A DNA stretch of 64,000 bases from NCBI RefSeq assembly GCF_021869535.1, contig NW_026262734.1:41726001-41790000 (forward strand). Direction: 5' to 3'. Within the stretch, counting starts at the first letter, position 1; each line of letters starts with the position of its first letter. The DNA comes from Mytilus californianus (lineage: Eukaryota). The notes under the pieces are model-generated. The model searched no databases, was not told the DNA's origin, and saw nothing but the letters and a program-made list of their open reading frames with translations. Shown here one piece after another: positions 1 to 64,000 of this stretch. Position numbers and translations under genes: made by a program.

Positions 1-318
1 ATCCCTTTGTGGTATGGAAACTTGTGGTATAATTTCAGAGAGATCCATACACCGTTCCACAAGTTATTATCTGGAAACTAGAAAAATGCTTATTTGGGCC
101 CCTTTTTGGCCCCTAATTCCTAAACTGTTAGGACTATAACCACCAAAATCAATCCCAACCTTCCTTTTGTGGTTATAAACCTTTTGTTTAAATTTCATAG
201 ATTTCTATTTACATTTACTTAAGTTATCGTGCGGAAACCACGTCTTCTGACGACGCTGATGACGACGAGGAGGTGATACCAGTATATGACTGCAAAATTT
301 TTTGCGGTCATATAAAAA
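1..318 (+). mobile_element. 3' part of a Helentron-associated (HINE/pearl-like) element, family A
   Basis: GACGAC microsatellite, 3' hairpin and TTTGCGGTCATATAAAAA end, shared with the copies ending at 16548, 21386 and 33047. Confidence 0.7.
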
Positions 319-485
319 TTAATAGTAATACATCATCAGATCTTGTTTTTACTTGTTGTAACACATGTATAATTGAGCTTATTTTTGGATGTGTTTGTGC
401 TTTATAGTCAATTTTAATGGAAATATTCCCTTCTAATTTCTACTCCAGAAATTTTGAAACTTGTCAACAATTTGTGGTTACTTAC

Positions 486-563
486 TACAAACATACACTG
501 TTGATGCAACAGATGCCCAGTCTTCCCTGTCTGTTATCTTATGTCTGTCTGCTTCTATTGTTA
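486..563 (-). CDS. TPCN1: TPCN1 exon ([25 protein letters not shown])
   Basis: cttacag|TA...A|gtaagt; 78 nt, phase 1/1; position fits the S1-S2 loop and start of S2 in domain II; sequence similarity weak. Confidence 0.72.
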
Positions 564-3500
564 CTGTAAGAATAAAATAAAAGACTTCAGGCTGTTGTTT
601 TGTTTTCAATTGTTTCACATTTGCCATGCCGGCGCTTTTCTCATGTATTTTTTTAGCATAAATCAGGCAATCGGTTTTATTGTTTGAATGGTTTCATATT
701 TTGTCATACCTGACCATTTTTCTTTCTTTGATTTTTTTCGAGCCTGCAAAAGCGAGACATAGCGATCCTACATTCCGTCGTCGGCATCCACAAATATTCG
801 CTCTGTGGTTAAAGTTATTCAAATTTTAATAACTTTCTTAAACTATCCTGGATTTCTACCAAACTTGGACAGAAGCTTGTTTATGATCATAAGATAGTAT
901 CCAGAAGTAAATTTTGTAAAAAAAAAAATCCCGTTTATCCGTATTTTACTCATATATGGACTTAGTTTTTCTGCCAGTTAACATTACATTCACTCTGTGG
1001 TTAAAGTTTTCCAAATTTTAATAGCTTTCTTCAACTGTCCTGGATTTGTACCAAACTTGGACAGAAGCTTGTTTATGATCAAAAGATAGTATCTAGAAGG
1101 AAATTTTGTAAAATAAAATTTCCTGTTTTTCCATATATTACTTATAAATGGACTTAGTTTTTCTTCCAGTTAACATTAAATACAGTCTGCAGTTAAAGTT
1201 TTTAAAACATTTATTAGATTCATAAACCATCCTGGATTCTTACCAAAACTTGAACAGAAGCTTCTTACATTCAAAAGATAGTATCTAGAGGAAAAAGTTT
1301 TAATAATTATTTCCCCATTTTTGTTGAGCCTGCGACTAGCAGCAAAAGTAGGCGAGACACTGGGTTCCGGAGAACCCTTACGAATTTTTTATATTAAATC
1401 GTTTCCCATTTTGTCATGCCAGTGCCTTTTAAAGTTAATTACTACACAGTACATTTATGAAGAGAGAAACAAAGGATTCCTTTCTTAAATAATTTTTATG
1501 GTTTGAATAGATCAATATCTTTTAAATCAAATTTCAAAGACATTCACATTCATTTCATGTTAAAGAATAGCTTCTTGAGTTGGTTTATTGTCAATCAGAC
1601 ACACACACCATCACTCTATCTAACAAACAATGAAACCTACCTGAAATCTGTATAGTTTCTACCAAAATAATCAGGAAGTTGCTAGCTATTGCAAAATCTA
1701 AAACAGGAAAACATAATTATTTAATAGATAACTTGCATCAATACCAAAAGTTAGAAAGGGATCACAGATATGGAAATTTACATCTAATATTCTATTAACT
1801 ACTGGATAAACAACAGCCCTCAAAGTAGGTTTAAAGACAAGGTTGCCTTTTGGCCACCAGATATAAAATTTCAGTGGCAATTCAAAATTTTAGTGGCCAG
1901 GAAATAATTTCAGGTTGCCTAAGAAATTTGTTATGAAAGTCTAGTCAGTAGAGCTAATGACATGAATGAAGAATATCAATAAATTTTCTAATATTTTTCT
2001 TATTCGCTTAATCGTTACATTAGAAGATGTACTTGGCTCTTCAGAAGCCTGAGTTTCTATAGAGGAACTCTCCACCCCTTCTTTTTGTTTCTTAGCCGGT
2101 GAAACATCGTTGTTTTGAAAAAACAGGACAGCGACATCTGTTTGGCTGCCATGATGTATTGGCCCCGAAAACACTTCATCAGACGCTTGAATTCCCAGTT
2201 AAGTTAAGTGCTTTATAGACCCTGTTAAGATTAAAAATACGTGAAATCATATTCAAGATTTAGCATACATTGAAGTGCTTGTATGACTGTGAATAAAAAC
2301 TTCATAAAAAACGACCGGAGGCAGGTAGATTATCTGGAATTTTAGGGTCGCCAGGTCCAAATAGTACCAGTCGCCAAATGACAACCAACAATGAAATTAA
2401 GGTCGCCTGGAGGCTTTATAGGTCGCCCAGGTGACTGTTTTAATAGCCTAAATTGAGGGCTGAACAATGTTATAAATGGAACATTTTTTCATAAACTATC
2501 CCTTTTACTTTATCAAAGTTGATAAAGATGTATGAAATGTCAAAATTTACCTGTCCACGATTAAAGAGTTTTCTTTTAAATATCTGAAAAGTATACCCAA
2601 ACTAATAGAGGTGTAAGGAAACAACTCTATCGGGATACAGTAGGGTACCCTTTATAGTTCACAGCATCACATTTAAAAATTGCCTCAGGTTACAAGGTCA
2701 CTTATAAAGAAATAAATGGAGAATGTGTCCATGGAACCAAAGATTCGGAATTTTTTTTACACAATTTCGGTCATTTTGAGATTTATTTTGTAAATACTTA
2801 ATAATAATAGAAAACCAAGTTTGATCCTTCAACAGTATTCTTATCCCACCTTGAATGGTAATACCAATATAGTAATTGTGTTGCATCATAATTCTGAGAT
2901 CAATCAGCATACATGTATAGTTGTAATGTGCCTGATGTTTTAGTGGTCATAGTGTAATGCAAGTAACTTCTCATTGTGAGCTCTGTAGAGTTTGACAATA
3001 AACCATGTGCATATAAATAAAGTGTGTGCACAGCTCAAAAAATGATGCCATATAATCTACTATTTATAAGGCATTACCGGTTACTGAATACTGTTAAGAC
3101 TCTGCTTGGTATGCATTGACATAAACCCCATATTTGCAAAGAGTGCAGCTACTCATATACCAATTTCTACATTTACATGAATGGATAGTTTGACGATGGA
3201 TCTTATCACTAGTATAGTAATAAGAAAAGTGATGTCGACTTACTATTCTGATTCTCTAATTATATGGCTCCCTAATGTAATAATTAGACAAAACTAAAGT
3301 AGTTAATAATTTCTATTACTAAAAACATAATATCAATATATTTACATACACAATAATTCACTCAAAATTACTCTAGTCAAAAAGATTATACTATATTACA
3401 TAACTTCTTAATACAAAATAACTAAAAACTTATACTTGATTTGGGTTTGGGGCAGACTCAGCATTTTCTAAATTACTGACATAGTTAAACTCGGTGTAGC

Positions 3501-6500
3501 AGCTATTGGAAAGCTATCCCAGCAGAAAAGTAGTTGTTTACTCAGTGCAGCTTAGGCTACAAGAGCCGGAATAACAATGTCAGTAATGCACATGGAAGTA
3601 ATGCTCAGTTAGAGAACAGAAACGAAAATTCAGCAATTTTTCCATTTTGTAAAGGGGCATTACTCTAGAACGTTAAAAGTGACGCCACCCAAATTCAAAC
3701 TTGATCTGTGTTTTGTGGTAACAAGCATTAAGTATAAGTTTCAAAACATTTGATTGAGGCAAACTAAAGTTAGAGAACAGAAACTAATTTTTGGATGTTC
3801 GCATTTATGGACAGACGTACAAAGGTAACACTCAATGCCCCCTCCGCTGCAGCAGGGGCATCATAAAAAATCTTGAATTCAAAATAAACAGTTTTGAACA
3901 TTTGTAAAGGTCACATGTACTTTTAAATGAGAGTCACCTGCCAGACCTCCAAAAGTCGTTAACCTTCATGGAGCCACCACCTCTATACAAGAAAACTTAC
4001 AAATAAATCTTCTAAACCATTTCCATTTTACAAAACTATGTATACCTGTAATAAATAGACATATATCAATACATATTAAATAATTATTTTTAATAATTCT
4101 AAACTGAACCTTAAAAAAAGATTTTTTAAAATTTGAAACTAAAACAAAAATTTCTATAAATCAAAGGTAAAAAGGAATCACTTCCTAGGATTGTATATTT
4201 TTCTTTTTTTTTATAAATATTTTGAGAATAAACTTTTCTATTAAAGATTTGTCTGATGAAGAAAAATTTGATTTTTATGCTCAATCCATCAACACCATCA
4301 CAAGTAAATAAATTGGGGACCTACATCAAAAAGTCATTAGAACAGGGGACTCTGGACTATTTACTATCATCAAATAATTGTATATATATATATGTGTCAG
4401 TTATATTGTATACTTATTTTGTATTTGTCACAACCTTATTATTTAAAGTTTATATGGCAATAAACATTTCAATTGAATTATTTAATTTTTTACATTGATA
4501 TGTCTAGATCTAAGTGTTCTCAGAATCTTCATATTAAGTATAAATTAGGGTACTTTCTCCCTACAATACTACTTTAGCCACCTGTAGTTTGACATAGTTC
4601 ATAATGGTATAGATTGTAAATTTTGTCTGTAAATGTGTGTAAAATGTGTTTTAAAATTAGAAGAATGTGTAGTATGTTTATAAAAATAAAACAATGTGTA
4701 GTATGTTTATAATAAACTGCTTCGCTGGGCGCAGCTGGATACGCCCGCAGAGGTCCAACCCTGAACAGTTGGGGCAAAAATGGACACAATATTCAAGCTT
4801 GATACAGGTCTGAATTTGGATTGTAATTAAATATTTGACATATTATAGGTTTCTGAATAAATGTAGTCAAAGAAATTGAAATTGGTTATATGAATTGAAT
4901 TTATATTCAATTAAAATTTAAAGATTTCTTGCTGTTGTGCAATACTTAGTAAATCTGTTGTCAGACTATAAACAAATAAAGTTTAATTTCTTCTCAATGT
5001 CATATTTGAAATTTATGAAAATCAATAGGGAGATTACATCAATAGCTATAAATAATTCACCAAAGTTTCATGAGAACTGCTGAAAGCATTTTTGAGTTAT
5101 TGTCCAAAAACTGGAAAATCCCCCATTTTTTAATGAATAAAACCCCATAACTCAGAAATGTAAATCTAAAATTTATAAAATTCTAAAGGGAGCTTACATC
5201 AACAGATATAAACAATTCACCAAAGTTTCATGAGAACTGCTGAAAGCATTTTTTAGTTATTGTCCGAAAACTGGAAAATCCCCCTTTTTTTTATGAATAA
5301 AACCCTGTAACTCAGAAACGTAAAATCTAAAATTTATAAAAATCGAAAGGGAGCTCATGTCAATAGATATAAACAATTCACCAAAATTCCTTGCAAGTTG
5401 GTGAAAGCATTCTTGAGTTATTGTCGGAAAACTGGAAAATGCCCCCTTTTTTAATGAATAAAACCCCAAGACTCGGAATCGGTAAATCTGATAGATATAA
5501 ACAATTCACCAAAGTTTCATGCATATTGGTTAAAGCTTTTTTGAGTTAATGTCCGACATGTTGACGACGGATGGACAGACAGACGGACAGACGGTCAACG
5601 GTATACCATAATATGTCCCGTTAACAGGGGTATAAAAAAAATAAAACAATATGTAGTATGTTTATTAAAATAAAACAATGTGTAGTATGTTTATAAAAAT
5701 AAAACAATGTGTACTATGTTTATAAAAATAAAACAATGTGTAGTATGTTTATAAAAATATAACAATGTGTAGTATGTTTAACAATTAAATTATATTTATG
5801 TGGCATAAGGTTTCATTTTTTAAAGTATGGAGGTTTTAATCCATTAATTAGTTTTGGAAAGCCTCTTGAGTGTCTTAAAACAATTTTAATTGGTTTAAAG
5901 AAAAAACAGGGGTCTACTGTCAAACGCAAACGTTTACCTATAACTATGTCAATTTTGTCAAAAATGTGTAAATTACTACATACATGTATTTTTGGTAATT
6001 TCAATAGTATTATGTTAGAGGCTGCCTGTACAACAGCCTTTTTTGGTTTTTTAAGATGTGGTGAATTCACTGTAATGAATCAGTTTGATCCTGAATGTAA
6101 CTTATGCTGTAGTGATATGCAAATCACTGCTGACTGTATTTTTGTAACTCTTAAAAAGTCTAAAACTGATCCTTTTAGACAAGGTATTACTATTCCACTT
6201 TACAAAACAGGTTATTCTATTTGTCCTGTTTTATCCATATTGAAATACAATCAGTTGAGGCAGTCTGTGTACTCTTCTAATACTGAGGCCTTTTTCATCT
6301 CTGAAGATAGGAAACCTTTAAACAGAAAATTTTTCATTTCACATGTCAAAATTTTACTCGACAAATTAGGCTTATCTAGTGACTCCTACAATGGACACTC
6401 CTTTCGAATTGGTGCAGCTACATCTGCTCAAGAAGCCCGTCTTGAAGATCATTTAATTCAAACACTTGGTAGATGGTCATCTAATTGTTACACAAGATAC

Positions 6501-9500
6501 ATTCATACTTCTCCTAATGTTCTTAAAAATGCTCAAAAACAATTAGCAGAGACAGACAGAAGTTAGGTTAAATTGTACTGGCAACAAAGGTTCCCCATTC
6601 CACTTGGGGGCTACAGCTGCTTCACACCTGTATTTGGCCAATTCGATACAAATTCTACACATTAGCCTTTGTATCTTATCCCCCAAGTTTTAATTTTTAT
6701 ATTTATATGAAAAGGGGGATAACTCAATTTTAATTTCTAAAGTGTCAAACAGCTGTTAGTCCCCAGTTTTTCCAAGTTGAAATTTGTTTATGTAAATATG
6801 TATATATGTTGTTAGATTAGAATGCGTAGTTCGTAATAAAATGTTTCTTTTATCCTATTGTTGTTAACATATATAGATTCAAAGTATGATAGAGGTGCTG
6901 GTATAAATCCGTGAGACAGCAAAAAATGAATAGAATCTCGTATACATGTTCTTAGAAGCAGCATCAGTTCAAACTTGGCAATAGTTTATTTAATACTACA
7001 GTATAGGACTTATAAGTTGGTATAGTTTGCTCAGGTCACAATGTTGTTGGTCTTTAAGTTGTGCAAGAAATACATGTAGTAATAGGTTGGTAAGTTCCAA
7101 AGATTGGCTTTCTTAATACATGTATCCAGTTCTATTATTGTGGTATATGACATGAGACATTTACTAGTTTGTTCGTACATGTAGATATCCGTATATTGTC
7201 GTCATTTTACATTAGGAAATAACTGGTCTATAAATGGCAATTATGTATATAATTATAGTTTATAGCTGTTTTTTCCCCCTGGTGCCCCTCTTAAGGAATT
7301 TCATCCGCGTGGTCATTCCAGCCTCACTTTGGTACAATGTACAAGACGTCTCAGATTTCAATAACCTCTTTGTTCCTTTCATGTGCAGAGCATAGTTCTC
7401 GTTTGAAAATTTATATCTAGAATTTCATCACCCACCGCCATCCCCTACAATCGCCTTTGTTGTCAGTGCCTCTGGGGACAATTAATTTTTATAGAAACTA
7501 ATAGTAAATTTTTATGGACATACATGACACTATATATTTCTTATTATTTTTTAGTAGCATTTTTGCGTTGTTTATATTTATTACTTATCCCATGTGTATT
7601 TTTGTTTTATTATCCATGCTAATGTTTGGATTTTTCTGTTGTTGATTTGATATCCATGCTGACGTATAGATTTTTTATGCTTTATTGTCCATGCTAACTT
7701 ATGAAATTTATGTTCTTAATATCCATGCTGACGTATGGAATTCATGTTTTTTCAATCCATGCTGACGTATGGTTTCAACCTGCTTCCACTATCCATGCTG
7801 ACGTATGGATCTATTTATCTTACTATCCATGCTGACGTATGGATCTCTTATATCTTACTATCCATGCTGACGTATGGATTCTTCTTGCCTTTTACTATCC
7901 ATGCTGACATATGGGTTTTACTTGTTTTTTCAATCCATGCTGACGTATGGTTTCAACCTGCTTCCACTATCCATGCTGACACATGGATCTCTTATATTTT
8001 ACTATCCATGCTGACGTATGGATTCTTCTTGTCTTTTACTATCCATGCTGACGTATGGGTTTCACTTGATTTTTCTTTTCATGCCGACATATGTCTCTTT
8101 TTCTTGTCATCTTATATTCATACTAACGTGTGAACTATCTCAGTATTTTATTATCCATGCTAACAAATGGTCTACTGTGCCTTTTACTATCCATACTGAC
8201 GTATGGAAATTCTTTGTCTAAATACTTTCCATGCTTACGTATGGAATTTTTTTTTGTTGCTTTATTATCCATGCCTACGTATGGTCTACTTGCCTTTTAC
8301 TATCCATGCTGACGTATGGAATTTCTTTTGTTTTCACTATTTATCCATATGCTTATGTATAAATTTTTACCATGCTGACTTATGAATTATTCATTTGCTT
8401 TTACGTATGCTGACGTATATATTGTATTGATCTTAAATTTTTGCATCATTAAATTTTGTGCTTACCAATACTAAATCATATGTTTATTCAGTTAAATTAT
8501 ACTTTGGTATGCCAATTCGATACAAATTCTACACATTAGCCTTTGTATCTTATCCCCCAAGTTTTAATTTTTATATTTATATGAAAAGGGGGATAACTCA
8601 ATTTTAATTTCTAAAGTGTCAAACAGCTGTTAGTCCCCAGTTTTTCCAAGTTGAAATTTGTTTATGTAAATATGTATATATGTTGTTAGATTAGAATGCG
8701 TAGTTCGTAATAAAATGTTTCTTTTATCCTATTGTTGTTAACATATATAGATTCAAAGTATGATAGAGGTGCTGGTATAAATCCGTGAGACAGCAAAAAA
8801 TGAATAGAATCTCGTATACATGTTCTTAGAAGCAGCATCAGTTCAAACTTGGCAATAGTTTATTTAATACTACAGTATAGGACTTATAAGTTGGTATAGT
8901 TTGCTCAGGTCACAATGTTGTTGGTCTTTAAGTTGTGCAAGAAATACATGTAGTAATAGGTTGGTAAGTTCCAAAGATTGGCTTTCTTAATACATGTATC
9001 CAGTTCTATTATTGTGGTATATGACATGAGACATTTACTAGTTTGTTCGTACATGTAGATATCCGTATATTGTCGTCATTTTACATTAGGAAATAACTGG
9101 TCTATAAATAGTATGTTTATAAAAATAAAACAATGTGTAATATGTTTATAAAAATAAAACAATGTGTAGTATGTTTATGAAAAATAAAAAAATGTGTAGT
9201 ATGTTTATTAAAATAAAAAAATGTGAAGTATGTTTATAAAAATAAAACAATATGTAGTATGTTTATAAAAATAAAACAATGTGTAGTATGTTTATAAAAA
9301 TAAAACAATGTGTAGTATGTTTATAAAAATAAAACAATGTGTAGTATGTTTATGAAAAATAAAAAAATGTGTAGTATGTTTATTAAAATAAAAAAATGTG
9401 AAGTATGTTTATAAAAATAAAACAATATGTAGTATGTTTATAAAAATAAAACAATGTGTAGTATGTTTATAAAAATAAAACAATGTGTAGTATGTTTATG

Positions 9501-12500
9501 AAAAATAAAAAAATGTGTAGTATGTTTATTAAAATAAAAAAATGTGAAGTATGTTTATAAAAATAAAACAATGTGTAGTATGTTTATAAAAATAAAACAA
9601 TGTGTAGTATGTTTATAAAAATAAAACAATATGTAGTATGTTTATAAAAATAAAACAATGTGTAGTATGTTTATAAAAATAAAACAATGTGTAGTATGTT
9701 TATTAAAATAAAATAAAATCTAAAATTTATAAAAATCGAAAGGGAGCTCATGTCAATAGATATAAACAATTCACCACAATTTCTTGCAAGTTGGTGAAAG
9801 CATTCTTGACTTATTGTCAGAAAACTGGAAAATCCCCCTTTTTTTAATGAATAAAACCCCATAACTCAGAAACGTAAAATCTAAATTTTATAAAAAACGA
9901 AAGGGAGCTCACGTCAATAGATATAAACAATTCACCAAAGTTTTATGCAAATTGGTTAAAGCATTTTTGAGTTAATGTCCGACATGTTGACGATGGACAG
10001 ACGGACGGACGGACAGACGGTATACCATAATACGTCCCGTAAACGGGCATATAAAAATAATGTGTAGTATGTTTATTAAAATAAAACAATGACATTTGTT
10101 TAATATGTTTGTAAAGATATTCCATTATAAAAATGCTGTCAGCCAAAGAAAGTACTTTATAATACTTTGCAATTATCTAGATCTGTTGAGCTCAAACAGG
10201 GTTATTACACACACACACAAAATTACTTACATCTAAAAATTCTGTTGAAAGGATATTTGAAATGTGATGACCAGATAATATTTTCATCAGATTTTAACTG
10301 AAATAGAGAATACACATTCAAAGCTTCATATTTCTAATGTCATACTTTTTGTTTTAAAGGGAGAGAGTGAAGACCTTCAGTAACTTCCTGGTAATTAAGA
10401 ACATATGATAATTATTTTTTTCATAGTGTTCATAATGTAAGAACATTTAACAAAAGTAACTTTAACACAACAATTGCACTAAATCTTCAAGTAAATACTG
10501 ATAAAACTTGCTGATGAAAATTTTTATTTTGCAAAACAATTTATGAGTTTCACAATTCAAACAATCACTTAAATACTTTTTACAGGTTTTTATTCTATTC
10601 AGATTGATAGATTTTTCAGCTTCCATGCACAACTGAATGTGCCATAATCTGTTTTTAAAACATAGCAAAATATTGTACTCTTCCTATATTTACTCATTTA
10701 GATAGCATTATATTTTCTACTTTCATTTTCAAACATAGTTTTCAGATTAAATTAAACAATTGGTTTTGGTTGCCATATCATTGAAGTTTACCTTTAATAA
10801 TTTCGGTGTACATTTTCATTATTAGACAAGCTTTTATGTATAAAAGAAAGTACTGTGTATTTATTATTATTTGTAGCATACCAATTTTCATGGATTTCAT
10901 GGATAAAGGTTAAACATGAATTCAACTGTTCAACTAAGTACAAATTTTCTATAGGCTTGTATACAGACTTTGGCAAAACAACTTATTGAGATATCAAATA
11001 AATTCAAAATTTCCTCAATCCACGAAGATAAATTAAGAGATAACTGTATTGTATTTGAAGCTTTGCGGACATCCTTCGGTAGTTTTACTGTGGCAAATTG
11101 AGTTTACCTGGTGACACATAGCAGAGACAGGTAAACGGATATTTGCGACAGTGAAACTACCGATGGACGTCCACAAAGCTTCAAATACAATACATTTATC
11201 TCTATTCTAATGCAAAATAAACAACTCATTCAATTTTAGTCATTATTTCATTGTAAAATTTTCATTATACGAAAATTCTGCGAAATGATGTTATCTTCTT
11301 TGGCGCCTGAACTAGATTTCGTCATAGGTATGCTTCCAGCGTCAAATGTAAACACCAGGCGTTTTCTGGTATCTTGTCCGCCTCAAAATGTTAAAAAAAG
11401 AAGATTTCTAGGTGCAAAATGTGAGTTTTTTTGGCGTTTTATTGGAGAAATTACATGTCAATACATTCGAGAATTCAAAATTTTGGCTTCGTTAGTTACA
11501 GACAGGGAGATAGAGAATTTTACGCTTATTGTCATCCAATCAAAACCATTGATACAAAATAATTGCATTAGAATAATCAATAGTAGTATATCAGCAATAA
11601 AGTATATAAACTATCATACTTACCATCCACTGCAAGTCTATAGCTTCATATATCTTGTGAAATTCTTCCAAAGTTAATTTTCCTGATGTGCCCATGTTTA
11701 ACATCTTAAAAACTAAATAACCATCTCTTCTACCTGTCAATACAAGAGAAAAGTTTAGCAGGGGACCAGTAGCCCAGACCTTACAATTATTCCATACATC
11801 AAATAAAGTTGTCCTTTTGCTTATAATATCTGAGAATTAATCTTTAGAGTGCAAACTTAACCATGATCCTTGAATCATGAAATGAAGTCAAGGTTAGGTG
11901 AATCCTGTTAGACTGACATAAAGACATTGCAAGGACATTTCTTTGCAGGTGAGACAAAAATCAGGAGATGTGGTATGACTACCAATGAGACAACTATCCA
12001 CCAAAGACAAAATAACAATGATATGAACAACTACAGGTCATCCTGATAGCCATCAATAATGAGTAGAACCCATTGCTTATAGAAACCAGGATGGCAAAAT
12101 GTGAAACAATTCAGAAGAAAAATCAACAACCTGACATTCAGTTATTTCATCTCCGTAAAAAATCAGTTTTTTTTTCAGTGATTAAAATAAACAATCCTAT
12201 GCACTATAATATTCTAGGTATTAAGTTTCTATTATAAAATATCCAAATTTTCTTTGTATTTGACTTACTTTTCTGTGGTCTAAGATGTTTCATCATGCCA
12301 AGAAAATGTTTCAATTTTATAGACTTGTTATCCTACAACAGAAAAATACATCAGTATTATGGTCAGTATTCTTTACAACATATCTTTTCTGGATATTATG
12401 CATATATTGTATATATCAATTCTCTTCACTATTATTCTGCAGAAACATATGGTTAAATTTTTGCTATAAAGCTGCCTAGATAAATTTATTTTGGTACCAA

Positions 12501-15500
12501 TTTTCGTGGATTATTGATTTCATGGTTTTGCAAAAGTTTGCATACAAGCCTACAGCAAATCTGTACTTTGTTGGAAAAATTAAATTGGCTGTTAACCTAT
12601 GCCCAGGAAATCCACAAAAATTGGTTTCCCACGAATAATAATGGATCCCAATAGATTAATTAATGATTGTCCTTACAATGAAGTACAGACATACAGACTA
12701 AAAAGTGGTCATCTGTCATTTTCATTTTGTCCCACTAATTGCAATGACTGACAATCAATTAGCCCAGTAAGAAATATTTCAACGGATTTCAATTTTTAGC
12801 ACAACATGACTAGATAACAAATTGATGTATGAACAAACAAACAGATGAAAATAAACCTATATTCCCCAGTCACAAACATTGCAGGGAGTAAGACTTTTAG
12901 ATTGATTGATTGATTTTTTGTGTTTAATGCCACTTTTAGCACTCTTTATTATATGATGACTGCCAGTTTTGTATGGTGGAAGAAGCATGAGAGAACCATT
13001 AATTTAGATAGAAAAACAAACAATCCTAGTCAATTAAGATTTAGTAAAACACATTTGCAACATGTGGGGTTCAAAACTCACAAACTTAGTGTTGACAGGC
13101 TACTTAGACCACTTGCCTTTCGAGGCCAAACCAGGACTTACCTCCTTAGTTACCAGCAATCTGAAGGCGTGTTGACAGCCAAGTCTCTTGTGGAAAAATA
13201 ATTTCTTTACTTTTGTCTTTTCCAAATTTGAAAATGTATCATAAACTACGGCGAGAAACTAAAAAACAAAAATAAATGTAAAATATACTTTTATAGAAAT
13301 GTGTAAATTATTTCTAATCAATCTCCTTTTTTTCTTTCACTTTTCCTTTTTTTTCCATAAGAAAATATAAAAGCTTGTAAGTTCAAAACATGACATATTA
13401 AACCATAAAAAGCACTTATATAACTGATTTTTTTTTTAGTAGCTTAATAATTCAGTTACTATTCTATATTTCTTCATACAAAATGTGGTTGGATAAACTC
13501 TTTTCTCCAAAAAAATTTAAAATACAGCATTTAATACAGAATAGAAATTTATGTTTATTAAAGCAGGTGAGAGATTTGTTTTAAATTCTAACAGATATTT
13601 CTTTTGTCATCTACTTACTTTTTTATTGTTGTAATCATATACTATTGATCTTCTTCTTATAAAACACTCTTTTGTATTTTCAATATTAATGGTTTTTTTT
13701 CTTTTTGGTCATTGATATTTGAAGATATATCACAGAGCTATTCCATTAATGTGATTAAATTGAATAAGGGGAGGTTGCAAGGGAATGTTTTATTTTTGGA
13801 CATCGGTTGAAGGTTATTTATGGTTCTGTGTCCTTTCGATGTATGGATAATTACTTAATACAAAGTAACTTGGTTGTGGGTGGAATTTTTAAATCCCTTT
13901 ACCCTCCAACATCCATTATAATAGAAAAGCCCTCTAGTGGCAATATGTAAAACCACGTATAATAAAAAGGTTGTGTAAATTTAATGCACTTTAATATTAC
14001 TAACCAGATTCATTATAAAATAAAGTTCTAGAGACAGGTAAATAATGTAGAAAATACTGTAGTATCGTGAACTGGCATAAGCTGGCATCATTACATCTGG
14101 ATAACTGAAGAAAAATAAAATATAAATACTGGGGATTAATTATTTATCATGGGTAATCAATTGTCTTGGATTTCCAAATATAGATGAACCAAATTTGTGA
14201 GTTCAAGGATGTACAAATTTTCGATAGACTTGAATGCAGACTTAGGCAAAACAACGAAATCAAATATAAACAAAAATACAATGTTTCATAAATCCATGAA
14301 AATTGATAACCATGAAAATAAATGATTCCACAGTGGTATAAAGATGACAAAAAAGCTGTATTCATTAAAAAAAATTGAAAACAAGACTTTACACCTTATT
14401 GTGCTAAGCTAACCCCACTCATAATTCAAAGTATTGAAAAAAAAGAAGGTAGGTGTCTGACAGATCCAAACGTTACAACTCATCATCATCAAGCTACTCA
14501 TCTAATATGCAGTCATTCTGTTCAGTAGTATCTGAGATAAGTGTTAGGACAAATGGACAAACAGGCTGACAAGGTGAATACAATAAAAGCCCCCACTCCT
14601 AAAATAGGGGTATTTTATAAATAAATAAAATGCTCCGCAGGGCGCAGCTTGATACGACCGCAGAGGTCGAACCCTGAACAGTTGGGGCAAGTATGGACAC
14701 AACATTCAAGCTTGATACAGCTCTGAATTTGGATTGTGATTAAATATTTGACACAGCATAGGTTTCTGACACAGAATGAATGTGGTCTAAGAACTTAAAA
14801 ATTTTAAATTGGACATTCACCTATTATGGTCCAATATCCAAAATCTAAATACATGGTTAGATTCAGCATATCAAAGAACCCCAAGAATTCAATTTTTGAT
14901 GAAATCAAACAAAGTTTAATTTTGGACCCTTTTGACCTCAATGTGGACAAAGTTGATAACGGGGCACAAAAATCAAAAATCTAAATACATGGTTAGATTC
15001 AGCATATCGAAGAACCCCATATATTCAATTTTTATTGAAATCAAACAAAGTTTAATTTTGGACCCCGATTTGGACCAACTTGAAAACTGGGCGCATAATC
15101 AAAAATCTAAATACATGTTTAGATTCAGCATATCAAAGAACCCTAAAAATTCAATTTTTGTTAAAATCAAACTAAGTTTAATTTTGGACCCTTTGGACCT
15201 TAATGTAGACCAATTTGAAAACGGAACCAAAAATTAAGAATCTAAATACACGGTTAGATTCGGCATATCAAAGAACCCCAATAATTCAATTTTGATGAAA
15301 TCAAACAAAAGTAAATTTTGGACCCTTTGGACCTCAATGTGGACCAATTTAAAAACGGGGCCCAAAATCCAAAAACTTAATACATGATTAGATTCAGCAT
15401 ATTAAAGAACCCCAAGAATTCAAGAATAAAACCCCATTGAAATTGATCAAGAAATAAGCAATTTATACGAAGTATCTTCTTTTGCACAATACTGTGCAAT

Positions 15501-18500
15501 TGAATATTTCTTGCTATTGCGCAATACTGTACAATTGACAATTTCTTGCTATTGCGCAATATAGTGCTATTGGATATTTCTTGCTATTGTGCAATACTGT
15601 GCAATTGAAGATTTCTTGCTATTGCGCAATACTGTGCAATTGAAGATTTCTTGCTATTGTGCAATACTGTGCAATTGAAAATTTCTTGCTATTGCACAAT
15701 ACTTATTATGTAATAATTTACACATCCTGTTTGGTGTGTATCTCCTACCATATCATTATTATTTACTTTTAAATATTAATCAGAAATAACCAACTTAAAA
15801 TGGAAAATTTTAAAAGAAAAAAAAAATCCCCCCCCCCCCAAATTTTTTGAACCCCCTTATGATTCATCACCCCCAAACTCAATCCCAGCCTTCCCTTTGT
15901 GGTATGGTACCTTGCAGTACAATTTCAGAGAGATCCATACACTTGAACACAAGTTATTGTCTGGAAACTAGAAAAATGCTTACTTTTGGCCCCTTTTTGG
16001 CCCCCAATTCCTAAACGTTTCGGGCAATTACCCCTAAACTCAATTCCAGCTTTCCCTTTGTGATATGGAACCTTGTAGTACAATTTCAGAAATATCCAAA
16101 CACTTACACACAAGTTATTGTCATGAAACTAGAAAAATGCTTGTTTTTTGCCCCTTTTTTGGCCCCTAATTCCTAAAATTTTGAGGCAATTACCCCCAAA
16201 ATCAATTACAGCCTTCCCTTTGTGATATGGAACCTTGTGGTACAATGTCAGAGAGATCCATACACTTACACACAAGTTATTGTCTGGAAGTTACAAAAAT
16301 GCTTATTTTTGGCCCCTTTTTGGCCCCTAATTCCTTAACTGTTGGTATCATAACCCCCAAAATCAATCCCAACCTTCCTTTCGTGGTATTGAACCTCATG
16401 GTAAAATTTCATGGAGATCCATTCACTTAAACTAAAGTTAGAGTGCGAAAACCAATGTGTCTTCGGACGACGCCAGACGACGACGACGACGCCAACGTCA
16501 TACCAATATACGACCAAAAAATTTTTAATTTTTGCGGTCATATAAAAATACCTTAGGTTTGATGTTTGAATAACATAATTATTCAAGTTCACAGTTTTTA
16601 ACCCTTGAGTTTGGAAAATAATAACATGAGAATGTGCGATCAGACAATGTGTCTGACACAAGTGGAAAATAAAACAATGGTGATCCAACCATCAAGAACA
16701 CTTATAAACTTAGTTTTCCTGTACAAATATAATGAAATAAAACTTTTAAAAATTACAAGTTTCCACTTATTGTATAATAGTATAATATATATTGTGTGAT
16801 CATACCGTTTTTTTTTTTTATAGAACATTTTTTTGAACTTTTCTTGATACTAAAGTGAAGGTGTCTTGTAATGCACTTTTTTAAATGTAATTTTCATATG
16901 ACTACTAAATATTAAACGGTTCAAAACAGTTTGAATTTGAGCTCCATACTTGTTCTATTTTTACGAACTTACTTTGCAGTAGTCAAAAGAACAAACAGAC
17001 TAATAAAACTGTCTTGCAGTGTGGCAAAATACTGAAATATAAACAGTTTTGTTATTTAAAAAGAATTAAATCTTCAAAAAGGGAACTAAATTAAGTTTTG
17101 GCTTATAGAATATTGCTTTTCATGTATTTTTAAGATATTAAATTTCATATATTCTATGTGTGACAAGATTCATTGAAATTTTGGAAAATATACCAATTAT
17201 TGCAATTATAAACATTTTATATTATACTTGCAAGAATTTTCTAAGTGTAATGTTCTGTTAAATCCAAATAAATAGAAAATAAATTTTTGGACAAATTCTA
17301 AGATGAATTGAGTCTTAATTTCACTAAAATCTGAAGTTTGAATTAAATGCATGTATTCCCTTTCTGAAATTCAAAAATTCGTAAGGTATCTGCAGAACCC
17401 AGTGTCTCGCCTACTTTTTATTGTTAGTCGCAAAAAATCACAGAGTGAATTTTTGTGGACGCCGCCGACGATGACGGAATGTAGGATCGCTATGTCTCGC
17501 TTTTGCGACAAAAGTCTCAGGCTTGACAAAAAACATTATTGCGGCACTATTTGAATTATTGACATCATACAACAATCACTTCTTATTGCTATTTGGGAAT
17601 CTGTGACACTTGATACGAGAGTTTGAGACACTTGATACAAGAATTTGAAACACTTGATACGAGAATTTGAGACACTTAATACAAGAATTTGAGACACTTT
17701 TTGAACTATTGACATCAAACAACAATCACTTTACTTTTGAGGCGCCATGCAATCATTGTCTCCTGTGATGTCAAAATGTTAGGGAATGGCTGTAATGTCC
17801 AGTTATGAAGGACATATAGCGATAAGGTCTTCCGAAATTATGTGGTAACATACAAGTTTTGGTTAGGTAGATTATAATTGAGTGCAAATAGCATGGACAA
17901 GTAATTATTTTCAAATTGATATTTTGTGTTTAACTTGTAGATATAAAGCCCTGCTTATGTGTAATAACATGTATTTTTAATGAATTACTCATAAACTTTA
18001 AACAAAAGTTTATAGTCTATACAATTAAAACGAACAGAAATACTTAAATACCTATAAATAACATTATATTCATACTTACTGCATCCCCATGAATCCCAGA
18101 AAATAAATAAAACCCTACAATTAAACCACATGTATAAAATATTAACATTAACATTAATTTTCATATCATTACTTGATGAATAATTAATATTTTGTTTGTT
18201 TCATATCAATGGTCTCCATTTATTCTCTAATGTAAATAGCAATATGTAAGATTGAACTTTTTTAAGACGTGTAATGATGTGTTTAAAGTAAATTTTTCTG
18301 AAAGTGTTTTGACTGATTCCATAGTCGATACATAGTACAATATAGCTGTAAACTAAATTTCATTTATTTCTTGCTGCCATCGGATCATCCTAAACCATCA
18401 CCTCACACACTCCAAGCACCTCAATATTTTAATATTTGATTCATAAACATCCCAGTTATAAAATGTTCATGCAAGAATTATGAAATTATTTATGAAAATT

Positions 18501-21500
18501 AACTGAAAATTGGAAATGTTTCTGGTTTTTTTTTAAGAATATACCACATATGCATTGAATTTTCTTGTCTAAATTTGACCTATGTACACATTTGCTGCTT
18601 CTATTACGTCATTCGGTCTCTGCTTGAAAGTTGTTTCATTGGTCGTCATACCACATCTCCTCAATTTAATATCAATTTGTTTGTTCATTGTTATTATGTT
18701 GTTTTTGCTTCTGTACTACCCTCTTACTTCTTTATTTTAATCAGATAAAAATTTTCAATTTCAATAAGACATTAAATCAAATTGGGTTCAAAAGGCTTAC
18801 CTAATATAGAAAATATCAACATGAAAAACAGTAACAACAACAGCATGTCTATAATAGGTGGCATGGACTGTAAAATCTGTCGGAATGTTCTGCAAACGAA
18901 ATATATAGTTACAGATATTAAGTGTGGAATCTAAACATGACAAAAAGTTAAAACAGGTGTTAAAGACTGAAAAAATTAGTTAAAATTTTCTTGAATTTAC
19001 AGCAAGAGGCTCCAAGGAGCCTTTATTGCTCACCTGGCTTTTCTGCATAAGATTAATACAATGTTACAAGAATATTTGTATTAAATAGTAACTGTGGGTG
19101 ACAAAATCTTGTCTGACTGAGCTTTTTTGTCTATCTATTGTAGTTTTCAAGATAATAGCATGTATAGGTAATAAACTGTTGACACAGAGATATGTCTCTC
19201 GTTTTGTAATTTTGATGGTTTAATGCAAATATTGATTAAAATGGCAATATTTAAACATGTAACTATGCAAATCATTCAAATTCAATGAATCGTGACTGAA
19301 AGTGCAGGGCCAAATAACGTCCATGGAAATGTGAAATGCCAATGTAAAACTGCGTACCAAATACCATTGACTTATCATATTAAGTGGTTTCCTTAGAACT
19401 AACCTAAACATGAACTTTAACTTGTAAACTATGTAAAATTTTCAAAGTCAATGAACCATGATTATGAGGTTGGACCATATCATCTCCATGGAAATGAGAC
19501 TTTCAAATGCCAATACAACTGTATACTCAATATCATTGTCACCTTAAACTGATCTAATATCAAACACTAACATGTAAATAATGCAAAACATTCAAAGTCA
19601 ATGAACCCTGACTGAAGGTAGGAGCCAAACAATATCCATGGTAATGAGATGTGTCAAATGATTATACAACTGCATACTAAATATCATTGACCTACCACTA
19701 ATGGTTCCCCTTAAACTGACCTAATCACAAATTAATACATGTAAACTAAGAAAAAGTTATCAGCAGACAGACAACAGACACCAACTGATGATAATAGCTC
19801 ATACAGGCCCTTTTGGCCATGCATGGGTTTTAATAAAATATTAAATAATAACAGCCTTAGACTGTAAATGTGAAATGAAAATCCATGAAATGAATTTTTT
19901 AAACACTTAGCTATTACATCATTTTAAAATAGTTAAAATTCAATCAACTTCCTTAAGTAACAAGATGCTTCCTGTTACTCATGAGAAACTAAATCATTTC
20001 AAGTTCTCAAGTGCTTCTTGATGGGGTATATTGTTGCATAAATCTTAAAACACTTGAAGCAGATGTAAAATCTTTAAAATAATTAAATAGGTAGTAGGAC
20101 TAGTAAACTCTACTTAATTCTTATTCTAAAAAATTTCCGCTTCAAAGTTATGTTTGCAGCTGTGAAATCATAAATTCTGTAACCAAGATTTAAGATTGTA
20201 AGTCTATGTACTAAACTCTAACTGATGTTAAACTTTATGAATTTTATATCCTGTGGCAAAGCCAATGAACCATGAAACATAGGTAATGTGACCATCATCT
20301 TATAGCAAGTGGTAGGTCTCTCCAATATGCCTCAGCACACAATATTATACTGCAGTATGGTTATTATATTTTTAGGAATGGCTAGGAGGTAGAAGCCGGT
20401 GAATTCCAATAGTTCCCCATAACTTCTTTTCTATGCATGCTATAATTGGAAATAAAATGCTCCGTGGGGCAGCTAGATACGACCGCAGAGGTCGAACCCT
20501 GGACACAGCATAGGTTTCTGTCACAGCATGAATGTGGTCAAAGAACTGAAAATTTTGAAATTGGATTTTACCTATTATGGTCCAATATCCAAAATCTAAA
20601 TACATAGTTAGATTCAGCATATGATCAAAAACCCCTTGAATTCAGTTTAATTTTGGACCCTTTGGACCCTAAGAATTCATTTTTTGATGAAATCAAACAA
20701 AGTTTAATTTTGGACCCTTTGGACCCTAATGTGGACCAATTTTAAAACCGGGCCCAAAATACAAAATCTAAATTACACGGTTAGATTCAGCATATCAAAG
20801 AACCCCAAGAATTCAATTTTTGTTGAAATCAAACAAAGTTTAATTTTGGAACCTTTGGAAATCAATGTGGACCAATTTAAAGACTGGGTTCAAAATCCAA
20901 AATCAAAATACACAGTTAGATTCAGCATAATAAAGAACCCCAAGAATTGAAGACTGAATTAAACCCCATTGAAATTTCTTAAGAAATAAGCAATTTATAT
21001 AAGGTATTAAAATAGTAATGGTTTTGGCCCCTTTTTCCCAAACATTTAGGGCCATAACCCCCAAAATCCAATCCCATCCTTCCTTTAGAGGCATGGAACC
21101 TTGTGGTACAATTTTATAGAGATCCATACACTTATACACAAGTTATTGTCCTAAAACAAGCAAAATGCTTGTTTTTGGCCCCTAATTCCTAAACTAGAAC
21201 AATAACCCCCAAAATCAATCCCAACCTTGTGGTATGGAACCTTGTAGTTCAATTTCATAGAGATCCATACACTTATAATCAAGTTATTGCCTGGAAAGCA
21301 AATGTCTTCGGACGACGAAGACGCTGACAACATGATAACATTATACAGTGTTATATGAACACAAAAATTTTGCGATCATATAAAAATAGCATCAGCGATT
21401 TGGTAAAATCTGACATATTGTCATACATTCCTTCAGACACCTCTACAGTAGTATGTATATATTAGAAACATTGGCTCAGCGATTTGGCAACTTTCAACAT

Positions 21501-24500
21501 TGACCTACATACTTTCTGGCCCGTCTATTAGAAACAATGGCCTCAGCGATTTGGTAACTTTTAACATATTGTCCTATATACTTTCTGACCTCTCTATTAG
21601 AAACAATGGCTCAGCAATTTGGCAACTTTCAACATATTGTCCTACATACTTTCTGACCCCTCTATTAGAAACAATGGCCTCAGAGATTTGGTAACTTTCA
21701 ATATATTGTCGTACATACTTTCTGACTCCTCTATTAGAAACAATGGCCTCAGAGATTTGGTAACTTTCAATATATTGTTGTACATACTTTCTGACTCCTC
21801 TATTAGAAACAATGGCCTCAGAGATTTGGTAAATTTCAATATATTGTCGTACATACTTTCCGACTTCTCTAATAGAAACAATGGCCTAAACAATTTGGTA
21901 AAATTAAAAAAATTATCAAACATACCTTCTGACCCCCCTGCAGTAATATGTATCTATTAGAAACAATGGCCTCAGTGATCTTGTGACTCTAAAATGGTTA
22001 TGCTGTCGTATAATCACAACTATAGTCTCTATGAATACGATGATCAAGGTACAGCTCTGAAAAATAACAATTACAATCAATTTTTCATAAAATTTGCATT
22101 TTATATGGAAAATTTCTATCATAATAAAATGCTCCAGCAACTGTTGTAAACAAAAAAGATCCTTTACAATTGGTCACATTAACAAGGAGAACTGTGATAT
22201 TTTATTTTAACAACTATGAGATGTATAGAAAATTTCAGAACTGAAACTGTTGATACAAGATCAAAGAGTTTGATTAAACATGAGGTAAAATGCTTAACAA
22301 TGCCTTAACTGAAAATCAGATTTTGAAATATTAGGCTACATTCCACTACTGTGGCTTCATTATCATTCTGGGGATACAAATTTTCATGGATTTTATGAGT
22401 ATTGGTTAACCACGAATTTAAATGCTTTTAAATTAAGTACAGATTGTCTGTAGGCTTGTATGCAGACTTTAGCAAATCAATAAAATAAATAATCCACAAA
22501 ATTACAATTTTTCCTTTATCCACAAGAATTGGTTTCCACAGTATTTTACTATTGGCATCATGATGGTAAACAACAAAATCATGAACTATATATTCATAAA
22601 TATCTGTATCATTATTAAACATTAATAAAAATAAATGGAGAATGTGTCCATGAGACAAAGATGATGCCCCCTGCTTGCATATAATGTTATAAAGGGACAC
22701 AACTCAAGAATGGTATGTGACGCAACCCAAATTCGAACTTGATCTGTGTTTTGTGGTAATAAGCATTGTGTATAAGTTTTTTAACATTTGGTTGAGGCAA
22801 ACTAAAGTTAAAGAATAGAAACTAATTTTGAGACATACAGATGGACAAGAGTAACACTTAATGCCCCCCTCCGCAGCGGCGGGGGCATACAAATTACTTG
22901 TTAGTCTGTAAATCATTATTGCTATTGATACACTATAAATCATTAATAAATATAAGTACCTTTATAAGAGTTCTTTTATGTTTGATGAATGTTCTGAATC
23001 CTAACCACTTCATCCGTATTCCTAATTCTAACGCTAATATCAAAAGTCCAAACAATTCCAGTGATCCATGAACCTGTATAATACATGTAATACAAGAAAA
23101 TATTTTATTCTTATCTTTATTGTATGTTTTCTAGGAGCCATCATCATTGCACGAAAATATTTCATAAACTGAGAACACTTAAATAAATGATTTAATTCAC
23201 TTACAGAAAAAGCAATCTGCATTTTTACAAGACATACAATGTAAATGATATTGTATTTTACTATCTTTTGGAAAAGACTTGATTTTCATTTGCTATCCTT
23301 ATAAAAAGATTTTGTTAGATCTGCAAATTATACATACAAACTTCTAACAAGTCTACATATTTCACTGTTCTTTTTCGATATAATTTACATTTAAAACCAA
23401 ATACTATATATTCAGAAATAAATGTGTCCATTTATCATGTTTATCTTTGCCAATCTGCGACTACTGCAAAAAATGTGAAATATAATTAATGTGATTGCTA
23501 AAATTTCATGAAGGAAAACCACTACTGAAAATACGAATGTGAGTTTTTATTAATGCAAATTAACTGCATAATTTTTTGCATTAATAAAAACCTTGCAATA
23601 ATTTATGAATTCACAGATAGGATTGAATTGTGTAAAGATATTTCTCTGGAACTAATACTATTAGGTAAAAACCTCAGTTACATGTAAGTGCAAGTCAAAT
23701 ATAAAATATAAGGGGCTCATTATCTGAAATATTAAGTATATTTATATTAAATTTATCATGTTTATAAGACAAGCAGACCTAAAAAAGGACCTTCTAAATC
23801 TGAAATGAATAAATGTATACTAGTTCAGTAAAATGGATACCACACTAAACTCTGAATCGGACAAATGAACCAAAATTAGAAAAAAACACACAAGACTAAC
23901 AAATTAAAGGCTAGAGGTTCTTGACTTGGGACAGGCGCAAAAATGTTGCAGGATTAAACATGTTTTGTGAGAACTCAACCCTACCCCTATACATTTACCC
24001 AATATGGATTATGTTTAGTAGTCATGGTAGTGACTACTTTAGATTGGTTGATTTTTTGTTTATAAATAGAAGGTTCAGTAGAAGTCTGTTGCTTTGATTG
24101 TGGAAAATTCTTGCCCAATATACCAGGTATATTGATAGACATTAACAATTACATGATTAACTTACCCCTACAGGAAAGAGACATTAACAATTACTTGATT
24201 ACTTAGCCCTACAGGTAGAGTTAAAAATGGTACTGCTGGTCTTTCACAGGCAACAATTAAAATTATTACTTACCCCTACAGGTAGAGTTAGAAATGGTAC
24301 TGCTGGTCGTTCACAGGCAGCTAATCCCATCACCAGCAGTGCTGCAAATAAGTCTAAAGCATAGAAAATTTTCTTGTGAGCAATTTTATAGGCTGGCAAA
24401 GCATTAAAGTCTCTGGGATGTGTACTGTATTTATCATTGTTTTCCCCTTCCTGCAGATAAATAGCTGCCTCTTGGTAATTCAGTTCCCAAGTTTTATACT

Positions 24501-24657
24501 GTTTATGTCGTCTGCTGATAGCATGGTATGGAGTGCCCTGGCCCTCCATAATCTGATGGGTAGATCCAAAACCATTGTTTACATCATAAATAGTCTCACC
24601 ATTACTGTGTACTCTGTTTGATGGAACATCGTAATGGTCTTCATCTGAAATAGACAT
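486..24657 (-). CDS. TPCN1: Two-pore calcium channel 1, 5' 14 coding exons (gene continues beyond window start)
   Basis: Hand-spliced minus-strand exons: 24657-24274, 23073-22960, 22056-21926, 18889-18801, 18114-18080, 17031-16973, 14104-14005, 13258-13142, 12332-12269, 11733-11624, 10297-10231, 4045-4001, 1697-1641, 563-486. All introns between them are GT..AG and the phases chain without stops. Peptides [50 protein letters not shown] and [12 protein letters not shown] match vertebrate TPC1 as I recall it. Confidence 0.96.
732..1388 (+). mobile_element. HINE-like element, family C
   Basis: GAGCCTGC/GCGAGAC ends, CCGTCGTCGG microsatellite, internal 170-bp repeats, terminal GGGTTCCGGAGAACCC hairpin; related copies at 17377-17532 (reverse) and 33136-35975. 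Confidence 0.68.
1641..1697 (-). CDS. TPCN1: TPCN1 exon, domain II S1 ([18 protein letters not shown])
   Basis: gttttag|AT...G|gtaggt; 57 nt, phase 1/1; aligns to YLVVAVNGVWILVET. Confidence 0.85.
1814..2462. mobile_element. Non-autonomous TIR element, CAG termini, 5-bp TSD (hAT5-like)
   Basis: Ends CAGCCCTCAA / TTGAGGGCTG; AACAA flanks both sides; GGTCGCC/GGTTGCC subterminal repeats; coding-like minus-strand ORF 1941-2174 inside. Confidence 0.7.
4001..4045 (-). CDS. TPCN1: TPCN1 45-nt exon ([14 protein letters not shown])
   Basis: attacag|GT...T|gtaagt; phase 1/1; aligns to TPC1 INILVKSKAFQYFM. Confidence 0.82.
4711..5640 (+). mobile_element. HINE-like element inserted in the 29-bp satellite (family A head, family F body)
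   Basis: Starts AATAAACTGCTTCGCTGGGCGCAGCTGGATACG; internal 150-bp repeats; (GACG/GACA) microsatellite; ends GTCCCGTTAACAGGGGTATAAAAA. Confidence 0.72.
5781..6566 (+). CDS. Tyrosine recombinase of a DIRS/Ngaro-type retroelement, 5'-truncated
   Basis: Frame is open from 5781 ([14 protein letters not shown]...RKRLPIT) into ORF 5946-6566. Catalytic R (FLRCGEF), HSFR, GRW and Y (YTRY) are all intact. No RT/RNaseH ORF upstream; satellite DNA abuts directly. Confidence 0.9.
   Translation, partial: TIKLYLCGIRFHFLKYGGFNPLISFGKPLECLKTILIGLKKKQGSTVKRKRLPITMSILSKMCKLLHTCIFGNFNSIMLEAACTTAFFGFLRCGEFTVMNQFDPECNLCCSDMQITADCIFVTLKKSKTDPFRQGITIPLYKTGYSICPVLSILKYNQLRQSVYSSNTEAFFISEDRKPLNRKFFISHVKILLDKLGLSSDSYNGHSFRIGAATSAQEARLEDHLIQTLGRWSSNCYTRYIHTSPNVLKNAQKQLAETDRS
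7600..8420 (+). repeat. Variant minisatellite, about 23 units of 34-39 bp, core TATCCATGCTGACGTATGG
   Basis: Conserved core with variable T-rich spacers; one block is duplicated (about 7745-7915 versus 7925-8060). Confidence 0.9.
9716..10056 (+). mobile_element. 3' part of HINE-like element, family F
   Basis: Highly similar to 5325-5640; ACGG/ACAG microsatellite; GTCCCGTAAACGGGCATATAAAAA end. Confidence 0.72.
10231..10297 (-). CDS. TPCN1: TPCN1 exon ([22 protein letters not shown])
   Basis: atttcag|TTA...T|gtaagt; 67 nt, phase 0/1. Confidence 0.85.
11036..11576. mobile_element. Composite unclassified insertion: 168-bp foldback palindrome plus TIR-bounded block
   Basis: 11036-11203 is a long imperfect inverted repeat; 11203-11576 is bounded by TATTCTAATGCAA / TTGCATTAGAATA. 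Confidence 0.6.
11624..11733 (-). CDS. TPCN1: TPCN1 linker exon ([12 protein letters not shown]...IDLQWM)
   Basis: ttgacag|GT...ATG|gtaagt; 110 nt, phase 1/0. Confidence 0.9.
12269..12332 (-). CDS. TPCN1: TPCN1 exon ([21 protein letters not shown])
   Basis: gttgtag|GAT...A|gtaagt; 64 nt, phase 0/1. Confidence 0.88.
13142..13258 (-). CDS. TPCN1: TPCN1 exon ([14 protein letters not shown]...LLVTKE)
   Basis: tttttag|TTT...GAG|gtaagt; 117 nt, phase 0/0. Confidence 0.93.
14005..14104 (-). CDS. TPCN1: TPCN1 exon (YPDVMMPAY...ELYFIMNL)
   Basis: tcttcag|T...CTG|gttagt; 100 nt, phase 2/0. Confidence 0.93.
14623..16548 (+). mobile_element. Full-length family A HINE-like element with three internal tandem modules
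   Basis: Subterminal GACCGCA / TGCGGTC inverted pair; about 120-bp repeats at 14830-15420, 35-bp repeats at 15490-15705 (TTCTTGCTATTGCGCAATACTGTGCAATTGAAGAT), about 150-bp repeats at 15880-16440, GAC microsatellite. Confidence 0.78.
16973..17031 (-). CDS. TPCN1: TPCN1 pore-helix exon ([19 protein letters not shown])
   Basis: atttcag|TAT...AA|gtaagt; 59 nt, phase 0/2; TTAN filter motif spans the junction. Confidence 0.93.
17580..17730. repeat. 21-bp tandem repeat (TTTGAGACACTTGATACAAGA)n, about 5 units
   Basis: Directly visible; bracketed by a duplicated TATTGACATCA.ACAACAATCACTT. Confidence 0.8.
18080..18114 (-). CDS. TPCN1: TPCN1 35-nt exon ([12 protein letters not shown])
   Basis: ttgtag|GG...GCA|gtaagt; phase 1/0; matches TPC1 GFYLFS. 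Confidence 0.88.
18801..18889 (-). CDS. TPCN1: TPCN1 exon ([29 protein letters not shown])
   Basis: tttgcag|A...G|gtaagc; 89 nt, phase 2/1. Confidence 0.93.
19000..19830 (+). mobile_element. Degenerate HINE-like element
   Basis: 5' GGCTCCAAGGAGCC hairpin and GCTCACCTGG; internal repeats CAAAGTCAATGAACC...CTCCATGG; CAGACAGAC microsatellite; 3' ATAGCTCA...GGCCC..GGCC. Confidence 0.55.
20452..21386 (+). mobile_element. Family A HINE-like element
   Basis: Same head, internal modules and tail as 14623-16548, with fewer repeat units. Confidence 0.75.
21387..21975 (-). repeat. 69-bp minisatellite derived from the TPCN1 exon/intron junction
   Basis: Plus-strand anchor TCTATTAGAAACAATGG recurs at 21524, 21593, 21661, 21730, 21799 and about 21868, and also lies inside the exon at about 21954. 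Confidence 0.92.
21926..22056 (-). CDS. TPCN1: TPCN1 exon encoding domain I S3-S4 (SCTLIIVF...[21 protein letters not shown])
   Basis: ttttcag|AGC...AG|gtatgt; 131 nt, phase 0/2. Confidence 0.93.
22625..22890 (-). mobile_element. Short family D HINE-like element (a related partial copy at about 3600-3870)
   Basis: Reverse complement of the 48147-49140 family: ATGCCCCCTCCGC..GCGG hairpin end and AATAAATGGAGAATGTGTCCATG end. Confidence 0.65.
22960..23073 (-). CDS. TPCN1: TPCN1 exon ([11 protein letters not shown]...KHKRTLIK)
   Basis: tatacag|GTT...AAG|gtactt; 114 nt, phase 0/0; matches TPC1 VHATLELF...HKRTMVK. Confidence 0.93.
24274..24657 (-). CDS. TPCN1: TPCN1 coding exon 1 (128 codons, MSISDEDH...FLTLPVG)
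   Basis: ORF 24244-24657 carries [20 protein letters not shown]; donor GGG|gtaagt after 24274, phase 0. Confidence 0.95.
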
Positions 24658-24687
24658 TGATAGCCTTAATTAATAATATCATTAATA

Positions 24688-26013
24688 TCTAAATAGTCTA
24701 TTTGCCAATTGGCGATTTAATCCTGTTATCAAAGAACCATTTGTTTCCCTTAGAAGGGACATACTTTTTAGTAACAATGAAGAGCATGCGCAAAAAGAGT
24801 AATTGTATCTGTGCTTTATGTGTTTTTTTCAGATCTTTTAATTACTTGACATCTTTTGTTGAGCTAAAAACTTTTGATAAGAATAGTTATTTTTTTTGTT
24901 AAAATGGTTCAAAAGGTCAATAAATCCCTTTTACCTTATCATGCTTTGCATGTGTTATAATAGAATCACATTGGTAATTGGCAAATAGACTATTGACGCC
25001 CCATGTGTAGTAGTCAGCTAGAAAGAAAAGCATATATATTCCAGATCTAATGATGTATTTGTTTATAGTGAAAATTATGGCTATTTACACCAGTACAAAA
25101 TTAATAATGTGGTATTGTTAAATACTGCATAGCAATATCTATCGTTTCTCAGGTCAATGTCAAGTTTTTGGGAGTTCTCAGGGAATCGTGGTACCCTCAA
25201 AATCAGAAAATCGCAGATTATCCCACAAGTTTATATTGCTTTGATGCTTAATTTTTAGTTTATTGATTAGTATTTTGTTGACAGTTGACTGGCTGTTTGT
25301 CTATTTCTTTTGATCGTGGGGTTGTATTTTTCGACTTGTCAGGTTTTTATTTACCACTAGTTCATATGGACTAATTTAACCCTTGTTATCTACTCAGAAT
25401 CTCACTCACACTCACAGCACTTGTTTTGGTTTTTTTTAATACAGTTATTAATAAGCGATGTCATCAGCCAGAATAAAAAGTCAACTTTAAGTGTTAAAAG
25501 GAGACATGAACATTAAAAATAAATACCTGAGGGTGAAAATCCATTTTCATTTCTGATTAAGAGAGGACTTTCAATATTACCCGCCATATTGTTTTCATTT
25601 TCGATGATAAATGATAAATATAGAGGATTACGAACGTATCATGTGAATTCCAAAAATATTCCGAACAAAGGTTATTTCCGCCTAAAAGTAGTTCCATAGC
25701 AATTCAGTAAAATCATGAGCGATAATTTTTGCATTATTTCCTCAAGAGACTGAAATCTTTTCTTACATTCAATATCTTTAAACTATTTTTTCTTTCTCTC
25801 ATGCTACTTTGTAAATTTACGCTATTCAATAAAGAGACACACAGAAATTTTATAAGTACTATTTGTTGCTAGGGAATGCGTATTAAACAAATTCAATGTA
25901 GAGCGGCTGCAAGACCGATAGAAAGTAAATTGGTAATGTTGACGATGTAAATTTGGAATTATTTACAAATAAGCCTACTCTGAACATTGTTATCGCTGTT
26001 ATATTGTTCGAAA
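24688..26013. promoter_or_regulatory. Candidate bidirectional promoter and 5'UTRs of TPCN1 and DRC10
   Basis: Lies between divergent ATGs. Putative TPCN1 untranslated exon donor (cag|gtattt after 25527) and acceptor (tttag, exon starting at 24688). YY1-type CCGCCATATT at about 25582. RFX X-box-like GTTCCATAGCAAT at 25691-25703 and GTTGCTAGGGAAT at 25865-25877. Confidence 0.6.
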
Positions 26014-26943
26014 ATGGCCACCACAGCAATGCGAACACAGACATTAACAGGTTCAATTGCCACGGAGCCAATTTTAAACATGAAACTAACGGTTCCTGTA
26101 CCTCCTCAAAAAGGAGCACCAGGGAAAATAAGAAACAGACTTCGTTTAGATCCAGCGAGGGCATTAGAACCTGCAAGAAAAAAAATAGCTACGGTTGAAG
26201 CGCAGCGTGTTATGTCAGTATTTGAGGATACAATACAAAAAATAGAAATTTCCTCCATGATCCCATATATTCTTGAAAATTTGGACAGATTTAGAATTAG
26301 CTTTGGTGCAGAGCTGTGCAGCTTGTTAGATAACCACAGTATAATAATCGGTAGCTACAATGAGATAAAAGAACAGCTTGACAGGCAAATGCAACGGAAT
26401 AGAATACGATCAGCCAGTTCTGTCAGAAGTGATGCATCACAAGATCAACAAAATGAGACTAATGAAACTCAACCTACTGAAGATGATGGAGATCAAGTTT
26501 CAAATTATGATGGTCAAAGTCCTCCACAGAGCCCTGTTAATAAGCCTCCATCCAGAGGTAGTAGTGCAAGCAGTCGAAGATCTAATCCTTCTGTTGCTAG
26601 TTTTGACAGTCAAACAGAACGTACAATGCGAAATTTGAGTCTTGTAGCTCAGCAACTTAGTTCTTCGTGCAAAAACATTCTCAGACAATTTCAGATAAAT
26701 GGGACTGCATTTAATTCTGTGAAGACCCACTTTCATGCACGACCTAAAGAGAGTACCCAGCTTTTATCTTACATGAATGATTTAAGAGATATCTTGCTAA
26801 ATAAACTGTTAACAACACCTGAAGAAGAGAAAGAACGAATGGCTTACATCCAGGAAGTTTCTGAAAGAGAGAGAAACAATGCTACTATTATTGCAAAGAT
26901 GGAAGAGGAACTTGACGCTGCAGTTGCAGATAAGGAAGAGGAG
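26014..26943 (+). CDS. DRC10: DRC10 coding exon 1 (310 codons)
   Basis: aaaATGG start; GAG|gtatta donor. Confidence 0.9.
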
Positions 26944-29900
26944 GTATTAAATATAAGCATGTTAAATTTCAATTGAATTTGTAAGACTTGACATATTTTG
27001 TTGACTCCAACACGTCAGTTTATTAATACATTGTAGATAGGCATTTATTAAGAGCACTGAACTGTTGTGTTTCAAATCATAATTGACCTCTCAATGTTCT
27101 CCAAGTTCTAAAGTGTTATACTACATGTATTAAATTTTAAAAGAATATTATTTGCAATGCTTTGTTTACAATGATATATATCTTACCTTTACAATGAAAA
27201 CCGAAAAAGGGAATCATCAAATTATATTGACTTTCAACAACAACCATATGATGTGACCACAAAATTGTAGATAAAAACAACACACAGTGACATACTTATT
27301 TATTTTAGTCAAGATCACCATGCAGTACAAATAGCTGAAGCAAAATATATTAAACATATAAATTTAATACTGCATGTACAATCATGTATCTACTTTTTAT
27401 TGTCAGTAGTAATGCAGGTTGGCCAGAAGTTCCATTTATTTCATATAACATTATTTTCATATATATATATGTATGTACATGTATGAATTTATTATGAAAG
27501 ATTGTATTAAACACATACAAATGTACAATTTATAACATAAAATACATAAGTTTTTATATATTAATTTTGTATTTATAAAGATTCTTCCTTTTTTTAGATG
27601 AAAAAGAAAAATGATGTAATAAAGAAGCTACAGACAGAGTTACAACAGATTATAAACTTTTCCAAAGAAAATATAGGAAGGATTAAGAATGAACAGGATA
27701 AACAAGAATCAGCTGATAAAAAGAACCATGAAGGAAAAGTACAAAGGCTTCAGAATGAAATAGTACAACTAAAAACCCAGCTTCAAAACCTTGTATTGGA
27801 GCATAGAGAAAAGGAACAAGATCTAAGAAGGGTAAAATATATATTGAAATTCTATCTCAAAATATTGTTTGTATTGACTGTGAATCAGGGTTCTCACTTA
27901 AAAAGCAAGTCCATGAGTCCTGGACTCATGAAAATCTGTCTGGTCTCATCACTTTCAAAATTGGTGAGTCCAAAGATGCATCGGGATTGAAAAATGTTGT
28001 TACAACTACAAACATGACAAATGTAAGCACAAATATAATTATTTTATGACAAAAGTTTAAAAATTATCTAAAGGTGATGTCATTTCCTTGCTCTTATATT
28101 ATGTCATGGGGACTGAAAGAATAAATGATATAACAATAAAATTTCATCTTCTCACTGTTTTAATAGACTTGCTTTGGCCAAAATTGACGAGTCCCTGGAC
28201 TTGCCTTAAAAAATTCTTAGTAACAACCCTGTGTGAATAAAATGAGATGTCAGGTAAACATGGTAAATATTCGTGAGATATCATCTCATATACACAACAT
28301 AAATTAAATTAAATGTTGTTGAACTAAGTCAGATTAATGAAAAATTTGATAATATCTATTTAAGAATTCAAAGTTTTACATTTTATATCATTTTATCTAT
28401 ATCTACATTGTTTTTATTGACTGGTTTATAAGAAAAATACATGATGACGTGCATCAGTTCATTAATTCAAACTGTCATTTAATCAATTACCCAAGAAAAA
28501 CCTGATTTTTGTTTAAATTCAGTTCTCCAAATTCAAAGATGACATTATGTTGTATGCATTGAATTTATTTGATTTTAACATAATATTGCAAAAAATGCAT
28601 ATATATTCAGATTTCTCATGATGTTGAATTCTCAGATTTAAAAATAAGGAGATGTGGTATGATTGCGAATGAGACAATTATAATCCATCAGAAACCAAAG
28701 AATGTGGATGTAAACAATTATAGGGCACTGTAAAGCCTATACTGTAGTAATTTATGATTTATGTAGTAATTTATCAGTATAAAAGGCTTTTGCATGTGAC
28801 ACAAAGAAAAAAAAACCATCAGCCAGATTAATGATATAAACAAAAAACAAATATGGCAGATAGAGAACAATAACAGCCACTAAATAACAGGCTCCTTAAT
28901 TTGGACTTGATTGTATTAATAATTGTACACGGCATTTTCCATAATAATGTACCTTAATTTCTGTATCACAAATTTCTCAAATTACAGTAATTATATTTTA
29001 TATTTTACAGATGAAGTTTAAGGTGGAGTCACAAGTTGAAGGTTTAATTCAGAAATATGATGGTGAAATGAATGAGAGACAGGTAATTTCATTGAATTAT
29101 CACACACATATAAAAATAAGATCAGGATATAGATGTGGTTATCTTAAACAATTAAAGTTGAAAATAAATCATCGGAGAATTTCATGGTAATTAAAAGTCT
29201 TCATAAAGTATGTTTAACACATTACATTCACCTAATTGCTATTAGGTAGAGTGTTGAAGATTGCATGGACAAGCTTGAATGCATTTCAAAGCAATGTAAA
29301 ATTATAAATAGATAAATTACAGATATGAACTCTCACAAAATTCTTATCAGAATAGACCTTAGTTGTTAATGAATAATGGGGAATCAGTTTAAAAAACTTT
29401 CTCAGTGGTAAATTTTTTCACTCTAGCCTGTGACAGTGAGTGATACACTCTGAACTCTGAATCCTTAAAATCAAACATTAAAATGTTGTAAATTCAAACC
29501 ATACTGTCTACTAAATTGATTAAGTGTCCTTTATTGAAGTCAAGAGAAAAGAAATACAGGTAGTGGGAACAACTTGTGTTCTAAGGAAATTTTAGTTTTT
29601 CATTTTGATCATGACATCATATTACCATAATATGACTGAAATACAGATCCTGTGTCCAAGCTTTGCTTACAAGGATCTGAAAAAGCTCTGTTCTACTTTC
29701 TGTTTTTATTAAGACCTTTTAGGATTCTCTGGTTTTATTGGATTCATATACACATGCACCTTCAAAAATTTGAAGGCTTAATTTTCATTGGCTGATGTTA
29801 TACTACCAGAACAGAAAGTAAAACGGAGTGTTGTCAGATCCTTGTAAGTGTAGCTTGGTCACATGATTTGTAATTTAATCAGATTGCAATGTTATCTAAT

Positions 29901-30455
29901 TTTGAAGGGGCATTTTCTTCACAGACTTCTATATTAATAAGCGATAAATTCACAATATTTTATTTTCACAACCAAATTCTTACTGTAAATAGATTTATAA
30001 AAACAGATTCTTATATTTCCAATTTAACAGTAGGAAAAAAGCACAATACAAACCCACTGTACATGTATTTAAAATCCTTCCAGCAATCAGAACAAACTAT
30101 ACTGATAATTGTCGTGTCATACATTTTTATCCTACACCTTATTGAACAGTGAAATAGGAGAACTCAACTTATTCTTATTTTTCAGGAGGAATATGAAGAA
30201 ATAGAAGCTGCATATAATGCCCAGAAGAAACAGTTAGATGAAGTGGAGGAAAGATTTAAAACTATGTCAGCTGAGTATGACCAGATTCAGGAGGAGAGGA
30301 GACTGGCTCGTGAGAAACGTGAAGCTGCTGAGCGTGAGATGGCTCTCATGGTCAAAGCTGCCACAACAATCCAAGCTTTCTGGAGATCATTCAAAGTCCG
30401 TAAAGCCCTTAAAGCAAGGAAGAAGAAAGGAGGTGGCAAGAAAGGAAAGAAATAG
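26014..30455 (+). CDS. DRC10: Dynein regulatory complex protein 10 (IQ domain-containing protein D), 4 coding exons, about 501 aa
   Basis: Exons 26014-26943, 27598-27831, 29011-29082 and 30186-30455, all phase 0 with GT-AG. Coiled-coil protein with a C-terminal IQ motif (AATTIQAFWRSFKVRK) and basic tail KKKGGGKKGKK; N-terminal RLDPARALEPARKK is typical of IQCD/DRC10. Confidence 0.92.
27598..27831 (+). CDS. DRC10: DRC10 exon 2 (MKKKNDVIKK...EQDLRR)
   Basis: tttttag|ATG...AGG|gtaaaa; 234 nt. Confidence 0.9.
27886..28231. mobile_element. MITE with CAGGGTT termini and 7-bp TSD (hATw-like)
   Basis: CAGGGTT...AACCCTG; TGTGAAT at 27879-27885 and 28232-28238; GCAAGTCCA/TGGACTTGC subterminal inverted motif. 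Confidence 0.72.
29011..29082 (+). CDS. DRC10: DRC10 exon 3 (MKFKVESQVEGLIQKYDGEMNERQ)
   Basis: tttacag|ATG...CAG|gtaatt; 72 nt. Confidence 0.9.
30186..30455 (+). CDS. DRC10: DRC10 terminal exon with IQ motif
   Basis: ttttcag|GAG...TAG; an AATAAA follows at about 30463. Confidence 0.92.
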   Translation, partial: EEYEEIEAAYNAQKKQLDEVEERFKTMSAEYDQIQEERRLAREKREAAEREMALMVKAATTIQAFWRSFKVRKALKARKKKGGGKKGKK

Positions 30456-31259
30456 ACTAAAAAATAAAGAACTTTATGTTTTTGAAGACTTTTCAAGAAT
30501 TGTAAATTGAATGAAAGAATTACATTACAATTTCATTGATAGAGTATGACAGCTACCTAATGAATATTTATTGTCCCAGTATTCTAATACCTTGATTTTA
30601 TGACATTAACCTTCTACTGAGAATCAGTGCTCTTCAAATCTGTAAATATATCTATGGGAGCTTTTTTGTGTACACTTATGAAATGTGATGAACACATAAA
30701 TTTGTAATGATAAAATTTTTTTTTTTTTTCTCTTCCAAAAGATTTAGGAGTCCTATTCATATAAGCCTATGCACCAAAATTTGCTACTGTAAAACTGCAT
30801 TGGTGATAGAAAGTAAAATAACAAAAATACCGAACTCCAAGGAAAATTCAAAATGGAAAGTCCTTTATCACTTAATGCCAAAATCAAAGCCTCAAACACA
30901 TCAAATGAATGGAAAACAACTGTTATATTCCTGACTTGGTACAGGCATTTCCTTATGTGGAAAATGGTGGATTAAACCTGGTATATTGCTACATTGTGTA
31001 ACTAAACTTCTCAATGCTTCGTTAAGTGTGGAATTAGTCATGGGTTAAATCTGAGCTTTGTTCCAAATATAGACCTGTATTCATATGACCATATAATACC
31101 TCCTTGTGTTTCTGATCTACCTTTTAAAATACATGTACATATCATTTACTTCAAGTGTACAATTTTGCTAAAACTTGTATATTTAAGTTAGATATTAAAA
31201 AAATTAGTACTATTTTAAATCTCAAAACAAACAACCTAACTTCATTTCATGTTACTTAA

Positions 31260-31706
31260 GGTTGCACTTCTGTAAATATAGACAATGCAATTTCCCATAG
31301 GAACTCCCTTTGCGGCTAAAGCTGTGCCACTTTTACTATGAAGTTTTGTAAAAAATTATTTCCTAGAATGGAAAGTTGACATGCACTACATTTTTATTCA
31401 AAGGTCAAAACATAGGGCTGTGCGGCATATTTTCAACGTTTATATGCCCGAACTTATAAGAGTTTAAACTTAAACTAAAATTCTGTACTACCCCTACCTT
31501 CATTTTGGGTCTTTCTGAGAATTCAATTATCACCGCTTCAATGTGTTTTTATACTGGTAACATTCCCAAGTTATTTCTCTATGAGATGAAACATAGAGAT
31601 CATATCTGGGAACCAGTACATAAACAAATCAAAATATCTATGAATATTATATATCTCCCCAAAAGAGGCGTGGCTTGTGAAACAGCTGTATTTACAAAGT
31701 GTAACC
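31260..31706. mobile_element. TTAA-flanked MITE with GG termini (Kolobok-like; Crypton-type not excluded)
   Basis: TTAA|GGTTGCACTTCTGTAAATA ... TATTTACAAAGTGTAACC|TTAA. Confidence 0.72.
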
Positions 31707-32247
31707 TTAAAAATGAATGTGCATTGAGAAAAAATTTGAATAATGCATGTCTGCAGTATAGTATTATTTTAAAACTTTATTTAAATTTCACTTGACAAAA
31801 TTTCCAGTTTTCCCAACCTGTAAATTGAGGTTTACAAATTTCTGGTATTGTCATTTTTCATTTATTATTACATGAGTTAAATTGGCTTTCTTTGTGCATT
31901 TGGAAATAAATACATGAAAATAAGCATGTGTTTCTATTCTTATTTAAGAGAAAACTAGAAAATTCTAGGAAATGCATACATACCCCTTATACCCTCATCA
32001 TCTTGTATAAAAATCACTTTCCAACTTTCAAAAAGATTTCTTAAAATCCATTACTATAGATTCCAATTGCAGTGCAAATGTAAGCAACAACTTTAACAAA
32101 AAGAAAATATATTGTCTTCTGTTTATTCCAAAGTATAAGATTTCTTTTTAAATCTCAATTATAGATGGATTTTTTTTTAGCATATTTTCTGCTTTTCAAA
32201 TTTTTAACTCTGATTTGATTCTGCTATTAAGACGTCATCATAAACAA

Positions 32248-33047
32248 AATAAATTGCTTCGCCGGGCGCAGCTGGATACGACCGCAGAGGTCCAACCCTG
32301 AACAGTTGGGGCAAAAATGGACACAATATTCGCTCTTGATACAGGTCTGAATTTGGATTGTAATTAAATATTTGACACATAATAGGTTTCTGACACAGAA
32401 TAACTGTAGTCAAAGAACTTAGAATTAAAAAAATATGTGAAAAAATTTTGTTTAATTTCTGAAAATCTGAAATGAGAAAAAATTCTTTCCCTCAAGATAT
32501 GGTCATAATCTCAATTCAAATTACCAATGGAGTTTGCAACCATAATTACCCATTTAAATACATCATAAAAGTCGTAAATAGACAATTTAAAAGCAGTGTA
32601 AGGGAGGTAATCCAACATTGTACAATTTTGTTTTTGGATTACCTCTTTTACACTGCTTTTAAATTGTCCATTAACTAGAAAACCCTAGTTTTTCCCCCTT
32701 TTTTGTCCCTAATTCCTATACGGTTTGAGCCATAACCCCCAAAGCCAATCTCAACCATCCCTTTGTGGTATTATTTCAGAGAGATCCATACACTTAAACA
32801 CAAGTTATTGTCTGGAAACTAGAAAAATGTCTTTTTGGGCCTCTTTTTGGCCCCTCATTCCTAATCTGTTAGGACCATAACCCCCAAAATCAATCACAAC
32901 CTTCCTTTTGTGGTTATTAACCTTGTGTTTAAATTTCATAGATTTCTATTCACTTATAATAAAGTTATTGTCCTGAAACCAACTGTCTTCAGACGACGTG
33001 ATACCAATATACGACCAAAAAAAAATTTGTTTGCGGTCGTATAAAAA
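32248..33047 (+). mobile_element. Family A HINE-like element
   Basis: GATACGACCGCAGAGG head; TTGCGGTCGTATAAAAA tail. Confidence 0.72.
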
Positions 33048-33135
33048 GTAACAGTAAACTCCCCTGAAACTGAATCTCCTGCCCTTTATGGATTGCATGA
33101 AAATTAATAGGTGTTTCGGGGGAATGGACCTTTAT

Positions 33136-35975
33136 GTTGAGCCTGCAAAATTTATTTTGAGAAAGCGAGACATAGCAATCCTAGATTCCTTCGGCAGTGG
33201 CGGCGGCGTCAACATTTAGGTTCAGTCTATGGTTAAAGTTTTTTTAGACATCAATAAATTTGTCAAACCTACATGGAATTTTATGAAATTTGGACAGGAG
33301 CTTGTTTATGACCAAAAGACAGTATCCAGAGCAAAATTTTGAAAATATTTATTTTCATTTTTCCCCGTATTTTACTAAAAAAAATGGACTTATTTCTTTT
33401 TTAACGGCTAACATTCAGATTTAGTCTGAGGTTAAAGTTTTTCAGTCATCAATTACTTTGTCAAACCTTCATGGAATTTTATAAAATTTGGACACAGGCT
33501 TGTTTATGACCAATAAGACAGTATCCAGAATAAAATTTTGAAAATATTTATTTTCATTTTTCTGTATTTTACTGATAAATGGACTAAGTTTTTTTTACAG
33601 TTAACATTAAGATTTAGTCTTGGGTTAAAGTTTTTATAGACATCAATAACTTTGTCAAACCTACATGGAATTTTATAAAATTTTGATAGAAGTTTGTTTA
33701 TGACCAAAAGACAGTATCCAAAGCAAAATTTTGAAAATATTTCTCTTTATTTTTCCGTATTTTAATGATAAATGGACTTAATTTTTTTACAATTAACACT
33801 CGGGCTCAGTCTAAGGCTGAAGTTTTTCAGTCATCTATAACTGTGTCAAACCTTCATGGAAATTTATGAAATTTGGACAGAAGCTTGTTTATGACTAAAA
33901 TACAGTATCCAAAGCAAAATTTTGAAAAACCTTTATTTTCTTTTTTCTGTATTTTACTGATAAATGGACTCAGTTTTTGTCGAGCCTGCGACTTTTGTCG
34001 CAGAAAGCTCGACATAGGGATAGTGATCCGGCGGCGTTAGCTAAATTCTTAAAAGCTTTATATTTAGAAGGTGGAAGACCTGGATGCTTCATACTTTGTA
34101 TATGGATGCCTCTTGTTACAAAGTTTCCGTCAGTCACATGTCCAATGTCCTTGACCTCATTTTCATGGTTCAGTGACTACTTGAAAAAAAAGTTAAGATT
34201 TTTTGTAATGTTAAATTCTCTCTTATTGTAAGTAGTAGGATAACTATATTTGGTATGTGCGTACCTTGCAAGGTCCTCATGCCCGTCGGACAGTTTTCAC
34301 TTGACCTCGACCTCATTTCATGGACCAGTGAACAAGGTTAAGTTTTGGTGGTCAAGTCCATATCTCAGATACTATAAGCAATAGGTCTAGTATATTCGGT
34401 GTATGGAAGGACTGTAAGGTGTACATGTCCAACTGGCAGGTGTCATCTGACCTTGACCTCATTTTCTTGGTTCAGTGGTTATAGTTAAGTTTTTGTGTTT
34501 TGGTCTGTTTTTCTTATACTGTATGCAATAGGTCTACTATATTTTGTGTATGGGATGATTGTAAGGTGTACATGTCTAGCTGGCAGGTGTCATCTGACCT
34601 TGACCTCATTTTCATAGTTCAGTGGTCAAAGTTAAGTTTTTGAGTTTTTGTCTTTTTTTCTAATACTATATGTAATAGTTCAACTATATTTGGTGTATGG
34701 AAATATTTTATGATCTATATGTCAGTCACCCAGGTTTTATTTGACCTTGACCTCATTTTCAAGGTTCATTGCTCAGTGTTAAGTTTTTGTGTTTTGATCT
34801 GTTTTTCTTATACTGTATGCAATAGGTCTACTATATTTGGTGTATGGAATGATTGTAAGGTGTACATGTCTAACTGGCAGGTGTCATCTGACCTTGACCT
34901 CATTTTCATGGTTCAGTGGTCAAAGTTAAGTTTTTGAGTTTTGGTCTTTTTTTTCTAATACTATATGTAATAGTTCAACTATATTTGGTGTATGGAAATA
35001 TTTTATGATCTATATGTCAGTCACCCAGGTTTTATTTGACCTTGACCTCATTTTCAAGGTTCATTGCTCAGTGTTAAGTTTTTGTGTTTTGGTCTGTTTT
35101 TCTTATACTGTATGCAATAGGTCTACTATATTTGGTGTATGGAATGATTGTAAGGTGTACATGTCTAGCTGGCAGGTGTCATCTGACCTTGACCTCATTT
35201 TCATGGTTCAGTGGTCAAAGTTAAGACTTTGAGTTTTGGTCTTTTTTTCTAATACTATATGCAATAGTTCAACTATATTTGGTGTATGGAAATATTTTAT
35301 GATCTATATGTCAGTCAGGCAGGTTTTATTTGACCTTGACCTCATTTTCAAGGTTCATTGCTCAGTGTTAAGTTTTTGTGTTTTGGTCTGTTTTTCTTAA
35401 ACTATAAGCAATAGGTCAACTATATTTGTTGTATGGAAGAATTGTTAGCTGTACATGCCTGCCTAGCATGGTTCATCTGACCTTGACCTCATTTTCATGG
35501 TTCATTGGTCAATGTTTAGTTTACTTGGTTAATGTTAAGTTTATGTGTATAATAAAGCTTTTTATTTAGGACTATCAACATAATATCAATCATTAGTAAA
35601 GAAGGCGAGACATTTCAGTGTGTGCACTCTTGTTATACAGTTAACAAGTAGATACAGTCTGGGGTTAAAGTTTGTTATACATCAAAGAACTGATAGATGG
35701 ACTTCACTTTTTACAGTTAACATTTTCAGACAGTCTGGGATTATAATTTTTTGACATGATGAATTTGTAAACCTTCATGGATTGTTATGAAACTTGGACA
35801 GAAGACAATCTTCAAGACCAAGAAATAGCATCTAAAGAAAAAGTTTTTTTTTTTTTTTAAATTCTGTATTTTACTGATAAATGGACTCACTTTTTAAGTC
35901 AACATTAACTTTTACACTGACAGCAGCATTCGCAGGCTAGACACGGGGCTCCACGAACCCCCTTACAATTTTTCT
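33136..35975 (+). mobile_element. Family C HINE-like element (about 180-bp internal repeats) carrying a nested family B element
   Basis: Family C head at 33136; repeats are broken at GGACTCAGTTTT (about 33975) and resume at about 35634; GGGGCTCCACGAACCCC hairpin tail. Confidence 0.7.
33975..35633 (+). mobile_element. Family B HINE-like element with about 147/295-bp tandem repeats
   Basis: TGTCGAGC..GCTCGACA head; repeats of TGACCTTGACCTCATTTTC with a 295-bp dimer period (34710 vs 35005); GGCGAGACATTTCAG..GTGCACTCTTGT tail. Degenerate copies at about 36520-37366 and 58555-58880. Confidence 0.75.
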
Positions 35976-38900
35976 ATACATATTTCTTTTATATTTTTTA
36001 AGTTAATATTCTTTAATGTTTTAACTTATTTTCCCTTATTTAATGTGTTCGTGCTATATAAGTGATCTGATTTTTTTTCCAATTTTCAGATGTATCCACC
36101 CAGAAAATTGGAAAAAAACCAGATTACTTATTTTGGAGTAATTGCCCCTTAAATATCATTTACAATCTTTAGCAGTTATTGACTATAGGAGTAAGGTTAA
36201 ACATGTAAATTACAAAAAGGATCAGCTAAACAAGATGTATCTACCCTGAAAATTGTTTAAATATATTTTGGCCTGTTTTGGAGTTATTTCCCCTGAAATA
36301 TCATTTTTTGCAGTTTTTGGCTGTTATTGTAAAAATATAGAAGCTAAATTAAAAGTTTAAATTGCAATATTGATCAGCACAACATGATCTGTTAACCCTG
36401 AAAATTACAGAAAAATCTGTAAACCAATTTTTAAATTATTGCCCTTAAAATAAACATTTTTTTTTAAATTTTTTACTTTTTTTTGTTTCGCTTTTACCTG
36501 GTATGCAGATACCTTATGTTTAGAGGTTTCAGTTAGTCATATGTCTATTGTCTTTGACCTCATTTTCATGGTTCTGATTGATTGATTGGTGATTGCTTTA
36601 AGCGGCATCAGCACAAAAAGGTTCAGTGACTACTTGAAAAAAAAATGTATTTTTTTTTGTCATGTGAAATAGTCACTTATTATGAGTAATAGGATTACTA
36701 TATTTGGTATATGTGATCCTTGCAAAGTCTAAATGTTTGCCAGACAGGGTTCACCTGACCTCAACTTCTTTTTTATGGATTGGTGATCAAAGTTAAGCTT
36801 TTGTGGTCAAGTCCATATGATATCTAAGATATGAAAAGCAGTAGGTCAACTATATTTGGTGTATGGAATGATTGTAAGATTACATGTCCGACTGTCTGGT
36901 TTCAACTGACCCTGACCTTAATTTCATGGTTCATTGGACAGTGTTTAGTTTTTGTCGTTTGGTCTATTTCTCAGATACTATAAGAAATAGGGCCAATATT
37001 TGGTGTACCTCATTTTTATGGTATATTGGTCAATGTTAAGTTTTTGGTTTAACAGATACTATAAACAGTAAGTTAATAAAATTTGGTGTATGGAATGATT
37101 CAAAGGTGTACATGTCTGTCTGGCAGGTTTCATATGACCTTGCCCTCATTTTATATGGTTCATTGGTCAACGTTCAACTTTCTTATTAGGTCAGTTTCTC
37201 AGTTACTACAATCAAAAGGGTAACTTTATTTGGTGAATGGAATAATAGTTAGGTGTATATGTCTGTCAAGCAGGGTTCATTTGACCTTGACCTCATTTAC
37301 AATTGATCTTTGATACTGTTTAGTTAATGTGATACTTGTTGCAAAACCATCATTTTACTCACTTTGAACATCATTTCAAATATGATAAGTAAAGCAGGCA
37401 AGACATTTCAGCATGTGCACTCTAGTTTATCAGATGAATTTCTGTCTCTGTTTTATATGAACCACATTTGATCTTACAATCATTGGGTGTTGTGTGACAG
37501 GTCAATTTTGTTTGGTAAGTTGTACATGCCTGTCTGATCATCTGTTCTTCATATCCTTTCTATGGTTCATTTTTTCAAAGGAATTTTTCATGATAATTCA
37601 GTTTTTCAGTTATTTTAAACTTATGATCTTTAATAAGTATGTTGTCTTTAGGTAAATTGCAATCTGATATTTGTTTGTCCTTGACTTTGCAGACCTTTAA
37701 AATATTATGTTCTGTCATATCCAAGTTAACAATGATCTGCAACCCTGTCAATATCTATTGAATATAGAAAGATATAGTAGAATCAGTGACCAACAGCCAC
37801 CATTATTCACTGTAAAAATCATGACCAAGCCACAGTGACCAAGGGGATTTTTAAATGAATCACCTTGTCTGTGATGTATTAGCTTTTATTACTATTCTTC
37901 ATATATAAAGTTATGGTACTAGATCTTCAGGAGGTTAATTATTAACTTCTTACATATGAAGTTCAAAACACTCTCATATTGACTTGGTAAGGTCTTTGAT
38001 ATTCACCAAATTTTTACCTGCCCCCAAACATATATTGACTTTTAAAACCACTATGGTGTCAATTCAAGGTTTAGAAATAGCAAGTTAATCTTACCCCACA
38101 GTATATTTGTGTAAATGGTGATTATGACTAAAATGACAAAAAGTAAAACATTTGTAATTGATTATTTATTCTAAGTTGTTGATACTGCCATCCTATAAAT
38201 GTCAAACTTGGAGCTGTCATAGCAAAGGAGTCAGTCCTACAAAAGTTTTGTCAACCAACATTATTCTTCTGTTTTTCATACTGCTCCGGCGTCCAAGTTT
38301 TCATTTCAAATGCATGTATGATTTTCATTTCTTCTTCAATAGTAGAGTTAACTAACCTGAAAGTAAAAGCACCAGTTATTTTATGAATAATACACTGTGT
38401 TCAGACACTTTGCAATGATAGAAGGGGCTTACCAAGATCCATTCCACTACACATGAAATAATTACTTTATTATTGTGAATTCATTTATTTGATTTTTTTA
38501 CCACTTTTTATTCTTTGAGGAAAAAACGTATTTACACTGATATTTGATTTCCTTAAGCAAATCCTAAAAAATGCTACTAATTAACATGCACTACCTAGAA
38601 AATAAAATTTACATGATGAGAATGAAAAAACTGTGTGGAAAATGTGTCAAATACACAAATGGTCATGTTGTCATACTTATATGGTTTGTAGTTTGAAAGG
38701 GCATATTAATGATAATGACACTTGAATTTGAGGTGCATATATTCAATGTATATAAATCAAAATTAGAAAGTGTGAAGGCTGTGGGTTTCAATTGTACTAG
38801 GAGTAAATTAGTTGATTACTCAAATTGAAACACTCTTTTTTCAACTCCCCTTCATACTAAACTAGTTTTGACAATTTTACTTTGCTCATCTATTTTTCTT

Positions 38901-40664
38901 TTTGGTGGAAAACACTTCGATATAAAAAGATCTACTACATGCATGTACTGAATAAAGTTGATTTAACATTTTTAAATTAACAAAATTCCTTGCTGCAGAA
39001 GCAATCACAATTCTATATCAATTACTTATCCTTAAGACCACCATATGTAGTTTCAAATTATTTATTATAAAGCATAAGTAGTTCAAAGAATCAGTCTGTG
39101 GTCAGAAAAACCAACAACAATATATAATTCAAATGAAAAAATATAGAAAATTTGTAACCATTTAAGAAGGTCGACCTGGGTTAAGGGACATAAATCTTTT
39201 AAACCACTGGTACGTTTATGTCAACCATTTCCATAGATATATCCTGAGCTTCTAAGTGAGACAGGTTATTTTAATTCTGTATCATTTGATTGCTTCAAAA
39301 GATCATGAATTAAAATCATTTATTATTAATTGATGTTGAGAGAAATGATATATGTGTCATGATATGTGTTTAAATATCTGAACATGTTATTTTATCATGG
39401 TAGTATATATATATGAATAATTCTAAACGGTGCACAATTATGACCATATCATGGAACCCATCCCCATTTTCAAACATAAAAAAAAACTGCATATTTTTAT
39501 TATTACTGATAAAATCCAATATTTCTTTACTTTATATCTATGCCATCATGACCAATTACCTGTGTCTTTGTAATAATGGTTTGCCTTCAAATTGAGGTGA
39601 TACAATTATAGCTTTGAACTTTGACCCACAGCCATCGGACATGTCCACAACATCCTGCAGAGTAAAAGGAGACTATTGTTAACATTGTAGTGTTTTCATT
39701 AATAAACATCTAAAGTAAAGGATAACCTTTATTCAAACATTCTAGAATTTATATGCATATTGACGGAAAGTAAACATCAGTTGTTGATGGTTTTCGGATC
39801 AATAAGACAAAATATTTCAGTTTAAACAAGAATATATGTCCAACATGTCCAATTAAGAACACCATTCCCTGCACACGCTATCACATTTCCATGTTTAGTA
39901 AACCACAAAATCATTGTCAAAACTTTAATTTGGCACATATACATCAAGCAGTTAACTCTGGGACTATTATACTATATTATGTCCCAGTTCACTTCATAAT
40001 GTCAATGAACATGATGAATATGTGTATTAAATTTTCAAGTTGATGTGACCACAAAATTGAAAAAGGAAAACAAAATTACATTTATAGGATAGAATAGGGG
40101 TACACTATATAAACGACAAAGTCGAAAGATATCTATATTAAACTAAATTTGCCAAATTTCAGGGCTAGATTCGTTGCAACTGTTTGCTGTATTTGCCTTG
40201 TTCAAGATTTTGACTTTACGGGATACTTTAACAACATTGAACAATATAATTAGTGATTGTGATTTTAAACGTCAGAGATATTAACTTTACAATACTCACA
40301 ACATGTGTGGCGCCAAGCTGGGATCTAAATTTGTCTTCAAGCTGACTACAAGTAATTGCCATTTTTTACCATGTTTTCTCGTAGAGTTATCTTCCGTGTA
40401 TTGACTAATTTATTTTAGAATACTATCTTTTCTTGTTTGGCGTTTTATGTCAACAAATGTGAGGTTGTTTGCTATAATTGAATTTAACAGTCTGCCACAC
40501 AATCATTTATTTAAAATACAAAAAAAAAAAAAACAATACGAAAAAAGCATATAAAGTGCCTGTGATAATATATTTTAGCAAATCGATTTTGTAAAGTGGG
40601 AGCATGTTCCATGATGGTAGAATTTTAAGTAAAATTCAACTATAAACAAACCGAGCTATGAAAT

Positions 40665-43600
40665 ATGAAATACGTGTTAAAGTTGATAACGCTTTTAACT
40701 ATTTCAAATACCATAAAAACAAGCAACGATTTCAAATGTGACAACATCAACCCGCTAGCAAAGTTTATTAACCATGACACTTGTCATTTACATTTAAAAG
40801 TACACACGAACTTTGCCGAATGGAGTCTTGCAAAGCAGCAACTACTGCGACAATCGTTTCCTATAGAAAAGGAGACTAGAAATTATGTAAGAAGAGTATC
40901 CGAGTGTGTATTTTCAACAGTGAAACCGATTCCTTTGAAGTATAATGTTCAATTAGCAGCAGTGTCAAATTATGTTTTAAGTAACATTTTGGACTTGGAT
41001 CCAATCGTTGCGTTGTCAAGTGATTTCGTTGCATTTGTAGGAGGTGAAAAGTTGCTAACAACCCCGCTGTCCCATAGATATGGAGGCCATCAGTTTGGAT
41101 ATTGGTCTGGACAATTAGGGGATGGTCGGGCTGTAATGATCGGAGAATATTTCAACCAACGTGGAGAGCGATATGAACTTCAGTTGAAAGGTTCTGGTCT
41201 GACTCCTTATTCAAGACGTGGTGACGGCAGGGCTGTTATACGATCATCTGTGAGAGAATTTCTCTGCAGTGAGGCTATGTTTTATCTTGGTAAGCTACAA
41301 TTTATTATTGTAGTTCTTAGATGTGGAATATAAATTTTCAAGCGTCAAAATTAAGGGCCCTTTCATCATTTGCCCATCATAATACCATCCTATTTTTTTT
41401 TCATACAATACCCAAATGCCAATCATTTACATAGATATAAGAAAGTGTGGTATGAGTGCCAATGAGACAACTCTCCATCCAAGTCACAATTTGTGAAAGT
41501 AACCCATTATAGGTATGTATATTTAGAGACCAGGCGTCCAGTTGGAATTGTGATGTTTAATCTGATGACTGATGTTCCGTGTAGGGGAGTGCCAATTAAG
41601 CTCTTTGCACGTTAAAGAACCTTTGCAACATCTTTCTGTGGGATCGGTAGATGCATGGCCTGTTGCATGTATTACTGTGCACAGTTTTGGTTGTTAATGA
41701 ATAGTTTAAAATCTTCCGAGTGGCTTTGGGTATTTACGATGTTTAAATGTCAAATTTTAGGCATGTTTATTACTATAGACTACTGATATTTTTTTATTTA
41801 GTTATATTACCAACCCTGCATTCAGCTGTTTTTGGAAACTTTTCGTCTTTTTCTTAGAGTGAGCAAAACTTACGATACAAGACTTACATATAAGGTTCAT
41901 GCGTGGAGTAAGGATTGTTCTAGGTCATGGGATAAAAACTGTATAAAGAAAGCACAAATTTTAGGTATTGAAAATGTTATTAATGATACTTTTTCCATCA
42001 AACATAAACTGCAAGAAATCAAATCCAAACTCTATGAAAAAGATAAAAATGAATGGGTTGAAAAATTGTTTAATGACAGAAATGAATGTAATGGTAATAA
42101 ATTACGTATGTATAGGGAGTATAAAAATGTTTTAGAATTTAGTTCTTATGTAAAATTAGTTCGTAATAGGCAGCATAGACGTGTTTTGTCAAATTTTAGA
42201 AGTGGCTGTTTACCACTGGCAGTTGAAACGGGTAGATACACCAAGCCAAAAATTCCTTTAAATGAGCGTACTTGTATATATTGTACAGATAATTGTGTTG
42301 AGGATGAAAAACATTTTTTGTTAGGGTGCGATTTTTATGCAGATTTAAGATATGATTTAATGAAGAAATCTGATGATATTTGTGAGACTTTTAACGATCT
42401 TGATTTACAGGACAAATTTATTTTCTTAATGTCAAATGATGCAATTCAACCATTTTTAGCAAAAACTTTATATCACATGTTTTATCGAAGGAGGTATATT
42501 TTTAAAGTGTCTCATAAGTCAGTTATTTGGCTGGGTACCAATATTCTAATTGTAATATTTAATTTTTAATTGCATATTATGTAATTATGTATTCATTGTG
42601 TTTTATATTGGTATGTGACACTATAATAAATTATTCTGATTCTGATTCTGATTCTGTAAGAAGAATCTGACATTGTTCAAATATTAAAGTGAAGTTTTCT
42701 AGTTGTGTTTGTGGAGATGTTCCGTTTTCTTAACACTTCTCAATATCTGGTTTGCTGTTGAATATGCATTCCTTTATTTTGGTTGATAGCAGAATTTACG
42801 TTTCCGTGTCCTAGTATAAATGCCTCAGTGCCTTTAGAATTTTTTCATTGTCCAAATGTATGTTTATGTCATGTGTATGTGTGTTCTTCGTTTTTATTAA
42901 AAATCAATGTTTACTGAAGTAATTGAAATAGACATTTTGTTTATATCACGCTACGAAGTTCCCGGGCTGTTCAGTTATCCATGTCCTTCTGTCCATCACT
43001 TTATTACTTCTGAACTGTATTTGTTAACCAGATCTTTTCTTTATGCTTGCAGACATGTGAGATATCGAACTTAATTTTATAATTAACCGTCATACAAGTG
43101 AGAGGTTTAGCTAGTTATAAGACCAGGTTTAATCCACCATTTTCTACATAAGGAAATGTCTGTACTAAGTCGGGAATATGACAGTTGTTTTCCATTCGTG
43201 TCATGTGTTTGAGCTTTTGATTTTGACATTTTATAAGGGACTTTTCTTTTTGAATTTTCCGTGGAGTTCAGTATTTTTTGTTATTTTACTGTGTCATAGT
43301 GTGCCGCTTCCTATGGACAGTTAAGAAACGAGTTACAGTTTTGTTAGAGTCGATTGTCTTACTTATTTTTTTTTGGGGGGGGGGGATTAATACCCTGTAA
43401 TTTACAAAACTAAGAGATAAAGTTACGGGTGTAGAAGTTCATGTCTAAGTCGTCCGAAACATCTAATTTCAATTCAATAATGATCGAACTTAATATGTTT
43501 GCATTTAACGGGCATGACGGGATTCGTCTGTTTGGGTTTCTCACCAAATTTGTCAATATAACGGAAATATTAACAAGTGGGAGGTTTAGAGAGCTATAAA

Positions 43601-44868
43601 ACCAGGTTTAACCCACCATTTTTTTTTGGCAAAATGTCTGTACAAGTCAGGAATATCTCAGTTGTTTTTCACTCGTTCCGTTGATTGATATTTTTGATTT
43701 TGTCAGTTTTTATGCACTTTCCCTTTTTGAATTTTCCTTGTTAATGTTATATAACAGTCCTTTTATATCTATTTTAGGAATTCCAACAAGCAGAGCTGCA
43801 TCCTTGTTGGTGAGCGATGATCCAGTTGTGCGTGACATGTTTTATGATGGTCATCGTCGAACTGAGCGCGGCGCAATTGTTCTGAGATTAGCCGAATCTT
43901 GGTTTAGAATCGGATCATTAGAGATACTTACTGATTCTAAAGAGTACGAACTTTTGAAGAACCTCACAGATTTTGTTATTTTACATTATTTTAAATCGAT
44001 AAATATAAGTAGCGCTGATCGATATCTTGAGTTCTTTTCTACAGTAGTTGAAGAAACTGCTCGTATGATTGTTCTATGGCAATCAGTGGGCTTTACACAC
44101 GGCGTATGTAATACCGATAATTTCAGCCTTCTATCTATAACCATAGATTACGGTCCTTTTGGATTTATGGAGGAATATAATCCAGATTTTGTCCCAAATA
44201 CTTCAGACGACGAAGGTCGTTATTGTTACGAGAAGCAGCCTAATGTTGGTCACTTTAATCTAAATAAACTAAGAGCTGCTTTGGAACCATTGTTGACGAA
44301 ACAACATAGGAAACAAGCTGGTCAAATTCTAAACGGGTATATTGACATTTATAAATCAAAATTTTTGAAATTGTTTCTTAAAAAGTTAGGTTTGACGTTT
44401 GATAATAATAATATTGAAGACGATGAGCAACTGATAGCCATTTTGTTAAAAATGATGTCGGACACCAAGTCTGATTTCACTATGACATTTAGACAACTTG
44501 GAGAGTTACCTATCGACAAGCTGAATGATTATGGAATCACTAGGTTCTATTGGGCATTGAAAAAAATATCAAAGCATAAATGGTATACAGAATGGATATC
44601 CATGTACAAAGAACGATCTTTTAGAGAACAAAAATCTGAAGACGAACGACAAGAAATAATGCTCAATACAAACCCACGATATATACTTAGAAACTGGATA
44701 GCACAAAGTGTCATAGAAAAGGTTGAGAAAAACGATTTTACACATATAAACCAAGTTTTGAAGATTTTAGAGAGACCTTTTGAGTACCAAGACGAAGCTG
44801 AATCATTAGGATTTGCATCACCTCCTCCTGAATGGTCAAAACAATTAAAAGTCAGCTGTTCTTCATAA
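40665..44868 (+). CDS. SELENOO: Protein adenylyltransferase SelO family (Cys-type), 2 coding exons, about 571 aa
   Basis: Exon 1 is 40665-41289 (G|gtaagc), exon 2 is 43778-44868 (tttag|GA). Motifs [43 protein letters not shown] and IDYGPFG are present; C-terminus [15 protein letters not shown]. Confidence 0.95.
41770..42656 (+). mobile_element. 5'-truncated LINE (L2/Crack/Daphne-like) in the SELENOO intron
   Basis: ORF 41832-42569 has the RT C-terminal motif [10 protein letters not shown]...CIYC...[10 protein letters not shown]; AATAAA followed by an (ATTCTG)n tail at about 42627-42656. Confidence 0.82.
43085..43740 (+). repeat. Two copies of a 190-bp dispersed repeat with a pol III B-box-like GGTTTAATCC (SINE-like, tentative)
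   Basis: 43085-43270 and 43570-43740; inverted copy at about 30800-30985. Confidence 0.5.
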
Positions 44869-44907
44869 TACATATTGTTTTTAATAATTTGCCATGTATC
44901 TTACTAT

Positions 44908-46262
44908 GTTTGTCCCCCGCGCAACGCGTTGCGGAGGGCATAGAAATACCGGGCGTCCGTCCGTCTGTCTGTCCGGTCTTTTTAGCGCTCTCACGTGTAC
45001 AATTCTTGCCAGATTGTTATGAAACTTATATCATAGGTTTATATCAGCAATGTCTTGGACAAGTTCGAAAATCAGTGCCGTGTATGATTTTTAAAAGAGT
45101 TATTACCCTTGGAAATATGAATGATATGGAAAACTGCCTAATGAGTGCTGTCATGTTTACAATTTTTGCCAGATTTTTATGAAATTTATATTATAGGTTT
45201 ATATCATTCATAAATGTCTTTGACGAGTTCGAAAAATCAGTGCCGATCAATCATTTTTAAAAGAGTAATGCTCCTTGGAAATATTGATTATATGGAAAAT
45301 TGCATTGTCAGCGCTCTCATTTGTACAATTCTTGACAGATTTTTATGAAACCTATATCATAGGTTTATATTAACAATGTCTTTGACGAGTTCGAAAATCA
45401 GTGCCGATCAATAATTTTTAAAAGAGTTATGCCCCTTGGAAATATTAATGACATGGAAAATTGCCTAATGAGTGCTCCGATGTTTACAATTTTTGCCAGA
45501 TTTTTATGAAATTTATTTTATAGGTTTATATCTTAAATGTCTTTGACGAAATCGAAAATCACTGCCGATCAATTAATTTTAAAAGAGTTATGTCCCTTGG
45601 AAACATTAATTATATGGAAAATTGCATTGTTAACGCTCTCATTTGTACAATTCTTGCAGAATTTTATGAAACTTTAATCATAGGTTTATATTAGCAATGT
45701 CTTTGATGAGTTCGAAAATCAGTGCCATTCAATAATTTTTAAAAGAGTTATTCCCCTTGGAAATATTAATGATATGGAAAATTGCCTGATGAGTGCTGTC
45801 ATGTTTACAATTTTTGCCAGATTTTTATGAAATTTATATTATAGGTTCATATCATTTATAAATGTCTTTGACAAGTTCGAAAATTCAGTGCCGATCAATT
45901 ATTTTTAAAAGAGTAATGCTCCTTGGAAATATTGATTATATGGAAAATTGCATTATCAGCGTTCTCATGTCTACAATTATTGCCAGAATTTTATGAAACT
46001 TATATCATAGGTTTATATCAGCAATGACTTTTACACTTTCGAAAATAAGTACTGATCAAATATTTTTAACGAGTGATGGCCCTTGGAAATATTAATTATA
46101 ATGGTAATCACATTGCATTTGCTCTGAAGCCTTCATTTCTCTAAGATATTAATAAAAGGTTTTAAAGAACAAAAAAAAGCTGCTTTTATAGTTATTGCCC
46201 TGTACCTTGGATAGATAAATTATGTGCAACGCGGGGGACATTGGAACTCTGTTCTTTTATTT
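44908..46262 (+). mobile_element. Family E HINE-like element with about 162-bp repeats, directly after the SELENOO stop codon
   Basis: GTCCCCCGCG (44912) / CGCGGGGGAC (46230-46239) inverted pair; CGCAACGCGTTGCG hairpin; CCGT/CTGT microsatellite; GTTCGAAAATCAGTG anchors at about 45063, 45227, 45389, 45550, 45710 and 45875. Confidence 0.78.
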
Positions 46263-46899
46263 TCGTTATTTTTTCCATCAGTCCTGTTTTACAACTGTTG
46301 TTTTATTAAAATATTAGTCTTAGGTATCATAACCCCGACTTTGTCTGCACCTACAAATTAAGTCGAAGACTAGAAAAATACATTAAGGGTTAAATATTGT
46401 CTCAATGATGTATATTCCAAAATCTCCTTTTATTTTAGTGTGGTGTTTGATGGTGCATGCATGTACTTATTTATATAAAGCTTAATAATTCAGTATATGA
46501 AACAGCTTAGCAATCCATATGGTGTATATATACGCATGTCACACACCAATTAGGTGTGGGTTGTGGTTAACAGAATAAAAGATTCCGCTGAATTTTCCCT
46601 AGAAATTCTGCAAAGCCCTCCGTTGTACGAATACTATTGACCTCGTGTTCATGTTTCATTTATCAAAATTAGTTTTTCGTAATTAACTGAATTTCTCAGT
46701 TGCTCTGTAAATCGATTCATATATAATTAAAGATTGTGATAATGATGCTTCGCCTGCGTAATTAATTATGAAAAACTAATATGTAGAATCTGAATGAAGT
46801 CAAATTACAAGATCAAAGTTACAAAATACATCCATAATTATAGTTTGACTTACTGATGGTAATTTGACTTTGACTTCATTGGCAGGAAATTACTAGAAA

Positions 46900-47950
46900 A
46901 AATGATCAAAGTATGGTAGTAAAGAGGAATCAGACAACAAATGGAAAATCTCAATGATAATTCGTAAGAAGAAATTTAAGATTTTGAGTAGACGACACAG
47001 CCGTGGAAACTACTAGTAGGTCAAAGTTATTTTCCTTTACCAAGGATAGAGGACATATTTGATGCTCATGGTAATACAGAAGCCAATATTTAGTACGGTT
47101 AGCATCTTGGCAATACAGCCATGACCCTAAACCAGCACACACAGATATTTTTGTCACTCAAACTAGGGTATACCAGTGGAGGCGTTTACCGTTTGGTTTG
47201 GTTTCTGCATCATTCTTTTTCCAACCTTTGTTGACCCAGGTTCTAAGAAAACTTACCTACACAAGGGCTTGGTTTATGTTGATTGCATTCTAACCTTTAT
47301 CTAGTCCTTTGAGCAACATTTGCAATATTTTTAGTTGGCTTTTAAAGCTCATTTTTGTAGGTGTTATCCTCAAGCCCAGTGAATGCCCCATTGCTCTACC
47401 TGAGGTGATACAAACCTGGTATCTTGGTATTGATATTTCAAAAAAGGGCCAGACAGATAATTCTTAAGTGGAAGCCGAAAAGTCATTTCCAACTGAAAAA
47501 CTACAAAAAACAAAACATCCTTTCTTGGCTTGACAAAATATACCAGAAAATTTATTATAGGGTACAGTCAAATTGCGTTTACCAGACTCCTCAGACTTTA
47601 TGTTCCTTTTGAATGATCAGACAAGTACCAAATGACATTCAACAAACTTAAACAATGTTACGTTATGCACATATTCTAGCCAATCCTAACATGTCAAGGT
47701 CCTTTGTTCTCGCCTCAGTGTCAGTGGCTCAGTTATTGCGTACATGCTAGGTCAATAGAACTTAAATGATTTAGAAAGAGGGATAACATGTAAAGGTCTT
47801 TTTTTGTCGAAAGATTAGAAGGCTTTACACACAAGTGAAATGAATCAAATCAAAACAGTCATGCTGTTTCTGCTGTTTCGGAAAACCTTCTATAGTATTG
47901 TATCGGATCATGAGGAAACTTGTTGCGGTGTAACCCACATTTAAAATGTA
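46900..47950 (+). pseudogene. Decayed Ty3/Gypsy pol (RT to RNase H) remnant
   Basis: QSYFPLPRIEDIFD at 47022, YQWRRLPFGL at 47171, LKPSEC, FLGLTKYTRKFI.GYSQIA; many stops and frameshifts; no LTRs seen. Confidence 0.8.
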
Positions 47951-48146
47951 AAACCATAATATTTTGCAAGTTCAGACTATCCACAGACCTACTCAGTTGC
48001 ATAACGCGAGTACAAGATATAAAAATAAGAAAGATGTGGTATTATTGCCAATGAGACAACTCTCCATCACGAAAAACATTAGTTAAACACTTCAAGAGAA
48101 AGATCATTTTAACTTTAATAATGCTATAGGAATAGTGCAATTTTCA

Positions 48147-49140
48147 ATTTTTATGCACCCGCCGTAGCGGAGGGGCATTAAGTTTTACCCTTGTCTGTCC
48201 GTACATCCCAAAGTTCAAGTTTGAATTTTGGTGGCGTCACTTTAACCGTTCTAGAGTTATGCCCCTTTACAAATGGAAAAATTGCTGAATTTTTCGTTTC
48301 CGTTCTATAACTTTAGTTTGCCTCAACCAAATGTTATGAAACTTGTACACAATGCTAATTACCACAAAACACAGATCAAGTTTGAATTTTTGTGACGTCA
48401 TTTTAACCGTTCTAGAGTTATGCCCCTTTGCAAATGGAAAAAATGATGAATTTTTCGTTTCTGTTCTCTAACTTAAATTATCCTCAACCAAATGTTATGA
48501 AACTTAAACACAATGCTTATTACCACAAAATACAGATTAAATTTGAATTTTGGTGGTGTCACGTTTACTATTCTAGAGTTATGCTCCTTTACAAATGGAA
48601 AAATTGCTGAATTTTTCGTTTCCGTTCTCTTACTTAAGTTATCCTCAACCAAATGTTATGAAACTTGTACACAATGCTTATTACCACAAAACACAGATCA
48701 AGTTTGAATTTTGGTGGCGTCACTTTAACCGTTCTAGAGTTATGCCCCTTTACAAATGGAAAAATTGCTGAATTTTTCGTTTCCGTTCTCTAACTTAAGT
48801 TATCCTCAACCAAATGTTATGAAACTTATACACAATGCTTATTACCCAAAATACTGATCAAGTTTGAATTTTGGTGGTGTCACTTTTACTGTTCTAGAGT
48901 TATGTCCCTTTACAAATGGAAAAATTGCTGAATTTTTCGTTTTTATTCTCTAACTTAAGTTTGCCTCAACCAAATATTATGAAACTTATATACAATACTT
49001 ATTACCACAAAACTCAGATCAAGTTCAAATTTGGGTAGCGTCACTTTTACCGTTCTTCAGTTATGTCCCTTTATAACTTTATATGATATGCAAGCGGGGG
49101 CATCATCTGTGTCCCATGGACACATTCCACATTTATTTTT
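48147..49140 (+). mobile_element. Family D HINE-like element with 161-bp tandem repeats
   Basis: CTAGAGTTATG anchors at 48251, 48412, 48573, 48734 and 48894; CCGCCGTAGCGG hairpin head; GCGGGGGCATC tail. Confidence 0.78.
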
Positions 49141-50379
49141 AATTCAACAGCAGCCACTAAAATTTGGATTACCTCTGTTAAAGGAAAACGCTCCGAAGTC
49201 TTCTTTGGAGAAAAGATCGAACAGAAAGAAACGAGACCAATCCAGGTGAACTTGTAATTCAAATGAAAGATTTGTATGCAAAATTGATGAAACGAAAAGA
49301 ACAGTATCATCAGGATGACATATTATTCAAGACTGCAATGGAACGGAAAAAAGAACACATCAGAATAGATTAAAGAACTGAAAGTAGATAATCAAAATCA
49401 TTTTTTTACAAATAAAAAACAGAAATTGTCAAACTGAAAACTGTTTCCGAGGAGATAAACCTTTTACACACAATATATATATAGAGATTCAGGAAGTAAC
49501 AGGGTTCGCGATTCCGTTATTTCGATCTACCTGCGAATCGCGGAGTTCCTTTCAGTTGTAGAAAGATAAAAAAATCTATGACATTGAAAAAAATCATCCA
49601 AATCTTTTTTTTCTAATTTCGGACATATGGACCCCATTTCCATTCTCAATTTTATTATAATTTATTTATTTAAAATATTTTCTGTCTGAATTTATGCTTA
49701 ATAGTTTCTGACATATTAATTCAGAATTCAATTATCGTGGTGTTTTAAATTACTTTCATCACTTTTGTTTATCAAGCGTGCAGGAAATACTGCATGACGA
49801 TTTACAAAGAGAAATACATCACTTTGTGTCCGTTGTTGTCGTCCATCCGTCTGTTAACCTTTTACAGTCTAATCTTCTCCTTTGAAAATACTGAACCAAA
49901 TGGAACCAAACTTGGCAGCAATGTTCTTGTGAAGATCCAGTACAGGATTTTAATTTTGGTGCCGATCGAATATTCAACATGACTGCAAGGCTTAAGAATG
50001 GCAGAGTTTTCAAAACGTTAACATAAGACCTTACGGGAAATACATACAAACAACTTCGAAACCGTTTGACACATTTAATTGATAATATATATATGAAAAC
50101 AAGGAGATGTGGTATGATTGCTAATGAGACAGTTATCCACCAAAGTTTAAATGAAGTGGATGTAAGCAATATACCTGTATGAAGATGCCGGCTGTACCGA
50201 GATTGTAATTTAGATTCCGATTGTAAATTTCCAAGATGACTACCACTGAAAGACAGTTAACACAGGACCCAATGGGAAAAAATAAAAACATCTTCTTAGA
50301 AATGTTTGACAGATTGAATGGATAGCTTGTTTGAGTGATCAAATAATGATCCCATTTTTCCACCGGTAAGCTACTCATA

Positions 50380-50670
50380 GATAGAAGAAGATGTGGTATG
50401 AGTGCCAATGAGACAACTCTCCATCCAAGTCAAAATTTATGAAAGTAAACCATTATAGGTCAAAGTACGGTCTTCAACACGGAGCCTTGGCTCACACCGA
50501 ACAGCAAGCTATAAAGGGCCCCAAAAATTACTAGTGTAAAACCATTCAAACGGGAAAACCAACGGTCTAATCTATATAAAAAACGAGAAACGAGAAACAC
50601 TTATGAACCACATCAACAAACGACAACTACTGAACATCAGATTCCTGACTTAGGACAGGTGCAAACAATT
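50380..50670. repeat. Abundant dispersed repeat (AGATGTGGTATGAGTGCCAATGAGACAACTCTCC...), possibly SINE-like
   Basis: Longest copy here; shorter copies at about 11965, 18630 (reverse), 28648, 41443, 48030, 50105 and 51216. Confidence 0.65.
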
Positions 50671-51660
50671 ACAGCCTTGATTTAAGGTCTACATGTCTAT
50701 TATAAATGAAAACAACTCTTTTTTATGAATTGTATGCGTCCGAAATGCTTTTCTATACTAACCTTCGTCGGGAACGCTCAATGGCGAATATTTGAAAGCG
50801 ATCGAAAGATTTATAAGAACCAAAACAGTTGGAGAGCTATATGACGAAAAGGGACCTAAAATAACAGCCAGATCCAAATCTATCGCAGGTCAATTTTACC
50901 TGAGGGAGATTCATCTTTCTCTGAGAGGGTTAATAAAATTATATGGTTCATTGATCCACGTTAAGTTTGACGGTGATAAAGTCTTTGACTCAGATATTTT
51001 AAATAATAGGTCAATCATATCTCAGTTGACATATATAATTATTGTAAGGTGTATATGCCCTTGTGGCGTTGATCCTTTGATTTGGACCTCCTTTTCAAGG
51101 TTCATTCGTCGGTTTTAAGTTTTCGTAATAAGTTCTGTTTCTCAGGTTCTATAAGTAATTAGTCAACTGTATTCGTTTAATAGAATGGAATTACGCAAGG
51201 TGTATATAGATATAAGAAGATGTGGTATGAGTGCCAATGAGACAACTCTCCATCCAAGTCACAATTTGTAAAAGTAAACCATTATAGGTCAAAGTATATG
51301 TCCGTCTGACAGGATTCATCTGACGAGTAAATTTTCATTGTTTATTAATTGTTAATGTTCATGTGATACTAGTACGTACCTTTTGTAAGACAATGATCTT
51401 AAAAACTTTCAACATAGAATTCTTACCCGAATACAAATTTATTTTGGTCAAAGGGTGTGGCCAATGTTGTTCAGAAGGAAATAACCTACCAAATGCATAA
51501 AAACAGGCAATTCGGCTGAAATCCTGAAAAATATCATACTTTTGAAGTTGTCATCATGTTTAAAACAAACATCAGAAAACAAAAGAGTGGCTTATTTAAG
51601 ATCGTAAACATAGGTTTTCACACAATGATCTTACCAGGTACGGATCCAGGATTTTGAAAA

Positions 51661-51661
<1 letters not shown>

Positions 51662-51725
<64 letters not shown>
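51662..51725 (+). repeat. (TG)n followed by a G homopolymer of about 50 nt
   Basis: Directly visible. Confidence 0.9.
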
Positions 51726-51726
<1 letters not shown>

Positions 51727-51809
51727 GTTGTCAAGCTAACGTTTAGGGTGATACTTGTAAAAAGTCTATTCATCTTCGTACTTTCTCCTTTACAGAAAAT
51801 GAACATTTT

Positions 51810-52405
51810 AATGATATTTCATGTCAACACAAAACAAAAGTAATGGCTGGTGATATTCTCGGGGACGAAACTTCCACCAGCATTGGCATAGACCCTGTGG
51901 TTATACAAATCCACAAAGATACCAGGCATATAACTTGGTGCGCCAGACGCACGTTCTGTCTACATAAGACTCATCAGTGGCGCTTGAATGAAAACAGTTA
52001 AAAGACCAAAATTAATATGAATTTGAAAAGCGTTGAAAACCAAAAATTCCGAAAAGTTGTGCCAAATACGGCCAATGTTTTCTTTGCCTGGGGGTAGAAA
52101 AACTATAGTGCTTCGATAATTTGTTTACATTTTATAAACGGTAAATCTAAAATTTACAGAAAAGTTAACATATCAATGATATCTCATGTCAACACTCAAG
52201 TGATGACTACTAGGCTGGTGACCCAAGAGAAACCAAACGTCCACCAACAGTGGTATTGACCCTGGCAGTGGTTGTAAAAACTAATCAGATATACCAGGCT
52301 TATAACTTGGTACGTCAGACGCGTGTTTCGTCTACAAAGACTCATTGGTGTCACTCGAATAAAAAAAGTCAAAAGGTTAAATCAATACGAAGAAGTTGTG
52401 CCAAA
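51810..52405 (+). repeat. Two adjacent copies of a dispersed repeat (GATACCAGG...CAGACGC..GTCTACA.AGACTCAT)
   Basis: 51810-52110 and 52170-52405 share this core; the second is cut by the LINE fragment. Confidence 0.55.
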
Positions 52406-53010
52406 TACGGTATTATTATTTTAACGCAATTTAGATGTTCAGCTACATTCCTTAATTATGATCTCTTTCAAATAATATTTGTATCAGATCCATCTTGTCG
52501 CTGTGGGAATCCCCGTGAAGAATCTAATCATTTCTTCTTTAAATGTCCTTTATATACAAATTTACGTCACATTCTTAGGAATAGTCTTAGTTGGTTACCA
52601 GATGACCTTGTCTTGGATCTAAAGATTTTAATATCTGGTAGTATAAATCTGACAAATGAGCAAAATGAAGAAATATTTAGAAATGTTTTTGATTATATAA
52701 AAAAGACCAAAAGGTTCCTTGTTTACTGATCATGTGTATAAGCTGAATGTAGTGATCCACACACACACACACATGCATATATATTTTTTTTACTTCTTCC
52801 TTTCTTTCCCCTTTTCTATACTGTTTCTTAATATGTCATTTAAAGTACAGATGTTTGAATATATATTTTGTAATAATAAATTTGATATTTGCATGCTATG
52901 AAATTCTATTGTCTAATATTGTATCTTAGGAGAAGACTATCTAAGTTGGACTAACTTGTGTCTAATCCTTTTTGTTAGTTTTTTTTTTGCAAATAAAATA
53001 TGTTTAAACT
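52405..53010 (+). mobile_element. 3' end fragment of a CR1-group LINE
   Basis: Peptide LNYDLF...PSCRCG...EESNHFFFKCPLY...IFRNVFDYIKKTKRF, then 3'UTR and an AATAAAATATGTTTAAACTAAAC end. Confidence 0.75.
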
Positions 53011-53921
53011 AAACTACGGTAAAACGATATTTTTGCCTTATTTTAATATAAAAAAAGGTGTAAGAGGAAAACTGAAAAGTTAGAAATGACAACCAGGTCT
53101 ACAGTAAAATGTTCACCCATTTTGCACCTGAAATGTCCTTTTTTAGCTTAATTCGCAGTTTATGACTATTTCTTAAAAACTATATAGGTAATAGATAAAG
53201 AGAAACGTTTGCCATATAAAAGAAAATAGCAGCTTCAGCTAATATTCATTGCCTCTTGATTAATAAAAAAAATCAGCAAGAAAAACCCTACTGGTAATAC
53301 ATTGATTGCAATCTTCAATCGACTTCTTGTTGTGGTAATTTTCATTAAAAAATTTGATTATAAAAAAAAAAAAAAATTCTGACGGAGTGGATCTGGATCA
53401 AACCTTGTCAATATCTTACTTCGTGTTGTTAATCTGGCTGCCACATACATTTTAAAATTGCACATGTTTTTCTGTGTACCTCTAGTAAGTTGCTTCGAGT
53501 TTTTAAAGCACATTTATCTGAAAATTATTTTAGGGAGCAGGGGCGGATCCAGCCATTTTTAAAAGGGGGTTCCTACCCAGGATAAAGGGGGGGGGGGGGG
53601 TTTCCAACCATAAATTATGTCCCCATCCAAAAGCATTGATCGTCAAAAAAAGGGGGTTCCAACCGCCGCTCCTCGCCAATTCCCGGCAAAACATTAGAAT
53701 ATGGGTGGTATCATTCGAAAAATGGACCGGAATTCTACCTACCTATTTAATTTGTTTCAAATAAGTTTTTAATGTTTTCTAATCTGCTTCGATGCTTAAC
53801 CTATGGCTTGTTATATCTGATAATGTATATTATATAATAAATGATTGGGCGTGCAAAATTTTGATTTGAAATTAAAACCATGCACATACTAGGTAAATGT
53901 GTTTACATGAAGATACTGAGA

Positions 53922-55534
53922 CAGAGCTCCAGATAAGCTGCGTATTTGCGTGATCACGCAATAAAAATAATTAAAAACCCAATGCAATTGCCCATTGCAG
54001 GGTTCAATAACCCAATTAATTCAAAGGAAAACCCAATTATATGCCAAAAACATGGGTTCTTAACGCTTTTATTCGCTATCGTTTGCGTTATTTACCCTTA
54101 CTTGATTACAGTCGTCGCGTAAATCTATTTTTATAATATTTATAATTGGAAAATGTCCTTTCGTTCTAAAAATAGAGCCCTGCATCAAGTAGCTGTAATG
54201 GGTCCCTGTTGGAATTTTCCGTTGCTCAAAAGGTACACGTGTTTATGAAAACATTTCGATCTTCTCGGCGTTTATCCAATTAGCGTGTGACATGCTGTCA
54301 TATTTTTTCGAATTGCTAGGGCATTATCATAACATACAATGAATTAAAACGAAAGTAAATGTCCGGTAAAAATATTGAATAGAAGCATGTTTTCTGCTTC
54401 TTTTTGATAGCTGAGGGAAAGTTATGATGATAACAAGACTCAGCTAGTGATTTTAGGAAGCGGCAATTGAACGCACGGTCGTGTTTGCGTACCATAACGA
54501 GAACATTGCTAGAGCGATAAACACGGGGTTCCGTCAAAAAAGAAATCAGTTGGAAAAAGTGAAAGGCCAAATCAATTATGACATGATATGTAGTTTGAAA
54601 GCATCGGAAACCACAAGTTCTGATAAGGGACAACTTAACCCAGATTTATGTAAATTGAATTAAAAGAAAACAGTTTATATATTATTTTTTCATTTTAGTT
54701 GATGAGTGAATACACATATCCGTTTTTTACGTCAATGCAGCTTGACACTTTCTTTGTTTTTGGTCTAATTGTTCTAGATGCTTAAGATAGTTGTCTTATT
54801 GGCAAGTGCAGTATAACATTGTCATTTATTTACTTGATGTTGCAGAATTATTTGTAAATTTAAGTTGAATGTGGTCTCTGTCATTATAAACCACCCTATA
54901 AACCTCAAGGTTTTGGGGGTATATCTTAAATCTGGAAACTACTTTTTATTTTTATTAAAAAGTAGATCTGGCAAATAGGTGAAAGGACTGGCAAATAGGT
55001 GAAAGGACTGGCAAAACTTTCTTACAGCACCTAAATTTCAAATATATTACACAAAAATCTAAACACTTAGTCACACCTACCCCAACTATAATTAAACTGT
55101 AGGGTGATCATATGGGATCTAGAAAGGCAATTAGTTCCTGTCCAACTAGTGACACCAGCTGCAGTTTACATAAGTTTTGAGAAAATACAAAACTGACAGA
55201 ACGTTTAAAACGGTTCACAAATTAAATGTACAATTGCTAGTCAGTGAATAAACCAAATAAAACAGCTAGCACATATTCTACAAAGAAAGAAACACATTTA
55301 AGATGGAAACACATCTGGGGTTGATATAATGTGATTATAACATGCCTAAATATTCAATATTGTGTTGATGAAAAAACCCAATACATTAAGGAGCTTGGTG
55401 GTGAAAAACCCAATTTGATATTTGCTTGAGGGGTGAATTGGAATTGATAATGCAATTAAAAAACTTTATCACCCAATTACATATAAAAATGGTGGGTAAA
55501 AACCCCAATTTGTGAATTCTTATCTGGAGCTCTG
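53922..55534. mobile_element. 1.6-kb TIR element, 16-bp TIR CAGAGCTCCAGATAAG, 5-bp TSD TGAGA (hAT5-like)
   Basis: Perfect 16-bp inverted ends; TGAGA at 53917-53921 and 55535-55539; ACCCAAT subterminal repeats near both ends. Confidence 0.78.
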
Positions 55535-55535
55535 T

Positions 55536-56250
55536 GAGATAAGCTGAAGTGATCTGTTTTCTAAATGTGTCGACTGTGGAACGGCCATTGTATGGAGTGG
55601 GAGTAAATTCCATTGAACTATTGTATACGGAAAGAATGGGAATTGTATGTATCTTTAGTGGTTAAGATTGGCCGGTATGTGGAGTCATGATTTGTTTTTT
55701 TATAATCTTGTAGAACATAATTTAATCTTGAAAGTGTTCTCCTTTCTTGTAATGCTAACCATTTTAAAATTTTGATACGCTTTTGAAAGTATGGTATCGA
55801 TTGCAGACATATCACACATATCTGGCAGTTCTTATTTGGACCATCTAAATTTTTGTAATCTGCTCAGTAGTATGAGGAAAAAAATTGAGCATGAATACTC
55901 CAGTTTTGGTCGAACAAGTGCCAGACAAGCCTGATTTTGATGTAGCTTGATGTTTTTAAATATCTTTTTAAGGAGCCTAGTGATTTCTTGCCATTATCTA
56001 TGATGTTCTATGTATGTTTTTGCAATTTTAAGTTTGATTGCTGTATAATGTCCAGAAATTTAGCCGAGTTTGAAGTTTATGAAGAATGTAGCCCTGTTTT
56101 TTTTTTTTAAGTTTTTTAAAGTAAGAAGAGTTACCGTAAGAAGTGTGTATCTGTCTGGATGGAATGCCAGAGGTGCCTGAGGTGACTGGTCAGATGACTC
56201 TTCGTCCAGAAAAATTGTTTGTGTACGATCGGTAAGAAAAATTTCTGACA
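55536..56250 (-). pseudogene. Degenerate CR1-group LINE reverse transcriptase remnant
   Basis: Frameshifted motifs FLTDRTQT..LD.ESSD, LVRPKLEYS, VQ.R.ARYVC and LKW..LQERR..SRL. The 3' end appears to continue below 53921, on the far side of the inserted TIR element. Confidence 0.75.
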
Positions 56251-59200
56251 AAAAACCATAACCCCCCCCCCCCCCCCCCCCTTGAATTTAAATGGTTGCT
56301 CCCTTAGGTGTAAGTTATCGTCGTATAAAAGTTTCATGAACGAATCATGTTGTTCTTGGTCTGGTTTCCATGGTATATAAATTGCATGCACACGTATAAA
56401 AATTGCGGTTTTTATCCAACGCAATCATAGGTTTGAACGTTGTTTTCAATTTAGACTTGTTTATATTTTTTCGTTTGGGCTTGTATTATATTTGCCTTCG
56501 GGTTTAAATATGATCCGTTCATCCTATTTTGACTCCTCAAAATTCAAGAGTCTATCCTAAATTGAGGTAAATTGTATGGCTTTCCGAATCCCGTTTTGAT
56601 TCCTAACATCACTTAAGAGACATTAATTGTCGAAATCCGGATATGGTGTACAAAAACCTTTGCACCTTTTGTTTGCGGTATAACATCTTTTCCGCAAGTT
56701 TATTGTTTTCTGTTTAGTATTAAATTTATAATTAAGATCCATTTATTACATCGGTGATCCGTTTATTTGGCAATCGCCAATGGCAGTCAGCAGGGTTTAA
56801 GAACATTAATTTTGTTGTTCGACCTGTTAGTCAAATGCGTTTTGTTAAAATATACTTTTTCACTTTTTTGGTCTTTTGGAAAATGTTGTTTGTGCTGTAT
56901 TTAGACCCCCAGTGGCGGATCCATAACTTTTCATAAGGGGGGCCCGCTGACTGAATAAGGGGGCGGGGGGGGGGGAGGGGGGCTCCAGTCATGCTTCAGT
57001 GATTCCCTATATAATCAATCAAATTTTTCCCACGAAAGGGGGGGGGCCCATGGATGTCCACAATTATTTCAGGACCTCTACAATTCGATTTCATTAATTA
57101 TATCCTTTCATCGAATTGTGGAGGTCCTGAAATAATAATAGGCCTCCTTAAATATTTAATGATATCCTGAAATTGAATTGTGGAGGTCCTGGAATATATA
57201 ATCATGGAGCTAAATAACTTGATATTAAGGATATCCTGAAATATTCGTGTAAGGACTGAAATAAAGTTATGTTGACCGAATATTTGTGGAGGACCTGAAT
57301 TATTTTTAGGATATCATGAAATCGAATTTCTGAGGTCCTGAAATATTTCAGAAGCTCCTCAATGCTTTATACATGTTATTAAGGAATTGTATATTTAAAT
57401 ATATAATTCTTTGATGTTATAGATCGATCCTGAAATCGAATTATATCGGAGGTCCTGAAATATTTCAAGAGTTCTTTAAATGCAATAATTTTGACTAAAT
57501 CATCGCCTCATACCATGCCATACCTTCCTTAACCTGTGTTAATCAAAAGTATTGATAGGCATATTTTTTGTAACGGCATGTGCCTTTGACTTGAGAAAAA
57601 CAAAAAACACAATCTGGGATCAGACACAATGTATTATGAACCAGCTGTGACATAGAAATATCCTATCCCGGAATGTATACACATTCTTTCCGTATAGTTT
57701 TATGTTCGCGCCAAAATGTCAGTCACAATCACAATCACGTGTGATGATTTATTTACAAACTGACTGGCGGGATATTGCAAGTAAATAGGGAAGAAAGGTT
57801 AGAAAGGTAAATTTTCCAGTTTCATGCAATACATAATAACCATTTTTGTAAAGTGTGCAGTCTTTGCACCCATGTTCTGTTGAATTATCTGATTTATCCC
57901 ATCAAGTAAATAATTCTCACTTCTAGCTTGACCCCCCTCTTTTACCTATATCCTGTAGATACATGTATGACAATGCATGATTTACAAACCTTTGTGACAA
58001 TTAAAACTCTCATATGAGTAATAAATACAGCTGACATAAGTAATGTTATTTTAAAGGAAACAGCTTGAGTCAGGAAATAAAAAAAGACATAAAAAATATG
58101 GTAATGACTAATGTAAAAAGTATAGCATTTAATCCATATAAACTGAATTAATATTATATCAATTAAATCATGATAAACATATTGAAGTTATTATTAATTA
58201 TTTACAGTATATCAAAATAATATTACGTCAGCTAACATGGCTAAATTAACTATCATAATGGTATAATTTTTAAAGATTGAATAGTGCGACTTTTTATGAT
58301 ATGACTTTTTGTACATGTGACAGATTTCTGTCCAGCATTCTGTTTTATCAAGGATTTGTATAGTAAGATCTTACTATACAAATCCATGGTTTTATTAATG
58401 TGGGTTTCATTAAAATATAATATACATGTAGAAATTCTGAAAATAACTTACTGAAATCTTATATTTGATATTGTCATTTGATTATGGTCTTGGCTGTTTT
58501 CGGGATATAGGGATTACAATTTGGCTGCGACGTTGAAACTATTTGTTTCAAGCTTTATATTTCAGAAGGTAGACATGGTAGAAGACCAGAACGCTTCATA
58601 CATAACCTTGTATGCAGATGCCGTATGTTACAAAGTTTCGGTCTGTCATATGTCCATTGTCCTTGACAGCATTCTCATGATTCAGCGACTGCTTGAAAAA
58701 ACAGTTTTTTTGTCATGTTAATTCTCACTTATTATACATTTTAATAAGATACCTATAATCATGATAATATATGGGTTCCTTGTAAGGTTTACATGTCCAT
58801 CAGACCAAGTTAACCTGACCTCAACCTCATTTCATGGTTCAGTGATCAAGGTAAAGTTTATGTGGTCAAGTCTGTATCTCAGATATTTTTGTTGACGATT
58901 AAGTCATTAAAAAGAGAAGATTGTAACCAAGAAATATACCTCAATTATTCATTTTCCAAAACAAAATAAAAAGGATTTCGAAATATTTGTGTTGCCTTAA
59001 ATTTTCAGATTACACAATGATGGAGTGACAACTGATGCCTATATTTCTCCCCTGGTTGCAATGTTTACTTGTAATAAAAATGATAAAAAAATCTTCACAA
59101 CATTAAACATGAAGCTGCCAATATTGTTACATAGTCTTGAAAAATTATGAATTCAAGTTGACCCTTGAAAATATCTTTCATGTCTGTTTACCTCTAATAT

Positions 59201-61439
59201 TGACAGAGGAACACCTTAAAAATATAAAAACCTCAAAACAAAGCATGAAACTTGTACTTCTGTTTAATGGTACATACATATATAAATTCTGTATAAAGTC
59301 AGTAGCAAAGCTTTTACATATCACAAAACATTTTGTTTGTAACATTTTTAAAAGTGAAATCAAACATTTTAATGATAGCCGTAAAGTACTTAATCCTGAT
59401 AAAACAAACTTGAGCTTCTCATAAAAGTAGGATTAATTGATAAGAGGAAGGAAGTGTTTATTGGTTTATGGGGACTATCAAGGAATTTGTTGTGGTCTCA
59501 CCCATAATGTCTACCTGAACAGGTAACAGTCTTCGAAGGTTTACCTGGAAATCAGACAGATAGCTGGCTTCAGGTAAGCCTTTACATATATGTAATATTT
59601 TTTTCTGTCAGTATTATTTTATTTCCATATTTACCAATAAATTAAAACATTAAATCAAAAGAATATGTTATGTATGTAAAGATCTAGATTTTACAGACTA
59701 AAAGATTTTTTTTATACTAATAGACTTTCTTATATCCTTGATAAACATGATAAACTGTTAAGATTTGAATGACAAAAATAAGTTACTTGTTCAACAGGAT
59801 CAATGTATACTGTTTTTTAAAATGACAAGCCATTTAACACAATACTAGCAACAACAAAATGCTTATGATTGAATTCCTGTTTTGCTATCCATATTTAACA
59901 ACCCCCACTGAAAAGAATTATTCATTGTATAGTATAGTACATTGCATGTTTCAAATTATAAATGGTGACATCTTTCAATTATGGATTATATTATAAAAAT
60001 CACATTTTTTCATTGAAGTCTATGATAGAACTTAAGATTTGTTTATGTTTAAATTTTATAAAAAGCAAAAAGATTAAGTTGTCTAAAAAAATATAAGATA
60101 AAATGATAAAAATCAACATGATCAAGATCATTTGGGAATACAGAAAAAATTCAAGTGTTATTTTGTAATATGCTCAGTGAATGTGATTTGTATACATGGT
60201 ATATATGTTTATACTTTAGCATGATTATTTAAACCTAGGGATCGGCTGTGATTTAACATTTATTTAGAATGCATCTGATTAATTGCTGTTCAGGTCAGAT
60301 GTCAGTATTTTACATGTTTAAATAGTAAGTGTATATAACTCTGCTTCCTGGTTATGTTTTTGCATAAGCCCTTCAATTTTATACTTCAAACGAGAATTTA
60401 AAGAAATATACAAATGTTTAATAGATCTAGGATATGTACAGCCTTAGTTTAAAATTCATGATTGTAAATCTTTTTAATGAGGTCATTTCTAAGAGAACAA
60501 ACAGAAATCAGCATCTGCTGCATTGATAGCGCTGTAAATATCCACATGTAACATATATATATTGCAGTATTGGACTTTTGGACATACATACACATACAAA
60601 TGTCATGTATGTAGTCTGCAACAAAAAGTAAGATGTACTTTTTACTGTTAAATTATTTTGTGAATTTATGAAATGAATTTATATTATAAGAAGAATTTTA
60701 TTCTATTATTTATGACTAGACATGATCATAAAGAGGAACTTTAATTGAGTACAAAAATGTATTTAAAACAGTTGACTTGAATATGACTAAAAGTTATCTA
60801 AGGAAAGAAAGAAAAAAAAATTAATATGCTTTGAATTTTCACTAAATCTAAACCAATGGGAACTATATTAGTTCATTCATACCAAGTGTTAATTACCATA
60901 TTAGTTAGGTATTGAAATTGTAACTTATGATATGATTGGTGTGTCCCAATTGTTGACCATGTTAGACAGGGTTACCAGAATAATGTGTGCAGCTGTAACA
61001 TTTTTTTTATAAAATCAAAGTGCTATTACATGTACAAATGTAGAACTAAACTCTTGAAGATCACTAACATCTCCTGTTTTAAAAATGTTAGAAACTCAAT
61101 TATGTTAACTTTATGGGAACTCTTTTAAATTAAGGTTTATGGGAAAGCTTGCAATGCATCAGCTTATTGTGATATAATCATCATCTGAAATGTTTTTGTA
61201 TCTGATAAACATGTTCATGTAGTCTACTCATTTTCAAGTATTAAGACTCTGTTGGTCATTGTAGGTCTTTACTGTACATGATGCATTTGATTAATGCAAA
61301 CTGAAATGTTTTCATTTCATTTGTACATGTAGCCATGGTATAAGTGGCTGGCTAAAAAAAATTATACCTATAAAACAATTTAAGTGTTTTTTTTAAGACT
61401 TTCAGACCATAAGTTGATTTTTAAAAAAGGCTTTAATAG

Positions 61440-61778
61440 TCTTAAGAAATCTGCAGATGGGGGGGGGGGGTTAAATTTTCCTCAAGATTTAAGAAATTGT
61501 CAATTTTCCAAAGAAAAATTCCAAAGTATTGCGCAACAGCACAGTGTATTGCACAACAGCAAGAAATCTTCAATTGAATATAAATTCAAATCATATAACC
61601 AATTTCAAGTTCTTTGACTACATTTATTCTGTGTCAGAAACCTGTAATGTGTCAAATATTTAATTACAATCCAAATTCAGACCTATATCAAGCTTGAATA
61701 TTGTGTCCATTTTTGCCCCAACTGTTCAGGGTTGGACCTCTGCGGTCGTTTCCAACTGCGCTCGGCGAAGCAGTTTAT
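61440..61778 (-). mobile_element. 5' fragment of a family A HINE-like element
   Basis: Reverse complement of the 32248 head, including two of the 35-bp units. Confidence 0.65.
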
Positions 61779-61788
61779 TATGTCTTAA

Positions 61789-62480
61789 AGGGCCATTAGC
61801 TATGAGATACATGTATAAAAAAAATTAAAATATGATTTTTTTGGTTCAATCATTAATGGAAGTGAAATAGTGAAATAATAATTCGCTTTTATTAGCCATT
61901 TGGTTCAATTTTGTCAAAATAAGCTAAGAATCATTGCTGATGAATTATTCACTTGCAAGTGAATAATTCAGTCTCATTGAATCCGTATTCATGTGACCTT
62001 CAATTAAACCCCTTAGCTAGAGATGAGTTACGCATGTATTCAGCTATTAAAAGGAAAAGAATGTCAACCTTGAAAGTGAAACAAGGATGGATGAACCATA
62101 TGGTTGACTGATTCGATTCACAAAAAAATCATTCTTATATGTAGGTAAAAATGATGATAAACATACTTTTTAACCTACAATATGAAATCAAACAGACCTA
62201 GAAAAATTCAATTGCATGTGGTAGCTATCTATTTATATTTATGTTTATATCAGCTTATATGACCATCCGCAGTCGCAGTCGGAGGTCATCTAGATAATTA
62301 ATTAGATGGCGTCTAGACAAAAATACACACATGTTATACATATTATCTAGTCCATGCATTGTTAATGGTTTATTTTAGACTTTTTGTAATTTGAATACAT
62401 ATACGTTTTAGTATGTATAAATCAAATATGAGAATTTGAGTCATTAATCGATGAACATGATTTTGACAGCTAATGCAACT
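61789..62480. mobile_element. TTAA-flanked MITE with AG termini (Kolobok-like; Crypton-type not excluded)
   Basis: TTAA|AGGGCCATTAGCT ... AGCTAATGCAACT|TTAA; imperfect TIR. Confidence 0.62.
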
Positions 62481-62890
62481 TTAATTGTTGAAGCCAAGTA
62501 TTTAAAAAGATGAAAAAAAAATACTCTTGATGTCTCTGATGTGTTTAAACATCCCTTAACCATGTTAACACTTATAATCTTCTAAATTTTAAAAAATAAA
62601 GCAGGAAGTACATAAAAGTTTGATTTAAAGTCTTACATTGGTGAGACCTGAGAAAAACAAAATGTACTCTTTATTAAGTCTGCAAAATAAAGTTTGGAGA
62701 CTTATTGGTTCTTCTTCTTCTTCTTTTTCTAAATTTTGAACTTGTCTGCACCTGTTCTCCAAATCAGATTAACTTAGGGTTCTACAATATATGTTAGACT
62801 AACATGTCTAGTGGTGCAATGGGGTTTATAAAGGGGTACTTTGAGGGGCAAAAAGGAAGGAGGGGTTTTCTATAGAACCTTATCGGATTT

Positions 62891-63310
62891 TAATTTTTAT
62901 ACGCCCGTTTATGGGACGTATTATGGTATACCGTTGTCCATCCATCCGTCCGTCGTCATCATGTTGGACAATAACTCAAAAAAGTTTAACCAATTTGCTT
63001 GAAACTTTGGTTAATTGTTCATATATATTGACGTGAGCTCCCTTTCAATTTTTATAAATTTTGGATTTTACATTTCCTAGTTATGGGGTTTTATTCATTA
63101 AAAAAGGGGGATTTTCCAGTTTTCGACCAATAACTCAAAAGTTCTTTAAGCAGTTTTCATGAAACTTTGGTGACTGGTTTATATCTATTAAAATAACCCT
63201 CCCTTTAGTTTTTTTTATAAATTTCTGATATGACATTGAGGAGTTATGGAACTTTATTCTTTGAAAAAGCGACTGGCGTATCATGCGCTCATGGCGCAGT
63301 TCTTTATTTT
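62891..63310 (-). mobile_element. Family F HINE-like element (opposite orientation to 9716-10056)
   Basis: ATACGCCCGTTTATGGGAC hairpin end, CCAT/CCGT microsatellite, GGCGTAT subterminal repeat. Confidence 0.7.
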
Positions 63311-63409
63311 ATTTTCAAATGATTATAACTTGAAAACAGTTAGTGATAGACACAATCGTTTTTTTTTATAATTGAAATGTTTTACATAATAAAGCACATC
63401 TAATGAAAT

Positions 63410-64000
63410 AAAGGGTTAGTTCCCAGGGGTCACCCCACCCCCTGCCATTTGAGAAAGTTCTAATATCTTGTAAGTGGTCAAGATCCCCACCCATATATAC
63501 CATATATATTCTGGTTTGTCATGATAAAGCACATCAAATGAAGTTACGGGTTAGTCCCCAGGAGTCACCCCACCTCCTGCCATTTGAGAAAGTTCTAATA
63601 TCTTGTAAGTGGTCAAGATCCCCACCCATATATACCATATATATTCTGGTTTGTCATGATAAAGCACATCAAATGAAGTTATAGGTTAGTCCCCAGGAGT
63701 CACCCCACCCCCTGCCATTTGAGAAAGTTCTAATATCTTGTAAGTGGTCAAGATCCCCACCCATATATACCATATATATTCTGGTTTGTCATGATAAAGC
63801 ACATCAAATGAAGTTACGGGTTAGTCCCCAGGAGTCACCCCACCCCCTGCCATTTGAGAAAGTTCTAATATCTTGTAAGTGGTCAAGATCCCCACCCATA
63901 TATACCATATATATTCTGGTTTGTCATGATAAAGCACATCAAATGAAGTTACGGGTTAGTCCCCAGGAGTCACCCCACCCCCTGCCATTTGAGAAAGTTC
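63410..64000. repeat. 135-bp tandem repeat, at least 4.4 near-identical units, runs off the window end
   Basis: GAGAAAGTTC recurs at 63451, 63586, 63721, 63856 and 63991. Confidence 0.93.

What the first reader, a model, noticed from the sequence alone, without database searches (positions are those of the whole stretch)
24274..26943. TPCN1 and DRC10/IQCD are head-to-head, apparently as in human
Seen: divergent ATGs at 24657 (-) and 26014 (+), 1357 bp apart, with no TE recognised in the core interval despite heavy TE load on both sides. Recalled knowledge: human IQCD and TPCN1 are adjacent and divergent on 12q24. Inference: the pair may date from the bilaterian ancestor and be held by a shared promoter that couples an endolysosomal Na+/Ca2+ channel to a calmodulin-binding axonemal regulator.
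Basis: partly seen in the sequence, partly recalled or inferred. Interest (0 to 1): 0.7.

Follow-up and report, generated by a model that had tools for sequence, protein, structure and literature searches.

The report
Ancient TPC1–DRC10 head-to-head gene pair
In this mussel genome the lysosomal channel gene TPC1 and the cilia gene DRC10 start back-to-back only about 430 bases apart, an arrangement kept in every bilaterian phylum I sampled (not cnidarians); it is a clear but ordinary-in-kind conserved bidirectional gene pair.

Summary
RNA joints in four runs show that the ATG at 24657 lies inside TPC1 intron 1, in the 3' splice site. The true TPC1 start is ATG 25587 (-) on a short upstream exon (25527-25594) that encodes the conserved N-terminal ESPLL motif. 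The DRC10 start at 26014 (+) stands. Start-to-start distance is therefore 427 bp, not 1357. Transcript contig ends leave a gap of at most 313 bp, a compact bidirectional promoter.

Identities hold. Every TPC exon tested hits mouse TPC1 best; TPC2 and TPC3 score lower or are absent. DRC10 has DRC10_N and an IQ motif and matches human DRC10.

The same divergent pair lies upstream of DRC10 in chiton, abalone, annelid, brachiopod, nemertean, crinoid, priapulid and frog. ATG-ATG spacing is 447-572 bp in five of them. It is absent in Nematostella, a coral and a jellyfish. A bilaterian origin is well supported.

A 17-nt element (25858-25874), like an RFX half-site, sits 156-268 bp upstream of the DRC10 ATG in six lophotrochozoans.

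Functional coupling of the two genes is untested. The human arrangement rests on memory, with frog, herring and cattle evidence in support. This is a new member of a known kind (conserved ancient 5'-5' pairs).

The parts
22960..23073 (-). TPC1 coding exon 3 (S1-S2 region); lower edge approximate
   Evidence: RNA joint 23073<-24274 (GT..AG on the minus strand); tblastn matches to TPC genes of other phyla
24274..24644 (-). TPC1 coding exon 2 (TPC1-specific N-terminal helix [15 protein letters not shown]... and start of S1)
   Evidence: Mouse TPC1 6c96 at E 7e-23, no TPC2/TPC3 hit; RNA joints on both sides; splice signals
24645..25526 (-).
   Evidence: Joint 24644->25527, ends CT..AC on +, seen in X21 raw reads and in X1, X2 and X10 contigs; sequence
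24692..24994 (.). MITE-like element: 38-nt inverted termini around 227 nt, inside TPC1 intron 1
   Evidence: the repeat finder pair I1, 82% complementary; no other copy in the window; a contig of X1 matches up to 24878 and then diverges
25527..25594 (-). TPC1 exon 1: at least 7 nt of 5'UTR, then ATG at 25587-25585 and 20 codons (MAGNIESPLLIRNENGFSPS) encoding the conserved acidic-dileucine N-terminus
   Evidence: Contigs of X1, X2 and X10 and an X21 read; translation; the same N-terminal motif begins the annotated TPC genes of chiton, abalone, crinoid and frog
25595..25907 (.). Gap between the outermost transcript ends of the two genes: core of the bidirectional promoter (313 bp, an upper bound)
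   Evidence: TPC1 contigs end at 25594/25585; DRC10 contigs start at 25908/25911/25915; the stranded run X21 shows opposite read directions on the two sides
25858..25874 (+). Conserved 17-nt element ACTATTTGTTGCTAGGG (RFX half-site-like GTTGCTAG preceded by a T-rich forkhead/SOX-like core), 34 nt before the DRC10 transcript contig start and 156 nt before its ATG
   Evidence: Only hit (<=4 mismatches) in each 22-25 kb locus, same strand, 207-268 nt before the DRC10 ATG in Liolophura, Haliotis, Owenia, Lingula and Tubulanus; shared 9-mers in >=4 of 6 species: 2 observed against 0.01 expected
25908..26943 (+). DRC10 exon 1 (5'UTR about 106 nt, ATG 26014, 310 codons, DRC10_N region)
27598..27831 (+). 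DRC10 exon 2
   Evidence: RNA joint 26943->27598 in all four runs; tblastn with P0002; donor
29011..29082 (+). DRC10 exon 3
   Evidence: The loose-end sequence after 27831 is found at 29011; tblastn
30186..30455 (+). DRC10 exon 4 with IQ motif and stop codon
   Evidence: tblastn 100% to P0002; Pfam IQ PF00612 at E 5.8e-7, above cut-off; acceptor and stop
11594..22173 (-). Further TPC1 exons of repeat I and the linker, lying within ORF pieces 21919-22173, 18775-18930, 13984-14139, 13103-13258 and 11594-11836; exact borders not mapped
   Evidence: PDB best hit is mouse TPC1 for 21919-22173 (4e-9), 13984-14139 (2e-8) and 11594-11836 (2e-3); Ion_trans for 18775-18930, below cut-off; tblastn to other phyla

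Best explanation
This is a Mytilus locus where TPC1 (minus strand) and DRC10/IQCD (plus strand) are transcribed divergently from one compact promoter region. The transcript ends are at most 313 bp apart and the start codons 427 bp apart. The arrangement is inherited from at least the last common ancestor of bilaterians. Its most likely reason for persistence is cis-regulatory constraint of the bidirectional-promoter type (inferred). The two core promoters are packed into a few hundred bases, so any rearrangement breakpoint between the genes would damage at least one of them. The DRC10 side carries a conserved 17-nt RFX-half-site-like element just upstream of its transcript start, as expected for a motile-cilia gene (function inferred). 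The TPC1 side begins with a short exon encoding the conserved N-terminal acidic-dileucine motif. Shown: anatomy, identities, orientation, phyletic spread, conserved spacing and the conserved element. Inferred: that the element binds RFX-type factors, and that promoter interdigitation rather than a functional partnership keeps the pair together.
For: Anatomy: splice joints and transcript ends from 4 runs, with the stranded run giving opposite read directions for the two genes; splice signals and translation.

Identity: TPC1 is the best PDB hit for 4 separate exons, with TPC2 and TPC3 lower or absent. DRC10 matches 8j07/9fqr DRC10 at 5e-17. Named DRC10 orthologues carry PF27661. The IQ motif is present.

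Synteny: a divergent Ion_trans gene of about 800 aa lies directly upstream of DRC10 in Liolophura, Haliotis, Owenia, Lingula, Tubulanus, Anneissia and Gastrophryne. In Priapulus an unnamed model there contains TPC1-like exons. The TPC1-specific exon was found by tblastn in 7 of those 8 loci. PDB confirms TPC1 for crinoid and frog. Those gene ranges run ATG to stop, giving ATG-ATG distances of 447, 464, 467, 517 and 572 bp against 427 here.

Outgroups: Nematostella and a coral have GPN-GTPase > DRC10 > Kir. Rhopilema has nothing within 10 kb. No TPC exon was found in these loci.

Conserved element.

Literature: the class of ancient 5'-5' pairs under cis-regulatory constraint is described in PMC3514665. 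Herring tpcn1 and iqcd lie about 9 kb apart (PMC7115899). In cattle both genes lie within 0.5 Mb of the same two BTA17 SNPs, with neighbours I recall from human 12q24 (PMC6125589).
Against: TSSs are inferred from assembled contig ends and sparse raw reads, not from CAGE; the true gap may be smaller.

No functional test of the promoter or of the 17-nt element was possible.

The element is only a half-site, not a canonical palindromic X-box. It was not found with <=4 mismatches in crinoid, priapulid, frog or cnidarians. The crinoid has a related ATTGTTGCTAAG in the opposite orientation.

ATG-ATG distances are larger in Owenia (3.6 kb), Priapulus (>=2.9 kb) and frog (6.2 kb), where 5' exons may be unannotated.

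A bird locus showed no TPC1 exon within 10 kb, in a fragmentary assembly with a partial model.

Small intergenic targets can also persist neutrally.
Confidence: 0.78

Rival explanations
1. Functional coupling: the shared promoter exists to co-express an endolysosomal/acrosomal Ca2+/Na+ channel with a calmodulin-binding axonemal regulator in sperm and ciliated cells, and selection for that co-expression keeps the pair together.
For: Both genes are transcribed in the same four libraries. The conserved RFX-like element lies in the shared interval, and such sites can act in either direction (general knowledge). TPC1 takes part in the mammalian acrosome reaction (PMC3952862). [quoted passage not shown] 2019, cited in PMC7115899).
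Against: The element sits 34 nt from the DRC10 transcript start but about 265 nt from the TPC1 end. The DRC10:TPC1 depth ratio ranges from about 2 to about 14 among runs (a poor measure). IQCD is named among the genes of the human motile-cilia transcriptional signature, and TPCN1 does not occur in that paper's main text (the full gene list was not checked). TPCN1 is broadly expressed in mammals (recalled).
Confidence: 0.15
2. Neutral persistence: the pair has survived only because a 0.3-0.6 kb gap is a tiny target for breakpoints, with no constraint beyond each gene's own promoter.
For: The very short spacing in most species. No sequence conservation across the interval apart from one 17-mer.
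Against: The pair is retained in 8 phyla of all three bilaterian superclades, while the other neighbours of DRC10 differ between lineages: MazG-like, Ank/SOCS, EF-hand or JmjC genes. The start-to-start spacing stays within 427-572 bp in six species of five phyla, which suggests the interval cannot expand freely. In practice this shades into the best explanation, since a break in the gap would hit a promoter.
Confidence: 0.07
3. One reading: TPC1 starts at ATG 24657 and the promoter interval is 1357 bp and TE-free.
For: An in-frame ATG with open frame exists at 24657.
Against: A spliced joint 24644->25527 is seen in four runs, and no contig reads through 24645. The upstream exon encodes an N-terminus conserved in chiton, abalone, crinoid and frog. 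The ATG is part of the acceptor's pyrimidine tract. A MITE-like element lies in the interval.
Confidence: 0.03

Closest known systems
Vertebrate TPCN1-IQCD (DRC10) neighbourhood (human 12q24.13, recalled; frog, herring, cattle)
   Same: Same two orthologous genes, adjacent. The frog locus shows the divergent 5'-5' orientation directly (with TPC1 confirmed). Herring tpcn1 and iqcd are about 9 kb apart on chr8. In cattle both genes lie within 0.5 Mb of the same two BTA17 SNPs, together with RITA1, DDX54, SLC8B1 and PLBD2.
   Different: ATG-ATG is 6.2 kb in frog against 427 bp here. The 17-nt element was not found in frog.
Conserved ancient microsyntenic pairs (CAMPs) of Irimia et al. 2012, e.g. 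HSPD1-HSPE1
   Same: An unrelated gene pair kept adjacent in 5'-5' orientation across metazoan phyla with a very short intergenic distance. The proposed cause is a shared or interleaved promoter.
   Different: HSPD1 and HSPE1 are functional partners that are strongly co-expressed and linked even outside animals. TPC1-DRC10 has no demonstrated partnership, is not linked in the three cnidarians sampled, and is not named in that paper's main text. The supplement was not available.
RFX (X-box) promoters of motile-cilia genes
   Same: A conserved GTTGCY-type site close upstream of the start of a dynein-regulatory-complex gene. IQCD belongs to the human motile-cilia signature together with FOXJ1.
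   Different: Only one half-site is conserved. The canonical palindrome GTTGCC-N(1-3)-GGCAAC scores 9 of 12 at best. The conserved 5' extension (AYTAWTT) is not part of the X-box. Binding is untested.

Membership tests
TPC1 (two-pore channel 1 orthologue) | Closer to TPC1 than to TPC2 or TPC3 | tested here: met
   Four exons were searched separately against PDB. Mouse TPC1 6c96 is always the best hit (7e-23, 4e-9, 2e-8, 2e-3). TPC2 and TPC3 appear for the pore exon only, and score lower.
TPC1 (two-pore channel 1 orthologue) | Two tandem 6-TM Ion_trans repeats | tested here: inconclusive
Exons of repeat I and the EF-hand-like linker are in the window. No exons of repeat II were recognised between 1 and 11500; they may lie beyond the window or be too short.
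TPC1 (two-pore channel 1 orthologue) | N-terminal acidic-dileucine motif | tested here: met
   Exon 1 encodes MAGNIESPLLIRN. The equivalent ESPLL/ESPLI/EPLLIL begins the annotated neighbours in chiton, abalone, crinoid and frog.
DRC10 / IQCD (N-DRC subunit 10) | DRC10_N domain and similarity to DRC10 chains in solved axonemes | tested here: met
   Human 8j07 DRC10 at 5e-17 and 9fqr at 1e-16. The 98%-identical Mytilus protein and more than 100 orthologues carry PF27661. The local Pfam copy lacks that model.
DRC10 / IQCD (N-DRC subunit 10) | C-terminal IQ calmodulin-binding motif | tested here: met
   PF00612 at E 5.8e-7, 29.2 bits against a cut-off of 20.3, in exon 4.
Bidirectional promoter pair | Divergent genes with TSSs less than 1 kb apart | tested here: met
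   Transcript ends at 25594 (-) and 25908 (+), with opposite read directions in the stranded run.
Bidirectional promoter pair | Correlated expression, or a shared element acting on both genes | tested here: inconclusive
   Both genes are present in all four runs, but the depth ratio varies about 2- to 14-fold and depth is a poor measure. There is no functional assay.
Conserved ancient microsyntenic pair | Linkage and orientation kept across distant phyla, absent or unconstrained in the outgroup | tested here: met
   Present in Mollusca (3 classes), Annelida, Brachiopoda, Nemertea, Priapulida, Echinodermata and Chordata. Absent in 3 cnidarians.
RFX X-box promoter | Palindromic GTNRCC-N(0-3)-RGYAAC site | tested here: not met
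   The best match is 9 of 12, in Mytilus and Haliotis only. Only the left half-site is conserved.
RFX X-box promoter | Bound and activated by RFX factors | not testable with these tools
   Needs ChIP, EMSA or a reporter assay.

The most novel reading that the evidence does not exclude
The pair is kept together because one RFX-type ciliary/sperm element drives both genes in flagellated cells, tying NAADP/TPC1 Ca2+ release from acidic stores (acrosome, endolysosomes) to calmodulin-dependent control of the nexin-dynein regulatory complex. This would be a bilaterian-wide, genomically hard-wired Ca2+ module for sperm or cilia.
Probability: 0.12. Interest if true: 0.75.

Novelty: new member of a known kind. 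Interest (0 to 1): 0.5.

Why it matters
The locus is a well-defined example of a gene pair whose head-to-head arrangement, and even its start-to-start spacing of roughly 0.45 kb, has survived since the bilaterian ancestor. It also carries a 17-nt promoter element alignable across four lophotrochozoan phyla, which is rare for invertebrate non-coding DNA.

It offers a small, testable model for how bidirectional promoters freeze gene order.

It corrects the 5' end of mussel TPC1, restoring the N-terminal dileucine motif.

It also raises a checkable question for the TPC/NAADP and cilia fields: whether TPC1 and DRC10, both reported in acrosome biology, share regulation.

No paper in the open library that names both genes discusses the pair. 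None pairs 'TPCN1' with 'bidirectional promoter'.

Tried and rejected
- Pfam on the two first-exon ORFs gave nothing useful, because the local Pfam copy lacks DRC10_N.
- A canonical X-box scan of six intergenic regions found only 9/12 matches in two species, so no conserved full palindrome.
- A MAFFT alignment of six ATG-to-ATG intervals showed no conserved block apart from the 17-mer, mis-aligned in two species.
- Rfam and tRNA scans of 23300-27000 found nothing.
- A self-BLAST of the interval against the window found no second copy of the MITE-like element, so its TE status is unproven. The findings index searched by sequence was blank, which means nothing.
- The bird locus (Centropus) had no TPC1 exon and no called gene within 10 kb upstream of a partial DRC10 model. 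This is inconclusive, not counted as absence.
- One Priapulus PDB query hit a stop codon and another was too short to score. I relied on tblastn alignments instead.
- I looked for a MazG-like gene downstream of DRC10 in the window, as seen in Haliotis and Lingula. No candidate ORF lies in 30.5-40.6 kb.
- The Irimia et al. supplement is not held, so I could not check whether the pair is already on their list.
- The large representative protein search and the structure tools were not used, because identities were already settled.
- The joined spliced proteins were never assembled or searched; exons were searched one by one by reference. No human contig was fetched. The window has no N.
Full report
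**What is in the window.** The window is from a Mytilus genome. The plus-strand ORF 26014-26943 is 98% identical to the protein annotated as dynein regulatory complex protein 10 in M. coruscus, and 94% to that of M. edulis. GC content is about 32% and there are no N runs.

**Identity of the plus-strand gene.** Exon 1 (310 codons) matches the DRC10 chains of solved axonemes, 8j07 at E 5e-17 and 9fqr at 1e-16. Its orthologues carry PF27661 DRC10_N, and many also carry an IQ motif. A 510-aa Mytilus transcript-derived protein maps to four coding exons:
- exon 1: 26014-26943
- exon 2: 27598-27831
- exon 3: 29011-29082
- exon 4: 30186-30452, followed by the stop codon

The last exon scores Pfam IQ at 5.8e-7, above the cut-off. 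The gene is DRC10/IQCD.

**Identity of the minus-strand gene.** The ORF piece 24277-24657 hits only mouse TPC1 (6c96) in the PDB, at E 7e-23. The match runs through the motif [19 protein letters not shown] and the start of S1. No TPC2, TPC3 or plant TPC1 chain scores. Three further exon pieces, each searched on its own, also have mouse TPC1 as best hit:
- 21919-22173: 4e-9, with no other hit
- 13984-14139: 2e-8, against 3e-5 for TPC2 and 5e-4 for TPC3
- 11594-11836: 2e-3, with no other TPC

One exon gives a sub-threshold Ion_trans match. I did not recognise exons of the second 6-TM repeat in 1-11500.

I laid one stranded raw-read RNA run and three contig runs on 22800-28000 (5201 letters). This gives a joint 24644->25527 that skips 882 nt with GT..AG on the minus strand. 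It is present in all four runs, and no contig reads through 24645. The ATG at 24657 sits in the acceptor tract ...ATGTCTATTTCAG| and is intronic.

The upstream exon (25527-25594) carries an ATG at 25587 in good context (AACAATATGGCG). It adds 20 codons, MAGNIESPLLIRNENGFSPS, in frame with exon 2. This N-terminus is conserved. The annotated neighbour genes begin MARIMESPLLIRN (chiton), MAEVFESPLIS (abalone), MAGTEDRELESPLLER (crinoid) and MAAKQEDDEPLLIL (frog). This is the acidic-dileucine type of motif known at the N-terminus of TPCs (recalled).

- The ATG-ATG distance is 427 bp, not 1357.
- TPC1 contigs end at 25594 or 25585.
- DRC10 contigs begin at 25908, 25911 or 25915.
- The promoter gap is at most 313 bp.
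- In the stranded run, reads on the two sides have opposite first-mate directions, as expected for divergent transcription.

It holds a 303-bp element with 38-nt inverted termini (24692-24994). This looks like a MITE, although no second copy is in the window.

**How old is the pair.** I used DRC10 orthologues found by the word search. For each I fetched the DRC10 locus with 10-kb flanks. The gene ranges in that index run from ATG to stop. A divergent Ion_trans gene of about 800 aa lies immediately upstream of DRC10 in these species:

| Species | Group | ATG-ATG distance |
|---|---|---|
| Liolophura | chiton | 447 bp |
| Haliotis | gastropod | 464 bp |
| Lingula | brachiopod | 467 bp |
| Tubulanus | nemertean | 517 bp |
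| Anneissia | crinoid | 572 bp |
| Owenia | annelid | 3.6 kb (5' end of the model doubtful) |
| Gastrophryne | frog | 6.2 kb |

In Priapulus the upstream divergent model has no Pfam hit on record. tblastn nevertheless finds TPC1-type exons in it, including ...FQEGETM*KFDAHP...LPAY... and the S1 start. The Mytilus TPC1-specific exon finds its counterpart in every bilaterian locus except Haliotis, where it must lie beyond 10 kb. For crinoid and frog the PDB search returns TPC1 as the only TPC hit, at 2e-22 and 9e-24.

In cnidarians DRC10 has other neighbours. Nematostella and a coral contig share the order GPN-loop GTPase > DRC10 > Kir channel. Rhopilema has no gene within 10 kb upstream. No TPC exon is detected in any of the three. 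A fragmentary bird locus was uninformative.

The literature adds two vertebrates. Herring tpcn1 and iqcd lie about 9 kb apart (PMC7115899). In cattle both genes lie within 0.5 Mb of the same two BTA17 SNPs, together with genes I recall as human 12q24 neighbours (PMC6125589). I did not inspect human sequence. That human IQCD and TPCN1 are adjacent and divergent is my recollection, consistent with the frog.

The inference that the pair dates from the bilaterian ancestor is thus well supported. All three bilaterian superclades and eight phyla carry it. Whether it is older and was lost in cnidarians needs non-bilaterian outgroups that I could not reach.

**The promoter.** A k-mer comparison covered the six short intervals (Mytilus, chiton, abalone, Lingula, Tubulanus, crinoid), each with 100 bp added on either side. 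It gave two 9-mers shared by at least four species, against 0.01 expected. They belong to one element, ACTATTTGTTGCTAGGG at 25858-25874.

With up to four mismatches this 17-mer occurs once per 22-25 kb locus in Liolophura, Haliotis, Owenia, Lingula and Tubulanus. It is always on the DRC10 strand, 207-268 nt before the DRC10 ATG; in Mytilus the distance is 156 nt. The consensus was seeded from three species. The three others are independent tests. With a background of about 1.7e-5 hits per position (11 hits in 656 kb of strand), three hits in such a window are expected with a probability of about 1e-6 to 1e-8 (my arithmetic).

In Mytilus the element ends 34 nt before the DRC10 transcript contig start. 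Its core, GTTGCTAG, is an RFX half-site as I recall it from X-box and RFX5-type motifs. The T-rich 5' part fits forkhead or SOX cores. A canonical palindromic X-box is not conserved. It is therefore best read as DRC10's ciliary promoter element. The crinoid has a related ATTGTTGCTAAG in inverted orientation nearer TPC1. Frog, priapulid and cnidarians show nothing at this threshold. No other block aligns across phyla. No RNA family or tRNA lies in the region.

**Mechanism and rivals.** The best-supported reading is an ancient bidirectional-promoter pair held by cis-regulatory constraint. Two core promoters are packed into about 0.3 kb, so that breakpoints and insertions are not tolerated. This would explain both the retention and the nearly constant spacing of 427-572 bp in six species of five phyla, while the other neighbours of DRC10 change from lineage to lineage. 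This is the class described by Irimia et al. 2012 (PMC3514665).

It is neither shown nor excluded. In favour:
- TPC1 acts in the acrosome reaction (PMC3952862).
- IQCD has been reported as an acrosomal protein (cited).

Against:
- The conserved element hugs the DRC10 start.
- Depth ratios vary 2- to 14-fold between runs (a poor measure).
- The text of the paper on the human motile-cilia signature names IQCD but never TPCN1.

**Novelty.** Only four open papers mention both genes, and none discusses the pair. None combines TPCN1 with 'bidirectional promoter'. The kind of feature is known, so this pair is a new, well-documented member. It may already sit in an unpublished-in-text list, because the supplement was not available.

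**Rules observed.** No human contig was fetched. There are no N stretches in the window.

Noticed in passing
window 24692-24994: A 303-bp element with 38-nt imperfect terminal inverted repeats (MITE-like) lies inside TPC1 intron 1. One RNA-like contig matches it up to 24878 and then diverges, which suggests other copies elsewhere in the genome.
   Followed up: partly
window 23496-23669 and 23844-24017: Short stretches (about 40 nt: 23571-23611 and 23863-23945) in TPC1 intron 2 have very high summed contig depth in RNA-like runs (X1 146 and 736; X10 133), with many loose ends. There is no Rfam or tRNA match. They are probably fragments of an abundant transcribed repeat.
   Followed up: partly
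L004 7180-5065 and 2593-727: The Lingula locus contains two near-identical sets of TPC1 exons (S1-S2 through S6 of repeat I) in tandem. This is either a partial gene duplication or an assembly artefact.
   Followed up: no
L002 18227-21911; L004 13183-14989: A MazG-like (dCTP pyrophosphatase-type) gene lies tail-to-tail downstream of DRC10 in both Haliotis and Lingula, a possible third member of the conserved block. No candidate ORF was seen in the Mytilus window at 30.5-40.6 kb.
   Followed up: partly
L006 and L007: The anthozoan microsynteny GPN-loop GTPase > DRC10 > Kir (IRK) channel, all on one strand, is shared by Nematostella and a coral contig from an ENA assembly.
   Followed up: no
alignment A1; window 26943/26944: The end of DRC10 exon 1 (...DKE(E/N)E|gt) is at the same position in cnidarian genomic ORFs and in molluscs. 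This large first coding exon and its intron position therefore predate the cnidarian-bilaterian split.
   Followed up: partly
L009 7097-7177 and 6999-7088: The Priapulus TPC1-like exon has an in-frame stop and a frame change between two halves, and the public model starts inside it. This could be a draft-assembly error or decay of the gene.
   Followed up: no
window 6815-7201 and 8689-9075: Two identical pairs of ORF pieces lie about 1.87 kb apart on the minus strand, a recent duplication or repeat inside the TPC1 gene body. The minisatellite frames at 21577-21953, next to the S4 exon, are also visible, as another note on this window says.
   Followed up: no
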